DNA of 63,574 nucleotides, counting the filler, from Folioceros fuciformis (lineage: Eukaryota): NCBI GenBank assembly GCA_049999805.1. It is 22 parts of 22 records of this genome, joined end to end, with 100 filler letters (N's around TTAATTAATTAA, not from the genome) between each part and the next. Parts side by side here need not be neighbours in the genome. Positions count along the whole stretch, not along the records: positions 59,222 to 62,468 come from JBNGIO010000168.1; 21 more parts are not named here. The stretch is one strand, 5' to 3'. Every line of letters begins with the position of its first letter. Position 1 is the stretch's first letter. Made by a program: the position numbers and the translations under genes. Shown piece after piece: positions 1-63,574 of the stretch. Under the pieces are notes generated by a model. The model was not told the DNA's origin. It was given only the letters and a program-made list of their open reading frames with translations, and did not search any database.

Positions 1-78
1 CTCAAAAACCTTTGGATATCGCTTGCGCAACCTCAACGACATGTTTCTAGCCATGATTAGAAGACCATGTGAGCCAAG

Positions 79-92
79 GCTCTGATACAATG
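79..92 (-). mobile_element. Degenerate tRNA-iMet primer-binding site and LTR end of a minus-strand LTR retrotransposon
   Basis: Minus strand reads ...TTTCAACA TTGTATCAGAGC, one mismatch from canonical TGGTATCAGAGC, directly after an LTR-terminal CA. Confidence 0.55.
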
Positions 93-319
93 TTGAAATC
101 CTAGCAATAGGATTGCATCTAGTCCAATATGATCAAGATGCAATGCTCAGAGAGATATTTCGTGTTAGTCTCTAAAAAGTGTATACAAAGTGTGTCTTAA
201 ATAGTGTCACTAGGTGTCTCTTCCGAAGAGGCACACCTGTTTGTAATTATTAAATACTATTAATTACGATCTATGGTACCTAGCTAGTCAACAGGGTTAC
301 TGGCAGATTATCCATTTCG

Positions 320-887
320 TAACACAGGGTTAAGGGCAGGGTCCCTTTTAATTCTTGATCGTGCTCTCCGTGTCGTGTCCTCATGATATGTCATTTTCGT
401 TTCCTCGCAGGACTGGAGTGAGTGCCAACCGTGCTTGCATGGTGTTTGGTAGGATCGTGAGTGGCAACATGCTTTTTTTCGAGGTTAGTCTAGTGACTCT
501 TGCCGGGTAGGGGGAGTTCATAGGGAAGCGTAGAAGGTAGTGGTGTCGTTGCTGGTTGCTGGAGTGCGTGAATGAGTGAAGTGAAGTGAGGGAAGTCTCA
601 GATTTGAGAAGCTAGGGTCATTGTAGTGACTGGAGTGAGTTTGTGGGCATTGAGAGAGGTGCAATTGACTGCTGGACAGCGAGGACTGTCCCACGCCTGA
701 TCAGAGCTGGAGGGGAGCCCTCGAATCCGTCATCGAGTCGGTTGAGTCTGACCCTCCATCCAAAGTAGCTAGGAACCCCATTGCTCCTTCGTGGGAACGA
801 AACCCAATGTCTCAACGACAGTGGGATAAGTGTGGCCACTAAAGGTTGACCCTGTTGGCAAACAGTGCCCGGGGTTTTGCCACCACA
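320..887 (+). mobile_element. LTR of gypsy family A (left edge approximate), ending ...GGGGTTTTGCCACCACA
   Basis: About 550-887 closely matches 53627-53980; same terminus precedes the PBS at 51583; about 330-500 matches the reverse complement of about 25350-25530. Confidence 0.8.
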
Positions 888-889
888 GC

Positions 890-2780
890 TTGCCTCCATC
901 GCTGAGGAGGGAGTGCTCTTGGGGGTGCTCTTGAGCAACCCTGTCAGCCCACAACCTGCATCACTTAGCACCTTGCCCCTTGTCGGCCCGTTTCTTAAGT
1001 CACCTAAGGGTCTCTGTTGAGAAGATGCACTGCCTTTGCACTTGCCGACAGCCTGAGTTCGGATTCATTGCCTATACTTGTCTTCACAGCACCCTGCACC
1101 TACCCCCGCTAATCAAGACCTTCTTGCAAACCCGAATGATGGGAGGGAATTGGTTCCTGAGGCTCTACATCGATCGGCACAGCCCGGTCTTCCTCCATGT
1201 CCTCCTTCCATCTGACCTCCAACTCTCCTGGAAGCTTAATTGTAATCGGCGAGGTTAGCAATCCGAAGAAGCCCAGGTGAGCCTTAAATGCTATTCTGGT
1301 GGCAAGGGTGACCTGGCCTCTACCGAACTTAGCATCTTTGACTAAGGCAAGCACTTTCGACTCCCCCATCCACAGCGGCTTGTTGGAGATTGGGATTCGA
1401 CTCTCCCTCCCCAAGTCCAACAGTGTGCTGAAGTATAGAATCGCCGAGGAACCTTCGGCTCTATGACAGATTGCGCTGAACCTAGCCTCCTTTGAAAGCT
1501 TACTTGTGTACTCTTCCCCTGCACCCAAACCCTCTTGCACAATACTCATGGCCTTCCGTCTTATAGTCTCCCATAGTCCAACCATACGGACATCCTCTGC
1601 GACGCCTAGCTGCAGTGATCGAGTAGGTAAAGCCTGCATCCCCTCCTTGTTCGACATCCAGTAGTAGAAGGCGTTCTCCACCTTCTTCCTCATGATGACA
1701 CAAATTTTCACCTGAGTGATGGTTGCGTCTACAAGCCTCGGGAAGAAGTTTTCTTGGATTCGGCGAGCCCATTGCTGCGTAGCCAAGTTAGCTCTCCAAG
1801 GCTTCTTCCGGATTCCTTGAAACCCATAAGGGGGTTCAAACTGAGTCTTCGTAGAGTTGACACTCCTGCCTTCTGGACCTGAGCGGAGCGGACAATTTAG
1901 CTTAAGATGGTTAGTTAGACCACATACTTTGCATCTAACAAGAAGACTAGGGTAATCAAAAAGCTGCGTGTAGCTCTTTGAGGAGTCTACCGGATCACGA
2001 ACCACCACCACCCAGTGGGCAATGAGGAGAGGTTGTCTACTCTTACCCCGAAGCGGGGAGGCTTGTTTCTGTCAAAAAATGGGGAGTCCACCTATGGCAC
2101 CTCAACCACCCGTCCAATTGTTTCCAGCATCCTGTTGATCAGTGGAATAAGTTGCACTGGTAAGGCGGGCAGCCGCACCCAGACAAAGTGCCTCTTGATC
2201 TGGGACTGCATGATTGTGTTGCCGGGAGACCAAGCCTCAACCATCACCGGAGTTGAGCCTCTAAAGGGCTGTGTTGTTTGCGAGAGTGCAAGGGCCCTAA
2301 CAGCTTCATCACATTTCACTTGAAAGAATAGTCATCCTTCAGGAAGACGTAGGCGGGGGGACACCCTATGGCAAGGGTTTCTCCAACCCATTTCTCCAAC
2401 TCACCGACAGAAGGCGCCCCTCTAGCAGAGAGCCGCCCCACCACCGAGCTGCGGACAGCGTAATCTCCTCGGTAAGGATGTCCGCCAAAGGACCAAGTTG
2501 GATGCCGGCCTCCTCATTTGCTGGAGTCAAGACAGATTCCGTACTTACGTCCTCATTTGACCTCCCACGAGCGGTGTCGTCCTCGAGATTCCGTACCTGA
2601 GCCTCCTTCTCAGGCACTGTTTTCTTCCGCCTAAGCTCGTCTGGATTAGCTGCTTCCTCTCGCGCGTTAGGCTTCTGTCCCTTCTGCATGCCTGAGCACA
2701 TACCGGCCACTTCGGCCCATGTGTGGACTGTCGAGGCCCCCCGTGGGGGGCTCATTGCTTCCACTAACTGTTAAGCCATG
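890..2780 (-). mobile_element. Degenerate L1 LINE ORF1 (DUF4283/RRM-like region plus zinc knuckle)
   Basis: TWAEVAG near the start, EAWSP...FVWVRLPALP...LETIGRVV (2092-2319), CKVCGLTNHLKLNC knuckle (1109-2011); broken by stops and frameshifts. Confidence 0.75.
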
Positions 2781-3338
2781 CCCTGCGCACTGCCTAGCGC
2801 TCACCACGCCTTCAATCACGTAATTCAAGTGTTATCTGATTCCATGTAAGGTCCTACGTGTTTGAGCTACACCTCATATCAGTTGACCCTATTCTTGAAA
2901 ATTATCACCCGTCGATGTCTGTCTGCATTTTCCAGAAAGGGTTGCGGGATAGACCGCCGGTCAACTAGCCTAAAACAAGTTGAAGTGCGCCAGTCACTTT
3001 GGTAAAGTGTGCCGGTTGACCGCCGCACACTACCAAACTCACATATATGGCAAGTGGAAAGCGAAACTTGCCTGTCGCTACATACAAAAGTTATCATACC
3101 AGTTTGTACTTAATACTTTTATCTAAACAACTAACAAGTTTTCGTTATTTTCAAGCGGTAGTGTATCCTGGTCACAATTGAGGACGTATAGGTTTCTGCG
3201 AATTAGGGTCCTCGTGCGGGAGGGAAGCTGTTTTTAGCGTGTCAATTCAAATCCATATGCTAGAATGAAAGTGTCTTCAATGAATAATGTATCTATATGC
3301 TTCCAAAGTCTTCTACTTAGCCTGCATCTACGACCTCC

Positions 3339-3623
3339 TCATAACCCTCTTGGCGGATCTTCATGTGGTAAAATCATCTCTTCTTGGTAACGACCCTCAA
3401 AAGCATTTGAACATTTGGTGACCCACCATTGCACTTTTACATATGGTTTTTCGCATGTAATATCAGCCTCTAAGACTTTGGCAATCCAAAACGGCCTATT
3501 GTCTTTGTCAGTCTCGCAAGGGATTGCAATCATATGCCCTTTTTCTATTTCGATTATATCCCCATTCAAACTGTTGCGGTCGTCATTGAGGTCCGTCTCC
3601 CTACAGTATGCCCCCACATACAT
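3339..3623 (-). pseudogene. Fragment of a probable transposon-associated protein with a small beta-barrel (BAH/Tudor-like) signature
   Basis: GHMIAIPCE...RPFWIAKVL...VKVQWW...FEGRY pattern; runs off the contig end; family assignment is pattern recognition only. Confidence 0.3.
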
Positions 3624-3723
3624 NNNNNNNNNNNNNNNNNNNNNNNNNNNNNNNNNNNNNNNNNNNNTTAATTAATTAANNNNNNNNNNNNNNNNNNNNN
3701 NNNNNNNNNNNNNNNNNNNNNNN
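3624..3723. other. Artificial 100-bp contig spacer (N44-TTAATTAATTAA-N44); first of 21, others start at 5145, 12078, 17923, 19868, 24924, 29240, 30874, 32976, 37110, 42083, 44135, 45778, 47505, 49146, 51439, 53527, 55313, 57625, 59122, 62469
   Basis: Same length and content every time; TTAATTAATTAA puts stops in all six frames; ORFs are cut at the edges. Confidence 0.98.
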
Positions 3724-3824
3724 GTGTTCTTCCACCGCTGATCATGCCGATACGTGTATAATTATATTAGAAATTAAAGGACCTTCGTGCCCAAAATTTA
3801 GTTCATTCAGCACTGGACTTAAGC

Positions 3825-5144
3825 ATGATGTCTCATGCTCGAGAGGCTTCGAGTTCCAAGGCCATTTGGGACTCCCTCTGCCAAGTCCACCAAAAGAAGA
3901 GCGTGACATCACTGGTTCATGCCACACGCGACTTCTATAACCTGAGAATGCGAGATGGTGATACAGTTGAGAATCATGTCAGTCGATTTCGGATGCTTCG
4001 CACCAAACTCATTACTGCTGGCACAACTGTAGACGAACTCCAAGCTGCTGTGGCTCTCCTCATGTCTCTTCCAGAGAAGTACAACAGCTTTGTGAGCACA
4101 CAAAATCAACACATCACCACTGCCCAAGCAGCGGTGGCTGCAGGAACACCATCGCCAATCACATTATCAGACATCATTGGTGCCTTACTGAATGAAGAGG
4201 CAACTCACATTCGAGGCCAAGGCTCCTCCTCTAACAATGCTGCAAGAGCCATGTTTGTATCTCGAGGTCGAGGACGACATACCACTAGTGGCCCTCGTCC
4301 ACCTTACAAGCCGACTGGTTCTCGCCCAACATGGCTAGCCTCGAAGTCTAACACTTCAAAGAGAGGCCCCTGCACCTGGTGCAGAATTCCTGGCCATACA
4401 GAAGCTGAATGCCGTAAGAAACAAAACGGCGAACCTAAAAGAGAGGCTCCACCTTCAGCTCATGTATCCTCAAAGAAAAGTTTGGGTGCCATGCTTACAG
4501 TATGCATGGTTTCCTCGTCCCAAGATAGACATGCTTGGTATCTAGACTCAGGTGCCACAACACATGTCTGTAATACACGTACAGCATTCACCACGTTGAT
4601 ACCTTCTCCTAAGGGACGGTTTGTCCTTATAGGTGATGACAGTGGTCTATGCATTGAGGGCATGGGTACAGTGGTCCTCCATCCTGCACATGGTCAACAA
4701 ATTACGTTTTCAAATGTTATCTATGTGCCACAGATGGCAAAGAACTTGGTGTCTCTTAGGCGTCTGTCTCCTCCGTTGCTCAGACTAGAGATGACCACAA
4801 AGGGCCTTGCTCTAAGAGAAGCTGCTGCACCAAACAAGTTGCTGGCTACCTGTACTCTCAACAACGATCTATATCAGTTTGACTTGAAGAGTAATCCGGT
4901 GCAGCACCTGAAGGCTTCAACAGTTAATGTAGCAATGGCTTCCCCGCCTAATGAAACACAGCTATGGCACTGTCGACTGGGCCATGTACATCTACAACGG
5001 CTTCAGTCCTTGTCTGCTTCATCCTTGTATCGGACTCCTTTGAAGTTTAAATCCGACAAGTCACTCTTCTGCGAGGCTTGCATACAAGGGAAGCACTATA
5101 AAGCTCCACATCCAAGTCAAGATGCTACCAGGGCTACTCACCTT
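3825..5144 (+). mobile_element. Ty1/copia gag-pol, open and truncated by the spacer (gag, CCHC knuckle, protease, GAG-pre-integrase)
   Basis: LLMSLPEKY gag motif, CTWCRIPGHTEAEC, WYLDSGATTH, VIYVPQMAKNLVS, LWHCRLGH...CEACIQGK. Confidence 0.95.
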
Positions 5145-5720
5145 NNNNNNNNNNNNNNNNNNNNNNNNNNNNNNNNNNNNNNNNNNNNTTAATTAATTAA
5201 NNNNNNNNNNNNNNNNNNNNNNNNNNNNNNNNNNNNNNNNNNNNGACAAGGACAACAACTCAACAATGGTGGAGAAAGCTTGTTGCAACATCAATTGTTG
5301 ACAAGGACGATTCTTCTAGGCAGAGAAAGATAAGGAAAGTTGCCCATGCTTTTGAAGACCCACCTTGCAAGGCAGTGGAGATCAATGCTGAGACATTGGA
5401 ACAAATATCTCAAGATGAAGACTACTTGAATACTATCCGAAAGAAGGCATATGCAAAAAGAATTCGATCAACTACTTTTGACCTACATGTGTATATGTTG
5501 CAACTAGCCTCTTATATAACAATTGACACTCAAATTATAGATGTGGATAAAGCTTAGATGAAGTATCTTATTAGGCAGATGCAGAGTGGTTCAATGAAGA
5601 AAGGGGTTTGCCTTTACTCTTTATGATACAACCCTCACAAGCTAGCAAAAAAGAGCAGGTATCTATGAAGAAGATATCAACCTAATAGTACTATATGGCA
5701 TCTTAGGCACAAACCACTAT

Positions 5721-5836
5721 TTCGCTACAATGCAAAAGCTGCATCAAATGTATCCATTGTGTCGCTACAATACAGAAGTTGCATCAAATATATCCACTAT
5801 GTCACTACAATGTAAAAGTTGCATCAAATGTATCCC
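5721..5836 (+). repeat. 40-bp tandem repeat, about 3 copies
   Basis: Units of GTCGCTACAATRCARAAGTTGCATCAAATRTATCCAYTRT at 5721, 5761 and 5801. Confidence 0.9.
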
Positions 5837-6254
5837 AGTGAAAACAAGTATGAATGGATGGAGGGCCACAAAAATGTGGGTTGACAAAAGAGGAGATGAG
5901 GGTGCTTGCAATTGACCACAATGTGTATACCAACAACCATAAGAGAATGGGCTTTATAGAGCAAGTTAGATACATCCACGATAAGCTTAGCATCTTTTAG
6001 AGGTCTTTTCAATTATACAAACTATTAGGGATGAATGAGGAGTTAAGAGATCCAAAAAACAAAGATTCGGTGTAAATAGTGATGGATAGGTAAACTCTAC
6101 CATCTTGAATTGCAACGTTCATAGATGCTCTATGGGAAAATGTCGAATGGATCTTATACATGTAGAAAAAATTCGAGCTCTTGAAATAGGCTATGAGTAG
6201 ATGAGGGGCATAAAGAAATGTCCAAAGGCAAAGCTAAGGACAAATGCAACGTCC

Positions 6255-6548
6255 AATATGCAGAGCGTAGAGGACCTTCAAAAGCTTTTAGCTATGCCAC
6301 TTCTAGTATGTAGAGTGCAGAAGACCTTCAAAAACATTAAGCTATGAAACGTCTAGTATGTAGAGTGCAGAGAACCTTCAAAAGCTTTTAGCTATGCCAC
6401 TTCTAGTATGTAGAGTGCAGAAGACCTTCAAAAGCATTAAGCTATGAAACCTTTAGTATGTAGAGTGCAGAGGACCTTCAAAAACGTTTAGCTATGCAAC
6501 ATCTAGTATGCAAGAGTGCAGAGAACCTTCAAAAGCTTTAAATATGCA
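6255..6548 (+). repeat. 50-bp minisatellite, about 6 copies, with alternating A/B variants
   Basis: TAGTATGTAGAGTGCAG..ACCTTCAAAA..AGCTATG recurs every 50 bp; 6301-6400 closely matches 6401-6500. Confidence 0.92.
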
Positions 6549-7414
6549 AGGACGTCCTTGGAGAGGACATTTTAAGGAGTTTGAAATGACATAAAAAGAG
6601 GAGGAGATGCTCATGGTAGTCACCCAAAAAATAATTTGAAAAAAATCCATTTGAAGAATAAAGATTCTAAAAGTCAAAAGGAAGAAAAATATACATCTAA
6701 TGCATATTGCATTTCAAATGGTGTTGAAATGCGACTGATCCAAGAAGGTTGCTCATATGTACAAGCATATTGAAAATACCTAGTTCTTGAAGTTTCAAAA
6801 TGCTTTCACAAGAGTGATAAGACCTCAATTTATCTTTGCTAGCATAGATAAAGATGCTTAAAAGGCCTCCAGTGTGTCGGTCTAGTGTGTCGGTCTACCA
6901 ACACACTAGGGCTTGAGCATGCAACTATTATGTCCTCTCTTATTTAAGAAGTTGTGGACAGTGCCAACCTCGAATCCTTGCCCAAGCCTTTCAAAGATTA
7001 TGTCTACGTGGAGGAAGAAAATTGAAAGCGTATGGAGGAAGAAAATTGGAAATTAAGTAGATGCGGATATGGAACCGATAATGTCAAAAGAGAGACGGTA
7101 ACTTAATGGTGAGAAAACAGCCTTTCGGTTACAAGGCGACGACCCACGGAACTGCGCAGTGCCGCACGCAGCAGTAGAACTGGGCTACATTGTTCGGTGG
7201 TCACTGCTCGCCGATTTGTGGCCATGGGTAGTCTAAGCCCTGGGAGCGAATCTGAGACGTCATCTGACGTCTGGTCAATCCCTGAGGGTGTGTGTGAACC
7301 TTGTGGTTGATTTGATGAAAGTACCCTGTTCGATGTCTTGCTTGGGACTCCAGAAGCTTTCTCCTTTTCTCTGTGCCCCACCGTGACGACAGCCCTTTTG
7401 CAGATATCTGCAGC

Positions 7415-9519
7415 ATGGCGGAAGAACTTGAAAGGAAGGCATCTCAGGTGCGTTTGGAAGCCCTGAGTTCTTGGAGCCGTTTAATGGATGATGTGCATTC
7501 CGAATTGCAACTGTCTGATTCGGATGTAAGGAAGCGCCGAGACCTTGTGCTATCTGTGGATGCGCTTGTCAAGTCACAAGTTCCTGGTGAGCACTTGATT
7601 GCAAGTCCATGTCCTGGACTCGCTGCTGAGACTTTTAATTGTTATTAAGTGTAATTGCAGGGAGCTCTATTACTCCTTTCGGCTCTTATACCATGGCATT
7701 ATCTACTCCATCGAGTGACCTGGATCTTTCTCTGAGTATCTCTTCACATCAGCAGAGAAACCCATCAAAAGACTACCAAATATTTTATCTTAAAAGGTTG
7801 CGGAGGGCCTTGCAAAAAGCTTCTTCAGGTACACTCTGGTATATCTGTAAGTTCTGCTCCTTTTTCCGTTTGTATATGGGTTCTCTTCTCCGTTGCTGTC
7901 TTAAGCGGGATGTATGTTTGGATGAGTGGCTTCACAACATAGGGTAGTCGGAAGGAACAAATGAGTGACGGAACTTGAGATCGCATGTATGAGGTTGCCT
8001 AATTGTGCAGCTCTGCCCTGCCCTGCCCTGTCGCTTCAGGATTCAACGGTGTTGAAGCAGTGTTTGGAGCAGCGGTTCCTGTTATTAAGTTTCAGGACTG
8101 CAGAAGTGGAATTGAGTGTGACCTGTCTATAGATAATGAAGATGGGATTATGAAATCTAGCATATTAGGCTTTGTTGGTGGGATAGACGAGCGGTTCGGC
8201 AAGCTTTGCTACTTGGTCTGTGATCTACCCTTTTGCCCATGCTTTCCTATCCCCTCTCGTATATGAGCTGGCTTTTGTGGGATCAAAATTTTGTGAATCC
8301 TTCCAAGTTTAAGGTCCCAACTTCAAGTTTTCCATGTTGTGGGCCCTTGGATTGTCAACTGATTCAGCTGATTGACATGGCTTTGTAGGTGAAAGCATGG
8401 GCCAAAGCTCAGAACGTCAACGACTCCAAGACAGGCTCGCCAAACTCGTTTACATGGATTCTTCTTGTTGTCTTACATCTTCAGACTCGCTCACCACCGA
8501 TATTGCCCCCGTTTTCAAATTTTTTGAAAGGCACGTATTACTGTCCATGGTGCTTTGATATTTGGGTCTGGTCTGCTTTTGTAGTTCTTAGCATGACTCT
8601 TGTCTCGGGCTCCAGGTTTGTGCTTTCCGAGTCATCCAAGCTTACACAAGGTAAGAAATCGCATTGAACAACTTCGTGGCTTTGGTCAAAGCAACTTTGA
8701 GACCATCCCAAAGCTGTTTGGCTCATTCTTCACCAAGGTTAGAACGGCTTTGAATCGTTAAGGGTTATCATCGCTGTCCACCGTGTACACCATCAGGTGC
8801 GCTGACAGGCATGGTACTGTGCAGCTGGTGGCAGTTGAGAGTCTCTGGGGGCGAGGGCTGTGTGCAAGTGTATGGGAGGGTAAATGGATCCATAGTACAA
8901 TGTGGATAAAGTCAAATAACATCGGCTGTGTGTGTGTAAGTTTTTAACGCTCGTGGTTCTGGGACATCGTTGTCATACGACCCTGATATTTGTTTTGCTT
9001 CTGTAGGTGGAAGACTTTCTTGATCGCGCAATCAATGTTGCAAGGGCTGTTCAGAGAAAGGAAATGACGAGGCTCTCTTCTGTGTTGCGCATCACGGTTG
9101 ACATGCTTAAGTCACCAAAAGAAGATATCGGCTCCGTTTGTGTGCGCCTTTTCGGTGTGGCGGGTGAAAGCAGAAAGCGCCCGCCCCAGCAGCACCTACC
9201 GGAGGTTTGGGGGAAACGAGTGTCAGTTCGAGAGGATCCTTTTGCAAGAAGAATTGGACCTGGCTGGCCTCCCGGCATCCAACAAACGATTCCAAACCCC
9301 CGAGATGGAGGTGAATGTGCATATTCAGGAAGGCAAGCTGTCAGGGTACCCGTCAAAAATATGAATCAGGCCATATGCCATCCTGTGGCCTTGGGTCGGG
9401 CAGGTGAAAGGACTTCCGTTCCCGATCATGTGTATGCTGCAAGACCTCAGGTCGGTGCATTTATGCCGTCTTCTTTGGCACCGCCCTCAACCAAGGATTA
9501 TATAGCACCCGGATTCTGA
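7415..9519 (+). CDS. HESO1: HESO1-like terminal uridylyltransferase; exons approx 7415-7586, 7661-7828, 8040-8215, 8389-8530, 8616-8737, 8825-8935, 9007-9519
   Basis: PFGSYTM..STPSSDLDLS nucleotidyltransferase motif, AAVPVIKFQD..SGIECDLSIDN, IDERF..LCYLVKAWAKAQNVND, GLCASVWEGKW, VEDFLDRAINVARAV; splice sites keep the frame, including a GC donor at 8531. Confidence 0.9.
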
Positions 9520-10206
9520 CCGACCCGAATCTCAATCCTCGTTTCCCTGGTAGAGCGGCCGAGGGGCCCATGCCGACGTTGAGTAGTGAGTGACATAGTT
9601 CGAGAGGGGAGCTTGTTCTCCTATTTTGCCAGGAGTCTATAGAGGGCTTGGATCCCCATTAGCATATCGTAACAAACATGCGTAAAGATCGACTAGCCGT
9701 CCAGCAATGACACGTTGAGACGCTATAGGATAGTCGACAAAGGCTTTGGCAAGTCGTGACCGTCTATTTCCCGGAATCATGTATCGGTGACCGGCCCGAC
9801 CATTTACTATCAGGCACCTACGGTTGGATGTGAAATATCGAACACAAGTGTCCGTCCTGCAGAATCACAAGTCACTACACGTCAAGTGCCCAAAGTTTTC
9901 ACGATGAAATAATGACGGCAAATGGTAAACCTTTGAGTCCTCAATGGACCAAACTGTATTGCTAAGTACCTAGTTAATGAAATGGCAAACCTTAAGTCCT
10001 CAACGAACTACGCTGCGCTGTTAAGTACCGAGTTAGTGGCACGATGACTTGCAAGTCATCCATGCTTTGGCGGATGAGTAAAACGAACCCCGGAGGCAAT
10101 GTTCCGGTCAGTGACAGGGTCCATGAAAAAGTCCTTGTCTCAGCCGTTGCAATCGCCCTGAAATTTCCCTGCCGCGAAGTAGACCGGAATCACCTGAGCA
10201 AATGGC

Positions 10207-11038
10207 TCACGACTGCATGCTGCCGTTAGGCATGTATTCCCTGTTGCCAACCCGGGCACCTCGGGCATGCTCGTCTTGGTCACTGTAGCATAAACATAAA
10301 ATCAAGAGGATTGCACCACCAAACACAGCTATGGGGTGGAAAATCCACGTAAGGAGAACAAAGCCCAAATAAAATATTCTATTGGCCGAGGTGGACAAGG
10401 AGGAGGCGGTATCGAGGACATCCGCCACCCGCTCCGGGCTCCATCCAATATCCTGGGCTCTCAGCAAAGGAATGTTGATGAGTATGTTGACATGATTATA
10501 TACCTTGATAGATTGAATATAGAGCAGGAAACAGATGAGGAAGCAGGCGCAAAGAACCCCGAACTTGAATGTGACGAGGATATCATTCTCGGAAAAAATA
10601 GAGCGAGTCAGGGGCATTTTGATTTGGTAACTGCTGCTGACGATAGCCGCCATTCCTGTGGTGATGAGAATCGCCGATGTTGCCATTAAAGTCGACCCCA
10701 TTATGCAGTTCCTGAGAGTCTGGACAGCCAGAACAGCACTGCTCGGGTTATCCTGCGACAAGGCATCGTGCCGTGAGCTCAGCTTCTCGGATAAACAGTG
10801 TAATACACAGAAACGTTTAAGATGTACACATGCAGATTGATCCCAGAAAACGACAACAGCATGGCATTGGCGCAGAGTAAAGGGCATGTACACGTACTTG
10901 CATAATGCTTTTCACCCACTCTCTTCTGCCGAGGCTAAGTCTACTCCTGCCGACTGTTCTCTGTTTGTACCACCTGTAAATGTGATAAGCTGCCACCAAC
11001 ATCACTGCCGCAACGCCTGAGCAAATGTCGAGTGCCAT
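10207..11038 (-). CDS. DUF599 family membrane protein; exons 11038-10898 and 10752-10207
   Basis: AYHIY...RREWVKSIMQ joined to DN..AVLAVQTLRNCIMGSTLMATSAIL, then QSIKVYNHVNILIN and LTWIFHP; GT-AG intron. Confidence 0.9.
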
Positions 11039-12177
11039 TAAGCTCCTCATCGTTCTCCGCAGGCTCCAGGAAATGGTTGTATTCTGATAGCAAGCGATCA
11101 AGAGAGTGTCACTGTCTGTACCTATTTCTCTACAAAACATGAATGCACAGCTCCTTCATGGGTGAAGAGTTGCCTGTGTCACTCACACAAGAACGATCAG
11201 CTTTCTCTCTTTGAGAGATTTATTAGTGCAGCCACATGGCTTGTGGAAGAAGCGGGACGATTGAAAACCTCGAGCTGCCTGGTAGAATATTTTACGTTGA
11301 ACTCTCCAACGTTACAAATTCTAACAGACCTTATACTCCCCGAGAGCAACGTCACACAATGATCCAACTCAAGCAAGACACGGTCCGGAAAGACAGCCGA
11401 GGTGATGAATGCGCAGGGCAAACTTGCTGTCTTCCAAGTTTCACACACAGAACAATGTGTGCACACAGCTCCACGTCTCAAGGAAGCACGAACCACACAC
11501 ACTACGAAGCAAAGGGGATGAGGTGCGGGTACCACCCCACGCCAACAAGCTCGAATTCACAAAAACATCCCCAGATCCAAGCATTCGAAGGAGGCCGGAC
11601 AAAAGAAAACCATCACAAGCTCAAAACGGAAAACAGAGCGAACAATTTGCGTACCGTCACCTTCGGTTATTACAGTCGAGGTAGCTATTCCGGATCCCTG
11701 AACTGATTCGAGAGAGAGAGACGCTCCAGCAGAGCGAGCAACTTCTCAGTCGCAATCACCACGCACCAAGCAAGGGAAAAGACGGAGCGCAACCATGGCG
11801 CCCCCTTGCAACACGGAACTGTCTTCAGATGCTGCTAGCCGGCAATGCAGGGCACCGAGCGACTCGAAAACCGCTCAACTCCGTGTGGCGAGGGAGGTGG
11901 CGCAGCCGAGCTGTGTCGGACACACAGACGGTACATACTCCGGGCATGAACAGCAAGGCAATAGTCGAAGACGCACGCCGTATGCATGCGTGAGCCGATG
12001 AGACGTCTCGAGGTAACCGCCTGGAGGTGTTGCAGCACTGAACGGCAGGAATGGGACTCGGCCCGCGGGAGCAGCAGNNNNNNNNNNNNNNNNNNNNNNN
12101 NNNNNNNNNNNNNNNNNNNNNTTAATTAATTAANNNNNNNNNNNNNNNNNNNNNNNNNNNNNNNNNNNNNNNNNNNN

Positions 12178-13958
12178 GGAGGGACAACAGGAAAAGGAGG
12201 GGGGGAAGAGACTGCACCAGGCGGGCTCAAGGATGGGGGAGGATTGCCTCCCGCAGGCCGGGATCCCGCCACGTACTGGATGCTGAAGCGCATTCCGGCA
12301 CTGCAGTCACCGGGCTGCTTGGAGCTGGAGAAGTAGAAGGTTCCGGGCAAGTTCGCGCCCAGGTTATCCTGCCCGGTCTCGAAGGTGCTTCTCGGGTTGC
12401 TGGTGTCGCAGGTGCTGTAGGACACAGCGCTCAGCACAGCCACATTGTGGGTGAGGTTGTTGTAGAAGAACACTGCCACAACCACCCAGCGCCCACAGTC
12501 AGTCACACACTGTAGCATGCCAAAGATCAGGGGGTCAGACAATCGCAAGCCTGATTGCAAACATGCGTATGGAGCTCACCCAAACGATCTGTGTCCTTGT
12601 AGAGCGGAGACACGCTATCTGCCCAATCAATGTAGTAGCTGGGGGAGGACGGGATGGACCATTCCCCGGTATTTCCTCCGACGTAGAAATAGTTCGTGTT
12701 GCTGTCGCTAGAGGGTTCCGGAGAAGGTGGGAGAGCAGGTAAAGGAGGAGGCGGGAGAGCAGGAAAAGGAGGAGGCGGGAGAACAGGAAAAGGAGGCGGA
12801 GAATAGCTGGCAGGAGGCGGGCTCAAGGATGTCGGTGGAGATGGGGGAGGATTGTCTCCCGCAGGCCGGGATCCCGCCACGTACACGATGCTGAAGCGCA
12901 TCCCGGCACTGCAGTCACTAGGCTGCTTGGAGCTCGAGATGTAGAAGATCCCGGGCAATTTCGGAAACAGGACATCTTGCCCGCTGTCGAAGGCCGAATA
13001 AGGGTCGCGAGTGTCGCAGGTGCTGTAGGACTCGGGACCCAGCAGAGCCACATTGTGGGTGACGTTGTCGTAGAAGAACACTACCACAGCCACCAGGTCC
13101 CCACAATCACACAATGCCCAGCTAAAGAACCGGCTCAACAATTGCAAGCCTGATGCAGGACATGGGGATGGAGCTCACCCAACCGATCTGTGTCCACGTA
13201 TAGCGGAGACACGCTAAACGCCCAGTCGGTGTAGTAGCTGGGGGAGGACGGGATGGCCCATATCCCGCTGCCTCCTCCCACGTAGAAGTAGTTCTTGCCG
13301 CTGCTACTAGACGGGGGACCCGGAGGTGCCCCGCCGCTGGAAGGCGGAGGGGGAACAGGCACGGGTATTGGCGGCGGAGGTGTCGTTTCCGGTGGAGGCG
13401 TGGCACTCCCGGACGAGGGCGAAATGGTGATCTTCACCTTGAGCCCGGCCTGACAGTCCCCGGATATGCCGCTGGCGAAGTAGTAGTCTCCGATGCTGTC
13501 GAAGAAGTAGGTGATAGGGGTCGTGCGTGTGTACTGTCCTCCAGGGTCCAATGTGTTGCATACCAGGTACGCCGATCTCCCAATGTTCACCACATTGCTG
13601 GCGGACCCTTTGCTGTCGAAAGCTGCAGCATTTCACCACAGCAGGCACACTCACAATGTCATATTCAAACCTCATCACAATGCACCCTTGATCACCACGC
13701 AAGCCAAGCGCCTGCACACCTTCCCTCTCTGTAATTCCCACCAATGCAGCATGGCCCTGGAGGTCTGGACTTACTGATCAAGTCGGTGGTGTACAAGGTG
13801 TACTTGGCACTCCACCGAGCGAAGTAGAAGGGATCGTTTGCGGGAGGCCGCCTCCATCCGTACTCGTCCCCGACTGAGTAATTGGTAGCAGAGGCGAACG
13901 ATAGGAACACGGCCACGACCAGCACGGCCAGAGCGGCGCTGCTCCTGCACAAAGCCAT
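12178..13958 (-). CDS. Secreted multi-domain phytocyanin/ENODL-like protein with at least 3 plastocyanin-like domains and Pro/Ser-rich linkers, 3' end missing; exons 13958-13775, 13622-13179, 13080-12580, 12472-contig end
   Basis: Signal peptide MALCRSS..FASA, YSVGDEYGW and YFYVGG..W..P...YY.DWA, HNVA...Y.TCD, YF.S....DC.AG(M/L); phase-1 intron at the same place in each domain. Confidence 0.88.
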
Positions 13959-14666
13959 TAATGTTTTGAATCTGTCCTCACCTTCGTCTTAATGCGCAGG
14001 CTCAGGGCAGAGGGGAACCAAGTAAAACATGAGAGCGTAGGCTGGCCTGCTGCAGAGAAGGGAGGACAGTGCAGTCCGAATTGCGCGAAGGAGAAGAAGG
14101 GCCGTGAGGTCTACTGTTGGCAGCAGGAATGGAGGAGTCATTCACAAGATGAGGCTGGCGAAGACGTGAACTACAGTAGCTGGCTGGCACTTCGTAGGAA
14201 GAGCGCGGGAGAAGAGGGTCTGTGGTCCGTTGACCAAATCCACCCTTTCATGTTGTAACGATATCCTTGGGCTACCAGGAGACTCCGTACCTTGCAACTT
14301 GTCGGCCTTACACTTGCATCATTTTACCATACAAAGCTGTAATTGTATCACGCAGCGGCCTCAACCGAGAGAGAGTCCAGCGTGATCTCTGTAGAAAGAG
14401 TTTTCTAGAGAGAAACTGTGAAAAGATGGAACCCCATCTCGGTACTGATCGCCCCACCTGTGCGTTTTGATACGTACTGAATGGCTTGTATGCACCCACT
14501 TGCCAACGGGGACAGCGCAACGGGAGCTGCCCTCAGAGACCCCACTACAATTGCGGAAAGGCCCCAGGGCCCCTCCAGCCTCCGATCGTGAGGACCCGGG
14601 AACGAGGATGGAATCACGGCCATCACTTGATGCCCTGATCAGTGGTGATTGATTCGACGATGACGA

Positions 14667-14744
14667 TCCCTGGGCTACACCGATCCGGAGTACCATGCAA
14701 CTGGCCATCTGACGGACAGAAGGCATGTTTACAGCCTCTGGGCC
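14667..14744 (+). pseudogene. Relic of receptor-like kinase subdomains VIII-IX
   Basis: Translates SLGYTDPEYHATGHLTDRRHVYSLWG, compared with [10 protein letters not shown]...[11 protein letters not shown] in the neighbouring kinase; not in the ORF track. Confidence 0.6.
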
Positions 14745-15831
14745 CCAGTGCAATTGGATTGTTGATCACAGACTCTATTCCAAATGCGGTCAGGCCCCCG
14801 GGTCTCCTCCAGCTTCCGATCGTGAGGATCCGGCACGGAGACGTGGAATTACAGATGGCCATCGCCAGCTTACCCGTTAGCCTGATCGTCCTATTGGCAT
14901 GCAGAATGTTATGTTTCGGGAAAAGGGCTTTCTCAAAACGGGCCATTCAATATCCCTCGAGTTGGACGCGGTCTCCGGCGTTCTAGCAGCCGATTTCCCA
15001 CGGAACGGGATGCCGCCCCGTTGGGATAGCGAATGAATGGCAAGCGAGCGGGAGCGGACGCGACGCACAACTGTATGGCTGTCGCTGCTGTGAAGGGACG
15101 GAAGCTTTTCCCTTCCCTCGCTCTTTCCTCCACACAATTGCGGATCTCCGTTTCAAACGAAGGATGGGATGCGCCAGCTTTCGTCACAAAATGGACTGGC
15201 TACCGGGAGGGACCGGCAGCCAAGGCTCCCTTCTCCAAATTCCCCCCACCTCGAGATTCTCATGTTACTCAGCAGCTGGGTCCTGCAAGAAGTACGTGAC
15301 AGAAGCACTAAGCAACAATGCCATGTATAGTAGCTTCGTTTCCACAAGGTAAATCTGCAGAACTCACAGATACAAGATGGAAAGAGACCGCGCATGTCAC
15401 ATACGGAGTTCTAAAATCTGAACGTACAACAAAGCACTTGTGGAGGTCTTGCAGACGCAAGAATGAAACACAAGCGATGAGAAGCCATTTGCTTCACCGG
15501 GATGAAAAATATCGTGGCCACAACGGGGCACACAAAAGAATCGGTTCAGTCGCAGAATAGATAAAACTGGCAAAGGAGAAAGACCACTAGAGTTACATCC
15601 AGCCAGCGCTACCCTAGGTGAACCGAAGCACTTCATAAGCCTTGCAGACGAGCTCCAGACGCACCACCACCTGCCACGGCGAGGGGAGGGGGGGCCCAGG
15701 AGTATGTCCGGTCTGCACAGCAACTGGGCTACGTTCCCCTTCTTCTCAACCCGGATCACACACTGGTAGCATTTTAGTTTCCACAACCTGATGCAAAAAA
15801 AGGCGATGGAGCGAGGATGGGCGGGCCTCTT

Positions 15832-17922
15832 TTACCTCGGGAACACATTGCTGGTCAAGGGGTCTTTCGACCTGACCGATCTGCCCGAACTGTCTCTTGA
15901 TCTGATGGAGCTTCCAGAGCTGGGGTCTGCCGGGACGTACTGGACCCCGTCGATGATGATGCTGTCATGCGGAGAGGTTGAAGATGTTCTGCTGTCAGGG
16001 TAACCCCTGCTGTCCGAGTAGCCACGGCTGTTGTATGGTGGGTAGTCCTCATCCTCATCCCGCTCCTGCGTGTTGTAGTAGTCTGCTGCAGTCTTTGATG
16101 GGTTTGAGCCCTTCGAAATGCTCTCTAGCATTGCAACTACTTCCTTCATTGAAGGTCTACTTTCCCTCTCTGGTACCAAACAAGCCACCGCAACCTATGG
16201 ACAAAAGGGGAAAGGGACTGTTAGTTATGAAGAATGCTACTTGTGTGTCCCTAACACTATCACACGACGATGAACTGGGAGATGGTGATGGTACCTGAGC
16301 AACTGCTTCCAAAATTCCCAAGACCTGCGGGTTGTTCTCCACCCCTAATTGAGGATCAATGATCTCCTCGACGCGACCCCTCTTGATCAACGGGATCGAC
16401 CTCACAGCCAGATTTGCCTCCCGGGGATTCCTAGAAAGATCCACGGGCTTCTGAGACGTCAACAGCTCGAGGAGGACAACTCCGTAACTATAGACATCTG
16501 TCTTGTCTGTGAGCTGAAAGTTATGGTAGTACTCTGGATCCAAGTAGCCAGGTGTTCCTGCGATCACATCCGAGACATGTACACCTTTAGCACACTAACA
16601 CACACGACTGTCACACAGTTCAGCTTGCAGAAAATGGGCAGAAGCGAGTACCTTTGACAACTGTAGACACGTGGGTTTGGTCCATGGGCACTAGCTTGGA
16701 GAGGCCAAAATCTGCTACCTTTGCACTGAAGTTCTCATCCAAAAGAATATTAGCTGACTTCACATCTCTGTGGAAAATTGGAGGCGATGCTGAGAAGTGC
16801 AGATATTTCAGAGCCTCCGCCGTCTCTATAGCGATTTGAAGACGTCTTTGCCAGTCTGCACACCGAGTCAGACACAAGTCTTAGCCACACAGCTCTTGCC
16901 TCCACAAACGCCAGACGAGATATCTGTACCAATAGAGGGAGGAAAAAAGTTCGGCAGTACCTAGGAGGTTTGAGGTGCTGCGGTCGCCCAGAAGATGATC
17001 GGACAGAGTTCCATTTGAGACGTACTCATACACCAGGAGTGGAACTTCTGTCTCAACACAGTAGCCGATCAACTTGACCAGATTCCTGTGATTTAGTTTG
17101 GATAGAATGGTCACCTCGTTGCTGAATTGAGCAATATCGTGCTTTGTGCCACCTGGTTTGGCCCGCTTGATGGCCACCACAGTCCCATCATCTAAGTATC
17201 CCTTGTACACAGTCCCAAATCCTCCACTGCCAAGTTCCAAATCCCTCGCAAAGTTCCGAGTTGCTCGCTGCAGGTCCTGAAGAGTGAACAATAGGGCGCC
17301 TTCCTTTTGAATGTAATGCGCACCCCCAGCAGGTGGTGGACCAGCCTCAGGATCCCCGGAATAACCCGAGGAGCCTATGCTCCCTGATTGGAGACTAGGA
17401 TACTTGTGGGCGTCACTATAAACTCCTGCTGATGCGAAGTCCTGACCCGGCGGTGGACGAGGGGGATAAATCAAGTCATTCGATGTCTTCTCTGTAGGTC
17501 TCCGGCAATAGCAGCACATCACAACGGCAAGAGTAAAGCCAGCCAGAAGTATCACTCCTACAACCACACCTGCTTACAACATAGAGCACCGTAAGATTGA
17601 TTGCTCGAAGAAAGCAGACACAGACACCAGATGCACAGCACTACCCAAAGAGTTCCAGATCATCTCTTCGCAACAAAAAGAATGGATTACCAGCAATGAC
17701 GGCCGTGTTGCTGGAAGCGGAAGAGGAAGAGGGAGGAGGTGAACCAGTGCTTGCTGGGGATTCAGGAGGAGGTGGGGACCTGGATGAGGTCCTAGGTGGG
17801 GGAGGTGCAAGAGTTGCGGGAGGTGGAGGAGCAGCGGTCACCGGAGGTGGAAGAGTAGCTACGGGTGGAGGTGCAGTAGCCAGTGGTTCGGGCGGTGGTG
17901 AGGCAGGCGGAGGAGCAGGGGG
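15832..17922 (-). CDS. Receptor-like Ser/Thr kinase with Pro-rich ectodomain, TM helix and WAK/WAKL-type kinase domain, 5' end missing; exons contig end-17691, 17569-16961, 16855-16652, 16557-16295, 16194-15832
   Basis: PPP-rich stalk, [95 protein letters not shown], ends FPR-stop. Confidence 0.92.
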
Positions 17923-18022
17923 NNNNNNNNNNNNNNNNNNNNNNNNNNNNNNNNNNNNNNNNNNNNTTAATTAATTAANNNNNNNNNNNNNNNNNNNNNN
18001 NNNNNNNNNNNNNNNNNNNNNN

Positions 18023-19867
18023 GACAACCTCCTTCTTCTGAGGGAAGCTAAGTACAACACCCAGGTACAGAAGAAAGCCGCCGTTTTTATTTCCCTTGAC
18101 TTTTACAAGACCTATGACTCAGTTGAGTGGCACTTCCTGTGATGATGCCTGCATAGTTTCGACTTCGGGAATAACTTCTGCAGATGGATAGCCATTTTGT
18201 GTGAAGATGCAGGTGCCAAGGTGGCTATCAATGGTTCTTTTACGGAGCGTTTCAACATCTCTCGGTCAGTATGTCATGGTTGCCCCCTTGCTCCGTTCTT
18301 ATTTATTATCGTCATTGACTTCTTTCTCAGAGCAGTCAAGCAAGACCCGGCAGTGGTGGGTATTCGGAACCTAGATGGAACACAGTTAAGGGTATCTGCA
18401 TTTGCAGATGATACTCTTCTCTTTTCCTCGGCATAGGAGGCCTCATTGAAAGCACCGCTCCAACAGGTTGAGGTCTTAGGTGAACTTTCGGGCTGCAAGG
18501 TGAATTGGAACAAGACACACATGATGTGTCTTCACATGGAGGGGAGCTCCCTCAGTGTATTAACCACATCAAGCGAGTGACCCAGGGTTCTACTCACAAG
18601 TATTTGGGGCTCCCTTTCCAAGAAGGGGATGAGAAAGGGGAGATAGGGAAGTACGTATGTCTCAGGTTCATTCGCAAAGCGGCTGGTCTACAATTGTTGG
18701 AGCTCAATCTGGCAGGTAGGCTGGTGGTGATCAACCATATCCTTACTGCAACTTTTTGGTACTATCTATTTTTGTGGGCCCCTTCTAAGTCAGAGGTGAA
18801 GCACTTACAACAGGTGCTGACTTCTTTCCTGTGGAAGCGTTCGGGGGATAGTATGGCAGGGTGTTCTAAAGTGTCTTGGCAGCATATTATTCAAGCACGT
18901 GGAATAGGGGGTCTCGGGGTGGGTTACCCGGTCGCCAAGATGAAAGTTTCGCATGCTCAGTGGGTTGTCAGGGCGGCTGATCCAGCATACTATCCTTGGA
19001 AGAGTCTTCTAACACAGCATTTGGAGTGCACCCAAGCTGTCCCCGGGGGAAGGAGATCTATAGACAACATTCTGGCTGACAAACCGCTACTTGATACTAC
19101 AGAATGCTCCCCACTTTTTAAGTCCATATGGAGCAGTTACTTGGAGGTCAAACATTATATTCTTCCGGGCAACTTCTCCCATGTGGATGATGTTCTTGGT
19201 ATCCCTCTGCAGGGTTTCTCGAGGTTATGGGTACAGGATTTTAGGTCAAGGGTATATCAGTCACAAATTTTCGGGTTGGCTTGTCGGAAAGGCGTTATTT
19301 AGCTCGGCCAATTATGGAATAGATCAGAGTCCCACTAGAAGGAGGTAGAGGAGGTCAAAGGGGATTTTGGCTTAGGGGCCCGGCACATCAGGTTCATTTT
19401 TTCGTGGTTGCCCGAGGGATTAGAGGAAAAGGTGCAACAGCTCTTAAGGCAGCAACCTACCATAGGAGAGGAAGGGTGGTACACTTATTCCATGGATAGT
19501 AGGGGAATCAATTCAAAGGAGGAGGATGATCATGGCGAAGCATTAAATCTAGATAGTGTGGTCTGGATTGGGAGAGCTGATGGCAAAGAGATGTTGAAGT
19601 CGTTCAAGGTCGTGTCTCCTGATGGTTCTCTGGAAGTTCAGGGTAGGGACGATGGGGAAGGTCGAGGGGGAGAGCTGCGGGCTATCACTGTCCTCTTTAA
19701 ATCCGTTCGGGCAGGGCGATGGTGCACGTCAGGCGAACGCCCAATTGGGCTACGAACCTCCGATAAAGCAAAGGTTCAGTGCTGGTTCCGACTAGGTGAA
19801 AATTGGGCTTTGACATTCAGACCAGATCTTTATAGGTGGCCCAAGCGTCCGGGGTGCAAGAAGGATA
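18023..19867 (+). mobile_element. Degenerate L1 LINE ORF2 (reverse transcriptase and downstream region)
   Basis: SLDFYKTYDSVEW, GCPLAPFLF, AFADD, KYLGLPF, GRLVVINHIL, KVSWQHI...GGLG; several in-frame stops. Confidence 0.9.
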
Positions 19868-20070
19868 NNNNNNNNNNNNNNNNNNNNNNNNNNNNNNNNN
19901 NNNNNNNNNNNTTAATTAATTAANNNNNNNNNNNNNNNNNNNNNNNNNNNNNNNNNNNNNNNNNNNNCTACCATTGGTGCCGAAGAAGCTGCTTGACTTG
20001 CATGTGTTGTTGTTCTAAAACCACATTGGCCAATGCTCTTTGCAAAGTAATCGGTACGCGTTGTTGAAAG

Positions 20071-20164
20071 AAGGCCAATACAAGGCTATCATAGAAGGCC
20101 AACACAAGGCTATCATAGAAGGCCAACACAAGGCAATCATAGAAGGCCAACACAAGGCTGTCAT
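20071..20164 (+). repeat. 24-bp tandem repeat, about 4 copies
   Basis: AAGGCCAAYACAAGGCTATCATAG repeated; the minus strand reads LAFYDSLV repeats. Confidence 0.9.
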
Positions 20165-21348
20165 ATTAGAGAGAGATTAGGTGCCATAGATACCTTACGC
20201 TTTATACATTTGGCTTTGAAGATTTGCTCTCCTTCTTCCAATTGCTTTTAAAATGATGTAGACAAAGTTATTTTCCTTTTTTAAATAGAGTCTTGGCTTC
20301 GTTAATCAAATCCTTAACGAAGGCATAGCGCCTGCAAAGCGAGGGTGCGTAACCGAAAGTCGTGAGAACGTGGCGTCCCCAGGAAAGGCCTTTACTTTAG
20401 TAAGCCCGAATGGAAACAGAGATATGTATCTCGGTACAGTGTCCACATGTAGTGGCACATTCACGATTCACGAATCACGCGATACTAGGTAGTCTCTCTC
20501 TCACGTTTCCTCGGACAAATCAGGTTCTCCCCGACTCTTCTCCTCTCCTCTGCTTTGTACCTGCCACCTGCCACCTTCCTTTTTCGTCTCGTGCAACAGT
20601 AGGCCTGCTCAATTTCGCCAGGCCTGGTGTGTGCTACCGGGTTTGCATTCTGCTCCCAAATTCTCTGGGTTTCGATATCTTCCATCTTGGTCCTTCTACT
20701 GCCAAGCGAAGCCGAGTTGTTGGATTGTGTAAACATCTCCTTCTCCTGTCCTCGGTCCACCCTACCCGCACCCAGAGCAGCCCAATTGCACCCACCGTTG
20801 CGTCAAAAGCTGGTTCTGCTGAGACTTCATGGCCAGCTTTCCGGTGAGCTTACAACACCACGCATGCTCATTGCGAATTGCCTGACAATTGTGTTTCAAG
20901 CTTCCCTCCCTCTGAGCTGCTATCAGTTTCAACTGTGCTGGCCTCAATTGGCGCTTTTGGGCCAATGAGGTGATGAGTTCTATTCGGTCTCGGTTTTGCA
21001 GCTTCGCTGATGCTATGCTGCGTTTAGCACTTGATTTGTCGACACATCATAGGGAAGGAAGGAGGTCTGGCTTTTGTGACTGGAGAGTGACGCCTGAAGC
21101 TCAGAACCGGGGATCTAGGTCGCTGCCTTCGGTCGCTTGTTGACAGAGCTAGCGTTGCATGGCCTGCGGATCGGTGCACCTGCCTTTGCCGTTCAGGCTT
21201 ACTTGACAGCTATGCGGGAAACTGCAACAATTTGGTCTCCAACGTCAAAGGCGAAGTCTGGAACGACGTTGGACTTGTACGGCTGGGTCCTGACTGAGGA
21301 ATTGGAGCAGCACCAACTGTGGTGATAGATCCTGCTGCTGCTGCTGCT

Positions 21349-23226
21349 ATGAGGACTCAGCCCATGGAAGCTGCTGGTAGGGGATCGCGGTGGGTCATTG
21401 CGGATCAGAATGTCGGTTGTGGTATCGCCAAGCGTTTTCATGTGACTCTGCAGCCATTAGCACTGTCAACCCTTGGGCTAGATGGTAGGTGGAGAAACAG
21501 TCTACACGCGACGGTTAGGATGGAGCCTGTACATATGGATTGTTGTGGGATGGCAAGGTTTATCATTTCTCAGAAGAAAGTCAAAGGGAGACAGGTAGAC
21601 TCACCTGGAACCAAGCGGCTGAATTACTATCCCACTGATGGTGGTGGTGTGCTTCACTTGACGAGCACTTCAGTGGCGACTCCCCACTCAAACATATTTG
21701 TGGAGATCGATGATGATGACTCTGATGATGAGCTGAATGTGTATAGAGGTCTTGTTCTTGACGTGTCGTACAGGTACCAAGAGACATTCTAGTAGCGTGT
21801 CGTTGCAAACGGCGAAACCTGTGCGAAATTCTTCATGCTTGTTATGTTTGCAGGCCTGTGAATGTCGTGTGCTGGAAGCGAGCCCTCTGCTTGGAGATTC
21901 TGGAAAAGGTTAGTCAGCATGCACGACCATAAACCATTGGACTTTGTTGTCAACAAATGCTGCAAGGTTATGCAGCCTTCTGTCTGGTATGAAAATACAG
22001 TCCCTGTCAGAATGCTGAGGATAGTTGAAAGCTTGCTAACTTGCAGGCGGATGTGCTGGAGTACTACGATCAAGCAGTCATGTCAACCACCAGAGCTTTC
22101 CCCATTCCAGCAGTTTTAAGGGTAATTATAGCGGGGGCTCAAAAAGGAATGCCGAGAACAATGCCTTCCATCTTTCAGCATAACGTTTAACTACGTCGTT
22201 CATGTGTAGCTGAAAATTGGAGTTGTAGGCAGGTTCATATCTCATCACGCAGGTTCACCATCTGGGCTATCTGTTCTGCAGGTGAACAGTTTCATACATT
22301 CGCCAAAACACAAGAAGGTGAAACTGGCGCTCAACCGCAATAACATTTTTCTGAGGGACAAATTCAGATGCCAGTGAGTGCATGTCCTCCCACCCTGTGA
22401 GATGGTTCAACGTATGATCAGGCCTAGCTCACTCTTGAGGTCAGGCCCACACCGGGACCGTAGCATGATGTGCTTTTTACAGTATGTAGCCTTTGTGGCC
22501 CTTGGACAGATACTGCAACGCCCGGGATGCCTTGACTGTCGATCACGTACAAGCCGTTTCTCGAGGGGGTCCTTGGACCTGGGAAAACTTAGTAAGCCCT
22601 CCGTCAAATCTCTCTGCCTTGTGACAATAATAGGTGTATGCGTTGGACAACCGGTCTTCTCCTAGTAATTCTGATCGGATCGCCTGAGATGACATTGCGT
22701 GGGTGCTGCTGAATGTCTCCTGGTAGCGGATAGAGCTCGCTCACAGGTGAGAAGTTAGTTGGTGTTGAGAAGAGTGGCCGAGTTATCCGTGTCTCTCAGC
22801 CTTCTTCCCGTATTTGTGATCGACTCGACAATCCTCTGCCGAGCCGATCGGTGGTAGTGGTTTGATGTCTTCTTATGCGAGACATTGGAATGATAGCATT
22901 CGGAAAGATTGTGCATCTGTCGTGTTGCAGGTTACCGCTTGCTCTTCCTGCAACGTGAGGAAGGGGGATAAAACTTTGGAGGAGGCGCACATGAAACTTC
23001 TGAGACCACCTAGGGTAACGCGTTTTGCAAAGGGCTGGCTAGGGAGCAGTAGTAGGGCATGCGTCAGGGAGGTAACGCCTATCCAATGCATGTTGTGCAG
23101 GAGCCACAAGAACTGGACAGCATAGATGTTCCTCCAAACTACAAGACGTTCAGGAGTCTATCAACTCACGCCAGGACTCCTGTGCAGTGGCTGGACTACT
23201 TGCCACGGCGGCCGCCACAGTTCTAG
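21349..23226 (+). CDS. Plant HNH endonuclease family protein; exons approx 21349-21773, 21854-21908, 22047-22121, 22282-22373, 22510-22591, 22931-23014, 23101-23226 (start codon uncertain)
   Basis: GLVLDVSYR/PVNVVCWKRALCLE, ADVLEYYDQ..F.IPAVLR, LNRNNIFLRDKFRCQYC, LTVDHV..VSRGG.WTWENLVTAC..CN..KG.KT.EEA.MKL, QWLDYLP. Confidence 0.9.
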
Positions 23227-23683
23227 GCAAGCTTGGAGGTCTCTCTTACCCTTCTGTGTGATTCATTGCACAGTTCTGTACATAGGCAACAGGCCTTGTG
23301 ACTAGTAGGGTATGAATTCGATATTTGTAAGCGTGATTTTCTTTTTATCTTCTGTCTCATTTCGACAAGAAGCTTGTGTGTATCATATATGAGAAAAAGA
23401 GATAATGAAATACTTATGTTGTGAATAATAAGAGGAAATGCGAGATTAGCATGTAGGAAAAGGGACAAGGGGAAAAACAGATTGATTTTTCTTTTGGGTA
23501 TCTGGAGAATGTATCTCCTTCTTCCACCTTGCAAATGTTATTGACACGGCAGCATCGTGCAGGCATATGCTCGTTGAATAACACAAGAGGACGAAGTGTG
23601 GCGGGAGCGGGCCAGCGAGAAGTTGACAACCGCCCGGGCGTTACAGTACGCTCTTGGCCGTTGTAATAACCAAGGAAAAGCCG

Positions 23684-24923
23684 TTAAGAAACATTCCAGG
23701 TAGCCCAGCCATCGAGATCCCTGGAGGAAGTCCAGTACCAATCCTTCTCCCGAACGCCATAGAAGGAGCAGACAGTAGGACATCCGGGTTGCTGAAGGAT
23801 CGGCTTCTCTTCGTTGTCCATGCAGTCAGGATTCTCATTCCTGGTGTACACGGACAAGTTCCGTGCAGCTCCCCACCGACACATTTGCTTGGCCTTGGGC
23901 TTCTCCACCAGATGTGCATCCGCCAGGAGACTATGGTACTTGACCAACACCACCGCGAATGCCAGCATCCGGCCTTCTGCGGTACAGATCCATCCTACCT
24001 CCTCCCGTGCGTTCCTCACCATTTGCTGCATCTCTGTGTCATGTTGCTGCATGTACTCAACCGCTTGTACCAGGTCCTGCAGGCTGTGGAAAGGACATCA
24101 GCAGTGGTGAGATATACACGTGTGTGGCGAGGTCAGGGCAGGGGAAACTGACTGACACGAGCCTGACTCTACTCACCTGTGCTTCACTTCCACGAAATGG
24201 CGACCCCGTTTGAGCAGCGGGTCGAAGAATTGGAAGAAGGGGGAGCTCTGGCGGACGGCAACCCTGTCGCTGGCCAGGACCCCACACAATCGGGTAGTGC
24301 CCAGACCTCCGTCGATGACAAGCTCGTACTTGAAGGCGTTCTTCTGCGTGAAGTTGAGGCGAGGAGCAATGACGATTGAGTCGCGCTTCATGTGGGCCAC
24401 GCTGCCGGGAGTGGTGTGGCTCCATCTCGAAATGCGGGCATCCAGAAGGTCCGGGAAAGCGTCGGTCATTCTGTGAAGCTTCACCCGCGCGCTACTGCCC
24501 CAATTGCCGAATTTCAAGTCGAAGTTGGTAGTGGCGCCCCTGAACACCAGCTTGGACATTTTGTCCTGCCATGTTCTGTTCCTGGAGCTCGCGAGCTCCG
24601 TCTCCGTGGGCATGTAAGAGTCCCCCAAGTCAAGGAAGTCCGGCACCAGCACATCTGTATTGGCGTCAGTCATATGGTTGCTCAGAATGAGGTAATTGGC
24701 CCTGTTGGAAATCCAGGTGCTGGTGGAGAACATTGTTCGGATCCCCATCGGGTGGTCACAGGTGTTGAAGAAGAATTCCACACTCAATCCTTTCAGATCA
24801 TACTTGTCCACAGTGAGCTGCAGGAAGACGATGAAGTCGTTGGCCCGGCTGAGCCGCCACCGCAGGCTCACCACCTGCCCGTACCTGAAGTAGACAACTC
24901 CATCCACCACGCGCACATGCAAG
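23684..24923 (-). CDS. Glycosyltransferase family 90 (CAP10-like) protein, 5' end missing; exons contig end-24176 and 24083-23684
   Basis: VEFFFNTCDHP, VLVPDF, WQDKMSKLVFRGATT, FKYELVIDG, FFQFFDPLLKRGRHFVEV..SLQDLVQAVEY...MVRNA. Confidence 0.85.
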
Positions 24924-25023
24924 NNNNNNNNNNNNNNNNNNNNNNNNNNNNNNNNNNNNNNNNNNNNTTAATTAATTAANNNNNNNNNNNNNNNNNNNNN
25001 NNNNNNNNNNNNNNNNNNNNNNN

Positions 25024-25333
25024 CCTTAGATGGCCTAAACAGCTGGATGGCCAACATGGGGGCTCGCGGTCCTTCTTCAACTTTCATACAATGGATGTTT
25101 ATCATTGTTTGGTTTACCTGCAAAAAGCGAGTCAACTTTAGTTGATAGCTCTTAGATGGAGAGTATATTTATGGCGTTCGAAATCCTCTATTAGCCTCCT
25201 TTAGTCTCCAACACGCATCCCTCCCAAGATCAGAACTCATGTTTGGTGCCTTTCTCAAGCATGTTTACCAAATGTAGATCAGTGGGATGGTTTGCAGGTA
25301 GCTGCGGGGGAGGATGTATGTTATCTATGTACT
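25024..25333 (+). mobile_element. Degenerate 3' part of L1 ORF2, same family as 18023-19867 and 49330-50030
   Basis: RWPKQLDGQHGGSRSFFNF..MDVYHCLV.LQK matches RWPKWPNGQLGSFRSFLNFQMADVYLCLVRLQK in ORF 49341-49622. Confidence 0.65.
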
Positions 25334-28300
25334 TGTGGAACCCCGCATAAAAAAGTCATTTAGCTAAGACTAACCCCAACGAAGAACATGCCGCCACCCA
25401 CGATCCTACCAGACACCATGCAACCATGGTCGGCACTTACTCTAGTCCTGCAAGGAAACAAGAGGGAAAGATCATAGGGACGCCACACAAACAGCACAAT
25501 TAAAAAATAAAGGGGCCTAGCCCTTAGCTCTGGCCACTACTTCTCAAAGCTTTACCAAGCGTTGCACAATACACACAGCCGACACACATTGCTTCATCCA
25601 AGAAAGGATAGCTCGAGAGAGAGCATTAACTGATGAGCAGGTTCTAGAGGCTCACAACCTCTTATGGAAGGCTTCTAGCTCTAGTCCCCCTTCCTCTTTC
25701 TACATGTTGACTACTAGGACACGACAACTAAAGCAGTAGTTTATCCCAAACTATTATTCTAGGCTAGTCTACCCTACCATCAACTTGACGAGCCGCCAGT
25801 CCCCTTGCTAACCCTACCAACAGCCCTTGCAGATCCTTGGCTATTGATTGCTGTTCCAGATTTGGTGGGTGCCGTCTTCTTATTATTGAGTGGCTGCCTG
25901 CAAAGTCTTACCCTACCACTGTTCCTATGGTGGCTGAGGTTGCCTCCGGTCTAGTCACCATCACCCTTGCAGCATCGCCCCTGACGGTTCCCACGATGGC
26001 TGACGCACAGCCCTCATGGGAGGAGCTCATGTCGGTTCGTTAGTTTAGTTCTAAAATGGTGTTCTACGGGGCCCATGGATAGTATATTAGACTTACATGG
26101 GATGTGTTAGTAGCAAAAAGAACACATCAAAAGTTGTTTGTGGGGAGGTTGCAAGAGTTGAACTCCTGCTAGAGTAGGTTAGGATAACAAACATGCAAAC
26201 AACACATCCAAATGGCCAAGAGACGGGTAGCCAATATGTCAGAGATGACCCCAAGGGACGATGGGCCGTCAAACTGGAGTTGAATTGGCTACCTCTCGGG
26301 TGGGATCTAGACTGGAAACAAACACAGCAGAAATTGGGGCAAGCGAAGGGAGATGGGAAAGAGATCAAGAGGAGAAGGGGTAACGGGCTAGAGAGCAGGC
26401 TAGCCCTGCAGCAACGCTCCCACTGCTTACAGCACGGGCTCAATCTCAGTTGTGCGCCCCGATTCTAACAGCTCAAAGTGGTTTCCAGTAGTTGGCGCTT
26501 GCTCTAGATCGATCGCTAGCCGCTCGACGGCTCAATCCCAGCAGCTCCTGCTCCAAGGCCCTCCCTCATGGCTCAAGTCGGCCCAAAAATTATGGCATCC
26601 TTTGCTTGCTGATCTCGGCCTTCCCAACAGCGGTTGAGCTCCCCATTGCTTGTAGGTGTTGTGCCCTAGCCATTGCTTGTTTACTCAATATGGCACCTTG
26701 TGCTAGACCTTGTCAACCAAACATGCAACATTCCAGCCTTGGGCAGAGATCGCCAAACTAGCAGGGGGAATCCGCAAACCTAGAGAGGGTGCCTGTGGAG
26801 TTGCTTTACCCATTACCACCTCCACGGTCTCCCATAGGACCCGGAGTACCTCACTGTGGAAGAAGGTGTAGTTGTCTTCCGACTGTTAGATGTCATTGCC
26901 CACCATCCTTCAGAGTGTTTGATACTTCGAGCACCACTGGACCTTACGTAGGTTGGCGTGTTGGGCTATTTCCACCTTGACATATCTCCAAAGTTCCTCC
27001 AGGGCTACCGACATGGCCGTTATTTCTTCCTGGAAGTGTAGATTGGCAGTTGCCTCCACCTAAGCCCGGAGGAGGCTTATCTTGGCATTGACGTTCCGAG
27101 ACTCGTACTTTGTTAGCCTAGCCCGGAGTTCTCCACCTTCAATATGAAGGTTCTCCATTCGATCCATTAGCCTCTTTTGCCCTCCATCCCACGGTTGCCC
27201 CTGATTCTACATGTTCTCACACATGAGCGCGAGCTCCGTCCGTGGAATCCAAACCTCATGTTGGGCCGTCTTCTCCTCAGCTTGTACACTTTGAAGCTTA
27301 TCTTGTAAATCTTCCACTGGGCGGACCACTTCGGCTACTTTCCGTGTAAGCTCCTTCTTCACGTCTAGGGCCCGCTTTCGCTCCCTCTGATAACGGTCCC
27401 GGTCCACGGTGTGCTATCCCCAGGCCTCCTGCAGGTCTGTCTCCTGTTTCAACCAGACCCTCCTCTCTTTTACATGTGTAGCTTTCATCACAAGGTTATG
27501 GTGTTCTTGCAATTGGGTGCACTCCAACTATGCTGCCTCAAGCTGCCTACCTAGGATTCCTACTTGCTCCTTGCTCTTGCTCTTTAGCTCCTCGAGCTCT
27601 CTCATGCAGCAATTGCACTCCTCTCGGAGTTTACTGAACTCCTCTTGGAGTTTGGTGGTGAGTTTGACCACCCATTCTTTGAGAAAAATTAACTGAACAG
27701 CCAGTTTAGTCATCCGTCTCCAAAGGGCTACGTTCTCACTCTCCCTTGCAGCTACCTGTCCGAAGGACCAGGCTAGTCCTGCGGCTACAGCTGTTACAAT
27801 CCCTTGTACAGCCTGCGTCGCTCCTTCTATGGTGGCCTCGAGGTAAAACTGGTAATTAGGAGGCAACCGAGCCCTCCCGAAGGACGTCCAAATGGCCCAC
27901 CGCATGGCCTTCGGATCAGTAATTTCTGCCTCGATCAGATTCTCCAAGATGACAGACATGGAGAGGTCTCTTCTCTTGTCATGGTCCTCTTCAGCTACCT
28001 AGGTGCCAGAGAAGGAATGACTCTCACCGGTGGTGGGCTAGGAGAGCAAAGTCCTCTCCCCTTTTTCCTACTATGGGGCAAGGGTGGCTACTTCACTCTA
28101 GATGGCTCTATGCTGTGGCTCTCATTGTAGTCCAAATGGGCTACCAACCAGACCAGCTCCATTTAGTCCACTTCCTCTTTGGTCCTAGAGTTACTTAGGC
28201 AACCCAAAGTTGAAGCCAAGAAATCCATAGGCCATGGACTGGTAGGGGGTGGGGCACTTTGCAACAAGATCCTCTGGGTTGCCGTGGTAGCTAGTTGTAT

Positions 28301-29239
28301 GCTCTGTTTCTTGGGTGGAGGAACCGCCTGGGTCAAGGGAGCGGTCGCCTTCTGCTTCAGAGGAGGACTGGTGAGCAAGTCGAGGATTGAGAAAGGTGCC
28401 ATCGGAGGGGACTCTGGCTTAGCTCCTTGGCTAGCTTCTAAATTGTCTTACACATGAAGGGGCATCGGGCGATCAACAACACCTTGGGCTGGTTTGCGGA
28501 GGCAGTAGCCTTTTTCCTAGGAGTCGTCACTGGAGTAGTGGTGGGAGGTGGTGCCAGAATAGGAGGTAACCTAGAGATGGCCGCTCTTTCCAAGTCCGTT
28601 AAGACTTGGTGATGTCCCTAGATATGGAATAGGAATGGGGATAAGCCTGAGGCAGGAGGTTTCTCTTGCCTAAGCTTCCTAACATCCGACTAGATTCAAT
28701 GTGCCACCACTTTTCCCCAATCCACCGGTGTCCCCTAGGCTAACCCATAAAGAAGAAGCACAACTCCATCCACTACATGATCTGTCTTGGTGACAAGTAG
28801 CTAATTCATGACGAGTCGCGCTACTCCTTAGATCCATAGGTCCTTGATATTGTGGATCAACCACCTGTTGGTGGTCTTGAAGGACCCCTTTCTTAGGAGC
28901 GTTGTAGCAACCTCCTTTACCAGAGCTTTGTTCCGTTGGGAATTCATTCCCCCTCGCTCTGTTGCTAGTCGCTAATAAACCTCCCTTATCATTTGGGTTG
29001 TCCAAAGAAGAGGGTTGTCCTGGATATTGGAAGACTTTGGTTTTCCCCTAGCACAACGTTACAGTGTCCTGGCACATTCTCGGATTGCTGTTGTGGACTA
29101 GATACCCCGAGGGAATTGGAAGATCCCCAACGCCCACTGCTTCTCCTTATGCATATATATGAGAAAATACCACATCCGCGGTGGTGCCTCATCGGTGTTG
29201 GTAGAGTCGCCATAGCCATAGGAGAAGGGGCTTTGTCCA
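25334..29239 (-). mobile_element. Gypsy family A LTR (ends ...GGGGTTCCACA at 25334) plus adjacent decayed retroelement-like sequence with coiled-coil ORF fragments (about 27000-28400)
   Basis: 25350-25530 is the reverse complement of about 330-500; ORF pieces 27207-27407 and 27528-27959 are E/K/L-rich coiled coils; element boundaries are uncertain. Confidence 0.55.
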
Positions 29240-29339
29240 NNNNNNNNNNNNNNNNNNNNNNNNNNNNNNNNNNNNNNNNNNNNTTAATTAATTAANNNNN
29301 NNNNNNNNNNNNNNNNNNNNNNNNNNNNNNNNNNNNNNN

Positions 29340-30873
29340 CGACAACTCCTGTTTGGGGCCCAATGGCTTTTTCATCCTTCTCCGACGTCTCAACTCCACG
29401 TATTCGTCACCAAATTCTGGTTCATGATGTCCCGGTCAGCTTATCAATGGAGGAATTCAAGGAAGAAGTTCTTGAAGACAATTACATCACCTTCGAGGAT
29501 GAGCCTCGGTGGCTCCTCCGGGATCTTTCTACCAAGCGGCATTCTTCAGTTTTGGTATCCCTTCCCAACGTTGATTCTGCATCTGCAATTCTTCGGCTCG
29601 GCCTTGCTTTGCAGGGGTGCATGCTGCGGGTGACACCTTTTGTACCCAATGCCCTCCCTACTCAATGCTTCCGGTGTCAACGTTTTGGACACACTCAGAC
29701 ATTCTGCAGGAGCGCGGAGCGATGCTTGAACTGTGGTGGGCCTCATCCAGCTTCGGACTGTAAGGTGGCAACCTCTCTATGCTGCAACTGCCATGGATCT
29801 CATCGGGCCACTAACCCTTCATGCCCTACTCGCCTCGAAGCTAACTCCAAGTTTTTCTCTCGACCAGGCCCTTCATGAGTCCCCTCAAGATCTTTCAACT
29901 TAACTGTCACTGATCCTGTGTGATCATCTCTACTCTTCTGAATCTGCTTCTGACGTCTTTTGACATTCTTTTCCTTCAGGAGCCTTATATCATTAACCCT
30001 TCCACTGCACTCTCCCACCCGCAATGGACTCCTATCCTCCCCTCTCCTAGTCTCCCCTCCCGCCCTCGGGTCCTCACCTATGTTAACAAAAGCCTTTGCT
30101 CTAGTAATATTTCTCCCCGCTGGAATCTTTTTAACCATCCTAATATCCAATGTGTCCAGGTCTCTTGTCCAGGCCAAGTCATTAACTTTGTTAACCTTTA
30201 CAATCCGCCTGGGTCCGATAGCACCATCCGCATTCTCACTCCACATGCCCACTTCCTCTCTCAACACTGTTTTACTCTCGGAGATTTCAATCTTCATTAC
30301 CCCTTGTGGGAATCTACTGCATCTAATGAAGTGATTTCCTCAGTGGCCGATGAGTTTGCCCTCTTCATTAACACTACTCCCCTCTTTCTTCTCACCCCCT
30401 CGGATTGCCCCACCTTCGTGTCTTCTACAAATAACACTTTTACTTTGGATCTCACGCTTTCTGCTGCGGATGTTCGCAACTTGGTTGATTTCTGTGATAT
30501 TCTCCTCGATCTAGATGCGGGGTCTGACCACCAAGCTATTGGTTTGTTCCTTACTATTCCTTCCTGTTCAGATTCCCCTCCTCCGCCTCCTCTTCCTTCC
30601 CGCCTTAATATCAAAGTTACTGACTAGGACAAATTTTCTTCCACTTTAGCTTCTGAGGTTTCGACTAACTTGGTGGGTCTTGGGCTTCCTCAAACTATTG
30701 CTCAAATTGATCATCTTGTGGCTCAAGTCACAATATCTTTACAGAAGGCTATCTCCGCATCTACCCCCGCAGTACGCCCTCACCTCCTTGCTAAACCTTG
30801 GTGGTCTCCTACCCTCTCCTCTCTTTGCAAGGGGCTTGCTCGGGCTCGTCGGGTCATGCGCATTACTAAGACT
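29340..30873 (+). mobile_element. Non-LTR retrotransposon of the Tad1/I-group type: ORF1 3' half with three CCHC knuckles (ends 29878) and ORF2 AP-endonuclease starting at overlapping ATG 29875
   Basis: TQCFRCQRFGH...C, CLNCGGPH...C, CCNCHGSHRA....CP; ORF2 LKIFQLNC, DILFLQEP, PRVLTYV, NLYNPP, LGDFNLHYPLW, PTF..TLDLT, GSDHQAI, KPWWS; stops at 29911 and 30625. Confidence 0.85.
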
Positions 30874-31119
30874 NNNNNNNNNNNNNNNNNNNNNNNNNNN
30901 NNNNNNNNNNNNNNNNNTTAATTAATTAANNNNNNNNNNNNNNNNNNNNNNNNNNNNNNNNNNNNNNNNNNNNAGGGTGGTGCTGGGTGACCTCCGCCCA
31001 TCTATGGTTTTATCCAGGATCCCAATACCATCGCTCTCCTCTTCCGACCTACCATACACCTGTCGGATGCTCCGGACAGTCCAACACCGAGGGTCAGTCC
31101 TCGCATTTCATTCAAGTAG

Positions 31120-32022
31120 GGCTTCCAACTCCTCCTTCGATTGCTGTAGGTTGGTATAGCACTCCTTCACCAAGCCTTCATGAACATACGACCAGTGTCT
31201 GCCATATATCCAGTCAAGCTGGATGTTTGCGTCACATGCCCAAGTCCGTAGGTCTATCAAATCCTTTGAGTTCAGTTGGCCCCCAAAGCAAGAAAAGGAC
31301 AGAACATTGGTTTGGGGAGAGCTGGCTGCCCTCGTGGGTCGTCCCCTACTACCGGAACCCACCCGAGTATTGTTGGAGGTCCGCGCCATAGTTGATAGTT
31401 GAAAACCCCAAGAATGTCGGTTGCCCTCCTTTACGCAAGGTTATACCCCTACCTCCGTAGGCAACTGCTCCCAGCTTCTGTACAGCTGATTTCACGTCCG
31501 TTGCACGTTGCTCCCTATGGCTCTCACCACAGCAAAGCCCTTTCTCTCTCTTTGAGTCCGCTTGGCCACAACAAGTAGGTCCCCGGCGTAGGTGTCTTGT
31601 CACACAACTACTTCCTTATTCCCCATTATGTAGGTAGATGTAGTTCCCTACGTGGAGGTGAGCACCCTTCGTTGATGGGACACCCTAGGTAGGGACCCCT
31701 TCAAATACCCTCTTGTCGTAGGTATACTTCTATATGTAGTAACTGCCCTTAATAGATACCCTACATAGATGTCCCCTTTTCTGTAGGTAGCTTGCCCTTC
31801 ACAACTAAATTTCTTATTTGGGTACTACCTCCCACAGAGATATCCTCCCTACGTGGGCGTACCTCCCTATAGATAGCCATCCTAAAGAAGGTAACTTCTT
31901 TATAATACTACCCCTTATTATCGCCACTCATCTAACCTACCAAACCAAGACCAAACAAAACTGAAAATTTATTAGCCGCTCCCTACCTACTACGGGTATT
32001 TGCCAAAAACCCGCATTCCACA
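31120..32022 (-). repeat. Dispersed retroelement-derived repeat, copy 1 (copy 2 at about 33280-34275)
   Basis: Clear pairwise similarity ending at ...AAAAACCCGCATT(C/T)CACA in both; minus strand encodes HEGLVKECYTNL.QSKEELE. Confidence 0.85.
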
Positions 32023-33075
32023 AGTAACAACGTTTCCTTAACGGCAGGACGTTGCAAGACAAGTATGGAGCTTGACTATCGTATCGTCTCTACCTTCGGG
32101 AGCTTCTGCCCTATAAGAAGGTAGAAACGGGCATCCATTTGGAAGAAGGAAGTTCTCTCTCCTCACTTGGCACGCCCATGGTCGGCTGCTTTTCGAGTGT
32201 ACAGGGCCTGATAAGGATGTCGTGGCTGGTTTACATGTGCGCAAAGGTCAGGAGCTCTCGATGGTGATACTGGTGTGCATGTGTTGGTCCCATGCCTCTC
32301 CACCCTCTGCACAAGAGTACTGTGGAAGGTCATGCTTCTCCACAGTACCAGGTGGTGCAATCGAGATAGATTGGTAATGTAGGTGGAGCATGTATACATC
32401 TAAGCCGTTGAGGAGGATAGATGTCCAGATCAAACGAGGAGCAAGAAATTTAGCCACAGCATTCAGAGGGTATGTCTAGTAGCTTGTCATAAAGGCTTGG
32501 CAATGTTTAGCGGGTTTGCAACCAGACATGTGGTCTCATATGAGGGTGTCGGACTAGCTACCAAACTTTGTAGATAGGGCAACATATCTTGTCACCTCAC
32601 CTCCACTTAAAGGAATCTATGCATATTAGCTTAGTCGCTAGTCAAGGTGTATGTATAACTATATACTCAAGTAGTAGAAGCTTGGCTTTCCGCACTTGCA
32701 GGACAAATGATGTTGGTTGCAGCATCACCTTTCACTTGTGATAAAATAAGCTTGATGCTTAAATTGATATGCTAGGCTTCCAACTTTTGATCATCTAGTC
32801 AAGATGATGGTGTTTATAGCATTGCCTTGGACTTTTGGTGGTTAATAGAGAATTCTTAATGCTTAATTTGATCTATCCAAACTTTACATACTTTTGCTTA
32901 ATGAATCAAAATTATAGGGAGTGCACAAGTGTGAACCTCCAAAGTTTGGGGTAGTAGTTTGTTTTGGTTGAAAAANNNNNNNNNNNNNNNNNNNNNNNNN
33001 NNNNNNNNNNNNNNNNNNNTTAATTAATTAANNNNNNNNNNNNNNNNNNNNNNNNNNNNNNNNNNNNNNNNNNNN

Positions 33076-33262
33076 GAAGTAAGGGGGCTTGGTAAGGTCC
33101 GAGCACTGGACGTGTGTGTGTGTAGGTCAGTCGAGCTTTAGATGTTAATTGACTTTAGAAGCTAACCTATGTAGTTTAACACAAATCATTTCCTTGGGAT
33201 CGAATCCCAGAGCTACAACAACATAGAGGGCTTGTGTGGACCTCGCGGAACCCCGGGTACCA
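33076..33262 (+). mobile_element. 3' end of LTR family B
   Basis: CCTTGGGATCGAATCC...ATAGAGGG..TGTGTGGACCTCGCGG matches 44090-44134 and the reverse complement of 61451-61540. Confidence 0.65.
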
Positions 33263-33279
33263 TATTTAAACCCCACAAC

Positions 33280-34275
33280 TTCCAACTCCTCCTTTGATTG
33301 TCGTAGGTTGGTATAACACTCCTTCACCAAGCCTTCATGAATATACGACCAATGTCTGGCATTTATCCAGTCAAGCTAGATGTTTGCTTCACGTGCCCAA
33401 GTCTGTAGGTCTATCAAATCCCTTGAGTTCAATTGGCCCCCAAAGCAAGAAAAGATTGGAACATTGGTTCTGGGAGAGCTGGCTGCCCTCATGGGTCGTC
33501 CCCTACTGCTCGAATCCATTTGCATGTTGTTGGAGATCTGCGCGATCTTTGATGGAACAAAACCCCAGGAACGGCGATTCCTCTCCTTTACGCAAATCTA
33601 TACCCCTACCTCCGTAGGCAATTGCTCCCAGCTTATGAATCTCTGTACAACTTATTTCATGCCCCCTGCACCATTCTTTCCTATGGCTCTCACCACAGCA
33701 AAGTCCTTTCTCTTGCTCTGAGTACGCTTGGCCACAACAAGTAGGTCCAGGACGTAGGTGCCTTGTCACACTACTACTTCCTTGTTCTCCGCTATGTAGG
33801 TAGATGTAGTTCACTATGTGAAGGTGATCATTCTTCGTTGATGGGACATCTTAGGTAGAGATCCCTCTTTAAATACCCTCTTGTCATAGGTATACTTCTA
33901 TATGTAGTAACCGCCCTCCCTTAATAGATACCCTACACAAGTGTCCCTTTTCTGTAGGTAGCTTGCCCTTTGCAACTATATTTCTTATTTAGGGACTACC
34001 TCCTACATAGATATCCTCCCTACGTGGACATACTTCCCTATAGATAGCCATCCCAAAGAATGTAACTTCTTTATAATACTACCCCTTATTTTTGCCACTC
34101 ATCTAACCTACCAAACGAAGACCAAACAACTGAAAACGTTATTAGCCGCTCACTACCTATTGTGGGTTGTTAGCCACTCACTACCTATTGTGGGTTATTA
34201 GCCACTCACTACCTATTGTGGGTTGTTAGCCGCTCACTACCTATTGCGGTACTTGCCAAAAACCCGCATTTCACA
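33280..34275 (-). repeat. Dispersed retroelement-derived repeat, copy 2, containing a 28-bp x4 tandem expansion at 34142-34250
   Basis: Homologous to 31120-32022; TTAGCCRCTCACTACCTATTGTGGGTTR occurs four times here and once in copy 1. Confidence 0.85.
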
Positions 34276-34781
34276 ATTGGGTATTTCTTCCAAGAATAAT
34301 GTTAAAGCCCAGCACATTCAAAGGCTACAAGTTCAAACAAGCTAAACTACAAGTACGTTTAAAAGTTGACCATGAAAATCTCACGAAGTCAGAAGATTTC
34401 CATTCATTTTTCCTTGCCACCCTAATATATAAAGGCTACATATTGGTGATCTAGGTTTAATGTAATACATACCCCTTTGTATCCCATGTAAGAGTCCTTT
34501 AGACAACTGGTTAATTTAATACACACCCCTTTATATCTCATATAAGATTCCTTTAGGCAACTAATTTTGGTCATCCAACATTCTAAATATAGTATGTAAT
34601 TCAACACATTTAAGCACAAAGAACTTCTTTCATAGCAACTTCAAAAAACAATTCTTCTTCTTGGAATAATGATGCTTATATGGTACTAGCATTAGTATTC
34701 AAGTGTTCTTTAAACTTTAACATATTTTTCACACATCCAATAATGACTATAACCATACCATAAACCAAAATATTACTTGAT

Positions 34782-34782
<1 letters not shown>

Positions 34783-34811
<29 letters not shown>
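34783..34811 (+). repeat. (AAT)n microsatellite
   Basis: Run of taataataat... Confidence 0.95.
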
Positions 34812-34814
<3 letters not shown>

Positions 34815-34949
34815 GCATTTCGCACCACCTATACAAAGGTATTCCTAGAATGAACCAAATGCGCTTAGTGTGGTCCATGGAGTTCCTCAAACTAAATATG
34901 CTTTGTTGACCTTCTATGGAAAAACCAAAACAATTGGTGTATCAATCAA

Positions 34950-35230
34950 TTGCAATAGGTAAAAGTGATAATATTCATGTCGTAGCCTACTACACATGTG
35001 AACTCAAATGGCAAAACTTTGGCTCATATTAGGCTCTCGGCCTTGAGTTCATGCAAACCTAGCTTGATTTGAGATGGTATGTTAGTCAGATTCTAGAATA
35101 TTCCTATTTGTTGCAATAGGTAAAAGTGATAATATTCATGTTGTAGCCTACGACACGTGAACCTAAATGGCACAACTTTGGCTCATATTAGGCTCTCGGG
35201 GCTTGAGTTCATGCAAACCCAACTTGATTA
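34950..35230 (+). repeat. Direct duplication of about 120 bp (34950-35069 and 35111-35230)
   Basis: TTGCAATAGGTAAAAGTGATAATATTCATG...GGCTCATATTAGGCTCTCGG...GAGTTCATGCAAACC present twice. Confidence 0.9.
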
Positions 35231-35470
35231 TACAATATTCCTATTTTATTCACGCTCTATGGACGAGATGATATGATGATCTATTATAAGAAGGTATATA
35301 AATGCTAAGACACAAAGGAATATTACAACTAGTGAGCACAGAGAGCTACATGGAATCGTGAGCCATGACCATTTTATTCATACTTTATGGATGAGATGAT
35401 GATCTACTGTCTACAGGTTTGTACATGCCAAGATACAACACATGTAGAGCTATTGCACTTTGATTCCATG

Positions 35471-35795
35471 TGCAATGTAATAGTTGACTAGACATGCATG
35501 CATTAGTCTCTGCAACATAATAGTCGGCTACATATGCATGCATCAGTCTCTAGTCTTTGCAATGTAATAGTTGACTACATATGCATACATTAGCCTCTAC
35601 AATGTATTAGTTGACTACATATGCATGCATTTGTCTCTGCAATATAATAGTTGACTACATATGCATGCATTAGTCTCTGCAACGTAATAGTTGACTACAT
35701 ATGCATACATTAGTCTCTACAATATAATATTTGATTACATATGTATGCATCAGTCTCTACAATGTAATAGTTAACTACATATGCATGCATCAGTC
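35471..35795 (+). repeat. 40-bp minisatellite, 8 copies
   Basis: TRCAATRTAATAGTTGACTACATATGCATRCATYAGTCTC at 35471, 35511, 35558, 35598, 35638, 35678, 35718, 35758. Confidence 0.95.
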
Positions 35796-37409
35796 TAGGG
35801 TTTAGGGTATTTGGGTTTTTATTCTACAATATTAGCTCATGGCATTTGTTGTTGTGGAATAGAATATATACACTCAATATTGTGAAATGGAATATATACA
35901 CTTGCCTTTGTGGATGGAACATGTACTATACACTTGCCTTTGTGGATGGAACATGTACCTTGTTCTTCGGAAAAGACAATCTGCTTATATGATGCCACCA
36001 AAGTGCTCAAGTCTTTTAATCCATGGTTACGAGCTCCTAAGTTAGATGTCGATTATGACTTGAAAATGTTTAGAATCCATAACAACTTACACCATGAGTA
36101 TAATGTAAGTTGGGAGCTACCAAGCAGGAACTAAAGAGGCCAAACCATCACCACAGGAGGTTCTTGAAGCTCACCCCCAATGACAACATTGTTGCCTCAT
36201 TCAAACTAGAGACAAAAAGAGTTCCAATAGCTATTTAAACCCAAGAGAAGGGCTGACTCACTTGAAGATAGACTTAACTAACTTGAGGGCCTGTGTCATT
36301 ACTAACAATTAATGAGCTTCTACTTGTCTTTTAATTTCTTTCGATATGGCCCCACATTATGCTCAAAAATAATTAGATGTTCACAAATATATATATATAT
36401 ATAAATATAAAAAAACAGCAATAGAGAGCAGTTGGTCTAGACACATATGTACATACATACGAAATAGGATAGTGGAAGCGATGCAATTTCTAATACCTGG
36501 GGCTGGTAACAACCTTTCGGGCGTGGGCGTCGCCACAGATTGGAAAAACGAAAAAACAGAGCACAATACTGTTGTACGTACGTATGGAAATATGGTACTG
36601 TACATATGGTTTGGGCACTAACATAAGTAGGCCGATATTTATTGGCGCAGGGCGTGAGGCTGGGGGGCGACTGGGAAGTGGATAGCCTTCGTATGATTCC
36701 TGATGAGAGGAGAGGGCGCTGGGCCCGAGTGCTTTGGCCAGGGGAACCTGGCGGTGGTGGGGCCCGGTGGCGGGCCTGAACTGAATCATTGCGATGGTGT
36801 ATAGAGTGCGGCACCCCATCTCCTTCCTCCTCATCCACGTCCAGCCCCATCCGAGTGGCCGACGCAGACACCGCTGCCCGCAACATCAACAACGAGAGAA
36901 GAGAAGAAGATAGTCGCTGCTTCCTTCATCACCGACTTCATCAGTCTGTCCGCCCGCGTGCTGCAATTCCAGTCGGCGCGTTCCGCCATGCCCTGGCCTG
37001 CCCATGGCCTCCGCGCCTGGTGTCCGAGACTGGACGCGGATCTCCCCCTGCCCTGCTCCTCCTGGGATCAGGCTTCCCAGGCTGTGCATTCGCTCGCGGC
37101 ACCCACCGCNNNNNNNNNNNNNNNNNNNNNNNNNNNNNNNNNNNNNNNNNNNNTTAATTAATTAANNNNNNNNNNNNNNNNNNNNNNNNNNNNNNNNNNN
37201 NNNNNNNNNTGGCAAGGGAGCTCAAGGGGGTATTTATACCCTCTAGAAGAGCTCCCTAGGAAGCTTCACAAGAAGCCCACAGGAAGCTGCACAAGAAGCT
37301 TCCTAGAGATTAGTTTAAGCTAATCTAAACTAATGATACTTAACTAGACACTAATCTTAGACTAAACACATTAATCTACGCACATTGGGCTTTAATAACC
37401 CTACAATAA

Positions 37410-40164
37410 ACTCAGACAGAAGTTTTCATTCAAATCTAAAAAACATGTGTTCATAGGCTACACACCAGGCATTCATGGTTATAAGGTATTTGAACCTGTC
37501 TCACGGAGTAGTTCATGTACGTACATGCACGTACTGGTTATGTTTAATGAACGTTCTGTCCTTCAACCTCCTATCGATTCCCATCTTGAGCCTCTTGACA
37601 TAGACATCGATATTATTAATCAACCATAAGAACTTGCAAAGTTAGACGTAGATGGCTCAGATTTCACAGATGTTGTTGATTTTCCTACCTTCGATGCCTC
37701 TGACGCTTCAGACTCTTTAGTTCCCGATCCTACTTCAGACTCCCTTCTTCCAAATCCACCACTACCTACTGTGGCTGATGATCCCCTTGATCTAATTCTA
37801 GTTGATTATGATCCAGCTCCTGATGTACTACCTCCTATGACTAGTCCTTACCCTATGGAGCCTGAAGTTGATGATCCTACGGAGTATATCATTCCTCCTC
37901 CTGATGCAGATCCTCGTAGGTCTACCAAGATTCATAGAGGACGTGATCAGTGGATTGAAAAGCCTTATGAGGCGGAAGATTGGCGCATAAGCAGGAATCG
38001 TCCAGTGGGAGCAAACTCAAACTCAAATGACACTGTGAGAGAATTTGCTCACTTGCCTGTTCAGCATGGCTATGAACCTCAGTCCCACAAACAAGCTATT
38101 GTTGGGCCCGAATGTTGTGACTGGATTGCTGCTATCACATCTGAATACAACTCTCTGATTCATAACCACACATGGGAGCTTTGTCCCCCGCTAAGGGGAG
38201 GAAGGTTGTCAGCTGTAAGTGGGTATTCAAACTGAAGTACAAAGCTGATGGATCTATAGTGAGGTACAAAGCCTGGTTGGTCACCAGAGGGTTCTCAAAA
38301 GTGCCAAGGTTAGATTATCACGATACCTTTCCCCAAGTGGTCAAGGCATAGTCGCTTTGTGCCTTATTCGCCATGTCTGCATTCTTTGCCTTGTTTCTCC
38401 ATCAGATGGATGTGAAAACCGCCTTTCTTCACTCTAAGTTGGAAGAAGAGATATATATGGCGAAGCCAGAGGGTTACAAAGCTGAAGGTGGAGAGGACTG
38501 GGTCTGCAAATTACTGAAGACTATTTATGGGTTGAAACAGTCTCCCAGGGCATGGTACCAGTACATTGATGAGTTTCTTCTGAACCTAGGTTTCGTCAAG
38601 AGTGATGCCAACTCCAATGTTTATTTCCTGCAAGATAAAACAGGGTTTGTTGTGTTAGCATTATATGTCGACGATTGCATCCTACTAGGGGCTGATTTAG
38701 AAGGAATCAATAAGGTGAAGAAGCTCTTATCTGGGAGGTTCAATATGGTAGATATCGGAGAGCTGTCCTATTGGTTGGGTACCTAGTTACTTCGAGACCT
38801 GTCAAAAGGCACACTCGTTATTCATCAGGATCATACTTGATATGCTTTTCAAGTATAAGTTGATGGACACTAAAACTACTGCAACTCCTATGGAAGCAGA
38901 CTACAGGCTCAGTCTTGAGCAGTCAACCATAACAAATGCTGAAAAACGTGAAATGGAAGATGTACCTTACCTCAAGCTGTAGGCTCCTTGATCTTCTGCT
39001 CCAACCATACAAGACCAGACATTTCATTACCTGTTAGCATGGTGTCTCAGTTTCTCAAGGAACCTGGCAGAGCGCATTGGTCAGCAGTTAAGAGAATCTT
39101 AAGATACCTGAAAGGAACAAGTAGACATGGCATTCATTATACCAAATAGGCCTATGAAGGTAAGGCACTCACCTTAGTAGGTTACAGTGACAAGGATTGG
39201 GCTGCAAACCCAGACTCTAGGAAGTGAGTGTCCGCACATGCTTTTCTGCTGGCTGGAGGCATCGTCACCTGGCCTTCCAGAAAGCAAGTAACAGTCTCGT
39301 TATCGTCAACAAAATATGAGTACTGTGCTCTAACGCAAGCTGCAAAGGAAGGCATCTGGTTAAGAAGACTTCTCAAAGATCTTGGCCAGGAGCAGACACA
39401 GCCAACCATCATCTATTGTGATAACCAAGGAGCATTCTCACTCGCTGAGAATCCAGTTTTTCACTCAAGGACAAAGCATATTGAAGTATGTCACCATTTC
39501 ATTAGGCATGCTGTGTCTACAGGACAAATTCAACTAGAGTATGGTCCGACAAATTCTAATGCTGCTGATATCCTAACAAAGGCACTTCTAAAGGTAAAAC
39601 ACATGTAGTTTAAAGAAGCACTAGGAGTCTTAGACTCCTCTTACTTGTCAGTTTAGGTAGAGTCGATCCTAACTGTATAGTGATAAAAGCACTTGTTTAC
39701 CTGAGTCTGACTCAGAGCTACTACAGTCTGGCTCTTCAAAGAAGAGGTTTCTCCCATCATTTCTTTCCTGTCCCCCTCTCCCAAGGAGTCCCAAATAGGT
39801 TGGATCAAATCCGAATCCAGTAGGCTCTTCGTCATTGTCATCATCTTCTGTTCCGTATTCTATACCAGCTCTGTCACTCATTTGGTGTTGAGACACTACA
39901 AGAATGACAGTGTTAATAGTCAGGTCACAAGTTCATAGCATTCCTCAAGCCACAGCAATAGTGGTAAGTGAATAACAGAGGCGTATGTGGCACAATAACA
40001 CCCTAGGATATTAGTTAGGTTAGCTATAGCAGTTGTAACTACATCTAACTCCAAGAACATATATGTATGGTTTTTCATAATACACACCTCTCATAGATGC
40101 ATAAGCGCGCGTCTATAAAGTTTACATTCTACATCTATTACCTATCCTTATCTTGGGCCCCACA
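37410..40164 (+). mobile_element. Degenerate Ty1/copia pol (integrase tail, RT, RNase H) with probable 3' LTR 39986-40164
   Basis: FIGY...HGYKVF, HQMDVKTAFLH, LYVDD, YCDNQGA, RTKHIEV; many stops and frameshifts; TGTGG...CCCCACA segment after a purine-rich tract. Confidence 0.9.
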
Positions 40165-41647
40165 TTGAAGCCGTCATAGCAGCTTCCCCACAATGGTTGT
40201 TAGGTCTGTATTAATAATTATAGATTGTCACCTCGTTTCTTTGTGTAGTCTTTGTGCTACTTTGGTTCAAAAGTCTTTACTTAATGACATAGCTTGGTGA
40301 AGCAGGTAAAAAAGCAAGCATTTGCTTTTTCACCCACAATAAAATAACCTACATGGTCAGTAGGATTGTAAGTGCGCTATCCATAGTCCATGACAAATAC
40401 TCCTTGCTAAAGATTACAAGCTTTTATGTCTATACTTGAGTGTGAGCCAAATATTCCCTTATGCTCACAGCATGATATTATTCGAGAGAGACTAACACTC
40501 GCTTGCTCGATTGTACCTATCAAACTTCCCTCTAAACTGAACCACATTAGAAACGGATTATGGATACTTGAAATGTTTATTTTCGTGGGCATTAGGAATG
40601 AGAACACATATGGTAGGTGAACAGGTTGAGACCACAAATGGGTGACTAGGTGTGGATAAACGGCATTGAGAGGAGCGCAGCCAGGAGTCATTAAGAGGAG
40701 GAAGAGAAGCATGTCGGTCTTATGCCTCTTAACTTTGCATTAGGGTGTGTGGTCACACTAGTGGCACGAATGCCGTGGCTCATTAAGTTTGCATTAGCCT
40801 TAGGCAACAGGGAAAATGGCTAGGAAACATCCTAGGATGGCTGTATCTGCACTTGAACGGGACGGTTCATGGGATGTGGTTGAGCTTCAACGTTTTCCGC
40901 CGAACATCGGCGTCAGTGTGGAGCAGACATGGGCTTTCTGTAGGATTCCATGTGACCAAGAGGAGACGCTTTCAAGACCAGTCCATTCGTCACACAAATC
41001 TGTCTGGTGGACGGGGAGGAAATTCCCTTTGGTCGTCCTCGCCTGTTCGAGAGGCACGGCTTTCTTCCTCGGCCTCTCTCGTGTACCGAATGTAAGATTG
41101 TTGGACAGCGTCGGATGACAGACTTCCGAGCCTTGGACGCAACTTTGGACGGCGAGTCCGGTGAGGCCACAACCACGAATTCAGAGGTGGAGTGCGGACG
41201 GCGCGCAGTCCAGTGGACGTGTCGGGACTCAGGTGGCAACAATCAATAGGTAAAGCGGGGAAAAGAAAAAAAAGGAGGTACACCCAACGCTCCTCTCCTC
41301 TGGCCTTCGCCACTGCTGCACTACTCCCTCGCACACGATGACGCGCACACACAAAACATAACAGATGGTACAAGATATCCTACCCTTATCTTCTACATAC
41401 ATGGGTGTGAAAATGCAAGGCCTTACCCCCGGGATGTGTGTGAAGAATAGGGAAGAAACTTTGAGAGCGGGCCACATTGCATCTTGAACTGCAATGCGCA
41501 GCCGAGAACACGACGATGATTGAAATACAGGCGGGTGGAAACGAACGGGATGACGCGATTTCCTAGCTGGTAGGCTAGGTAGCGCTGGGGACGCACGCAC
41601 GCACGCTGGTGTGAAAAGCAGGAGCGCGGTGAGATTACTCCTCCATT

Positions 41648-42082
41648 CTACTCGTCAAACCCGCCAGGAAGAAGGCGACGGCTACCTGTCGTCACCTCCA
41701 CGGTGGAGGACTTGGAGGAGCCCCCGGAGAAGAGGTTGGTGGCAGCGGGGATGATGCGGGAGGGGGCCAATACCTCGGCGAAGGAGGAGCCGTAGGTATC
41801 GGTGCCCAGGCGGCTCTGCACCCAGCCCTTGGAGCCGTCGAATCCGTCGCTCACCACCCAGGCGTTCTTGAATCCCAGCACGTTGAGCGCCTTGGCCACC
41901 ACCTTGGCAATGTCGCCCTGCGAGTCGATGATAATGATCTTGGAGCCTTTATTGAGGCGCTTGAGGGACGAGATCTTGATGGCCGCCACCTCAGCCTCCA
42001 CCTTCTTCGAGTTCCGCAGCTGCGACTTGAGCTTGGACGCGAACTCCTCCACGGGCACCACAATGTACTTGCTCTTGGCGTT
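41648..42082 (-). CDS. CAS: Chloroplast calcium-sensing receptor (rhodanese-like C-terminus), 3' part only
   Basis: PVEEFASKLKSQLRNSKKVEAEVAAIKISSLKRLNKGSKIIIIDS.GDIAK.VAK.L..LGFKNAWVVSDGF.GSKGWVQSRLGTD.Y..SFAEVLAPSRIIPAA...RRLLPGG. Confidence 0.93.
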   Translation of the reverse strand, partial: NAKSKYIVVPVEEFASKLKSQLRNSKKVEAEVAAIKISSLKRLNKGSKIIIIDSQGDIAKVVAKALNVLGFKNAWVVSDGFDGSKGWVQSRLGTDTYGSSFAEVLAPSRIIPAATNLFSGGSSKSSTVEVTTGSRRLLPGGFDE

Positions 42083-42714
42083 NNNNNNNNNNNNNNNNNN
42101 NNNNNNNNNNNNNNNNNNNNNNNNNNTTAATTAATTAANNNNNNNNNNNNNNNNNNNNNNNNNNNNNNNNNNNNNNNNNNNNGTTGTAGGCTGGCGGGCA
42201 GTTAGAGGGTAGGCAGGTCCGGTGCTGGCTGGATCACGGCTGGTAGATCAGTCGAGGGCAGGAAGCTGCTCTTGCGACCCTAGTGGAAGGCTCTGGTGGA
42301 ATCAGGGGCCAGATCCGGGGTGAGGTCCCGGTTGGATCCAGCGGGCAAGGTGGCCGTAGGGCAAAAGGTGGGAAGACGGATCGCCAGGACAGGCTGCAGG
42401 TGACGGGATCTAGTAGGGGCAGGCTGGCCAGTCGACTCTGGTTGGCTGGCTAGCTGGACGGCTTAGGAAGGCAGGCCGGCTGGCTGCAGGATCTCAAACA
42501 AGCTAGCGACCAGTCGAATCTGGGCAGGCAGGCACCCGGCAGCGCAGAAACCCGGCTGCAGGCAAGTAGCCAGGACTGACTGCAGGTGGATCCAGGCTGG
42601 TCGGGCATGGGCAGGACGGGTGGATTGAGCTGGGGCCGCCTGGGGTGGCCGAATGGCCAGGGGAACTGAAGTTGGATGGGGAGGCAGAGGTGGAAAAATG
42701 TGTGTGTTTCCCTA

Positions 42715-42840
42715 GTAGGCAGGAGGCGAGGAGGATGGTGGTGGATGATGTGAAGTCCGCAAGGGTTGCATTACGCTGGGCCATGCTCAATGTGGTCCGC
42801 AGGGGAGACCTTATCACCTTGCTGCCTATGCACCCCTCTA
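42715..42840 (+). pseudogene. Isolated fragment of a universal stress protein (USP) N-terminus
   Basis: RRMVVDDVKSARVALRWAMLNVVRRGDLITLL.MHP fits the USP beta1-alpha1-beta2 pattern; no remainder of the domain seen. Confidence 0.55.
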
Positions 42841-42959
42841 TCCCTGCCCATCCTTATCCCTCCGTTCACAGTGCAACATGCCTGCTTAAGGGCAGGGTGA
42901 AGGTTGTGGACAGGAGGACCTCATAGGGCAACGGCACTGGGGATGGAACGCAGTTGTGG

Positions 42960-44134
42960 AGAACATTTCAACCTCACTGCTAATTAGTGAGAAAACTACA
43001 AAACATGGCCGGGGGGGAATCCCTGCAGGTGGCTGGCCTGAGACGGCTGGGGGCTGGATTCGAGAGCCGGGTAGTGGCTTGCGGCCTGGTTAGCGGGCGG
43101 ATCCGGCGAAGGTGGAGTCTGGAGGAAGGTGGAGTCTTTGAGGGGTTGCAGATGACCTAAGGGAAAGGCACTCGTGAGTTTTGGTAGTTTGGAGAGGGTG
43201 ATTAATTTTGATAAGAGCAACCAGGGTCGCAAGTTAGAGTCAGTTAGGTTAGAGTCAAGTTAGGTCGGAATTAGGTTTAGGGTTTTGATGATTGGAGGGT
43301 TCTGTCTGAGGTATAAGAGCCCAGGTCTGTCATTGAGGGGGGAGGTTTTTTTGGTCAGAGCTCCCTTGATCTTGTGTGCAAGCTATTGGGTTAGAGGTTT
43401 AACCTAGTGTGCAGATGTGCCTCGGCCTTGATTCCCCAGGCCACTAGGGGAACGTTGGCAGCTCCCAAAATCGCCGAGATCTGGGTGGCAAGATACGCAG
43501 GGGCTGACCTTTCTTGCATGCTGGTTGGGTGGTTGGGGTACCTTGACGTCCCTAAGGGTTTCCAAGGCGACGGATTGCAGGGCTGTGAGCCGAGGAGGCT
43601 ATCCAGCCTCGGTTTGCACATCCCTGCCTCAAGGACTGCAGGTGAGGGGCTGTTGTGTTTCAAAATCCCAGAGTGAGACGTGATGGTGAAGAATAGAAGA
43701 GTTGGAGTGCTGGAGTAGAGGTTTGAAGTGCTGGAGAAGCGCTGGAGTAGAGACTTGAAGTGCTGGAGTAGAGAGTTGTTGTGCTGAGGTGAGGAGCGTA
43801 GGTGTTGAATTCTCAATCAGTTGTTGAGGTCGCTGGCATTTAGGGTTGGGAGTGGAGGTTGAGGCCAGGGTTGGAACTCCCTCTCAGTTGTTGAGGCGGC
43901 TAATACCCCGAGCTAGGAGTGGGCGCTGAAGATGATGCTAAGTCCTCATTCAACTGGGGTTGTAGTTGGTGTTGAAGACAGGGTTCTCGTCTTTTTGCTG
44001 TAGTGTGGTTAGGTCTAGGAGCCTGCTAATAGATAGGATCAGATTAGGGCAGAGTTGGGGGGGAATTGTAGGAAACCTTGACACTGGTTCACTCCCTTGG
44101 GAGCGAATCCTAGTACTACGACGATAATAAGGGG
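42960..44134 (+). mobile_element. LTR family B sequence (left edge approximate)
   Basis: End matches 33180-33230 and the reverse complement of about 61490-61530; TATA-like GTATAAGAG at about 43311; no coding signal. Confidence 0.55.
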
Positions 44135-44262
44135 NNNNNNNNNNNNNNNNNNNNNNNNNNNNNNNNNNNNNNNNNNNNTTAATTAATTAANNNNNNNNNN
44201 NNNNNNNNNNNNNNNNNNNNNNNNNNNNNNNNNNGAAGTCACACTTTTCTTTCTCATGGCAG

Positions 44263-44808
44263 GTGGGTGGAAGAGTATCAAATAGATGGTTTCCACTTCC
44301 ATTCGCTGCAGTCCATGTTTTACACCCACAATGGATTTGCAGAGTTCACAAATGGCTTGAATGAGTAAGGCTGCTGTCATTCAGGAAATTGCTCGCAGGA
44401 GCTCCATTTTGGGCGAATTACATAGACTGCTTCCTCGCTCTTTCTCACATTTCTCTGGTTGTGCAGCTACTGCAATCAATACGTGGACAAAGATGCATTG
44501 CCGTATGTGATTCTGGCTAATGAGATGCTGCACAAGCTCAACTCGAACATTGTCACAATTGCAGGGGATGTATGCACAATCCTGCCCCTATTCTCTTAAT
44601 TGACAAATTCTGGATTGCTTGTGTGCACAGCACCAGCACTCTTGACTGAGTCGATTGCTACTTCCCACAGGCCTCACAGTATCCAGGATTGACTGAACCC
44701 ATCAGTAAAGGCGGGTTGGGCTTTGACTACTTTGCCATTGTCTCACCCTCTAAGATGTGGTCGTATCTCATTGGAAATGTTTCAGACAGTGAATGGAGTA
44801 TGAGTCAG
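44263..44808 (+). CDS. SBE3: Three internal exons of a class III starch-branching enzyme (GH13): 44263-44364, 44467-44569, 44671-44808; possibly a pseudogene
   Basis: WVEEYQIDGFHFHSLQSMFYTHNGFA, YCNQYVDKDAL.Y.ILANEMLH....NIVTIAGD, YPGL.EP...GGLGFDY....WSMSQ; canonical splice sites; absent from the ORF track. Confidence 0.85.
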
Positions 44809-45067
44809 GTGAGATTTGAGAGACCTGTACTGGAATTCTTCGTGCGTGCGGTTCACGTTTTGTGAACTAACGAACGGCATGTGGTACGGCGATTTCAGAT
44901 TTCAAGAAGTTGTTCAATTTGGACGGCCCATTCCTGATAGACAGGGATGCATGGGCTGGGACCTTTGAAAATATCTTTCGTAAAATGGCAAGGATCGATT
45001 GTCCAGGTTTGTGATACGACCTCCATAGTTCATATGGTCTGAACGAAGTTGGCACTCACCTGGTATT

Positions 45068-45167
45068 TGGTTGTGCCCAGTGGGATGAACGAGGTTACTG
45101 GTTCTAATCTGGCTTTTGGTTGTGCCCAGTGGGATGAACGAGGTTACTGGTTCTAATCTGGCTTTTT
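45068..45167 (+). repeat. About 49-bp tandem duplication
   Basis: TTGGTTGTGCCCAGTGGGATGAACGAGGTTACTGGTTCTAATCTGGCTTTT twice. Confidence 0.9.
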
Positions 45168-45877
45168 AAGGAGAAGAATCTCACCTTGAAAGCCTTCCCG
45201 CAGTATTTGCGTGAAAGGTACTACTCTCTCAAGCTCTGTATGGCATATTGTTTTAGTAAACATGAAACGAAAGTAGCTGGAGGTGAAAACTGTGGTTGGT
45301 TCAGGACTTGGAATTTGAAGCAGACATAGCATAGGAAAAGGGGAAAATTTTCTCCTAAGCTGCTGCAATTGTTGTCCAGGTACAAAGCTTTGCTGGACTT
45401 GAGAATGCTGATAGCTAAGCAGGATGACAATCTTCTTGCCTTCGCATCAGCGTACGTGACGCTTTGTGTACCTCCTTTGATGGTCCACAGTGGTGAGGGT
45501 TGGGAAGAGGGGATTGACCCGCTAGTATGCATCGCAGATATGAGGATATGGGTCTCCATCGAACTCCCTTTCATGCTGTTGAGCTTATTGAATGGGCTCC
45601 AGGTAAAATTTGTTCTCTTCGTTTTCACTTCTGGTGAACAAGTGCATGCATCCATTTTGTAGTAGCTGCATCCTATATCTTGGTGTAGAATCAGTCCTGC
45701 AGGTGCCTTGAAGTCTCCATTGCCAAACAGTGGCTATTCAAACCATTCCATGTCTTGTGCTTCTGACGCATGCTTTGNNNNNNNNNNNNNNNNNNNNNNN
45801 NNNNNNNNNNNNNNNNNNNNNTTAATTAATTAANNNNNNNNNNNNNNNNNNNNNNNNNNNNNNNNNNNNNNNNNNNN

Positions 45878-47504
45878 CTAGACGAACCGTGCCCTAATCC
45901 CGTCGAGTCTCCGTTCCGTCAACGTGTCGCTATTGTCACAACACTCCCCCTCGGTGCGGATAAGGAGACTGCTAGGCTGGTCAGTCAGTCTTCGACAAAT
46001 GGCCTCTTTGGTGCGTGCGTGTCTTCAGCTGTTGTTGTGCTTGCTGTCCGCGCTATGATGGCTGCTGCAGCTAGCAAGTTGTGCTGTACAGGTTACATGT
46101 GAACTCGTGGAGAAGCGCGATCCGTCTGCTGGGATGGCGCGCGAACCCTTTAAGAAGGAACGCGGGGCAGTCATTTTTACGGCTCCCTCGAAGGGGACGG
46201 AGGCGGACGCGATTATGAAGAGGTTTAAGGTTGCCGTGACGCAGCCTTTGCTTGACGACTGAGCTGCTTGTGCTGTAACGGAGTCGTTGGAGTTGTAGCT
46301 CCCCCTTCGTCCGATTGCTGGATGTGTGCAGAATATACGTCTTTGCTAAGTAGTCCGATTCCCCTTCTGTGCTTGTCGAGCTGCTGCTTTGCCAGCCCCT
46401 TGGTAAGAAGATCAGCCGTGTTCTCTGTTGTGCTCACGTATATCAACTTCACGTGCTTGTTGGTTACCACCTGCCGGATGAAATGGTGTTGGATTTCAAC
46501 GTGTTTTGTCCTTGCGTGGAGGACCGGGTTTAGTGTCATGGCAATGGCGGACTGGTTGTCGCAGTGCAACTCTGTTGGCTGTTCCTGGTCCTCGTGCAGA
46601 TTATGCAGAAATTGTCGAATCCAAAGTATTTCCTTCGCGACCAGAGATGTGGCTGCGTACTTGGCCTTGGTTGATGACAAGCATACAGTCTGCATCTTTT
46701 TGCATGCCCAAGAAACAACGACGTTGCTTATGATCATGCAATATGCTGCTGTAGCCTTGCGAGCATCGGGGTCACCTGCCCAGTCTGCATCTGAAAATGA
46801 GGTTAGTACGCACTTCTGAGCTTTAGGGTCTTCCTGATACTTGATGTCGAGTGACTTTGACCCTTTGAGGTAACGTAAGATCCTCTTTACGCAGGTCCAG
46901 TGTGCTATGCCGGGGTTCGACAGGTATCTAGACGCAACGTTGACAGCTTGTGCTATGTCGAGCCGAGTCCATATGGCCAAGTAGAGCAAACTACCCACTG
47001 CCTCGCTATAGGGTATGTTTTCCATCTCTTTAGCCTGCTCAATAGCTGTTGGGCTGTCGAGAGCTGACACTTTCTCGCCTGTTGCAGTGGGAGTTGGTAC
47101 GGGTTTTGCATCCATCAAGTTGAATCTTGCGAGAAGCTGATCTACGTAGTGCTCCTGATGGATGAAGAAGGAGTGCTCGACTGGGTTTCTGTCGAATTGC
47201 ACTCCGAGTGCGTACCGTAGTATCCCCATGTCGGCTACCTCATATTCTTTTGTGAGCAAGTCCTTCGCGTGCTGGATTATCTGAGGGTCGGTCCCGAAGA
47301 TAAAATTGTCGTCCACATATAAGGTGACGATCGCGTACTTATTGCTGTTGATTCTTAACATGTACACACCTATGTCGGCTGTGAAGGGTGTAAACCCACA
47401 CTTCTTGAGGTACGAATCCACCGTTTCATTCTAGACCTGTGCTGATTGTTTAAGGCTGTAGATTGACTTAAGTAGCTTGCAAACCTTTCGCTGATCCTGC
47501 ACAA
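45878..47504 (-). mobile_element. Ty1/copia RT-RNase H, PPT (45944-45951) and start of 3' LTR (from 45943)
   Basis: LYVDD, YSEAVGSLLYL, FSDADWAGD, CDNQSAI, RTKHVEIQHHFIR, ADLLTK; AGGGGGAG followed by TGTTG. Confidence 0.95.
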
Positions 47505-47604
47505 NNNNNNNNNNNNNNNNNNNNNNNNNNNNNNNNNNNNNNNNNNNNTTAATTAATTAANNNNNNNNNNNNNNNNNNNNNNNNNNNNNNNNNNNNNNNN
47601 NNNN

Positions 47605-48021
47605 AAACACTATAGAGAATAAAAACAACATAAACTTGTCTTCTTGTTTTTTGTTTTTATCTTCTTTATAAAGAATGCATTTTCTAAATCAAGAACTATA
47701 AAAACTATATGAAAATGCATCTTTTTCAATGCATTTTTTAATGTAAATACCAACCAATTAAATCTGCATACTGCATACTGCTCTGATACCATTTCAGAAT
47801 AAATGAAAACATGCAGAATATTATTCATTGATTATTTGGCAGAATTACATTGTGTCTATATATGTATATTATATACAAGAATATAAATCAAACTTAAACT
47901 ACAGCCTTTCTACGAAACGGTACACCCTTTATGAAACGCTGCAACCCTAACGAACGGGTATGGTTAACTAACCTAACTAGAACAGAACTGGCCCTAATTA
48001 TTACTCAGCACTTATTATTCA
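47605..48021 (-). mobile_element. 5' LTR and tRNA-iMet PBS (47780-47791) of an AT-rich LTR element abutting another copia pol
   Basis: Perfect TGGTATCAGAGC on the minus strand, preceded by an approx 225-bp AT-rich segment bounded by TGAATAA...TTATTC. Confidence 0.6.
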
Positions 48022-48024
48022 TTA

Positions 48025-49145
48025 TGGATGAACAGGTTTCAGAGGAGATGTGGTCTGGAAAGAAGCCGTCATACAAGCATCTACGAGTGTTTGGTTGCGA
48101 GGCATACTATCATGTTTCGAAGGAGTTTCAAGACAAGTTGGCACCCAAGTCCAAGAAATGTATTTTTCTTGGCTATGGTGAATCTGGTGAGATGGGATAC
48201 CGTCTATGGGATCCAGAAGCCAAGAGGATGGTTCGCAGCAATGACGTATTCTTCAATGAGACCAAAATGCACAAGAAGCCTACTCCAACTGTGGAAGTAT
48301 GACGGGTGGTCTTTCAAGAAGATGGACTTGACCGCCCCGTGCAGGTTGAACGTCATGCTGTGCAGGAATAAGTTCCTCCACTTGTAGAAGAGGAGAGAGT
48401 GCAACCAACTCCGGTTGAGGCGCCAGTGCTTCGTAGGGCAGGAAGGATCTCACGTCCTCCTGACAGGTATGTTGCATCTCTTGATTATGTCATGCTGACG
48501 GATTGTGGGGAGCCCTCTTGTTACCAAGAGGCCATGTCAGTGACTGACAAGGACAAGTGGGAGAAGGCGATGCAGGAGCAGATAGATTCGCTCCATAAGA
48601 ACCAAACTTGGGAGTTGGTTCGGTTGCCTAAGGGCAAGAAGGCGTTGCCATGCAAATGGGTGTATAAGATGAAGGACATACCCCATTATGGCAAACCCAA
48701 GTACAAGGCACGATTGGTGGTGAAGGGTTTTAAGCAACAGCAAGGTATTGGCTTTGATGAGATTTTCTCACCAGTTGTCAAAATGACCACCTTGCGATGT
48801 GTTCTTGGTTTAGTTCCGAGGCTCGACGTGGAACTTGTTCAGATGGATGTGAAGTCGGCAATTTTGCATGGTGATCTCCAGGAAGAGGTATACATGCAGC
48901 AACCAGAGGGTTTCATTGAGAAGGGCAAAGAGAGTCTGGTGTTCAGGTTAAAGAAAAGTGTTTATGGTTTGAAGCAGGCACCCAAGGAGTGGTATTTCAA
49001 ATTCCACTTATTTATGCTTTCTTAAGGCTACAAACGTAGCAATGAGGATCATTGCCTCTATACGAAGCAAGCTAAGGATGGAAGCTTGCTCATTCTAGTC
49101 CTCTATGTGGATGATATGCTAATTGTTGGGACTAATAATGATGAG
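48025..49145 (+). mobile_element. Degenerate Ty1/copia (Tnt1/Tork-like) integrase tail and RT
   Basis: EEMWSGKKPSYKHLRVFGC, KSKKCIFLGY, YKARLVVKGF, QMDVKSA.LHG, LYVDDMLI. Confidence 0.93.
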
Positions 49146-49329
49146 NNNNNNNNNNNNNNNNNNNNNNNNNNNNNNNNNNNNNNNNNNNNTTAATTAATTA
49201 ANNNNNNNNNNNNNNNNNNNNNNNNNNNNNNNNNNNNNNNNNNNNGAGCTGTGAGAGACACTGTGAGACCTCTCTTTCTCCTCTCCTCTCCTCCTCCCTT
49301 CTTCTCTCCTCTCCTTCACCATGCTCCTC

Positions 49330-50030
49330 TAATGATCCTTTCATATACTCCACCACAGGGCCATCGGCGAACGCTGTCTAACTTTCTGCAAGCGAACCAA
49401 ACAAAGATAAACATCTGCCATTTGAAAGTTGAGGAAGGACCTAAAGCTCCCCAGTTGGCCATTTGGCCACTTTGGCCACCTAAAATGATCTTGTCGAAGA
49501 GTCAATTGCCAATTCTCCACCAAACGAAACCAGCACCAAGTCAAAGGCTTGCTTAAGGAAGCGGCGTGGGCATTTTGCTCCTCCTGAGTAAGCCACCTTC
49601 GTGCTCGCGTCACTCTCGTCAAGACTGTAATGGGGTGCAGGGTCTATCGAGAAAATTGTTCTTCTCTCGTACCTTGCTTCTCTAAGGAACCCCTTGGTGT
49701 AACCACCCCAAAAGACCTTGCACCTCCATCCCCTGCTTGTGTGGAGATGTAAAATGCCTGGTCAAGTTCCAGAGAGACCTCATGGTCTTTGATGTCTGAA
49801 TCTCCCCTCCAACCGTCCATGCCATAGGCTCCCCAAGCTTCCTCGGCTATTATTGGTTTATGAAGTAGAACTTGTTTCACCACCACTTCCATACCTTCCT
49901 GCAGCTAGTTTAACATAAGACAAACAAGTCGCACCGGGATGCGAAATTCCTCGCAGATTTCCCCCACCTCTTTCCAACAGCCCTCGACTCTATTCCATAG
50001 GTGCCCCAATTGATACAACCCTCTCTCCCA
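49330..50030 (-). mobile_element. Degenerate 3' part of L1 ORF2
   Basis: WFRLVENWQLTLRQDHFRWPK matches WFRLGENWALTFRPDLYRWPK near 19780-19845; PIIAEEAW matches PTIGEEGW. Confidence 0.7.
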
Positions 50031-51096
50031 AGGGATCTTCCTATCTTGTGCCTTTCGTTAAATCAATCACTAAAACCCCCTCCATCACTAGCCCACATTG
50101 GCACTGTAGAAGAAAAGGGGACCCATAAAAAGAGCCGACAAGCGGAATGAGACTTGCTAGCTACTCACATGTGCTCAAAAGCTCATCAAAGATAGCCACC
50201 GTGTTGAAAGCATTTTCTACATCCACCTACATAGCGACCCAGTCTAGGTAAGACTCTATGATCGCTAAATTCCTAAATACAACCAATTCACATTCTCTTG
50301 GAGTCACAATAATGTGACTCACCAATTGGAGATTAATTCCAAATTGGTAAAGGCTGAGATGAGAGAACTATTCCTAGAGTTGAGTAATAGTACTCCAGGG
50401 GAAACTTCCCCCCTTGCAATTGAAGTGACCAAAAGAAATAGTTTTAAAAAACCATGAAAAGGGTCATCAAGAGAAAAGTAGTCCCAAAGATGGTCTCATT
50501 TTGCCTTTGAAAAACCCTTTGAAGAAAGTTGGGGAGCATAGGTAAGGTCTCGTCTAAATACCTCAAAAGGGCTTAAACGAAAGGGCTCATTTTCAATGAA
50601 ATTTTAGAACCCCTAGGAAATATGGGACCCTGATGCAAGATGAAGAACATGGAGAGCCATGATGGTTGCTTTGAATGCTAGCGCCATTGGCTCATGATAG
50701 AGAGCCCAAGGCGTACTCCATGTTATGATTGAGCAAAAGGCTCCTCTTCAAATGCGCCTTAGCAAGGTTTGAATGGACCATATCCATGATAGCAAAATCT
50801 AATTGAGACCTAGTGGTGCAACCAAACTCCACTTGAAAGCCATGCCAAGCTCGAAAACGATGAAGACAACACCCCTTAAGCATTAAAAACACCACATGGG
50901 AAGAAAAAGGAACAAAGCTTAAGCAACCTCATCTTGGGGATCTAGCGCCAGCCGCTCCAATGAAAGTCAAAAAGCCAAATGAACATTGTATCATGAAGGC
51001 ATTGTGGGAGGCGCTAGAAAAAGAGCAGCCCTAGGAAACATGCCTCAAATAATGCAAGAAGGTGACAACCATTACCTCTACTTTGTAGAAGGAGTA

Positions 51097-51330
51097 TTAT
51101 AAGACTATACAAACTTCTTGCAACAAGAGGATGTACATTAGGACTTGGAGAATACCTTGATCTACCTTCGTTGAAGAGTTGCAGATTGTTGCCTTCAAAC
51201 TGGCACACAAAGTGCAAGTGGAGAATCGGTTGGACTTCGAAATCTTCACTCTGTTGAAACCGAGTTTCCAGAGTTTTAGAAACCACATGTATGTTAATGC
51301 CCACAACCTAGATCGATCTCACTGGCCCTT
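51097..51330 (-). pseudogene. Fragment of a DNA-transposase-like protein with a CxxC motif
   Basis: FLKLWKLGFNRVKISKSNRFSTCTLCASLK resembles the W..F..VKI....RFS.C..C..L motif of uncharacterised eukaryotic transposase-like proteins (DUF7869/Sola-like by recollection). Confidence 0.4.
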
Positions 51331-51538
51331 ATACAAAGCCCATATCTCCAACTTTGTGTTAAGCATGATTAATGTTGATATTAATTAGTGTTAATCCAGC
51401 TTATTGAGTTTGTACTAATTAGTGGTAAGAGTGATTAANNNNNNNNNNNNNNNNNNNNNNNNNNNNNNNNNNNNNNNNNNNNTTAATTAATTAANNNNNN
51501 NNNNNNNNNNNNNNNNNNNNNNNNNNNNNNNNNNNNNN

Positions 51539-53526
51539 AGGTGGAACCCGTCGGCAATCAGTGCCCGGGGTTTTGCCTCCACATTTTTGGCGCCGCTGCC
51601 GGGGAGCGGCTTGGGAGTTTCTTTTGCTGATCGGATGGAGAGTCTAAGTTGTCATGTAGATGTCTAGTGGAAGAGGTGATCGCAGAACTGGTAGAGGGAG
51701 AGCAGTTGTAACCCCTTCACCAAGGGATCTGCGTGCAACAAGGAGGAATTTGCTGAGAGGAGAGAGTAGCTTGACCCCTAAGGCTAGCACCCTTGTGGAG
51801 GAGGAGCTGCCTTGGTCAAGTGGAGAGCACGAATCTGAAGGGTCAATTGCCGGAGAGCGTGACATCCAAGAGGTTGGTATTACATCTGTTTGCAGGAAGG
51901 AGTCTTATAGCCAGCGAGTCGGTCGTGTTGAGAGAGAGTCTGTGTTACAGCCGAGTGTTTTGCAGTCAACTCTAGGTGATACTTCAGTCGTGGTATCATT
52001 GCTGGATAGCTTGCAGTCACTTGTTGGTGGTCAACCAGTCCCCTTGCCAGCCATTGTTCCATTGTCAGCCCCCGTAGTGGTTTCAGTAGGGGCTGTACTT
52101 CCTACGTCAAGTATCAGCCAAGTGGGTGGAGGAGTTGCTACAAGGATGGCTGCTCCTATTCACAGTCGTCAGCAATACGTGAAGTTTGGAGACAAGAGAA
52201 GAGGGGAGGATGCTGAACCCTTCCTAAGGACGTTCGAGCATGTATCTCGTGCCAACATGGAGGACACTACAGCTGATCGTTTGAGGATCTTTCCAGGTTT
52301 GCTGAGAGGACAAGCTCAGCAGTGGTACAGCCGGACGTATGGAGTGACACAACCAGTGGATTGGGACAGCTTGAAGGACGATTTCTTGACCAGGTTTCGA
52401 GGTCTCAGCCATGGCCACCACACCTACGCGAGGTTGAGGACTTTGAAGCAAGGAAGGAAGGAGGATCTCTATGATTACATTGAGAGGTTTACAGCTATGT
52501 GGACAGGATCCCACGTGGTAGGCCAGTTTTCCCAGGAGGTCCGAGTACTCCAGGGTACACGGATGCTCAAGCTTTGGATTGGTTTGCTGGAGGACTACCC
52601 GATCGGATGGCGACCTACTGCACAAGAGGTGTGACCACTTTGCAGGAGGCTTTGAAGGCTGCTGAAGATTTTGAGCTTTCGGAGTTGAGCAGAGAGAAGA
52701 GGAAGCAGAACCGGAAGTATGGGCATCATAGGAGGTTGAGACATCACAGCCCATCTTCCTCTTCAAGGTCGAGGTCACCGTCTCACTCTGATCCGGATTA
52801 TGACAGCCTTGTGTCGGATCCTTACACTGATGAGGAGTCCGATAGGGCTTATGAGAAGAGGATGAGGAAGGATCTGGAGAAAGCACGCAAGAGGCGTGAG
52901 GAGGATGAGGATCGTCAAGTTGAGAAGGACAAGAGAGGCAAAGGATCCTATAGGATGGAGAGAGGCAAACCGTCCTCAAGTGGTGGAGGACTGACCAGTC
53001 AGGTTGAGGCATTGACGAGGAGGCTAGCCGAGCTGGAGGTGACGGCTGTACGCAACCAAGCACCAAGGAGGTCACCTTCATCGGGTCGGCAGTTGGTGTA
53101 CTGTTCTATTTGTCACCAATCAGGACACACTCACCAAGAGTGCACTAGGGCTCCCCACCACGCCGTCAACCAAGTGAACGCTTACCTACCAGGAGACTAT
53201 TGGTACGTGGATGACTCTTATCAGGTACAGGCTGTGACTGCCCCTCGACCACCACAGTCCATTCGGCCATCTTTCCAACCCCCAGGACCTCCTGGAATGA
53301 GGTATGGTCCTCGTCCAGTATCTCCAGGCCATTGGAGGCCAGATCCGTCCCAGCGTCCACAAGTGGTGGCAGCAGGTTGTTGTTTCAATTGTGGCTTGCC
53401 GGGACACTATGCTAACGAGTGCACAGAGCCACGTAGGCAACTTGGATTTGTGCCGTTTTGTCAGGTGTGTAAGGATCCAGGGCACAGGGCTGGGGATCCA
53501 AGGTGTTCGGGCATCCCTAGGCCTGC
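51539..53526 (+). mobile_element. Ty3/gypsy (Athila/Tat-like) 5' end: family A LTR end (51583), tRNA-Asp PBS 51588-51605, gag from 51660 with one frameshift near 52500
   Basis: CCACA-TTTT-TGGCGCCGCTGCCGGGGA; EDAEPFLRTFE, LRGQAQQWY, WDSLKDDFLTRF, LKQGRKEDLYDYIERF, WFAGGL; three CCHC knuckles. Confidence 0.9.
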
Positions 53527-53626
53527 NNNNNNNNNNNNNNNNNNNNNNNNNNNNNNNNNNNNNNNNNNNNTTAATTAATTAANNNNNNNNNNNNNNNNNN
53601 NNNNNNNNNNNNNNNNNNNNNNNNNN

Positions 53627-53980
53627 GTCATTGTTAGTTGCTGGTGTTGGTGCTGGAGTGAGAGAGTGAGTGAAGTGAGTGAGGGAAGTCGAAGATCTAA
53701 GAGGTTAGGGTCGTTGTAGTGACTGGAGTGAGTTTGTGGGCACCGAGGAAGGTGCAGCTGACCGCCGGACAGCGAGGCCTGTCCTATGCCTGATCGGAGC
53801 TAGAGGGCAGCCCTCGAATCCATCATTGAGTAGATCAAGTCCAACCCTCCATCCACAGCAGCAAGGAACCCCATCGCTCCTTCGTGGGAACGAAACCCAA
53901 TGTCTCAATGACAGTGGGATAAGTGTGGCCACTAAAGGTGGAACTTGCCGGCAATCAGTGCCCGGGGTTTTGCCTCCACA
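53627..53980 (+). mobile_element. 3' end of gypsy family A LTR, no PBS following (3' or solo LTR)
   Basis: Closely matches about 550-887 and 51539-51583; ends GCCTCCACA. Confidence 0.85.
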
Positions 53981-56444
53981 CTGCCCTTGACCACCTCATG
54001 CAAAAACAGAAGCATGTGGTCCGACAGGTAGTCCTACTTCCTGTTCTGTAAGAAACACTGGAGCCACCTTGCCAATCCCATGAGTTGGGCAGTCGCTATC
54101 TCTCGTGCCAACCAACAGTTGGCTTCCCTCCCTATCCCCGCTTTGAACAGTGCCGCCGCTGCTTTCGTGGTGCCGTTCCCTCAATGACTCAATCACCAGC
54201 CCTCCGGCTTCCTCCTAGCTACGCCCATACACGGTTCGGACCAGTCCGACGCTCCAGTCTTGAGGACTCCCCCTGATTCCTTCCCCCTTTGCCGGAGTCC
54301 TCAGTCGGTATGCACACTCCTGCACCAAGGCGAGTGCCACATGGTTCCACCGTTGGGTCATGTAGTTGAGACCTAGCGGGTCACCAAACTGAAGCAGTGG
54401 AACATGAATGCTCAGGTCGGGCTGCTCCGGAACCAGGTGGAAGCCATCACCACTCTTCATCTTTGGGAGGAAGTTCGAGCCACCTCCATCGCCTTAGAGA
54501 AGCTATGGAGGTACACGGAGTTGGCTGCAGGACAACACGCGGACCTACCGGAGGTCCACTAGAGGCCAGAGTACCGGACCTTGTAGAGAATGGTCAGAGA
54601 TGCCATCTAATAGACTGATAATGGCTTCACCTTCTACCACGGGGAGGTACTCTGAGTGCTCATGGAAACCGCACAAGCGATCCTAACTATCGGTGAGGAC
54701 CCAACCGGGTCCTCTCCTAGACCTCCCACAACACCGACCAGTCCGACGCACCTAACTTCAACTCTATCCACTCCTAGGTCCGCGGTCTCTCCCCTGGCAA
54801 AGCAGCCACCTAAGCCGGTCCTGACCTTGCATGTCACCGTGGGCAGGGAAGGATCATTGCCCGGACCCACATTACCACCGCTCGCCCTCATGACCCCACC
54901 GTCAGCGCCGTCAACGAAGGTACCCACACCAACGCCCCATTAGCGTCTTGCCTATACGAGTGGACCACCGGGGTTCTAGGTTCCTTTCAAGTAGTCCTAG
55001 GTAGATACTGCCTTAATGGCGTTCATCCAAACTAGGTCTCTACAACTTGTATAAAAATCAGACTCTTTGGTGCAAAGAGGGTGTGGGGGATTGCCTCGCC
55101 GCCTTGGGTTTTGTTTCCCTCTCCAAGCTTTGGCTAGAATCCAATGTGTTCAGTTCACTCTTCTCTCACGCACCACTCCGTAACCTTGCTGCGATTGAAG
55201 TAAGACTACGTGGGTAGACCCGCACCGGCCTTCTATGCCCCGGGGCCAAATCGAGCCGATGTGCTCGAGACTCTACGACGTTCGCGGAATAGACCTATGC
55301 CTCACTTCCCGANNNNNNNNNNNNNNNNNNNNNNNNNNNNNNNNNNNNNNNNNNNNTTAATTAATTAANNNNNNNNNNNNNNNNNNNNNNNNNNNNNNNN
55401 NNNNNNNNNNNNTGGGCAGGCAAAGAACCTTCAGGTACCCCAGCAGGAGGGGGAGCAGGCAACCCGAGGTAGCCCAAGGGAGGACGGGGTAAGCACCTCT
55501 GTTATGACAGAAGGTCGGATTGTGCTGCAGTATGAGGAGGAGGCCTCCTATGTGCCAGGCCTATATGTAGAAGGGGCCAAAGTTCTGAAGCTGTTTCTGT
55601 ATGTACGTATGGGCACAGGAGGGACGCGGGGCTACGTCCTACAACTGAGGACGCGCTGTGGAGACCACATGGGAGATAGGCCTCTTAGAAAATGGGTGGT
55701 ATTTGTTTTTTTTGGAGTTTTGATAGAATTCCTTGTAGAGGTAATTAGAAAACTATGTTAGGTAAGGCTAGATTAAATAGGATGATCAGGAGATAGTGGT
55801 GGTGCAGTTGAGAAAGACAACAATCGTCTAGCTAACCCGTGGCCGTGGAAAATGTGAAGTAGGGGGTAGGTCGTGCCGATGGAGAGGGACGCCAGCGTGC
55901 GTGGTACCCTAAGTCGGGCGTGTGAGGGTGAGCTGGGGCCTTGGGAGCGTGCGGAAGGCGGTTGGGCATAGGCAGGGAGGAAGGGTGCCTGCTTTGGCCT
56001 TAGGCCAGGAGGCTGGGGCTGAGGGTCTAGCTGGAAGGCGGGCCAGCCTGCTACTGGAATGGATCTGACGAGCGGACCGGCAGTGGCCGCAAGCCCAGGC
56101 AAGATTCAAGAGGCCGGGTTACCGTAGGGCGGCCCGTAGGCCGGTTACCGTAGGGTTTTTATACCCTGCCTGCTTTCTCCCCTTACGCCTGTCGGGCTAC
56201 CTCCAGTTGTCCCTCCGATAACGGTTGCCCTGCCGGCTACCGTTGCCCCGTCACCTCGGGCCCTTACTTTTACCTACCTTAATGTTCTCAATGACCCGAG
56301 GGCCAAGAAGGCACTTGCTGCTTCCCCCTCCTTGTCCTGATCTCCCGTACTCCCCAAACCCCGAAGCCCAAGGTGGACTTTGGGTGTAAACACCCCGGTC
56401 TTACTCGCTTACTAAGCCGATTCGTCTGTCCCTTCGCCCCGGTA

Positions 56445-57624
56445 GCCCTCTAGAATGCACCTATTCTGAATGAACCCTCGCTGCTCCTTCTCAATCCAAT
56501 CTTCAAGGAAGGCTGTAATTCGGTTAGCCAGTACCTTAGCAATCACCTTGTACGTGGTAGTGAGCAAGGTAATCGGGCGCCAATTGGAGATTGACACGCT
56601 GGCGTCTTGCTCAGGGAGTAGGGAGATAACCCCCATGTTGAACCATCTCCCCATACTACCTTCTTCCCAAACATACTGACTGCTTCCATGAATAATGGCT
56701 GCATAAAATCCCACCCCCAAAGCAAGAACTCGGGAGGGATACCATCATGTCCTAGGGATTTGTCCCTCGGCATCCCCTTCAGGGCTTGGAGGACCTCGTC
56801 AGCAGTTATCGGCTTATCCAAAGCCTTGCGCTGATCATCTGACACTTTAGCTGAAAGCGCACCATAAGAAGAAGACCAAAGCCTTTCCCACCCTGCCACC
56901 TTCCCAACGCTGAAAAATATGCCAACAAAGAAGAGGGGAATAAGAGTTTTTAAACCTTCGAGCAATTCTTGCACCACGCCACGTGCGTCAAGGAGGGCAG
57001 GAATCCGCGTTCGATGTCGTTGTTGAAGAAAAATTTAGAGGGGCCGTCCCCCTCCCTCACCCACTTGACCTTGGCCCGCTTAAACCAACCTTTGGCCCTA
57101 TCTTCTTCCAACCTGGCCAAAGCACACTGCACCTCCGTTTTCCTAGCCTCTTTCGCACTAGTGAGCTCCCGGTCCTCGTTGCTCCTCTGTAACCAGCATA
57201 GATCCTCCCTCAAAAAACGTTCTTGCTGACGTTGTTCTCGTGTTCGTTGAACCTCTAGCCTCCTCAAATATCTAGTCGCCTCGTTGTTAGCATATATCAG
57301 TTTGACCGCCGCATTTTCCTCCCCCTGCTCAACTCCTTGCCAGATGTCTTTGATATCATCAAAAACACCTTTTTCCTTCAGTAAGGATGTGTTCATCCGA
57401 AAGTTTTGCATATGCCTCCTTGGACGCTCAACCTTCGGGGCAAGCCTTAAGTGCAAGCTAATGGGGTGGTGATCGGAGAGTATCATACCAGCAAGAATAT
57501 TGTATGATTGTACAAAGGCCAACCACCCTACAGGTATATAAAACCTGTCCAACCTGCGCGCACCTAAATTCTGTTGTTGTTGATTGGACCAGCTGAACAT
57601 CAAGGATTGTGGTTGGCGATGAGC
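56445..57624 (-). mobile_element. Degenerate L1 ORF2 (endonuclease C-terminus to RT N-terminus)
   Basis: RRLDRFY, LSDHHPI, RAKVKWVREGDGPSKFF, KSLGHDGIPPEF, NWRPITLLTTTYKVIAKVLANR, EQRGFIQNR. Confidence 0.92.
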
Positions 57625-59221
57625 NNNNNNNNNNNNNNNNNNNNNNNNNNNNNNNNNNNNNNNNNNNNTTAATTAATTAANNNNNNNNNNNNNNNNNNNN
57701 NNNNNNNNNNNNNNNNNNNNNNNNGTAATGACTGTCCCTGCAACTCACCACTGCGATGACGAATGTGCTTGCGCTCCAGGATTTTATAGCTTGCTGCAAC
57801 GGCATTTCTGGATGGGTCCATGGACGCCGAGCCAAGCTCCAGCATGAGGAAAAGGGCACTCCCGACTTTGACAGGCTGGAATATTGGATTTGGATTGGCT
57901 TGATTGGATTGGAGTGAAGGGGTCTCCCACAATCCCGGCGTACATCCATGTCTAATTGGCTTGGGTGACTCACGTCAATACTACAGTGTTAGCTCGCACA
58001 CGAATGGTCCGTCCGTCGAACCAATACCTTTTTTAAGGCAGATTCGCCATTAGGCCTATGCAAACTGGTCTCGTACATTACTCTCAAGGTGACAATCCAC
58101 TTCCAAACAAGGCGCTCAGGGGCACACTCAGGCTTTGCTGTAACACGTACATTGGTCCCTTGATAAGCCAAGACACGTGGGTACCGTCTCGTCACCAACC
58201 TAGTGGATGCAGACTCGACTGGAATACAACCTGTAGCTGGTAAGATGCCAGCAAGCTCCCGCGCATGATGCACGCTGGCTACGGAAATTCAGCTGAATCC
58301 CAAGGACTTAGCCTGTTTTGCGGGTGTCGTGTAGCGCATTTGGGGCCATGAGAAAGCACGTGTTCACCGACAATTTAAACCTACCTAGGTCTGCACCTAG
58401 AATAGTCCTGCCTTGCGGATCTTTGGAGTGGAAGCCCTATCATATACACTACTGTACATATGTACAGTAGTACCTTCACAGGCTCAACACTACGTACATA
58501 TCCCTAATTGCATCTTGGGGGCTAGCTTGACCCCAGCTAGGGCTGATGGCAGCTGCTGTCTTCGGACAAAAATTCCATTTTATCTATGGAGATCATGCCT
58601 TGGATCGATCATCGACCGTGACGGTCTGCTTCCAAACGTGTAGGTACATAATGTATGTAGTACATGCTGTGGTGGTGCTCGCGAATCGCGTACGGCAAGC
58701 GTAAGTGATTGAAGTCAGCTGAAAGCATAAGTAATTTTCATTCACTGACAAAGTCCCGACATTCTGTGGAAAGAAAGGCGAGATGGACTGAAAGGATGTA
58801 CTGTACATGAACCCACTGGGCACCAGGTCCTGGACTGGTTTTTGTCCTTCCAACATCAATACAGAGGGCACAACAGGATGGCTGCTTGTCAACCTCGCGT
58901 GCAGCCAGTGCCACTGACTCGCACAGTCAAGACTTGCGTCCTGAACCGAGCTCGATTCACAATTGGAAACTGGACATTAGCAAGACAAACGGGACCTTTC
59001 GATTCGGAAGAATTATTAAGTGAAGAAAAGGTGCGGCGTACTGCGTATGTCTCAGCGCCTGCACACCAGGCCAGGGGTGCCAGATTTGGCACTCCCACAT
59101 TGCAGTTCAGCGAGGTCGGCANNNNNNNNNNNNNNNNNNNNNNNNNNNNNNNNNNNNNNNNNNNNTTAATTAATTAANNNNNNNNNNNNNNNNNNNNNNN
59201 NNNNNNNNNNNNNNNNNNNNN

Positions 59222-60411
59222 CCCCAAAGGAGCAGATAGATATGCAGGATGTATCCTATAGACATGTAGTCGGGAGCCTCGTTTTTGTGGTGAACTAGAC
59301 TCGACCTGACATCCAGTATGTAGTTAGTACAGTGTCGCCACTAAACATCCGGGCAGGGATCATTGGGTTGTCGTTAAGCATATTCTCATATACTTAAAAG
59401 GCACTTCGACACATGGGCTCGTATAAAGCATAGTGGCAAGGCTAAGCTCATTCTACAAGGTTTTACAGATGTCGATTGGGCGTTTGATGCTGACTCCCGT
59501 CGCAGCCTCTCCACATATTGCTTTCTCCTTGTAGGAGCTGCTATTAATTGGAGTTGCAAGAAACAACCCTCTACATCTTTGTCTTCAACAGAGGCAGAGT
59601 ATAAATCTCTCACTGAGGCCACCAAGGAGGCCAAATGGGAGAGGAGGTTCTTGCAAGACTTGGGGCATACACAACAAGATCCTACCCCCAATACTTTGCG
59701 ACAACATGTTAGCCCTTGCATTGGTTGCTAACCCTCGCTTCCACACACACACCAAACATATAGAGATATCCCATCACTACATTAGGGATGTTGTGGATAG
59801 AGGGGTAACAAGGTTAGTTTTGTTGGAACAGATGATCATGTGGCCGACATCCTAACCAAAGCACTTTCAAAGCCAAACACCATAAGCATATGAATGGCTT
59901 AGGCCTGGGTGATTATTCAGTGTATGTGAATGGCACATAACAAAGAAGGAGCAAATGACTCAGTGGATGAAGCTACCAGCCGACAACCAATCGTGAGTTA
60001 TGTATCTTCAAGTTGTTTATCTATGAGCTTTCTTCAAATTCAGAGCTGTTGCAGCTGCTTTGCAAGCACATGTGTTTTCTACCATAGAGTTGGGGATGCC
60101 CCATGCATGGAGAATCATTGCCTGCTGGTGGACTATTTGTTTTTTTGTTCTGTTTTTGTGGAGATTGCTATGGACAAGTTGTTACCTAAGTGTGAAGCTT
60201 GAGAGGGAGTGTTAAGAATACAAGCCCTATCACACTTAGGGTTGTATATACTTAATTTAGCTTAAATATGTTTAGTTAGAGTGAAGACAACATGATTCTA
60301 GGTCATGAGCATTTAAACACATTTTTGTAAGCATTTTGTATTGTATTATCATTCATTCAGTTTGGCAACAACCACTTGCACAACCTTCACATCTTGCACA
60401 TCGTTCGCACA
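59222..60411 (+). mobile_element. Degenerate Ty1/copia RNase H, PPT (60201-60209) and 3' LTR 60210-60411
   Basis: GFTDVDWA, SLSSTEAEY, HTKHIEISHHYIRD, ADILTKAL; GAGAGGGAG followed by TGTTAAG...TTCGCACA. Confidence 0.88.
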
Positions 60412-61330
60412 TATGCTCAGGGCTGGAAGCAATGTTGCAAAGTGGTGTAAAGATAAGAAAGTATGTCTATTGTGACATAGATGTGCAGGCTCAAGTTGTG
60501 GCAATAGCACGTGTGCAAAAGCTGTTGAATCGTTATCCAAATTTGTTAGACAAGGGGGCGGTGAGGAACTTTCAAAAACAACTACCTGCGGATGTAAGGC
60601 ATATAGGATGGGAGAAAATCTAGGGATTGGGAGTGTCAGTAAACTTGATCATTGCCGAGTGGGAATGTCAAGGCATGTCATTGGCAGGAGCAGGGGATTG
60701 TTGGATCCAGGGTCAGCACTATTCTTTGAGCTGACAAGGATCATTAGGTTGGTTCAATAATATCAACAAAAGCCATGTGGGCACATTTTTTAGAACGTTC
60801 CGACAATATTTGACAAGAGGCAAACTGTGAAGGACATCTTCAAACAAATTAGAGGAGTATTGGGTATGGAAGTATATCTTGATGCTGTGCAGTTTGGGTC
60901 ACGTGCACATCGACTAAGGTGCATATGGACAAACATGATGCCTAGAGAAGTATTGATGGCATGCAGGGATATCATAGTGCCAAAAATGGTACAAGTGAAA
61001 GACATCATGTTTGGAGACAGGCATCCTCAAGAAGTCACGAAGCGTGAAAGTATGCCGTACTTTGCTGTGAATGAAGTGGGAAAACCAAGGGTACCATACC
61101 AACCTTTGTAAGTGCAAGTGGCTCTTATGCTTTTGGGTATGCTGACTCACCAAGAAGAGTGATGAGCTCAGAAGGAGATGATCTAGGAGAGCCAAATGCA
61201 CGAGAGCGAGAGTTAGTCATGGGATATGTCTTTGGAGCCACAGATGTGCAAGGTGTGATTGAGAGACTAAGACGAAGGTTATTGGGGCAGTCCATGGATG
61301 TCAACATGTTGACGTGGTTGTGCAACACTT
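60411..61330 (+). pseudogene. Intronless C5 cytosine DNA methyltransferase pseudogene of the retrotransposon-borne type
   Basis: Motifs in order: end of I (ICSGLEAM), II (YVYCDID), III (LPADVRHI), IV (LIIAEWECQGMSLAG, Cys codon 60666), V (GSALFFEL), VI (IF*NV), VIII (QFGSRAHRLRCIWTN), IX (EPNARERELVMGY), X (RRRLLGQSMDVN); stops and frameshifts. Confidence 0.85.
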
Positions 61331-61450
61331 GTGTAGCTTATCAATGGAGTAAGTACAGAAAGGGCAAGGTAGTCGCAGTGGTACCGCAAGCTAGGGCAAC
61401 CAAAGATAAGGAAACCAAGCCTGTTGAAGCACAAGTGTGGAGTAAAATGT

Positions 61451-62468
61451 TGTGTCCGAGGACACCGCGAGGCCCACACAGACCCTCTATGTCGTTGTAG
61501 CCATTGGATTCGCTCCCAAGGGAATGATTTGTGCCAAGTAGCACAGGTTTCCTCTACTATCGACTCTTACCTAGGTTAGACCTTGTCCCCTACCCTTTCT
61601 ACTACCTGCTAGCTCCCTACCACTACCCCTGGTTAGCCTAGCTACGGCGGACCCTACTCTACGACCTTGGTCCCTGCTCTATGACCGGGGTTACTGGTTC
61701 CACGTTCGGTAGTGGTCTCCACAACCGTGGTGGGTCCCACCCAGAGCCCTTACTAATATTTTCCGGCGCATGCGCCTCTGTGGGTTTCCACCACGGGTTT
61801 CTGCTCAGGGGCTTCCAGACTCACAGATATGGTCTTATTGGATGCTCCTTACACATGCAAATACTAATCCTTGGGGGAACAAGGCCCCGCGGATCAGCCA
61901 CACTCCCTCACACACACATGCAACACTCCTCACACATGCAAAACACACCAGAACTCTGGTGTATGCTTAATCCTCACAGGTCTATTTCCAAGTGTCTTCA
62001 ATCACCCAGCAACGTCCACAAATCTTCAGTGAATCTCTCACATTCCTTACAATCTCTCACCAACTTCAATAATCGTCAATAGTCGCTCACAAACACTTCA
62101 AGGTTTCTCAAAAATTTTCCAGGAATCACATCCAAGTTTTAGCACTCTTTCTCAATAAGAGTAAGGGTCCAGTAACCATGCAGCAACCCCAGCAATCTTC
62201 CAGGCCTCCACGCCCTCTCTGCTCGCTCCTCCGCAGCCGACAGTTCAGGGAATAAGGGAGGGAGAGTTTCTCCCTCCACTCCACGCAACGGGCGGATTCG
62301 TCGCCATCTTCCCAGCCCACGGCCAGTCAATCTTCCTCTCACGCTCTCACTCGTTCACCATTCTTCTTCTTACTCACTCACTCTTCATCCTCACACACAC
62401 ACTCTTTGCCACCGCGGCATCTCACACACTCTTCTTAGGTTCAAAAAGCAGCTTCGGGGTTAGGGAAT
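61451..62468 (-). mobile_element. LTR family B copy, terminus at 61451
   Basis: 61451-61540 is the reverse complement of 33180-33262 and 44090-44134; minus strand ends ...GGACACA. Confidence 0.65.
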
Positions 62469-63233
62469 NNNNNNNNNNNNNNNNNNNNNNNNNNNNNNNN
62501 NNNNNNNNNNNNTTAATTAATTAANNNNNNNNNNNNNNNNNNNNNNNNNNNNNNNNNNNNNNNNNNNNTTTACGGCCGGAAGTGGAATATATTGAGGGCA
62601 GCCGTATTTCGTTACCCCCACTTATTCCGCATTCCCGCCGTCGTTAATTGAGTTACGCTCCAGCCTACTACCGTACTCAGTCTTTCGCATACTCTCCGCC
62701 TGCAGAACGGATCGCAGCTATGCTGAGTGTTGGCGGCATTTCTCACTTGGATGGCAGCTTTGTTCCGTTGATCCTGCTGCTGGTACTGGTCGGCGTCGCT
62801 GCCTGGGAGCAGAAAAGATTTGCCGAGAGGTGTTCGGTGCTTCAGGCAGCTGGCAGGCCAATTCTTGGCAGGGAGGAACAGCTGTGCAAGAAGATGAGGT
62901 TGTTGCATGCTCAGTTGCGGCGGCTCAGAGGATTGTCTCCCACTCCTGATGAGGAGGACTTCCGCAAGCTGTCGCCGTGTCCGGGTCTTGAGATGATTCT
63001 TGATGCTGCTGATTGTGATCCAGAGGGTAACCTGGTCTTTAGGTATGCTCCGTTCTGGAGAAGTCCTGAAGCGGAGGCGATTGCGGGATTATAACTGTTT
63101 TGCCTGCGCGCACACAGAAGTAAAGCAAGGTAGCAATTCTTTTGTGCATGCTAATCTTTCCCCCACTGTTTGTGACAAGACTAACCCTCTGGTTGTGCAG
63201 GTGCGTGCCTGTGCTGTGCAGGTTTGCAAGGAG

Positions 63234-63574
63234 TCAGGGACTTGGTTGGATGTCGAGCCCCAGACCCTTGCAGTGCGCAATGTGCCTATCTTTTGGAAGT
63301 GCCTTCGTGAGTAGGTCTGCCACGTTCTGTTCTGTGGGCACGTAGACTAGGTCAATTTCTCCGGAGGCCACTGTCTGCCTGATGTAGTGCTGTTTGACAG
63401 CTATGTGCCTGGTCCGAGAGTGATGCACAGGATTCCTGGACAAGGCTATGGCTGACTGGTTGTCGCAGTAGACAGTCGTGGCTCCTGGTTGAGGGAAGCC
63501 CACAGACGCCATAAACAGGCGGTTGTACACAGTTTCTTGAGCGGCTGCAGTGGCGGCCGTGTATTCTGCCTCGG
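63234..63574 (-). mobile_element. Ty1/copia RNase H C-terminus
   Basis: EAEY.AA, VYCDNQSAIAL..NPVHHSRTRHI.VKQHYIR, VPTEQNVADLLTKAL. Confidence 0.93.

Follow-up and report, generated by a model that had tools for sequence, protein, structure and literature searches.

Does a run of broken reading frames in an assembly deposited for Folioceros fuciformis preserve a DNA cytosine methyltransferase that was once mobile, and if so, what kind of element carried it? The initial annotation had stitched motifs of a C5-methyltransferase (C5-MTase) together from several frames and read them as the remains of a retrotransposon-type enzyme. The window analysed here (63,574 nucleotides) consists of 22 short contigs with N spacers between them; the physical context of the fossil is the 3.2 kb contig at 59222-62468 only. 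Our analysis indicates that the fossil is likely a dead pol fragment of a Ty3/gypsy-type LTR retrotransposon with a DNMT3-like domain, of the KnitGypsy-Dnmt3 kind, most likely with the order gag-protease-DNMT-RT-RNaseH-integrase-PHD.

Structure and decay of the domain

Upon translation, three forward frames are collinear (60411-60698, then 60683-61090, then 61045-61428) and correspond to positions 74-172, 169-308 and 294-422 of a family profile of 461 positions, leaving no room for an intron. The claim that the broken frames can be joined into ordered, intron-less C5-MTase motifs is thus borne out by a collinear profile match. The proposed extent of 60411-61330 holds for its start but not for its end, as homology reaches about 100 bp further, to about 61428. 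In tblastn with 150 relatives, this region was the sole match in the window. All features are collected in Table 1. Two side observations concern the window as a whole: an Rfam search returned no family, and an ORF with DUF599 looks like a last exon only.

Table 1. Features of the contig carrying the fossil domain, in window coordinates.
Feature	Position	Strand	Basis and remarks
Decayed C-terminal Ty1/copia pol (post-RT, RNase H)	59346..59872	+	tblastn E 6e-21; read as unrelated neighbour, not carrier
Non-coding spacer	59921..60410	+	GC 0.38, CpG o/e 0.12; composition, contigs, Pfam
Pseudogenised DNMT3-like C5-methyltransferase domain	60411..61428	+	family HMM and tblastn; start of motif I lost, reaches motif X and a short tail
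Motif I remnant (AdoMet-binding loop)	60411..60431	+	FGG part gone; family homology begins abruptly here
In-frame stop TAG	60621..60623	+	between motifs II and IV
Motif IV with catalytic cysteine, AEWECQGMS	60654..60680	+	family's GWECQ form, G before W also altered here
First frameshift zone, near 60690	60683..60698	+	overlap of two frame matches
In-frame stop TAA	60758..60760	+
Motif VI (ENV), stop codon TAG (60791-60793) in place of glutamate	60791..60799	+	reads stop-N-V
Motif VIII, GSRAHRLR..WTN	60896..60934	+	intact, DNMT3-like
Second frameshift zone, near 61090	61078..61095	+
Motif IX, EPNARERE..GY	61189..61227	+	intact, third frame
Motif X, LLGQSMDVN	61279..61311	+	intact, third frame
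Start of very high-copy repeat, ends the DNMT fragment	61436..61619	+	contig depth, blastn, alignment

Motifs VIII, IX and X are all present and in order. Of motif I, only the part behind the F-x-G-x-G AdoMet loop is left; the loop itself is missing from the fossil. The alignments of nearly all relatives begin at 60411 or 60405, with the HMM match starting at profile position 74, and the conserved segment that precedes the motif I remnant in the relatives is absent. The reported change of ENV to stop-NV in motif VI could be confirmed, the stop codon replacing the glutamate. The catalytic cysteine of motif IV, invariant across an alignment of 20 sequences, is present in the fossil. Its WECQ form had been regarded as an oddity in comparison to PCQ. 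This does not hold, since GWECQ is the commonest form among the motif IV matches in 150 relatives (52 compared to 31 for GWPCQ); WECQ is a family trait and no mutation of this copy. With three in-frame stops (60621, 60758 and 60791), two frameshifts, neither the catalytic glutamate codon nor the start of the AdoMet motif retained, and both ends cut off, the copy is functionless now.

In the fossil, CpG o/e is 0.39, with TpG at 1.42 and CpA at 1.72; the window as a whole has a CpG o/e of 0.59, and its other 21 contigs range from 0.40 to 0.88. The CpG depletion noted by eye is therefore real, but the value just marks the lower end of the local range. Together with transition-rich differences from sister copies, the CpG loss fits a long decay under host methylation.

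Such sister copies were found in contigs of runs labelled as the same organism, which show several diverged DNMT copies, as would fit the proposal of a family in this genome; copy number is not given by the contigs, and summed contig depths as quoted below are not copy numbers. Ten variant places are listed between 60658 and 60860, and at these places 3-8 contigs per run have another letter. One contig over 60419-60713 exhibits 23 differences and 15 gaps in comparison to the fossil, and one contig skips 60471-60998, representing an internally deleted form. A run presumed to be RNA gave contigs on the flanking repeats only and none on the DNMT stretch, which has no bearing on expression.

Assignment to the DNMT3-like class

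A phmmer search with a 145-residue middle piece against 1.84e9 proteins revealed 304 matches at E<=1e-3, the best at 2.3e-21. A family HMM built from 50 relatives matched the three frames with E values of 2.8e-31, 2.7e-40 and 3.5e-28. The closest relative is only about 40-42% identical to the fossil, and no close intact copy was found among the relatives searched. In the PF00145 search suggested initially, the fossil pieces stayed below the Pfam cut-off (best E 0.18, 11.7 bits vs 22; nothing for the other pieces), whereas 50 of the 76 relatives scanned passed it, and it is their profile that matches the fossil at 2.7e-40. Since the fossil is sub-threshold in PF00145, the proposal to take a missing hit as refutation would mislead.

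Among solved structures, DNMT3A/B/C come nearest to the family profile (1.5e-25), followed by DRM (5e-13) and M.HhaI (7e-9). Three stretches of DNMT3A are matched in order and hence unpermuted, while DRM matches only profile positions 117-249, at its C-terminal residues 229-351, because of its permuted motif order. The statement that the domain is unlike MET1, CMT or DRM is supported by this linear order and by DNMT3A/B/C as nearest structures. Searches with single pieces were less informative: phmmer against PDB sequences gave chance-level matches only, including the third piece against DNMT3A at E 1.9, and a word-index search of the third piece against longer proteins returned no match, which is weak evidence. 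In the ESM Atlas, the third piece retrieved unnamed clusters and one cluster named 'DNA (cytosine-5-)-methyltransferase fragment'. Of the host-type companions (ADD/PWWP, DUF3444), no Pfam domain was detected flanking the fossil in the three forward frames or the tail, a weak test as the fragment is cut off.

Carriers and their layouts

The reading as a retrotransposon-type DNMT is supported by the relatives, which are DNMT3-like domains within Ty3/gypsy-type polyproteins. Of 230 relatives compared by local similarity, 108 contain retroelement domains in the same protein as DNMT; single-copy, intron-containing host genes or bacterial contaminants without such a link had been named initially as homologues that would speak against the reading. 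The order RT-RH-DNMT-INT-PHD (type A) was found in 73 relatives and PR-DNMT-RT-RH-INT-PHD (type B, counted as PR-DNMT-RT...) in 35. The DNMT domain stands alone in 122, many of them short gene models on short contigs. Pfam domains among 76 relatives comprise RT_RNaseH (16), rve (13), Integrase_H2C2 (13), RVT_1 (12) and PHD (10). Both layouts were also observed on DNA, in all four metagenome contigs examined (L001, L002 and L005 of type B, L004 of type A). Terminal split repeats A...B-A-B occur in two of these four loci, L001 and L005; no terminal repeats were found in L002 and L004.

The relatives stem from Scenedesmus, Chlamydomonas eustigma, Cymbomonas, three Closterium strains, Marchantia polymorpha, Sphagnum and many unnamed contigs; the first three are type A carriers. 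No Klebsormidium protein was among those returned by the homology searches. In the Marchantia and Sphagnum proteins, a retropepsin-like stretch lies ahead of DNMT (E 1.7e-20 and 3.5e-18). The description of such systems as little known in land plants agrees with the literature searched, but PR-DNMT proteins of this family from Marchantia polymorpha and Sphagnum are already present in public databases.

Which of the two layouts the carrier possessed was assessed by tree and profile scores. In a quick tree search, which contained neither canonical host plant DNMT3 nor a Klebsormidium sequence, the fossil falls into a clade of 34 rows that includes all type-B rows, the Marchantia protein and three proteins of Closterium among them, and no type-A row; the support of this clade is moderate (SH-aLRT 81), and the fossil has a long branch (1.46) and a deviating composition. 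Overall, the fossil groups with the type-B layout, together with proteins of Closterium, Marchantia and Sphagnum. A carrier with the order RT-RNaseH-DNMT-integrase-PHD instead of protease-DNMT-RT is unlikely. This layout is the commoner one among the relatives, the clade support leaves it some room, and the motif I-IV piece slightly prefers the type-A profile (91.8 vs 88.3 bits). Against it stand the summed profile scores, with type B ahead by 34 bits (306 vs 272), the clade without any type-A row, and the top tblastn sums, which come from type-B or DNMT-only proteins.

On the contig of the fossil, tblastn with the relatives and Pfam in the forward frames revealed no gypsy RT, RNase H, protease, integrase or LTR, as had been noted for RT and integrase, and A...B-A-B terminal repeats are absent around the fossil. 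The retroelement link consequently rests on the relatives and not on the fossil copy itself. It is conceivable in this situation that the fossil descends, as a pseudogene, from a gene of the host, namely a host DNMT3 or a methyltransferase domesticated from a transposon; this gene would have been duplicated in the ordinary way without ever being mobile in this lineage. The bare contig, the large share of relatives with DNMT alone and the annotation of the Marchantia and Sphagnum members as ordinary proteins would agree with such an origin. We nevertheless consider it improbable, as the domain has no introns and occurs in several diverged copies, one of them internally deleted, and as the Marchantia and Sphagnum members themselves exhibit the retropepsin-like stretch. 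Further, no Pfam domain follows the fossil, whereas plant DNMT3 as described in PMC6453930 has DUF3444 at this place.

About 500 bp upstream and on the same strand lies the end of a Ty1/copia pol, detected with residues 172-348 of the window's own RVT_2-bearing ORF (46225-47430) as query. The adjoining element as carrier, with DNMT as an extra gene after pol, would be in line with a passage of PMC12344493 that mentions DNMT3 in 'LTR Copia and DIRS' elements; the source cited in that 2025 paper, however, is the 2018 paper PMC5890265, which says Gypsy. Several findings make a copia carrier very improbable. Family homology begins in the middle of motif I, with the preceding conserved segment missing, and the intervening spacer is non-coding, probably representing the post-pol or putative LTR region of the copia remnant. 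Summed contig depth is not the same over the copia remnant as over the DNMT stretch, and the last ~100 bp of the spacer drop to roughly single-copy depth between two sides that are both multi-copy, at unlike levels. None of the 230 relatives was found joined to copia-type segments of this contig. The junction at 60411 itself is spanned by one exact contig (59757-60448).

On the right side, the summed contig depth over the repeat amounts to 2534-4488, compared to about 8-11 for single exact contigs, and 20 and 23 contigs diverge upstream at 61436. According to blastn and alignment, a core of ~70 bp of this repeat recurs in the window at 33180-33248 and 44089-44124.

A bacterial Dcm-type methylase acquired by contamination or gene transfer, an objection already foreseen in the initial annotation, is effectively refuted: relative P0159 is labelled as a Candidatus Obscuribacterales MAG and weaker loci (E about 1e-10) stem from diverse metagenomes, but the profile favours DNMT3A over M.HhaI, P0159 is nested deep within the type-B retroelement clade, and the fragment lies between eukaryotic transposon remnants with its left junction bridged by an exact contig.

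For the gypsy-type element, we infer the role of the domain in the living state as well as the origin of the truncations. The methyltransferase would have been translated as part of Pol and, by analogy to published work on such elements, may have methylated the cDNA or the new copy of the element itself. The carrier's PHD finger at the C-terminus probably steered integration by reading chromatin. The ends would have been cut off on the left by the Ty1/copia remnant with its trailing sequence and on the right by the very abundant repeat.

Significance

Judged by sequence, the fossil is a member of an already described kind, similar to KnitGypsy-Dnmt3, with relatives found here across green algae and bryophytes. 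Its worth is that of a pointer to a wider family, in which two domain orders are fixed and the integrase is followed by a PHD finger. If the window originates from a land plant, one more embryophyte contains remnants of such elements, and one could then reasonably ask whether de novo methyltransferases encoded by transposons ever had a part in shaping plant methylomes or gave rise to host genes. A more far-reaching picture is tentative and, taken as a whole, rather doubtful: instead of being a peculiarity of Klebsormidium, DNMT3-like gypsy elements might form an ancient lineage present throughout Viridiplantae, with two orders of domains and an integrase tipped by a PHD finger. Land plants would have received this lineage by entry or by inheritance, and it would have multiplied in them. 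The several diverged fossils of this genome would be traces of this activity, while better-preserved or perhaps intact, expressed copies would persist in this genome or in its relatives and could write methylation by themselves. These wider implications are not carried by the fragment alone.

Comparison with known systems

The closest described system is KnitGypsy-Dnmt3 of Klebsormidium nitens (de Mendoza et al. 2018, PMC5890265). Common to both is an intron-less, unpermuted DNMT3-type domain inside a gypsy-type LTR Pol of a streptophyte, the Pol context of the fossil being given by its relatives. The A...B-A-B arrangement, reported in that paper for DIRS elements and as common to KnitGypsy-Dnmt3, is paralleled by the DIRS-like split repeats of the type-B relatives L001 and L005. 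In contrast to KnitGypsy-Dnmt3, the fossil is dead and has no attached carrier, and with no Klebsormidium sequence among the matches the kinship is one by kind. According to the paper, retroelement DNMT3 in green plants was acquired 'in the K. nitens lineage', and its main text names no other green plant with such elements, whereas the relatives found here extend over chlorophytes, Closterium, Marchantia and Sphagnum.

SymbioDIRS-Dnmt3 and SymbioLINE-Dnmt of Symbiodinium (PMC5890265) are likewise retroelement-encoded C5-MTases, the DIRS type being DNMT3-like and inside Pol; the Symbiodinium elements were assayed in that work in a host free of methylation. Their carriers differ, being a DIRS element with tyrosine recombinase in one case and the ORF1 of a LINE in the other. 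The sole Symbiodinium protein among our matches is remote, with E 2e-9, 26% identity and a very long branch in the tree.

With host DNMT3 (DNMT3A/B structures, PpDNMT3), the fossil shares the catalytic fold, the motif order and a motif VIII of the ..AHR.R..W.N type. Unlike host enzymes, the family shows neither ADD/PWWP, as in animals, nor the C-terminal DUF3444 that follows the N-terminal MTase domain of host plant DNMT3 according to PMC6453930. It also differs by motif IV, GW[E/P]CQ compared to GSPCN in the DNMT3A alignment, and by its occurrence in transposon polyproteins.

DRM is distant DNMT3 kin, as the profile match indicates, but its motifs are permuted while those of the fossil run from I to X in order. 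In chromoviruses, which are gypsy elements, a chromodomain follows the integrase. Similar to these, the carrier relatives of the fossil bear a chromatin reader at this position; their module is a PHD finger instead of a chromodomain, accompanied by DNMT, and neither PHD nor integrase is present in the fossil.

Results

To establish homology, the middle piece of the fossil (60683-61090) was searched against 1.84 billion representative proteins, which gave 304 matches with E<=1e-3, 54 of them at <=1e-10 and the best at 2.3e-21. This search is decisive for real homology, whereas Pfam alone would say no: PF00145 matched only the middle piece (E 0.18, 11.7 bits) and none of the others, and single pieces matched PDB sequences at chance level. 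The initial annotation had pointed to a PF00145 HMM as a check. In its direct form this check fails, but a profile built from 50 full-length relatives matches the three frames with E 2.8e-31, 2.7e-40 and 3.5e-28. Searched against the window, the relatives gave no match outside the fossil.

The three forward frames (60411-60698, the middle piece and 61045-61428) form a single collinear domain. They match positions 74-172, 169-308 and 294-422 of the family profile, a contiguous series that leaves no space for an intron, so that the initial reading of C5-methyltransferase motifs in order, in broken frames and without introns, was confirmed. Motifs IV, VIII, IX and X are legible, motif I is reduced to the segment behind the glycine loop, and in motif VI a stop codon replaces the glutamate, as the reported change of ENV to stop-NV implies. 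The proposed extent of 60411-61330 is correct at its start, but homology continues for about 100 bp beyond its end, to 61428. CpG depletion was also recovered, with an observed/expected ratio of 0.39, whereas the window as a whole has 0.59 and the remaining contigs range from 0.40 to 0.88; both TpG and CpA are elevated. The copy is broken and truncated (see table) and has no function.

For class assignment, a profile of 20 relatives was searched against PDB sequences. DNMT3A, 3C and 3B were nearest (1.5e-25 to about 1e-22), with three matched DNMT3A stretches in linear order, while DRM reached 5e-13 through its permuted C-terminal half only and M.HhaI 7e-9. Judged by this similarity the domain is DNMT3-like, and the earlier exclusion of MET1, CMT and DRM is sound. 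The WECQ form of motif IV, initially regarded as peculiar in place of PCQ, does not reflect damage to this copy. A count of motif matches across 150 relatives gave 52 for GWECQ and 31 for GWPCQ, and each form is present in both element layouts described below. A 20-sequence alignment shows no variation at the cysteine, at the glutamate of ENV or at the arginines of motif VIII.

Relatives carry this domain inside the Pol of gypsy-type elements, in agreement with the proposed origin from a gypsy-like family. Pfam analysis of 76 relatives revealed PF00145 in 50, gypsy-type RNase H models in 16, rve and Integrase_H2C2 in 13, RVT_1 in 12 and a PHD finger in 10. Per-protein tables show two layouts: RT-RNaseH-DNMT-integrase-PHD (type A; proteins P0015, P0045 and P0060) and gag zinc knuckle-protease-DNMT-RT (type B; P0207, P0211, P0219, P0165 and P0154). 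At the DNA level, metagenome contig L004 has the type-A order, and L001, L002 and L005 have protease-DNMT-RT-RNaseH-integrase-PHD. Sorting of 230 relatives by similarity to reference segments assigned 73 to type A (complete or partial) and 35 to type B; the remaining 122 had the DNMT alone, many of them on short contigs. Most full-length relatives have a PHD finger behind the integrase, among them 34 complete type-A proteins recognized by similarity.

A quick maximum-likelihood tree was built from 81 rows, the fossil being translated through with X at each break; in it the fossil falls inside a 34-row clade (SH-aLRT 81) that holds all type-B rows, three Closterium proteins and the Marchantia protein MARPO_0008s0049, which shows the top identity to the fossil (41%). 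All type-A rows, Scenedesmus and Chlamydomonas eustigma included, lie outside. The long branch and deviant composition of the fossil are expected in a pseudogene. Summed over the three pieces, the type-B profile scores 306 bits vs 272 for type A; taken by itself, the first piece fits type A slightly better. Clade membership and summed score favour type B, which is probably the layout of the carrier. Protein P0159, which carries the label of a DNA cytosine methyltransferase from a Candidatus Obscuribacterales MAG, is placed deep in the eukaryotic type-B clade and probably stems from a eukaryotic contig binned in error.

The window strings together 22 contigs of 1,006-6,833 bp, separated by 44 N + TTAATTAATTAA + 44 N, and is not one chromosome stretch. 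The fossil's contig (59222-62468, 3,247 bp) alone is therefore its physical context, and features on different contigs have no physical linkage. On other contigs Pfam detected Ty1/copia gag and pol, LINE endonuclease, gypsy gag, a DUF599 ORF and a GT90 fragment, a combination that would be compatible with a plant-like genome.

Features of the window and of related elements
Feature	Position	Strand	Remark
In-frame stops of fossil	60621, 60758, 60791	+	60791 at motif VI glutamate
Frameshifts of fossil	near 60690, near 61090	+	
Post-RT part of copia pol	59346-59872	+, as fossil	matches the window's RVT_2-bearing copia ORF, E 6e-21
Very high-copy repeat	61436-61619; core also 33180-33248, 44089-44124	core copies both -	contig depth, recurrence; candidate LTR end, SINE or MITE
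Transposon remnants (copia gag/pre-integrase, LINE endonuclease, copia RT-RNase H copies, gypsy gag with zinc knuckle)	3771-5144, 29914-30627, 38565-39662, 46225-47430, 51660-53524, 63234-63572	+, +, +, -, +, -	
Candidate host gene pieces: DUF599 ORF; glycosyltransferase family 90 fragment	10207-10911; 24173-24922	both -	E 6.8e-38; E 1.1e-7
PHD finger, examples	P0015 1629-1671; L001 7881-8024		chromodomain position of chromoviruses
Split direct repeats	L001 159-382 / 8092-8728; L005 852-1022 / 11183-11824		order A ... B-A-B

In both flanks of the fossil no protease, RT, RNase H, integrase or other Pfam domain was found, in line with the initial statement that RT and integrase of the carrier are not visible on this contig. 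DNMT homology sets in abruptly, mid motif I, and the conserved segment preceding motif I in relatives is absent. On the right, RT is missing although the spacing in L001 predicts its start before the contig end; the fossil is thus cut on both sides. There the high-copy repeat follows, with a core of about 70-100 bp common to three contigs of the window and a summed contig depth, which is not a copy number, of 2,534-4,488, where single exact contigs reach about 8-11. At 61436, 20 and 23 contigs (two runs) diverge upstream. On the left, about 490 bp of AT-rich, CpG-poor sequence without domains separate the fossil from the copia remnant, which is frameshifted as well. An exact contig spanning 59757-60448 bridges the left junction, which is therefore real in the assembly of reads. 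Depth is about single-copy over the ~100 bp just ahead of the DNMT but multi-copy, at unequal levels, on either side, which speaks against the Ty1/copia remnant as carrier; it is a neighbour.

Sister copies were sought among Logan contigs from four runs that carry this organism's label, aligned at 80% likeness; two runs stem from one sample, possibly the source of the assembly. Several non-identical contigs cover the DNMT stretch. Ten listed variant places (60658-60860) carry another letter in 3-8 contigs per run, a 288-base contig over 60419-60713 shows 23 differences and 15 gapped positions, and another contig runs from 60471 directly to 60998 and is thus internally deleted. Along the whole contig, transitions make up most of the differences. 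These observations fit an old, multi-copy, decaying family.

Discussion

Named family members comprise proteins of Closterium sp. NIES-68, NIES-53 and NIES-54, two of Chlamydomonas eustigma, a 'pol' of Scenedesmus sp. PABB004, one of Cymbomonas tetramitiformis, the Marchantia polymorpha protein mentioned above (P0169, 961 aa) and Sphagnum troendelagicum P0179, annotated as DNA methyltransferase. According to PMC6453930, the MTase domain comes first in host plant DNMT3 and is followed by DUF3444. In the Marchantia and Sphagnum proteins the order is reversed, with a retropepsin-like stretch ahead of the DNMT (E 1.7e-20 and 3.5e-18 to type-B protease), which makes retroelement pol fragments the probable identity of both. 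Pieces of this element family are already in bryophyte genomes, filed as ordinary genes. A literature search covering main texts returned no report of retroelement-borne DNMTs in embryophytes. A lead of more interest than the fossil itself is the wider pattern of two fixed domain orders, a PHD finger and a range from prasinophyte-grade algae to bryophytes.

By analogy to the published elements (PMC5890265), the methyltransferase of a living element would be made as part of Pol and would probably have methylated the new cDNA or copy. Chromoviruses carry a chromodomain behind the integrase, whereas type-A and type-B relatives have the PHD finger at the same place; by this analogy it would probably guide integration through chromatin.

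The type-B elements on L001 and L005, themselves degenerate with broken ORFs, show a DIRS-like repeat arrangement despite encoding a DDE integrase; no split direct repeats were found in L002 and L004. The DIRS arrangement is A-coding-B-A-B, and the Klebsormidium KnitGypsy-Dnmt3 elements combine DIRS-like repeats with gypsy-like domains, according to the same paper (de Mendoza et al. 2018, PMC5890265). No Klebsormidium protein is among our matches, and we infer kinship from architecture: with their A ... B-A-B repeats and gypsy-type domains, the type-B elements resemble KnitGypsy-Dnmt3 as described there. The fossil adds to this already known kind of retroelement-borne DNMT.
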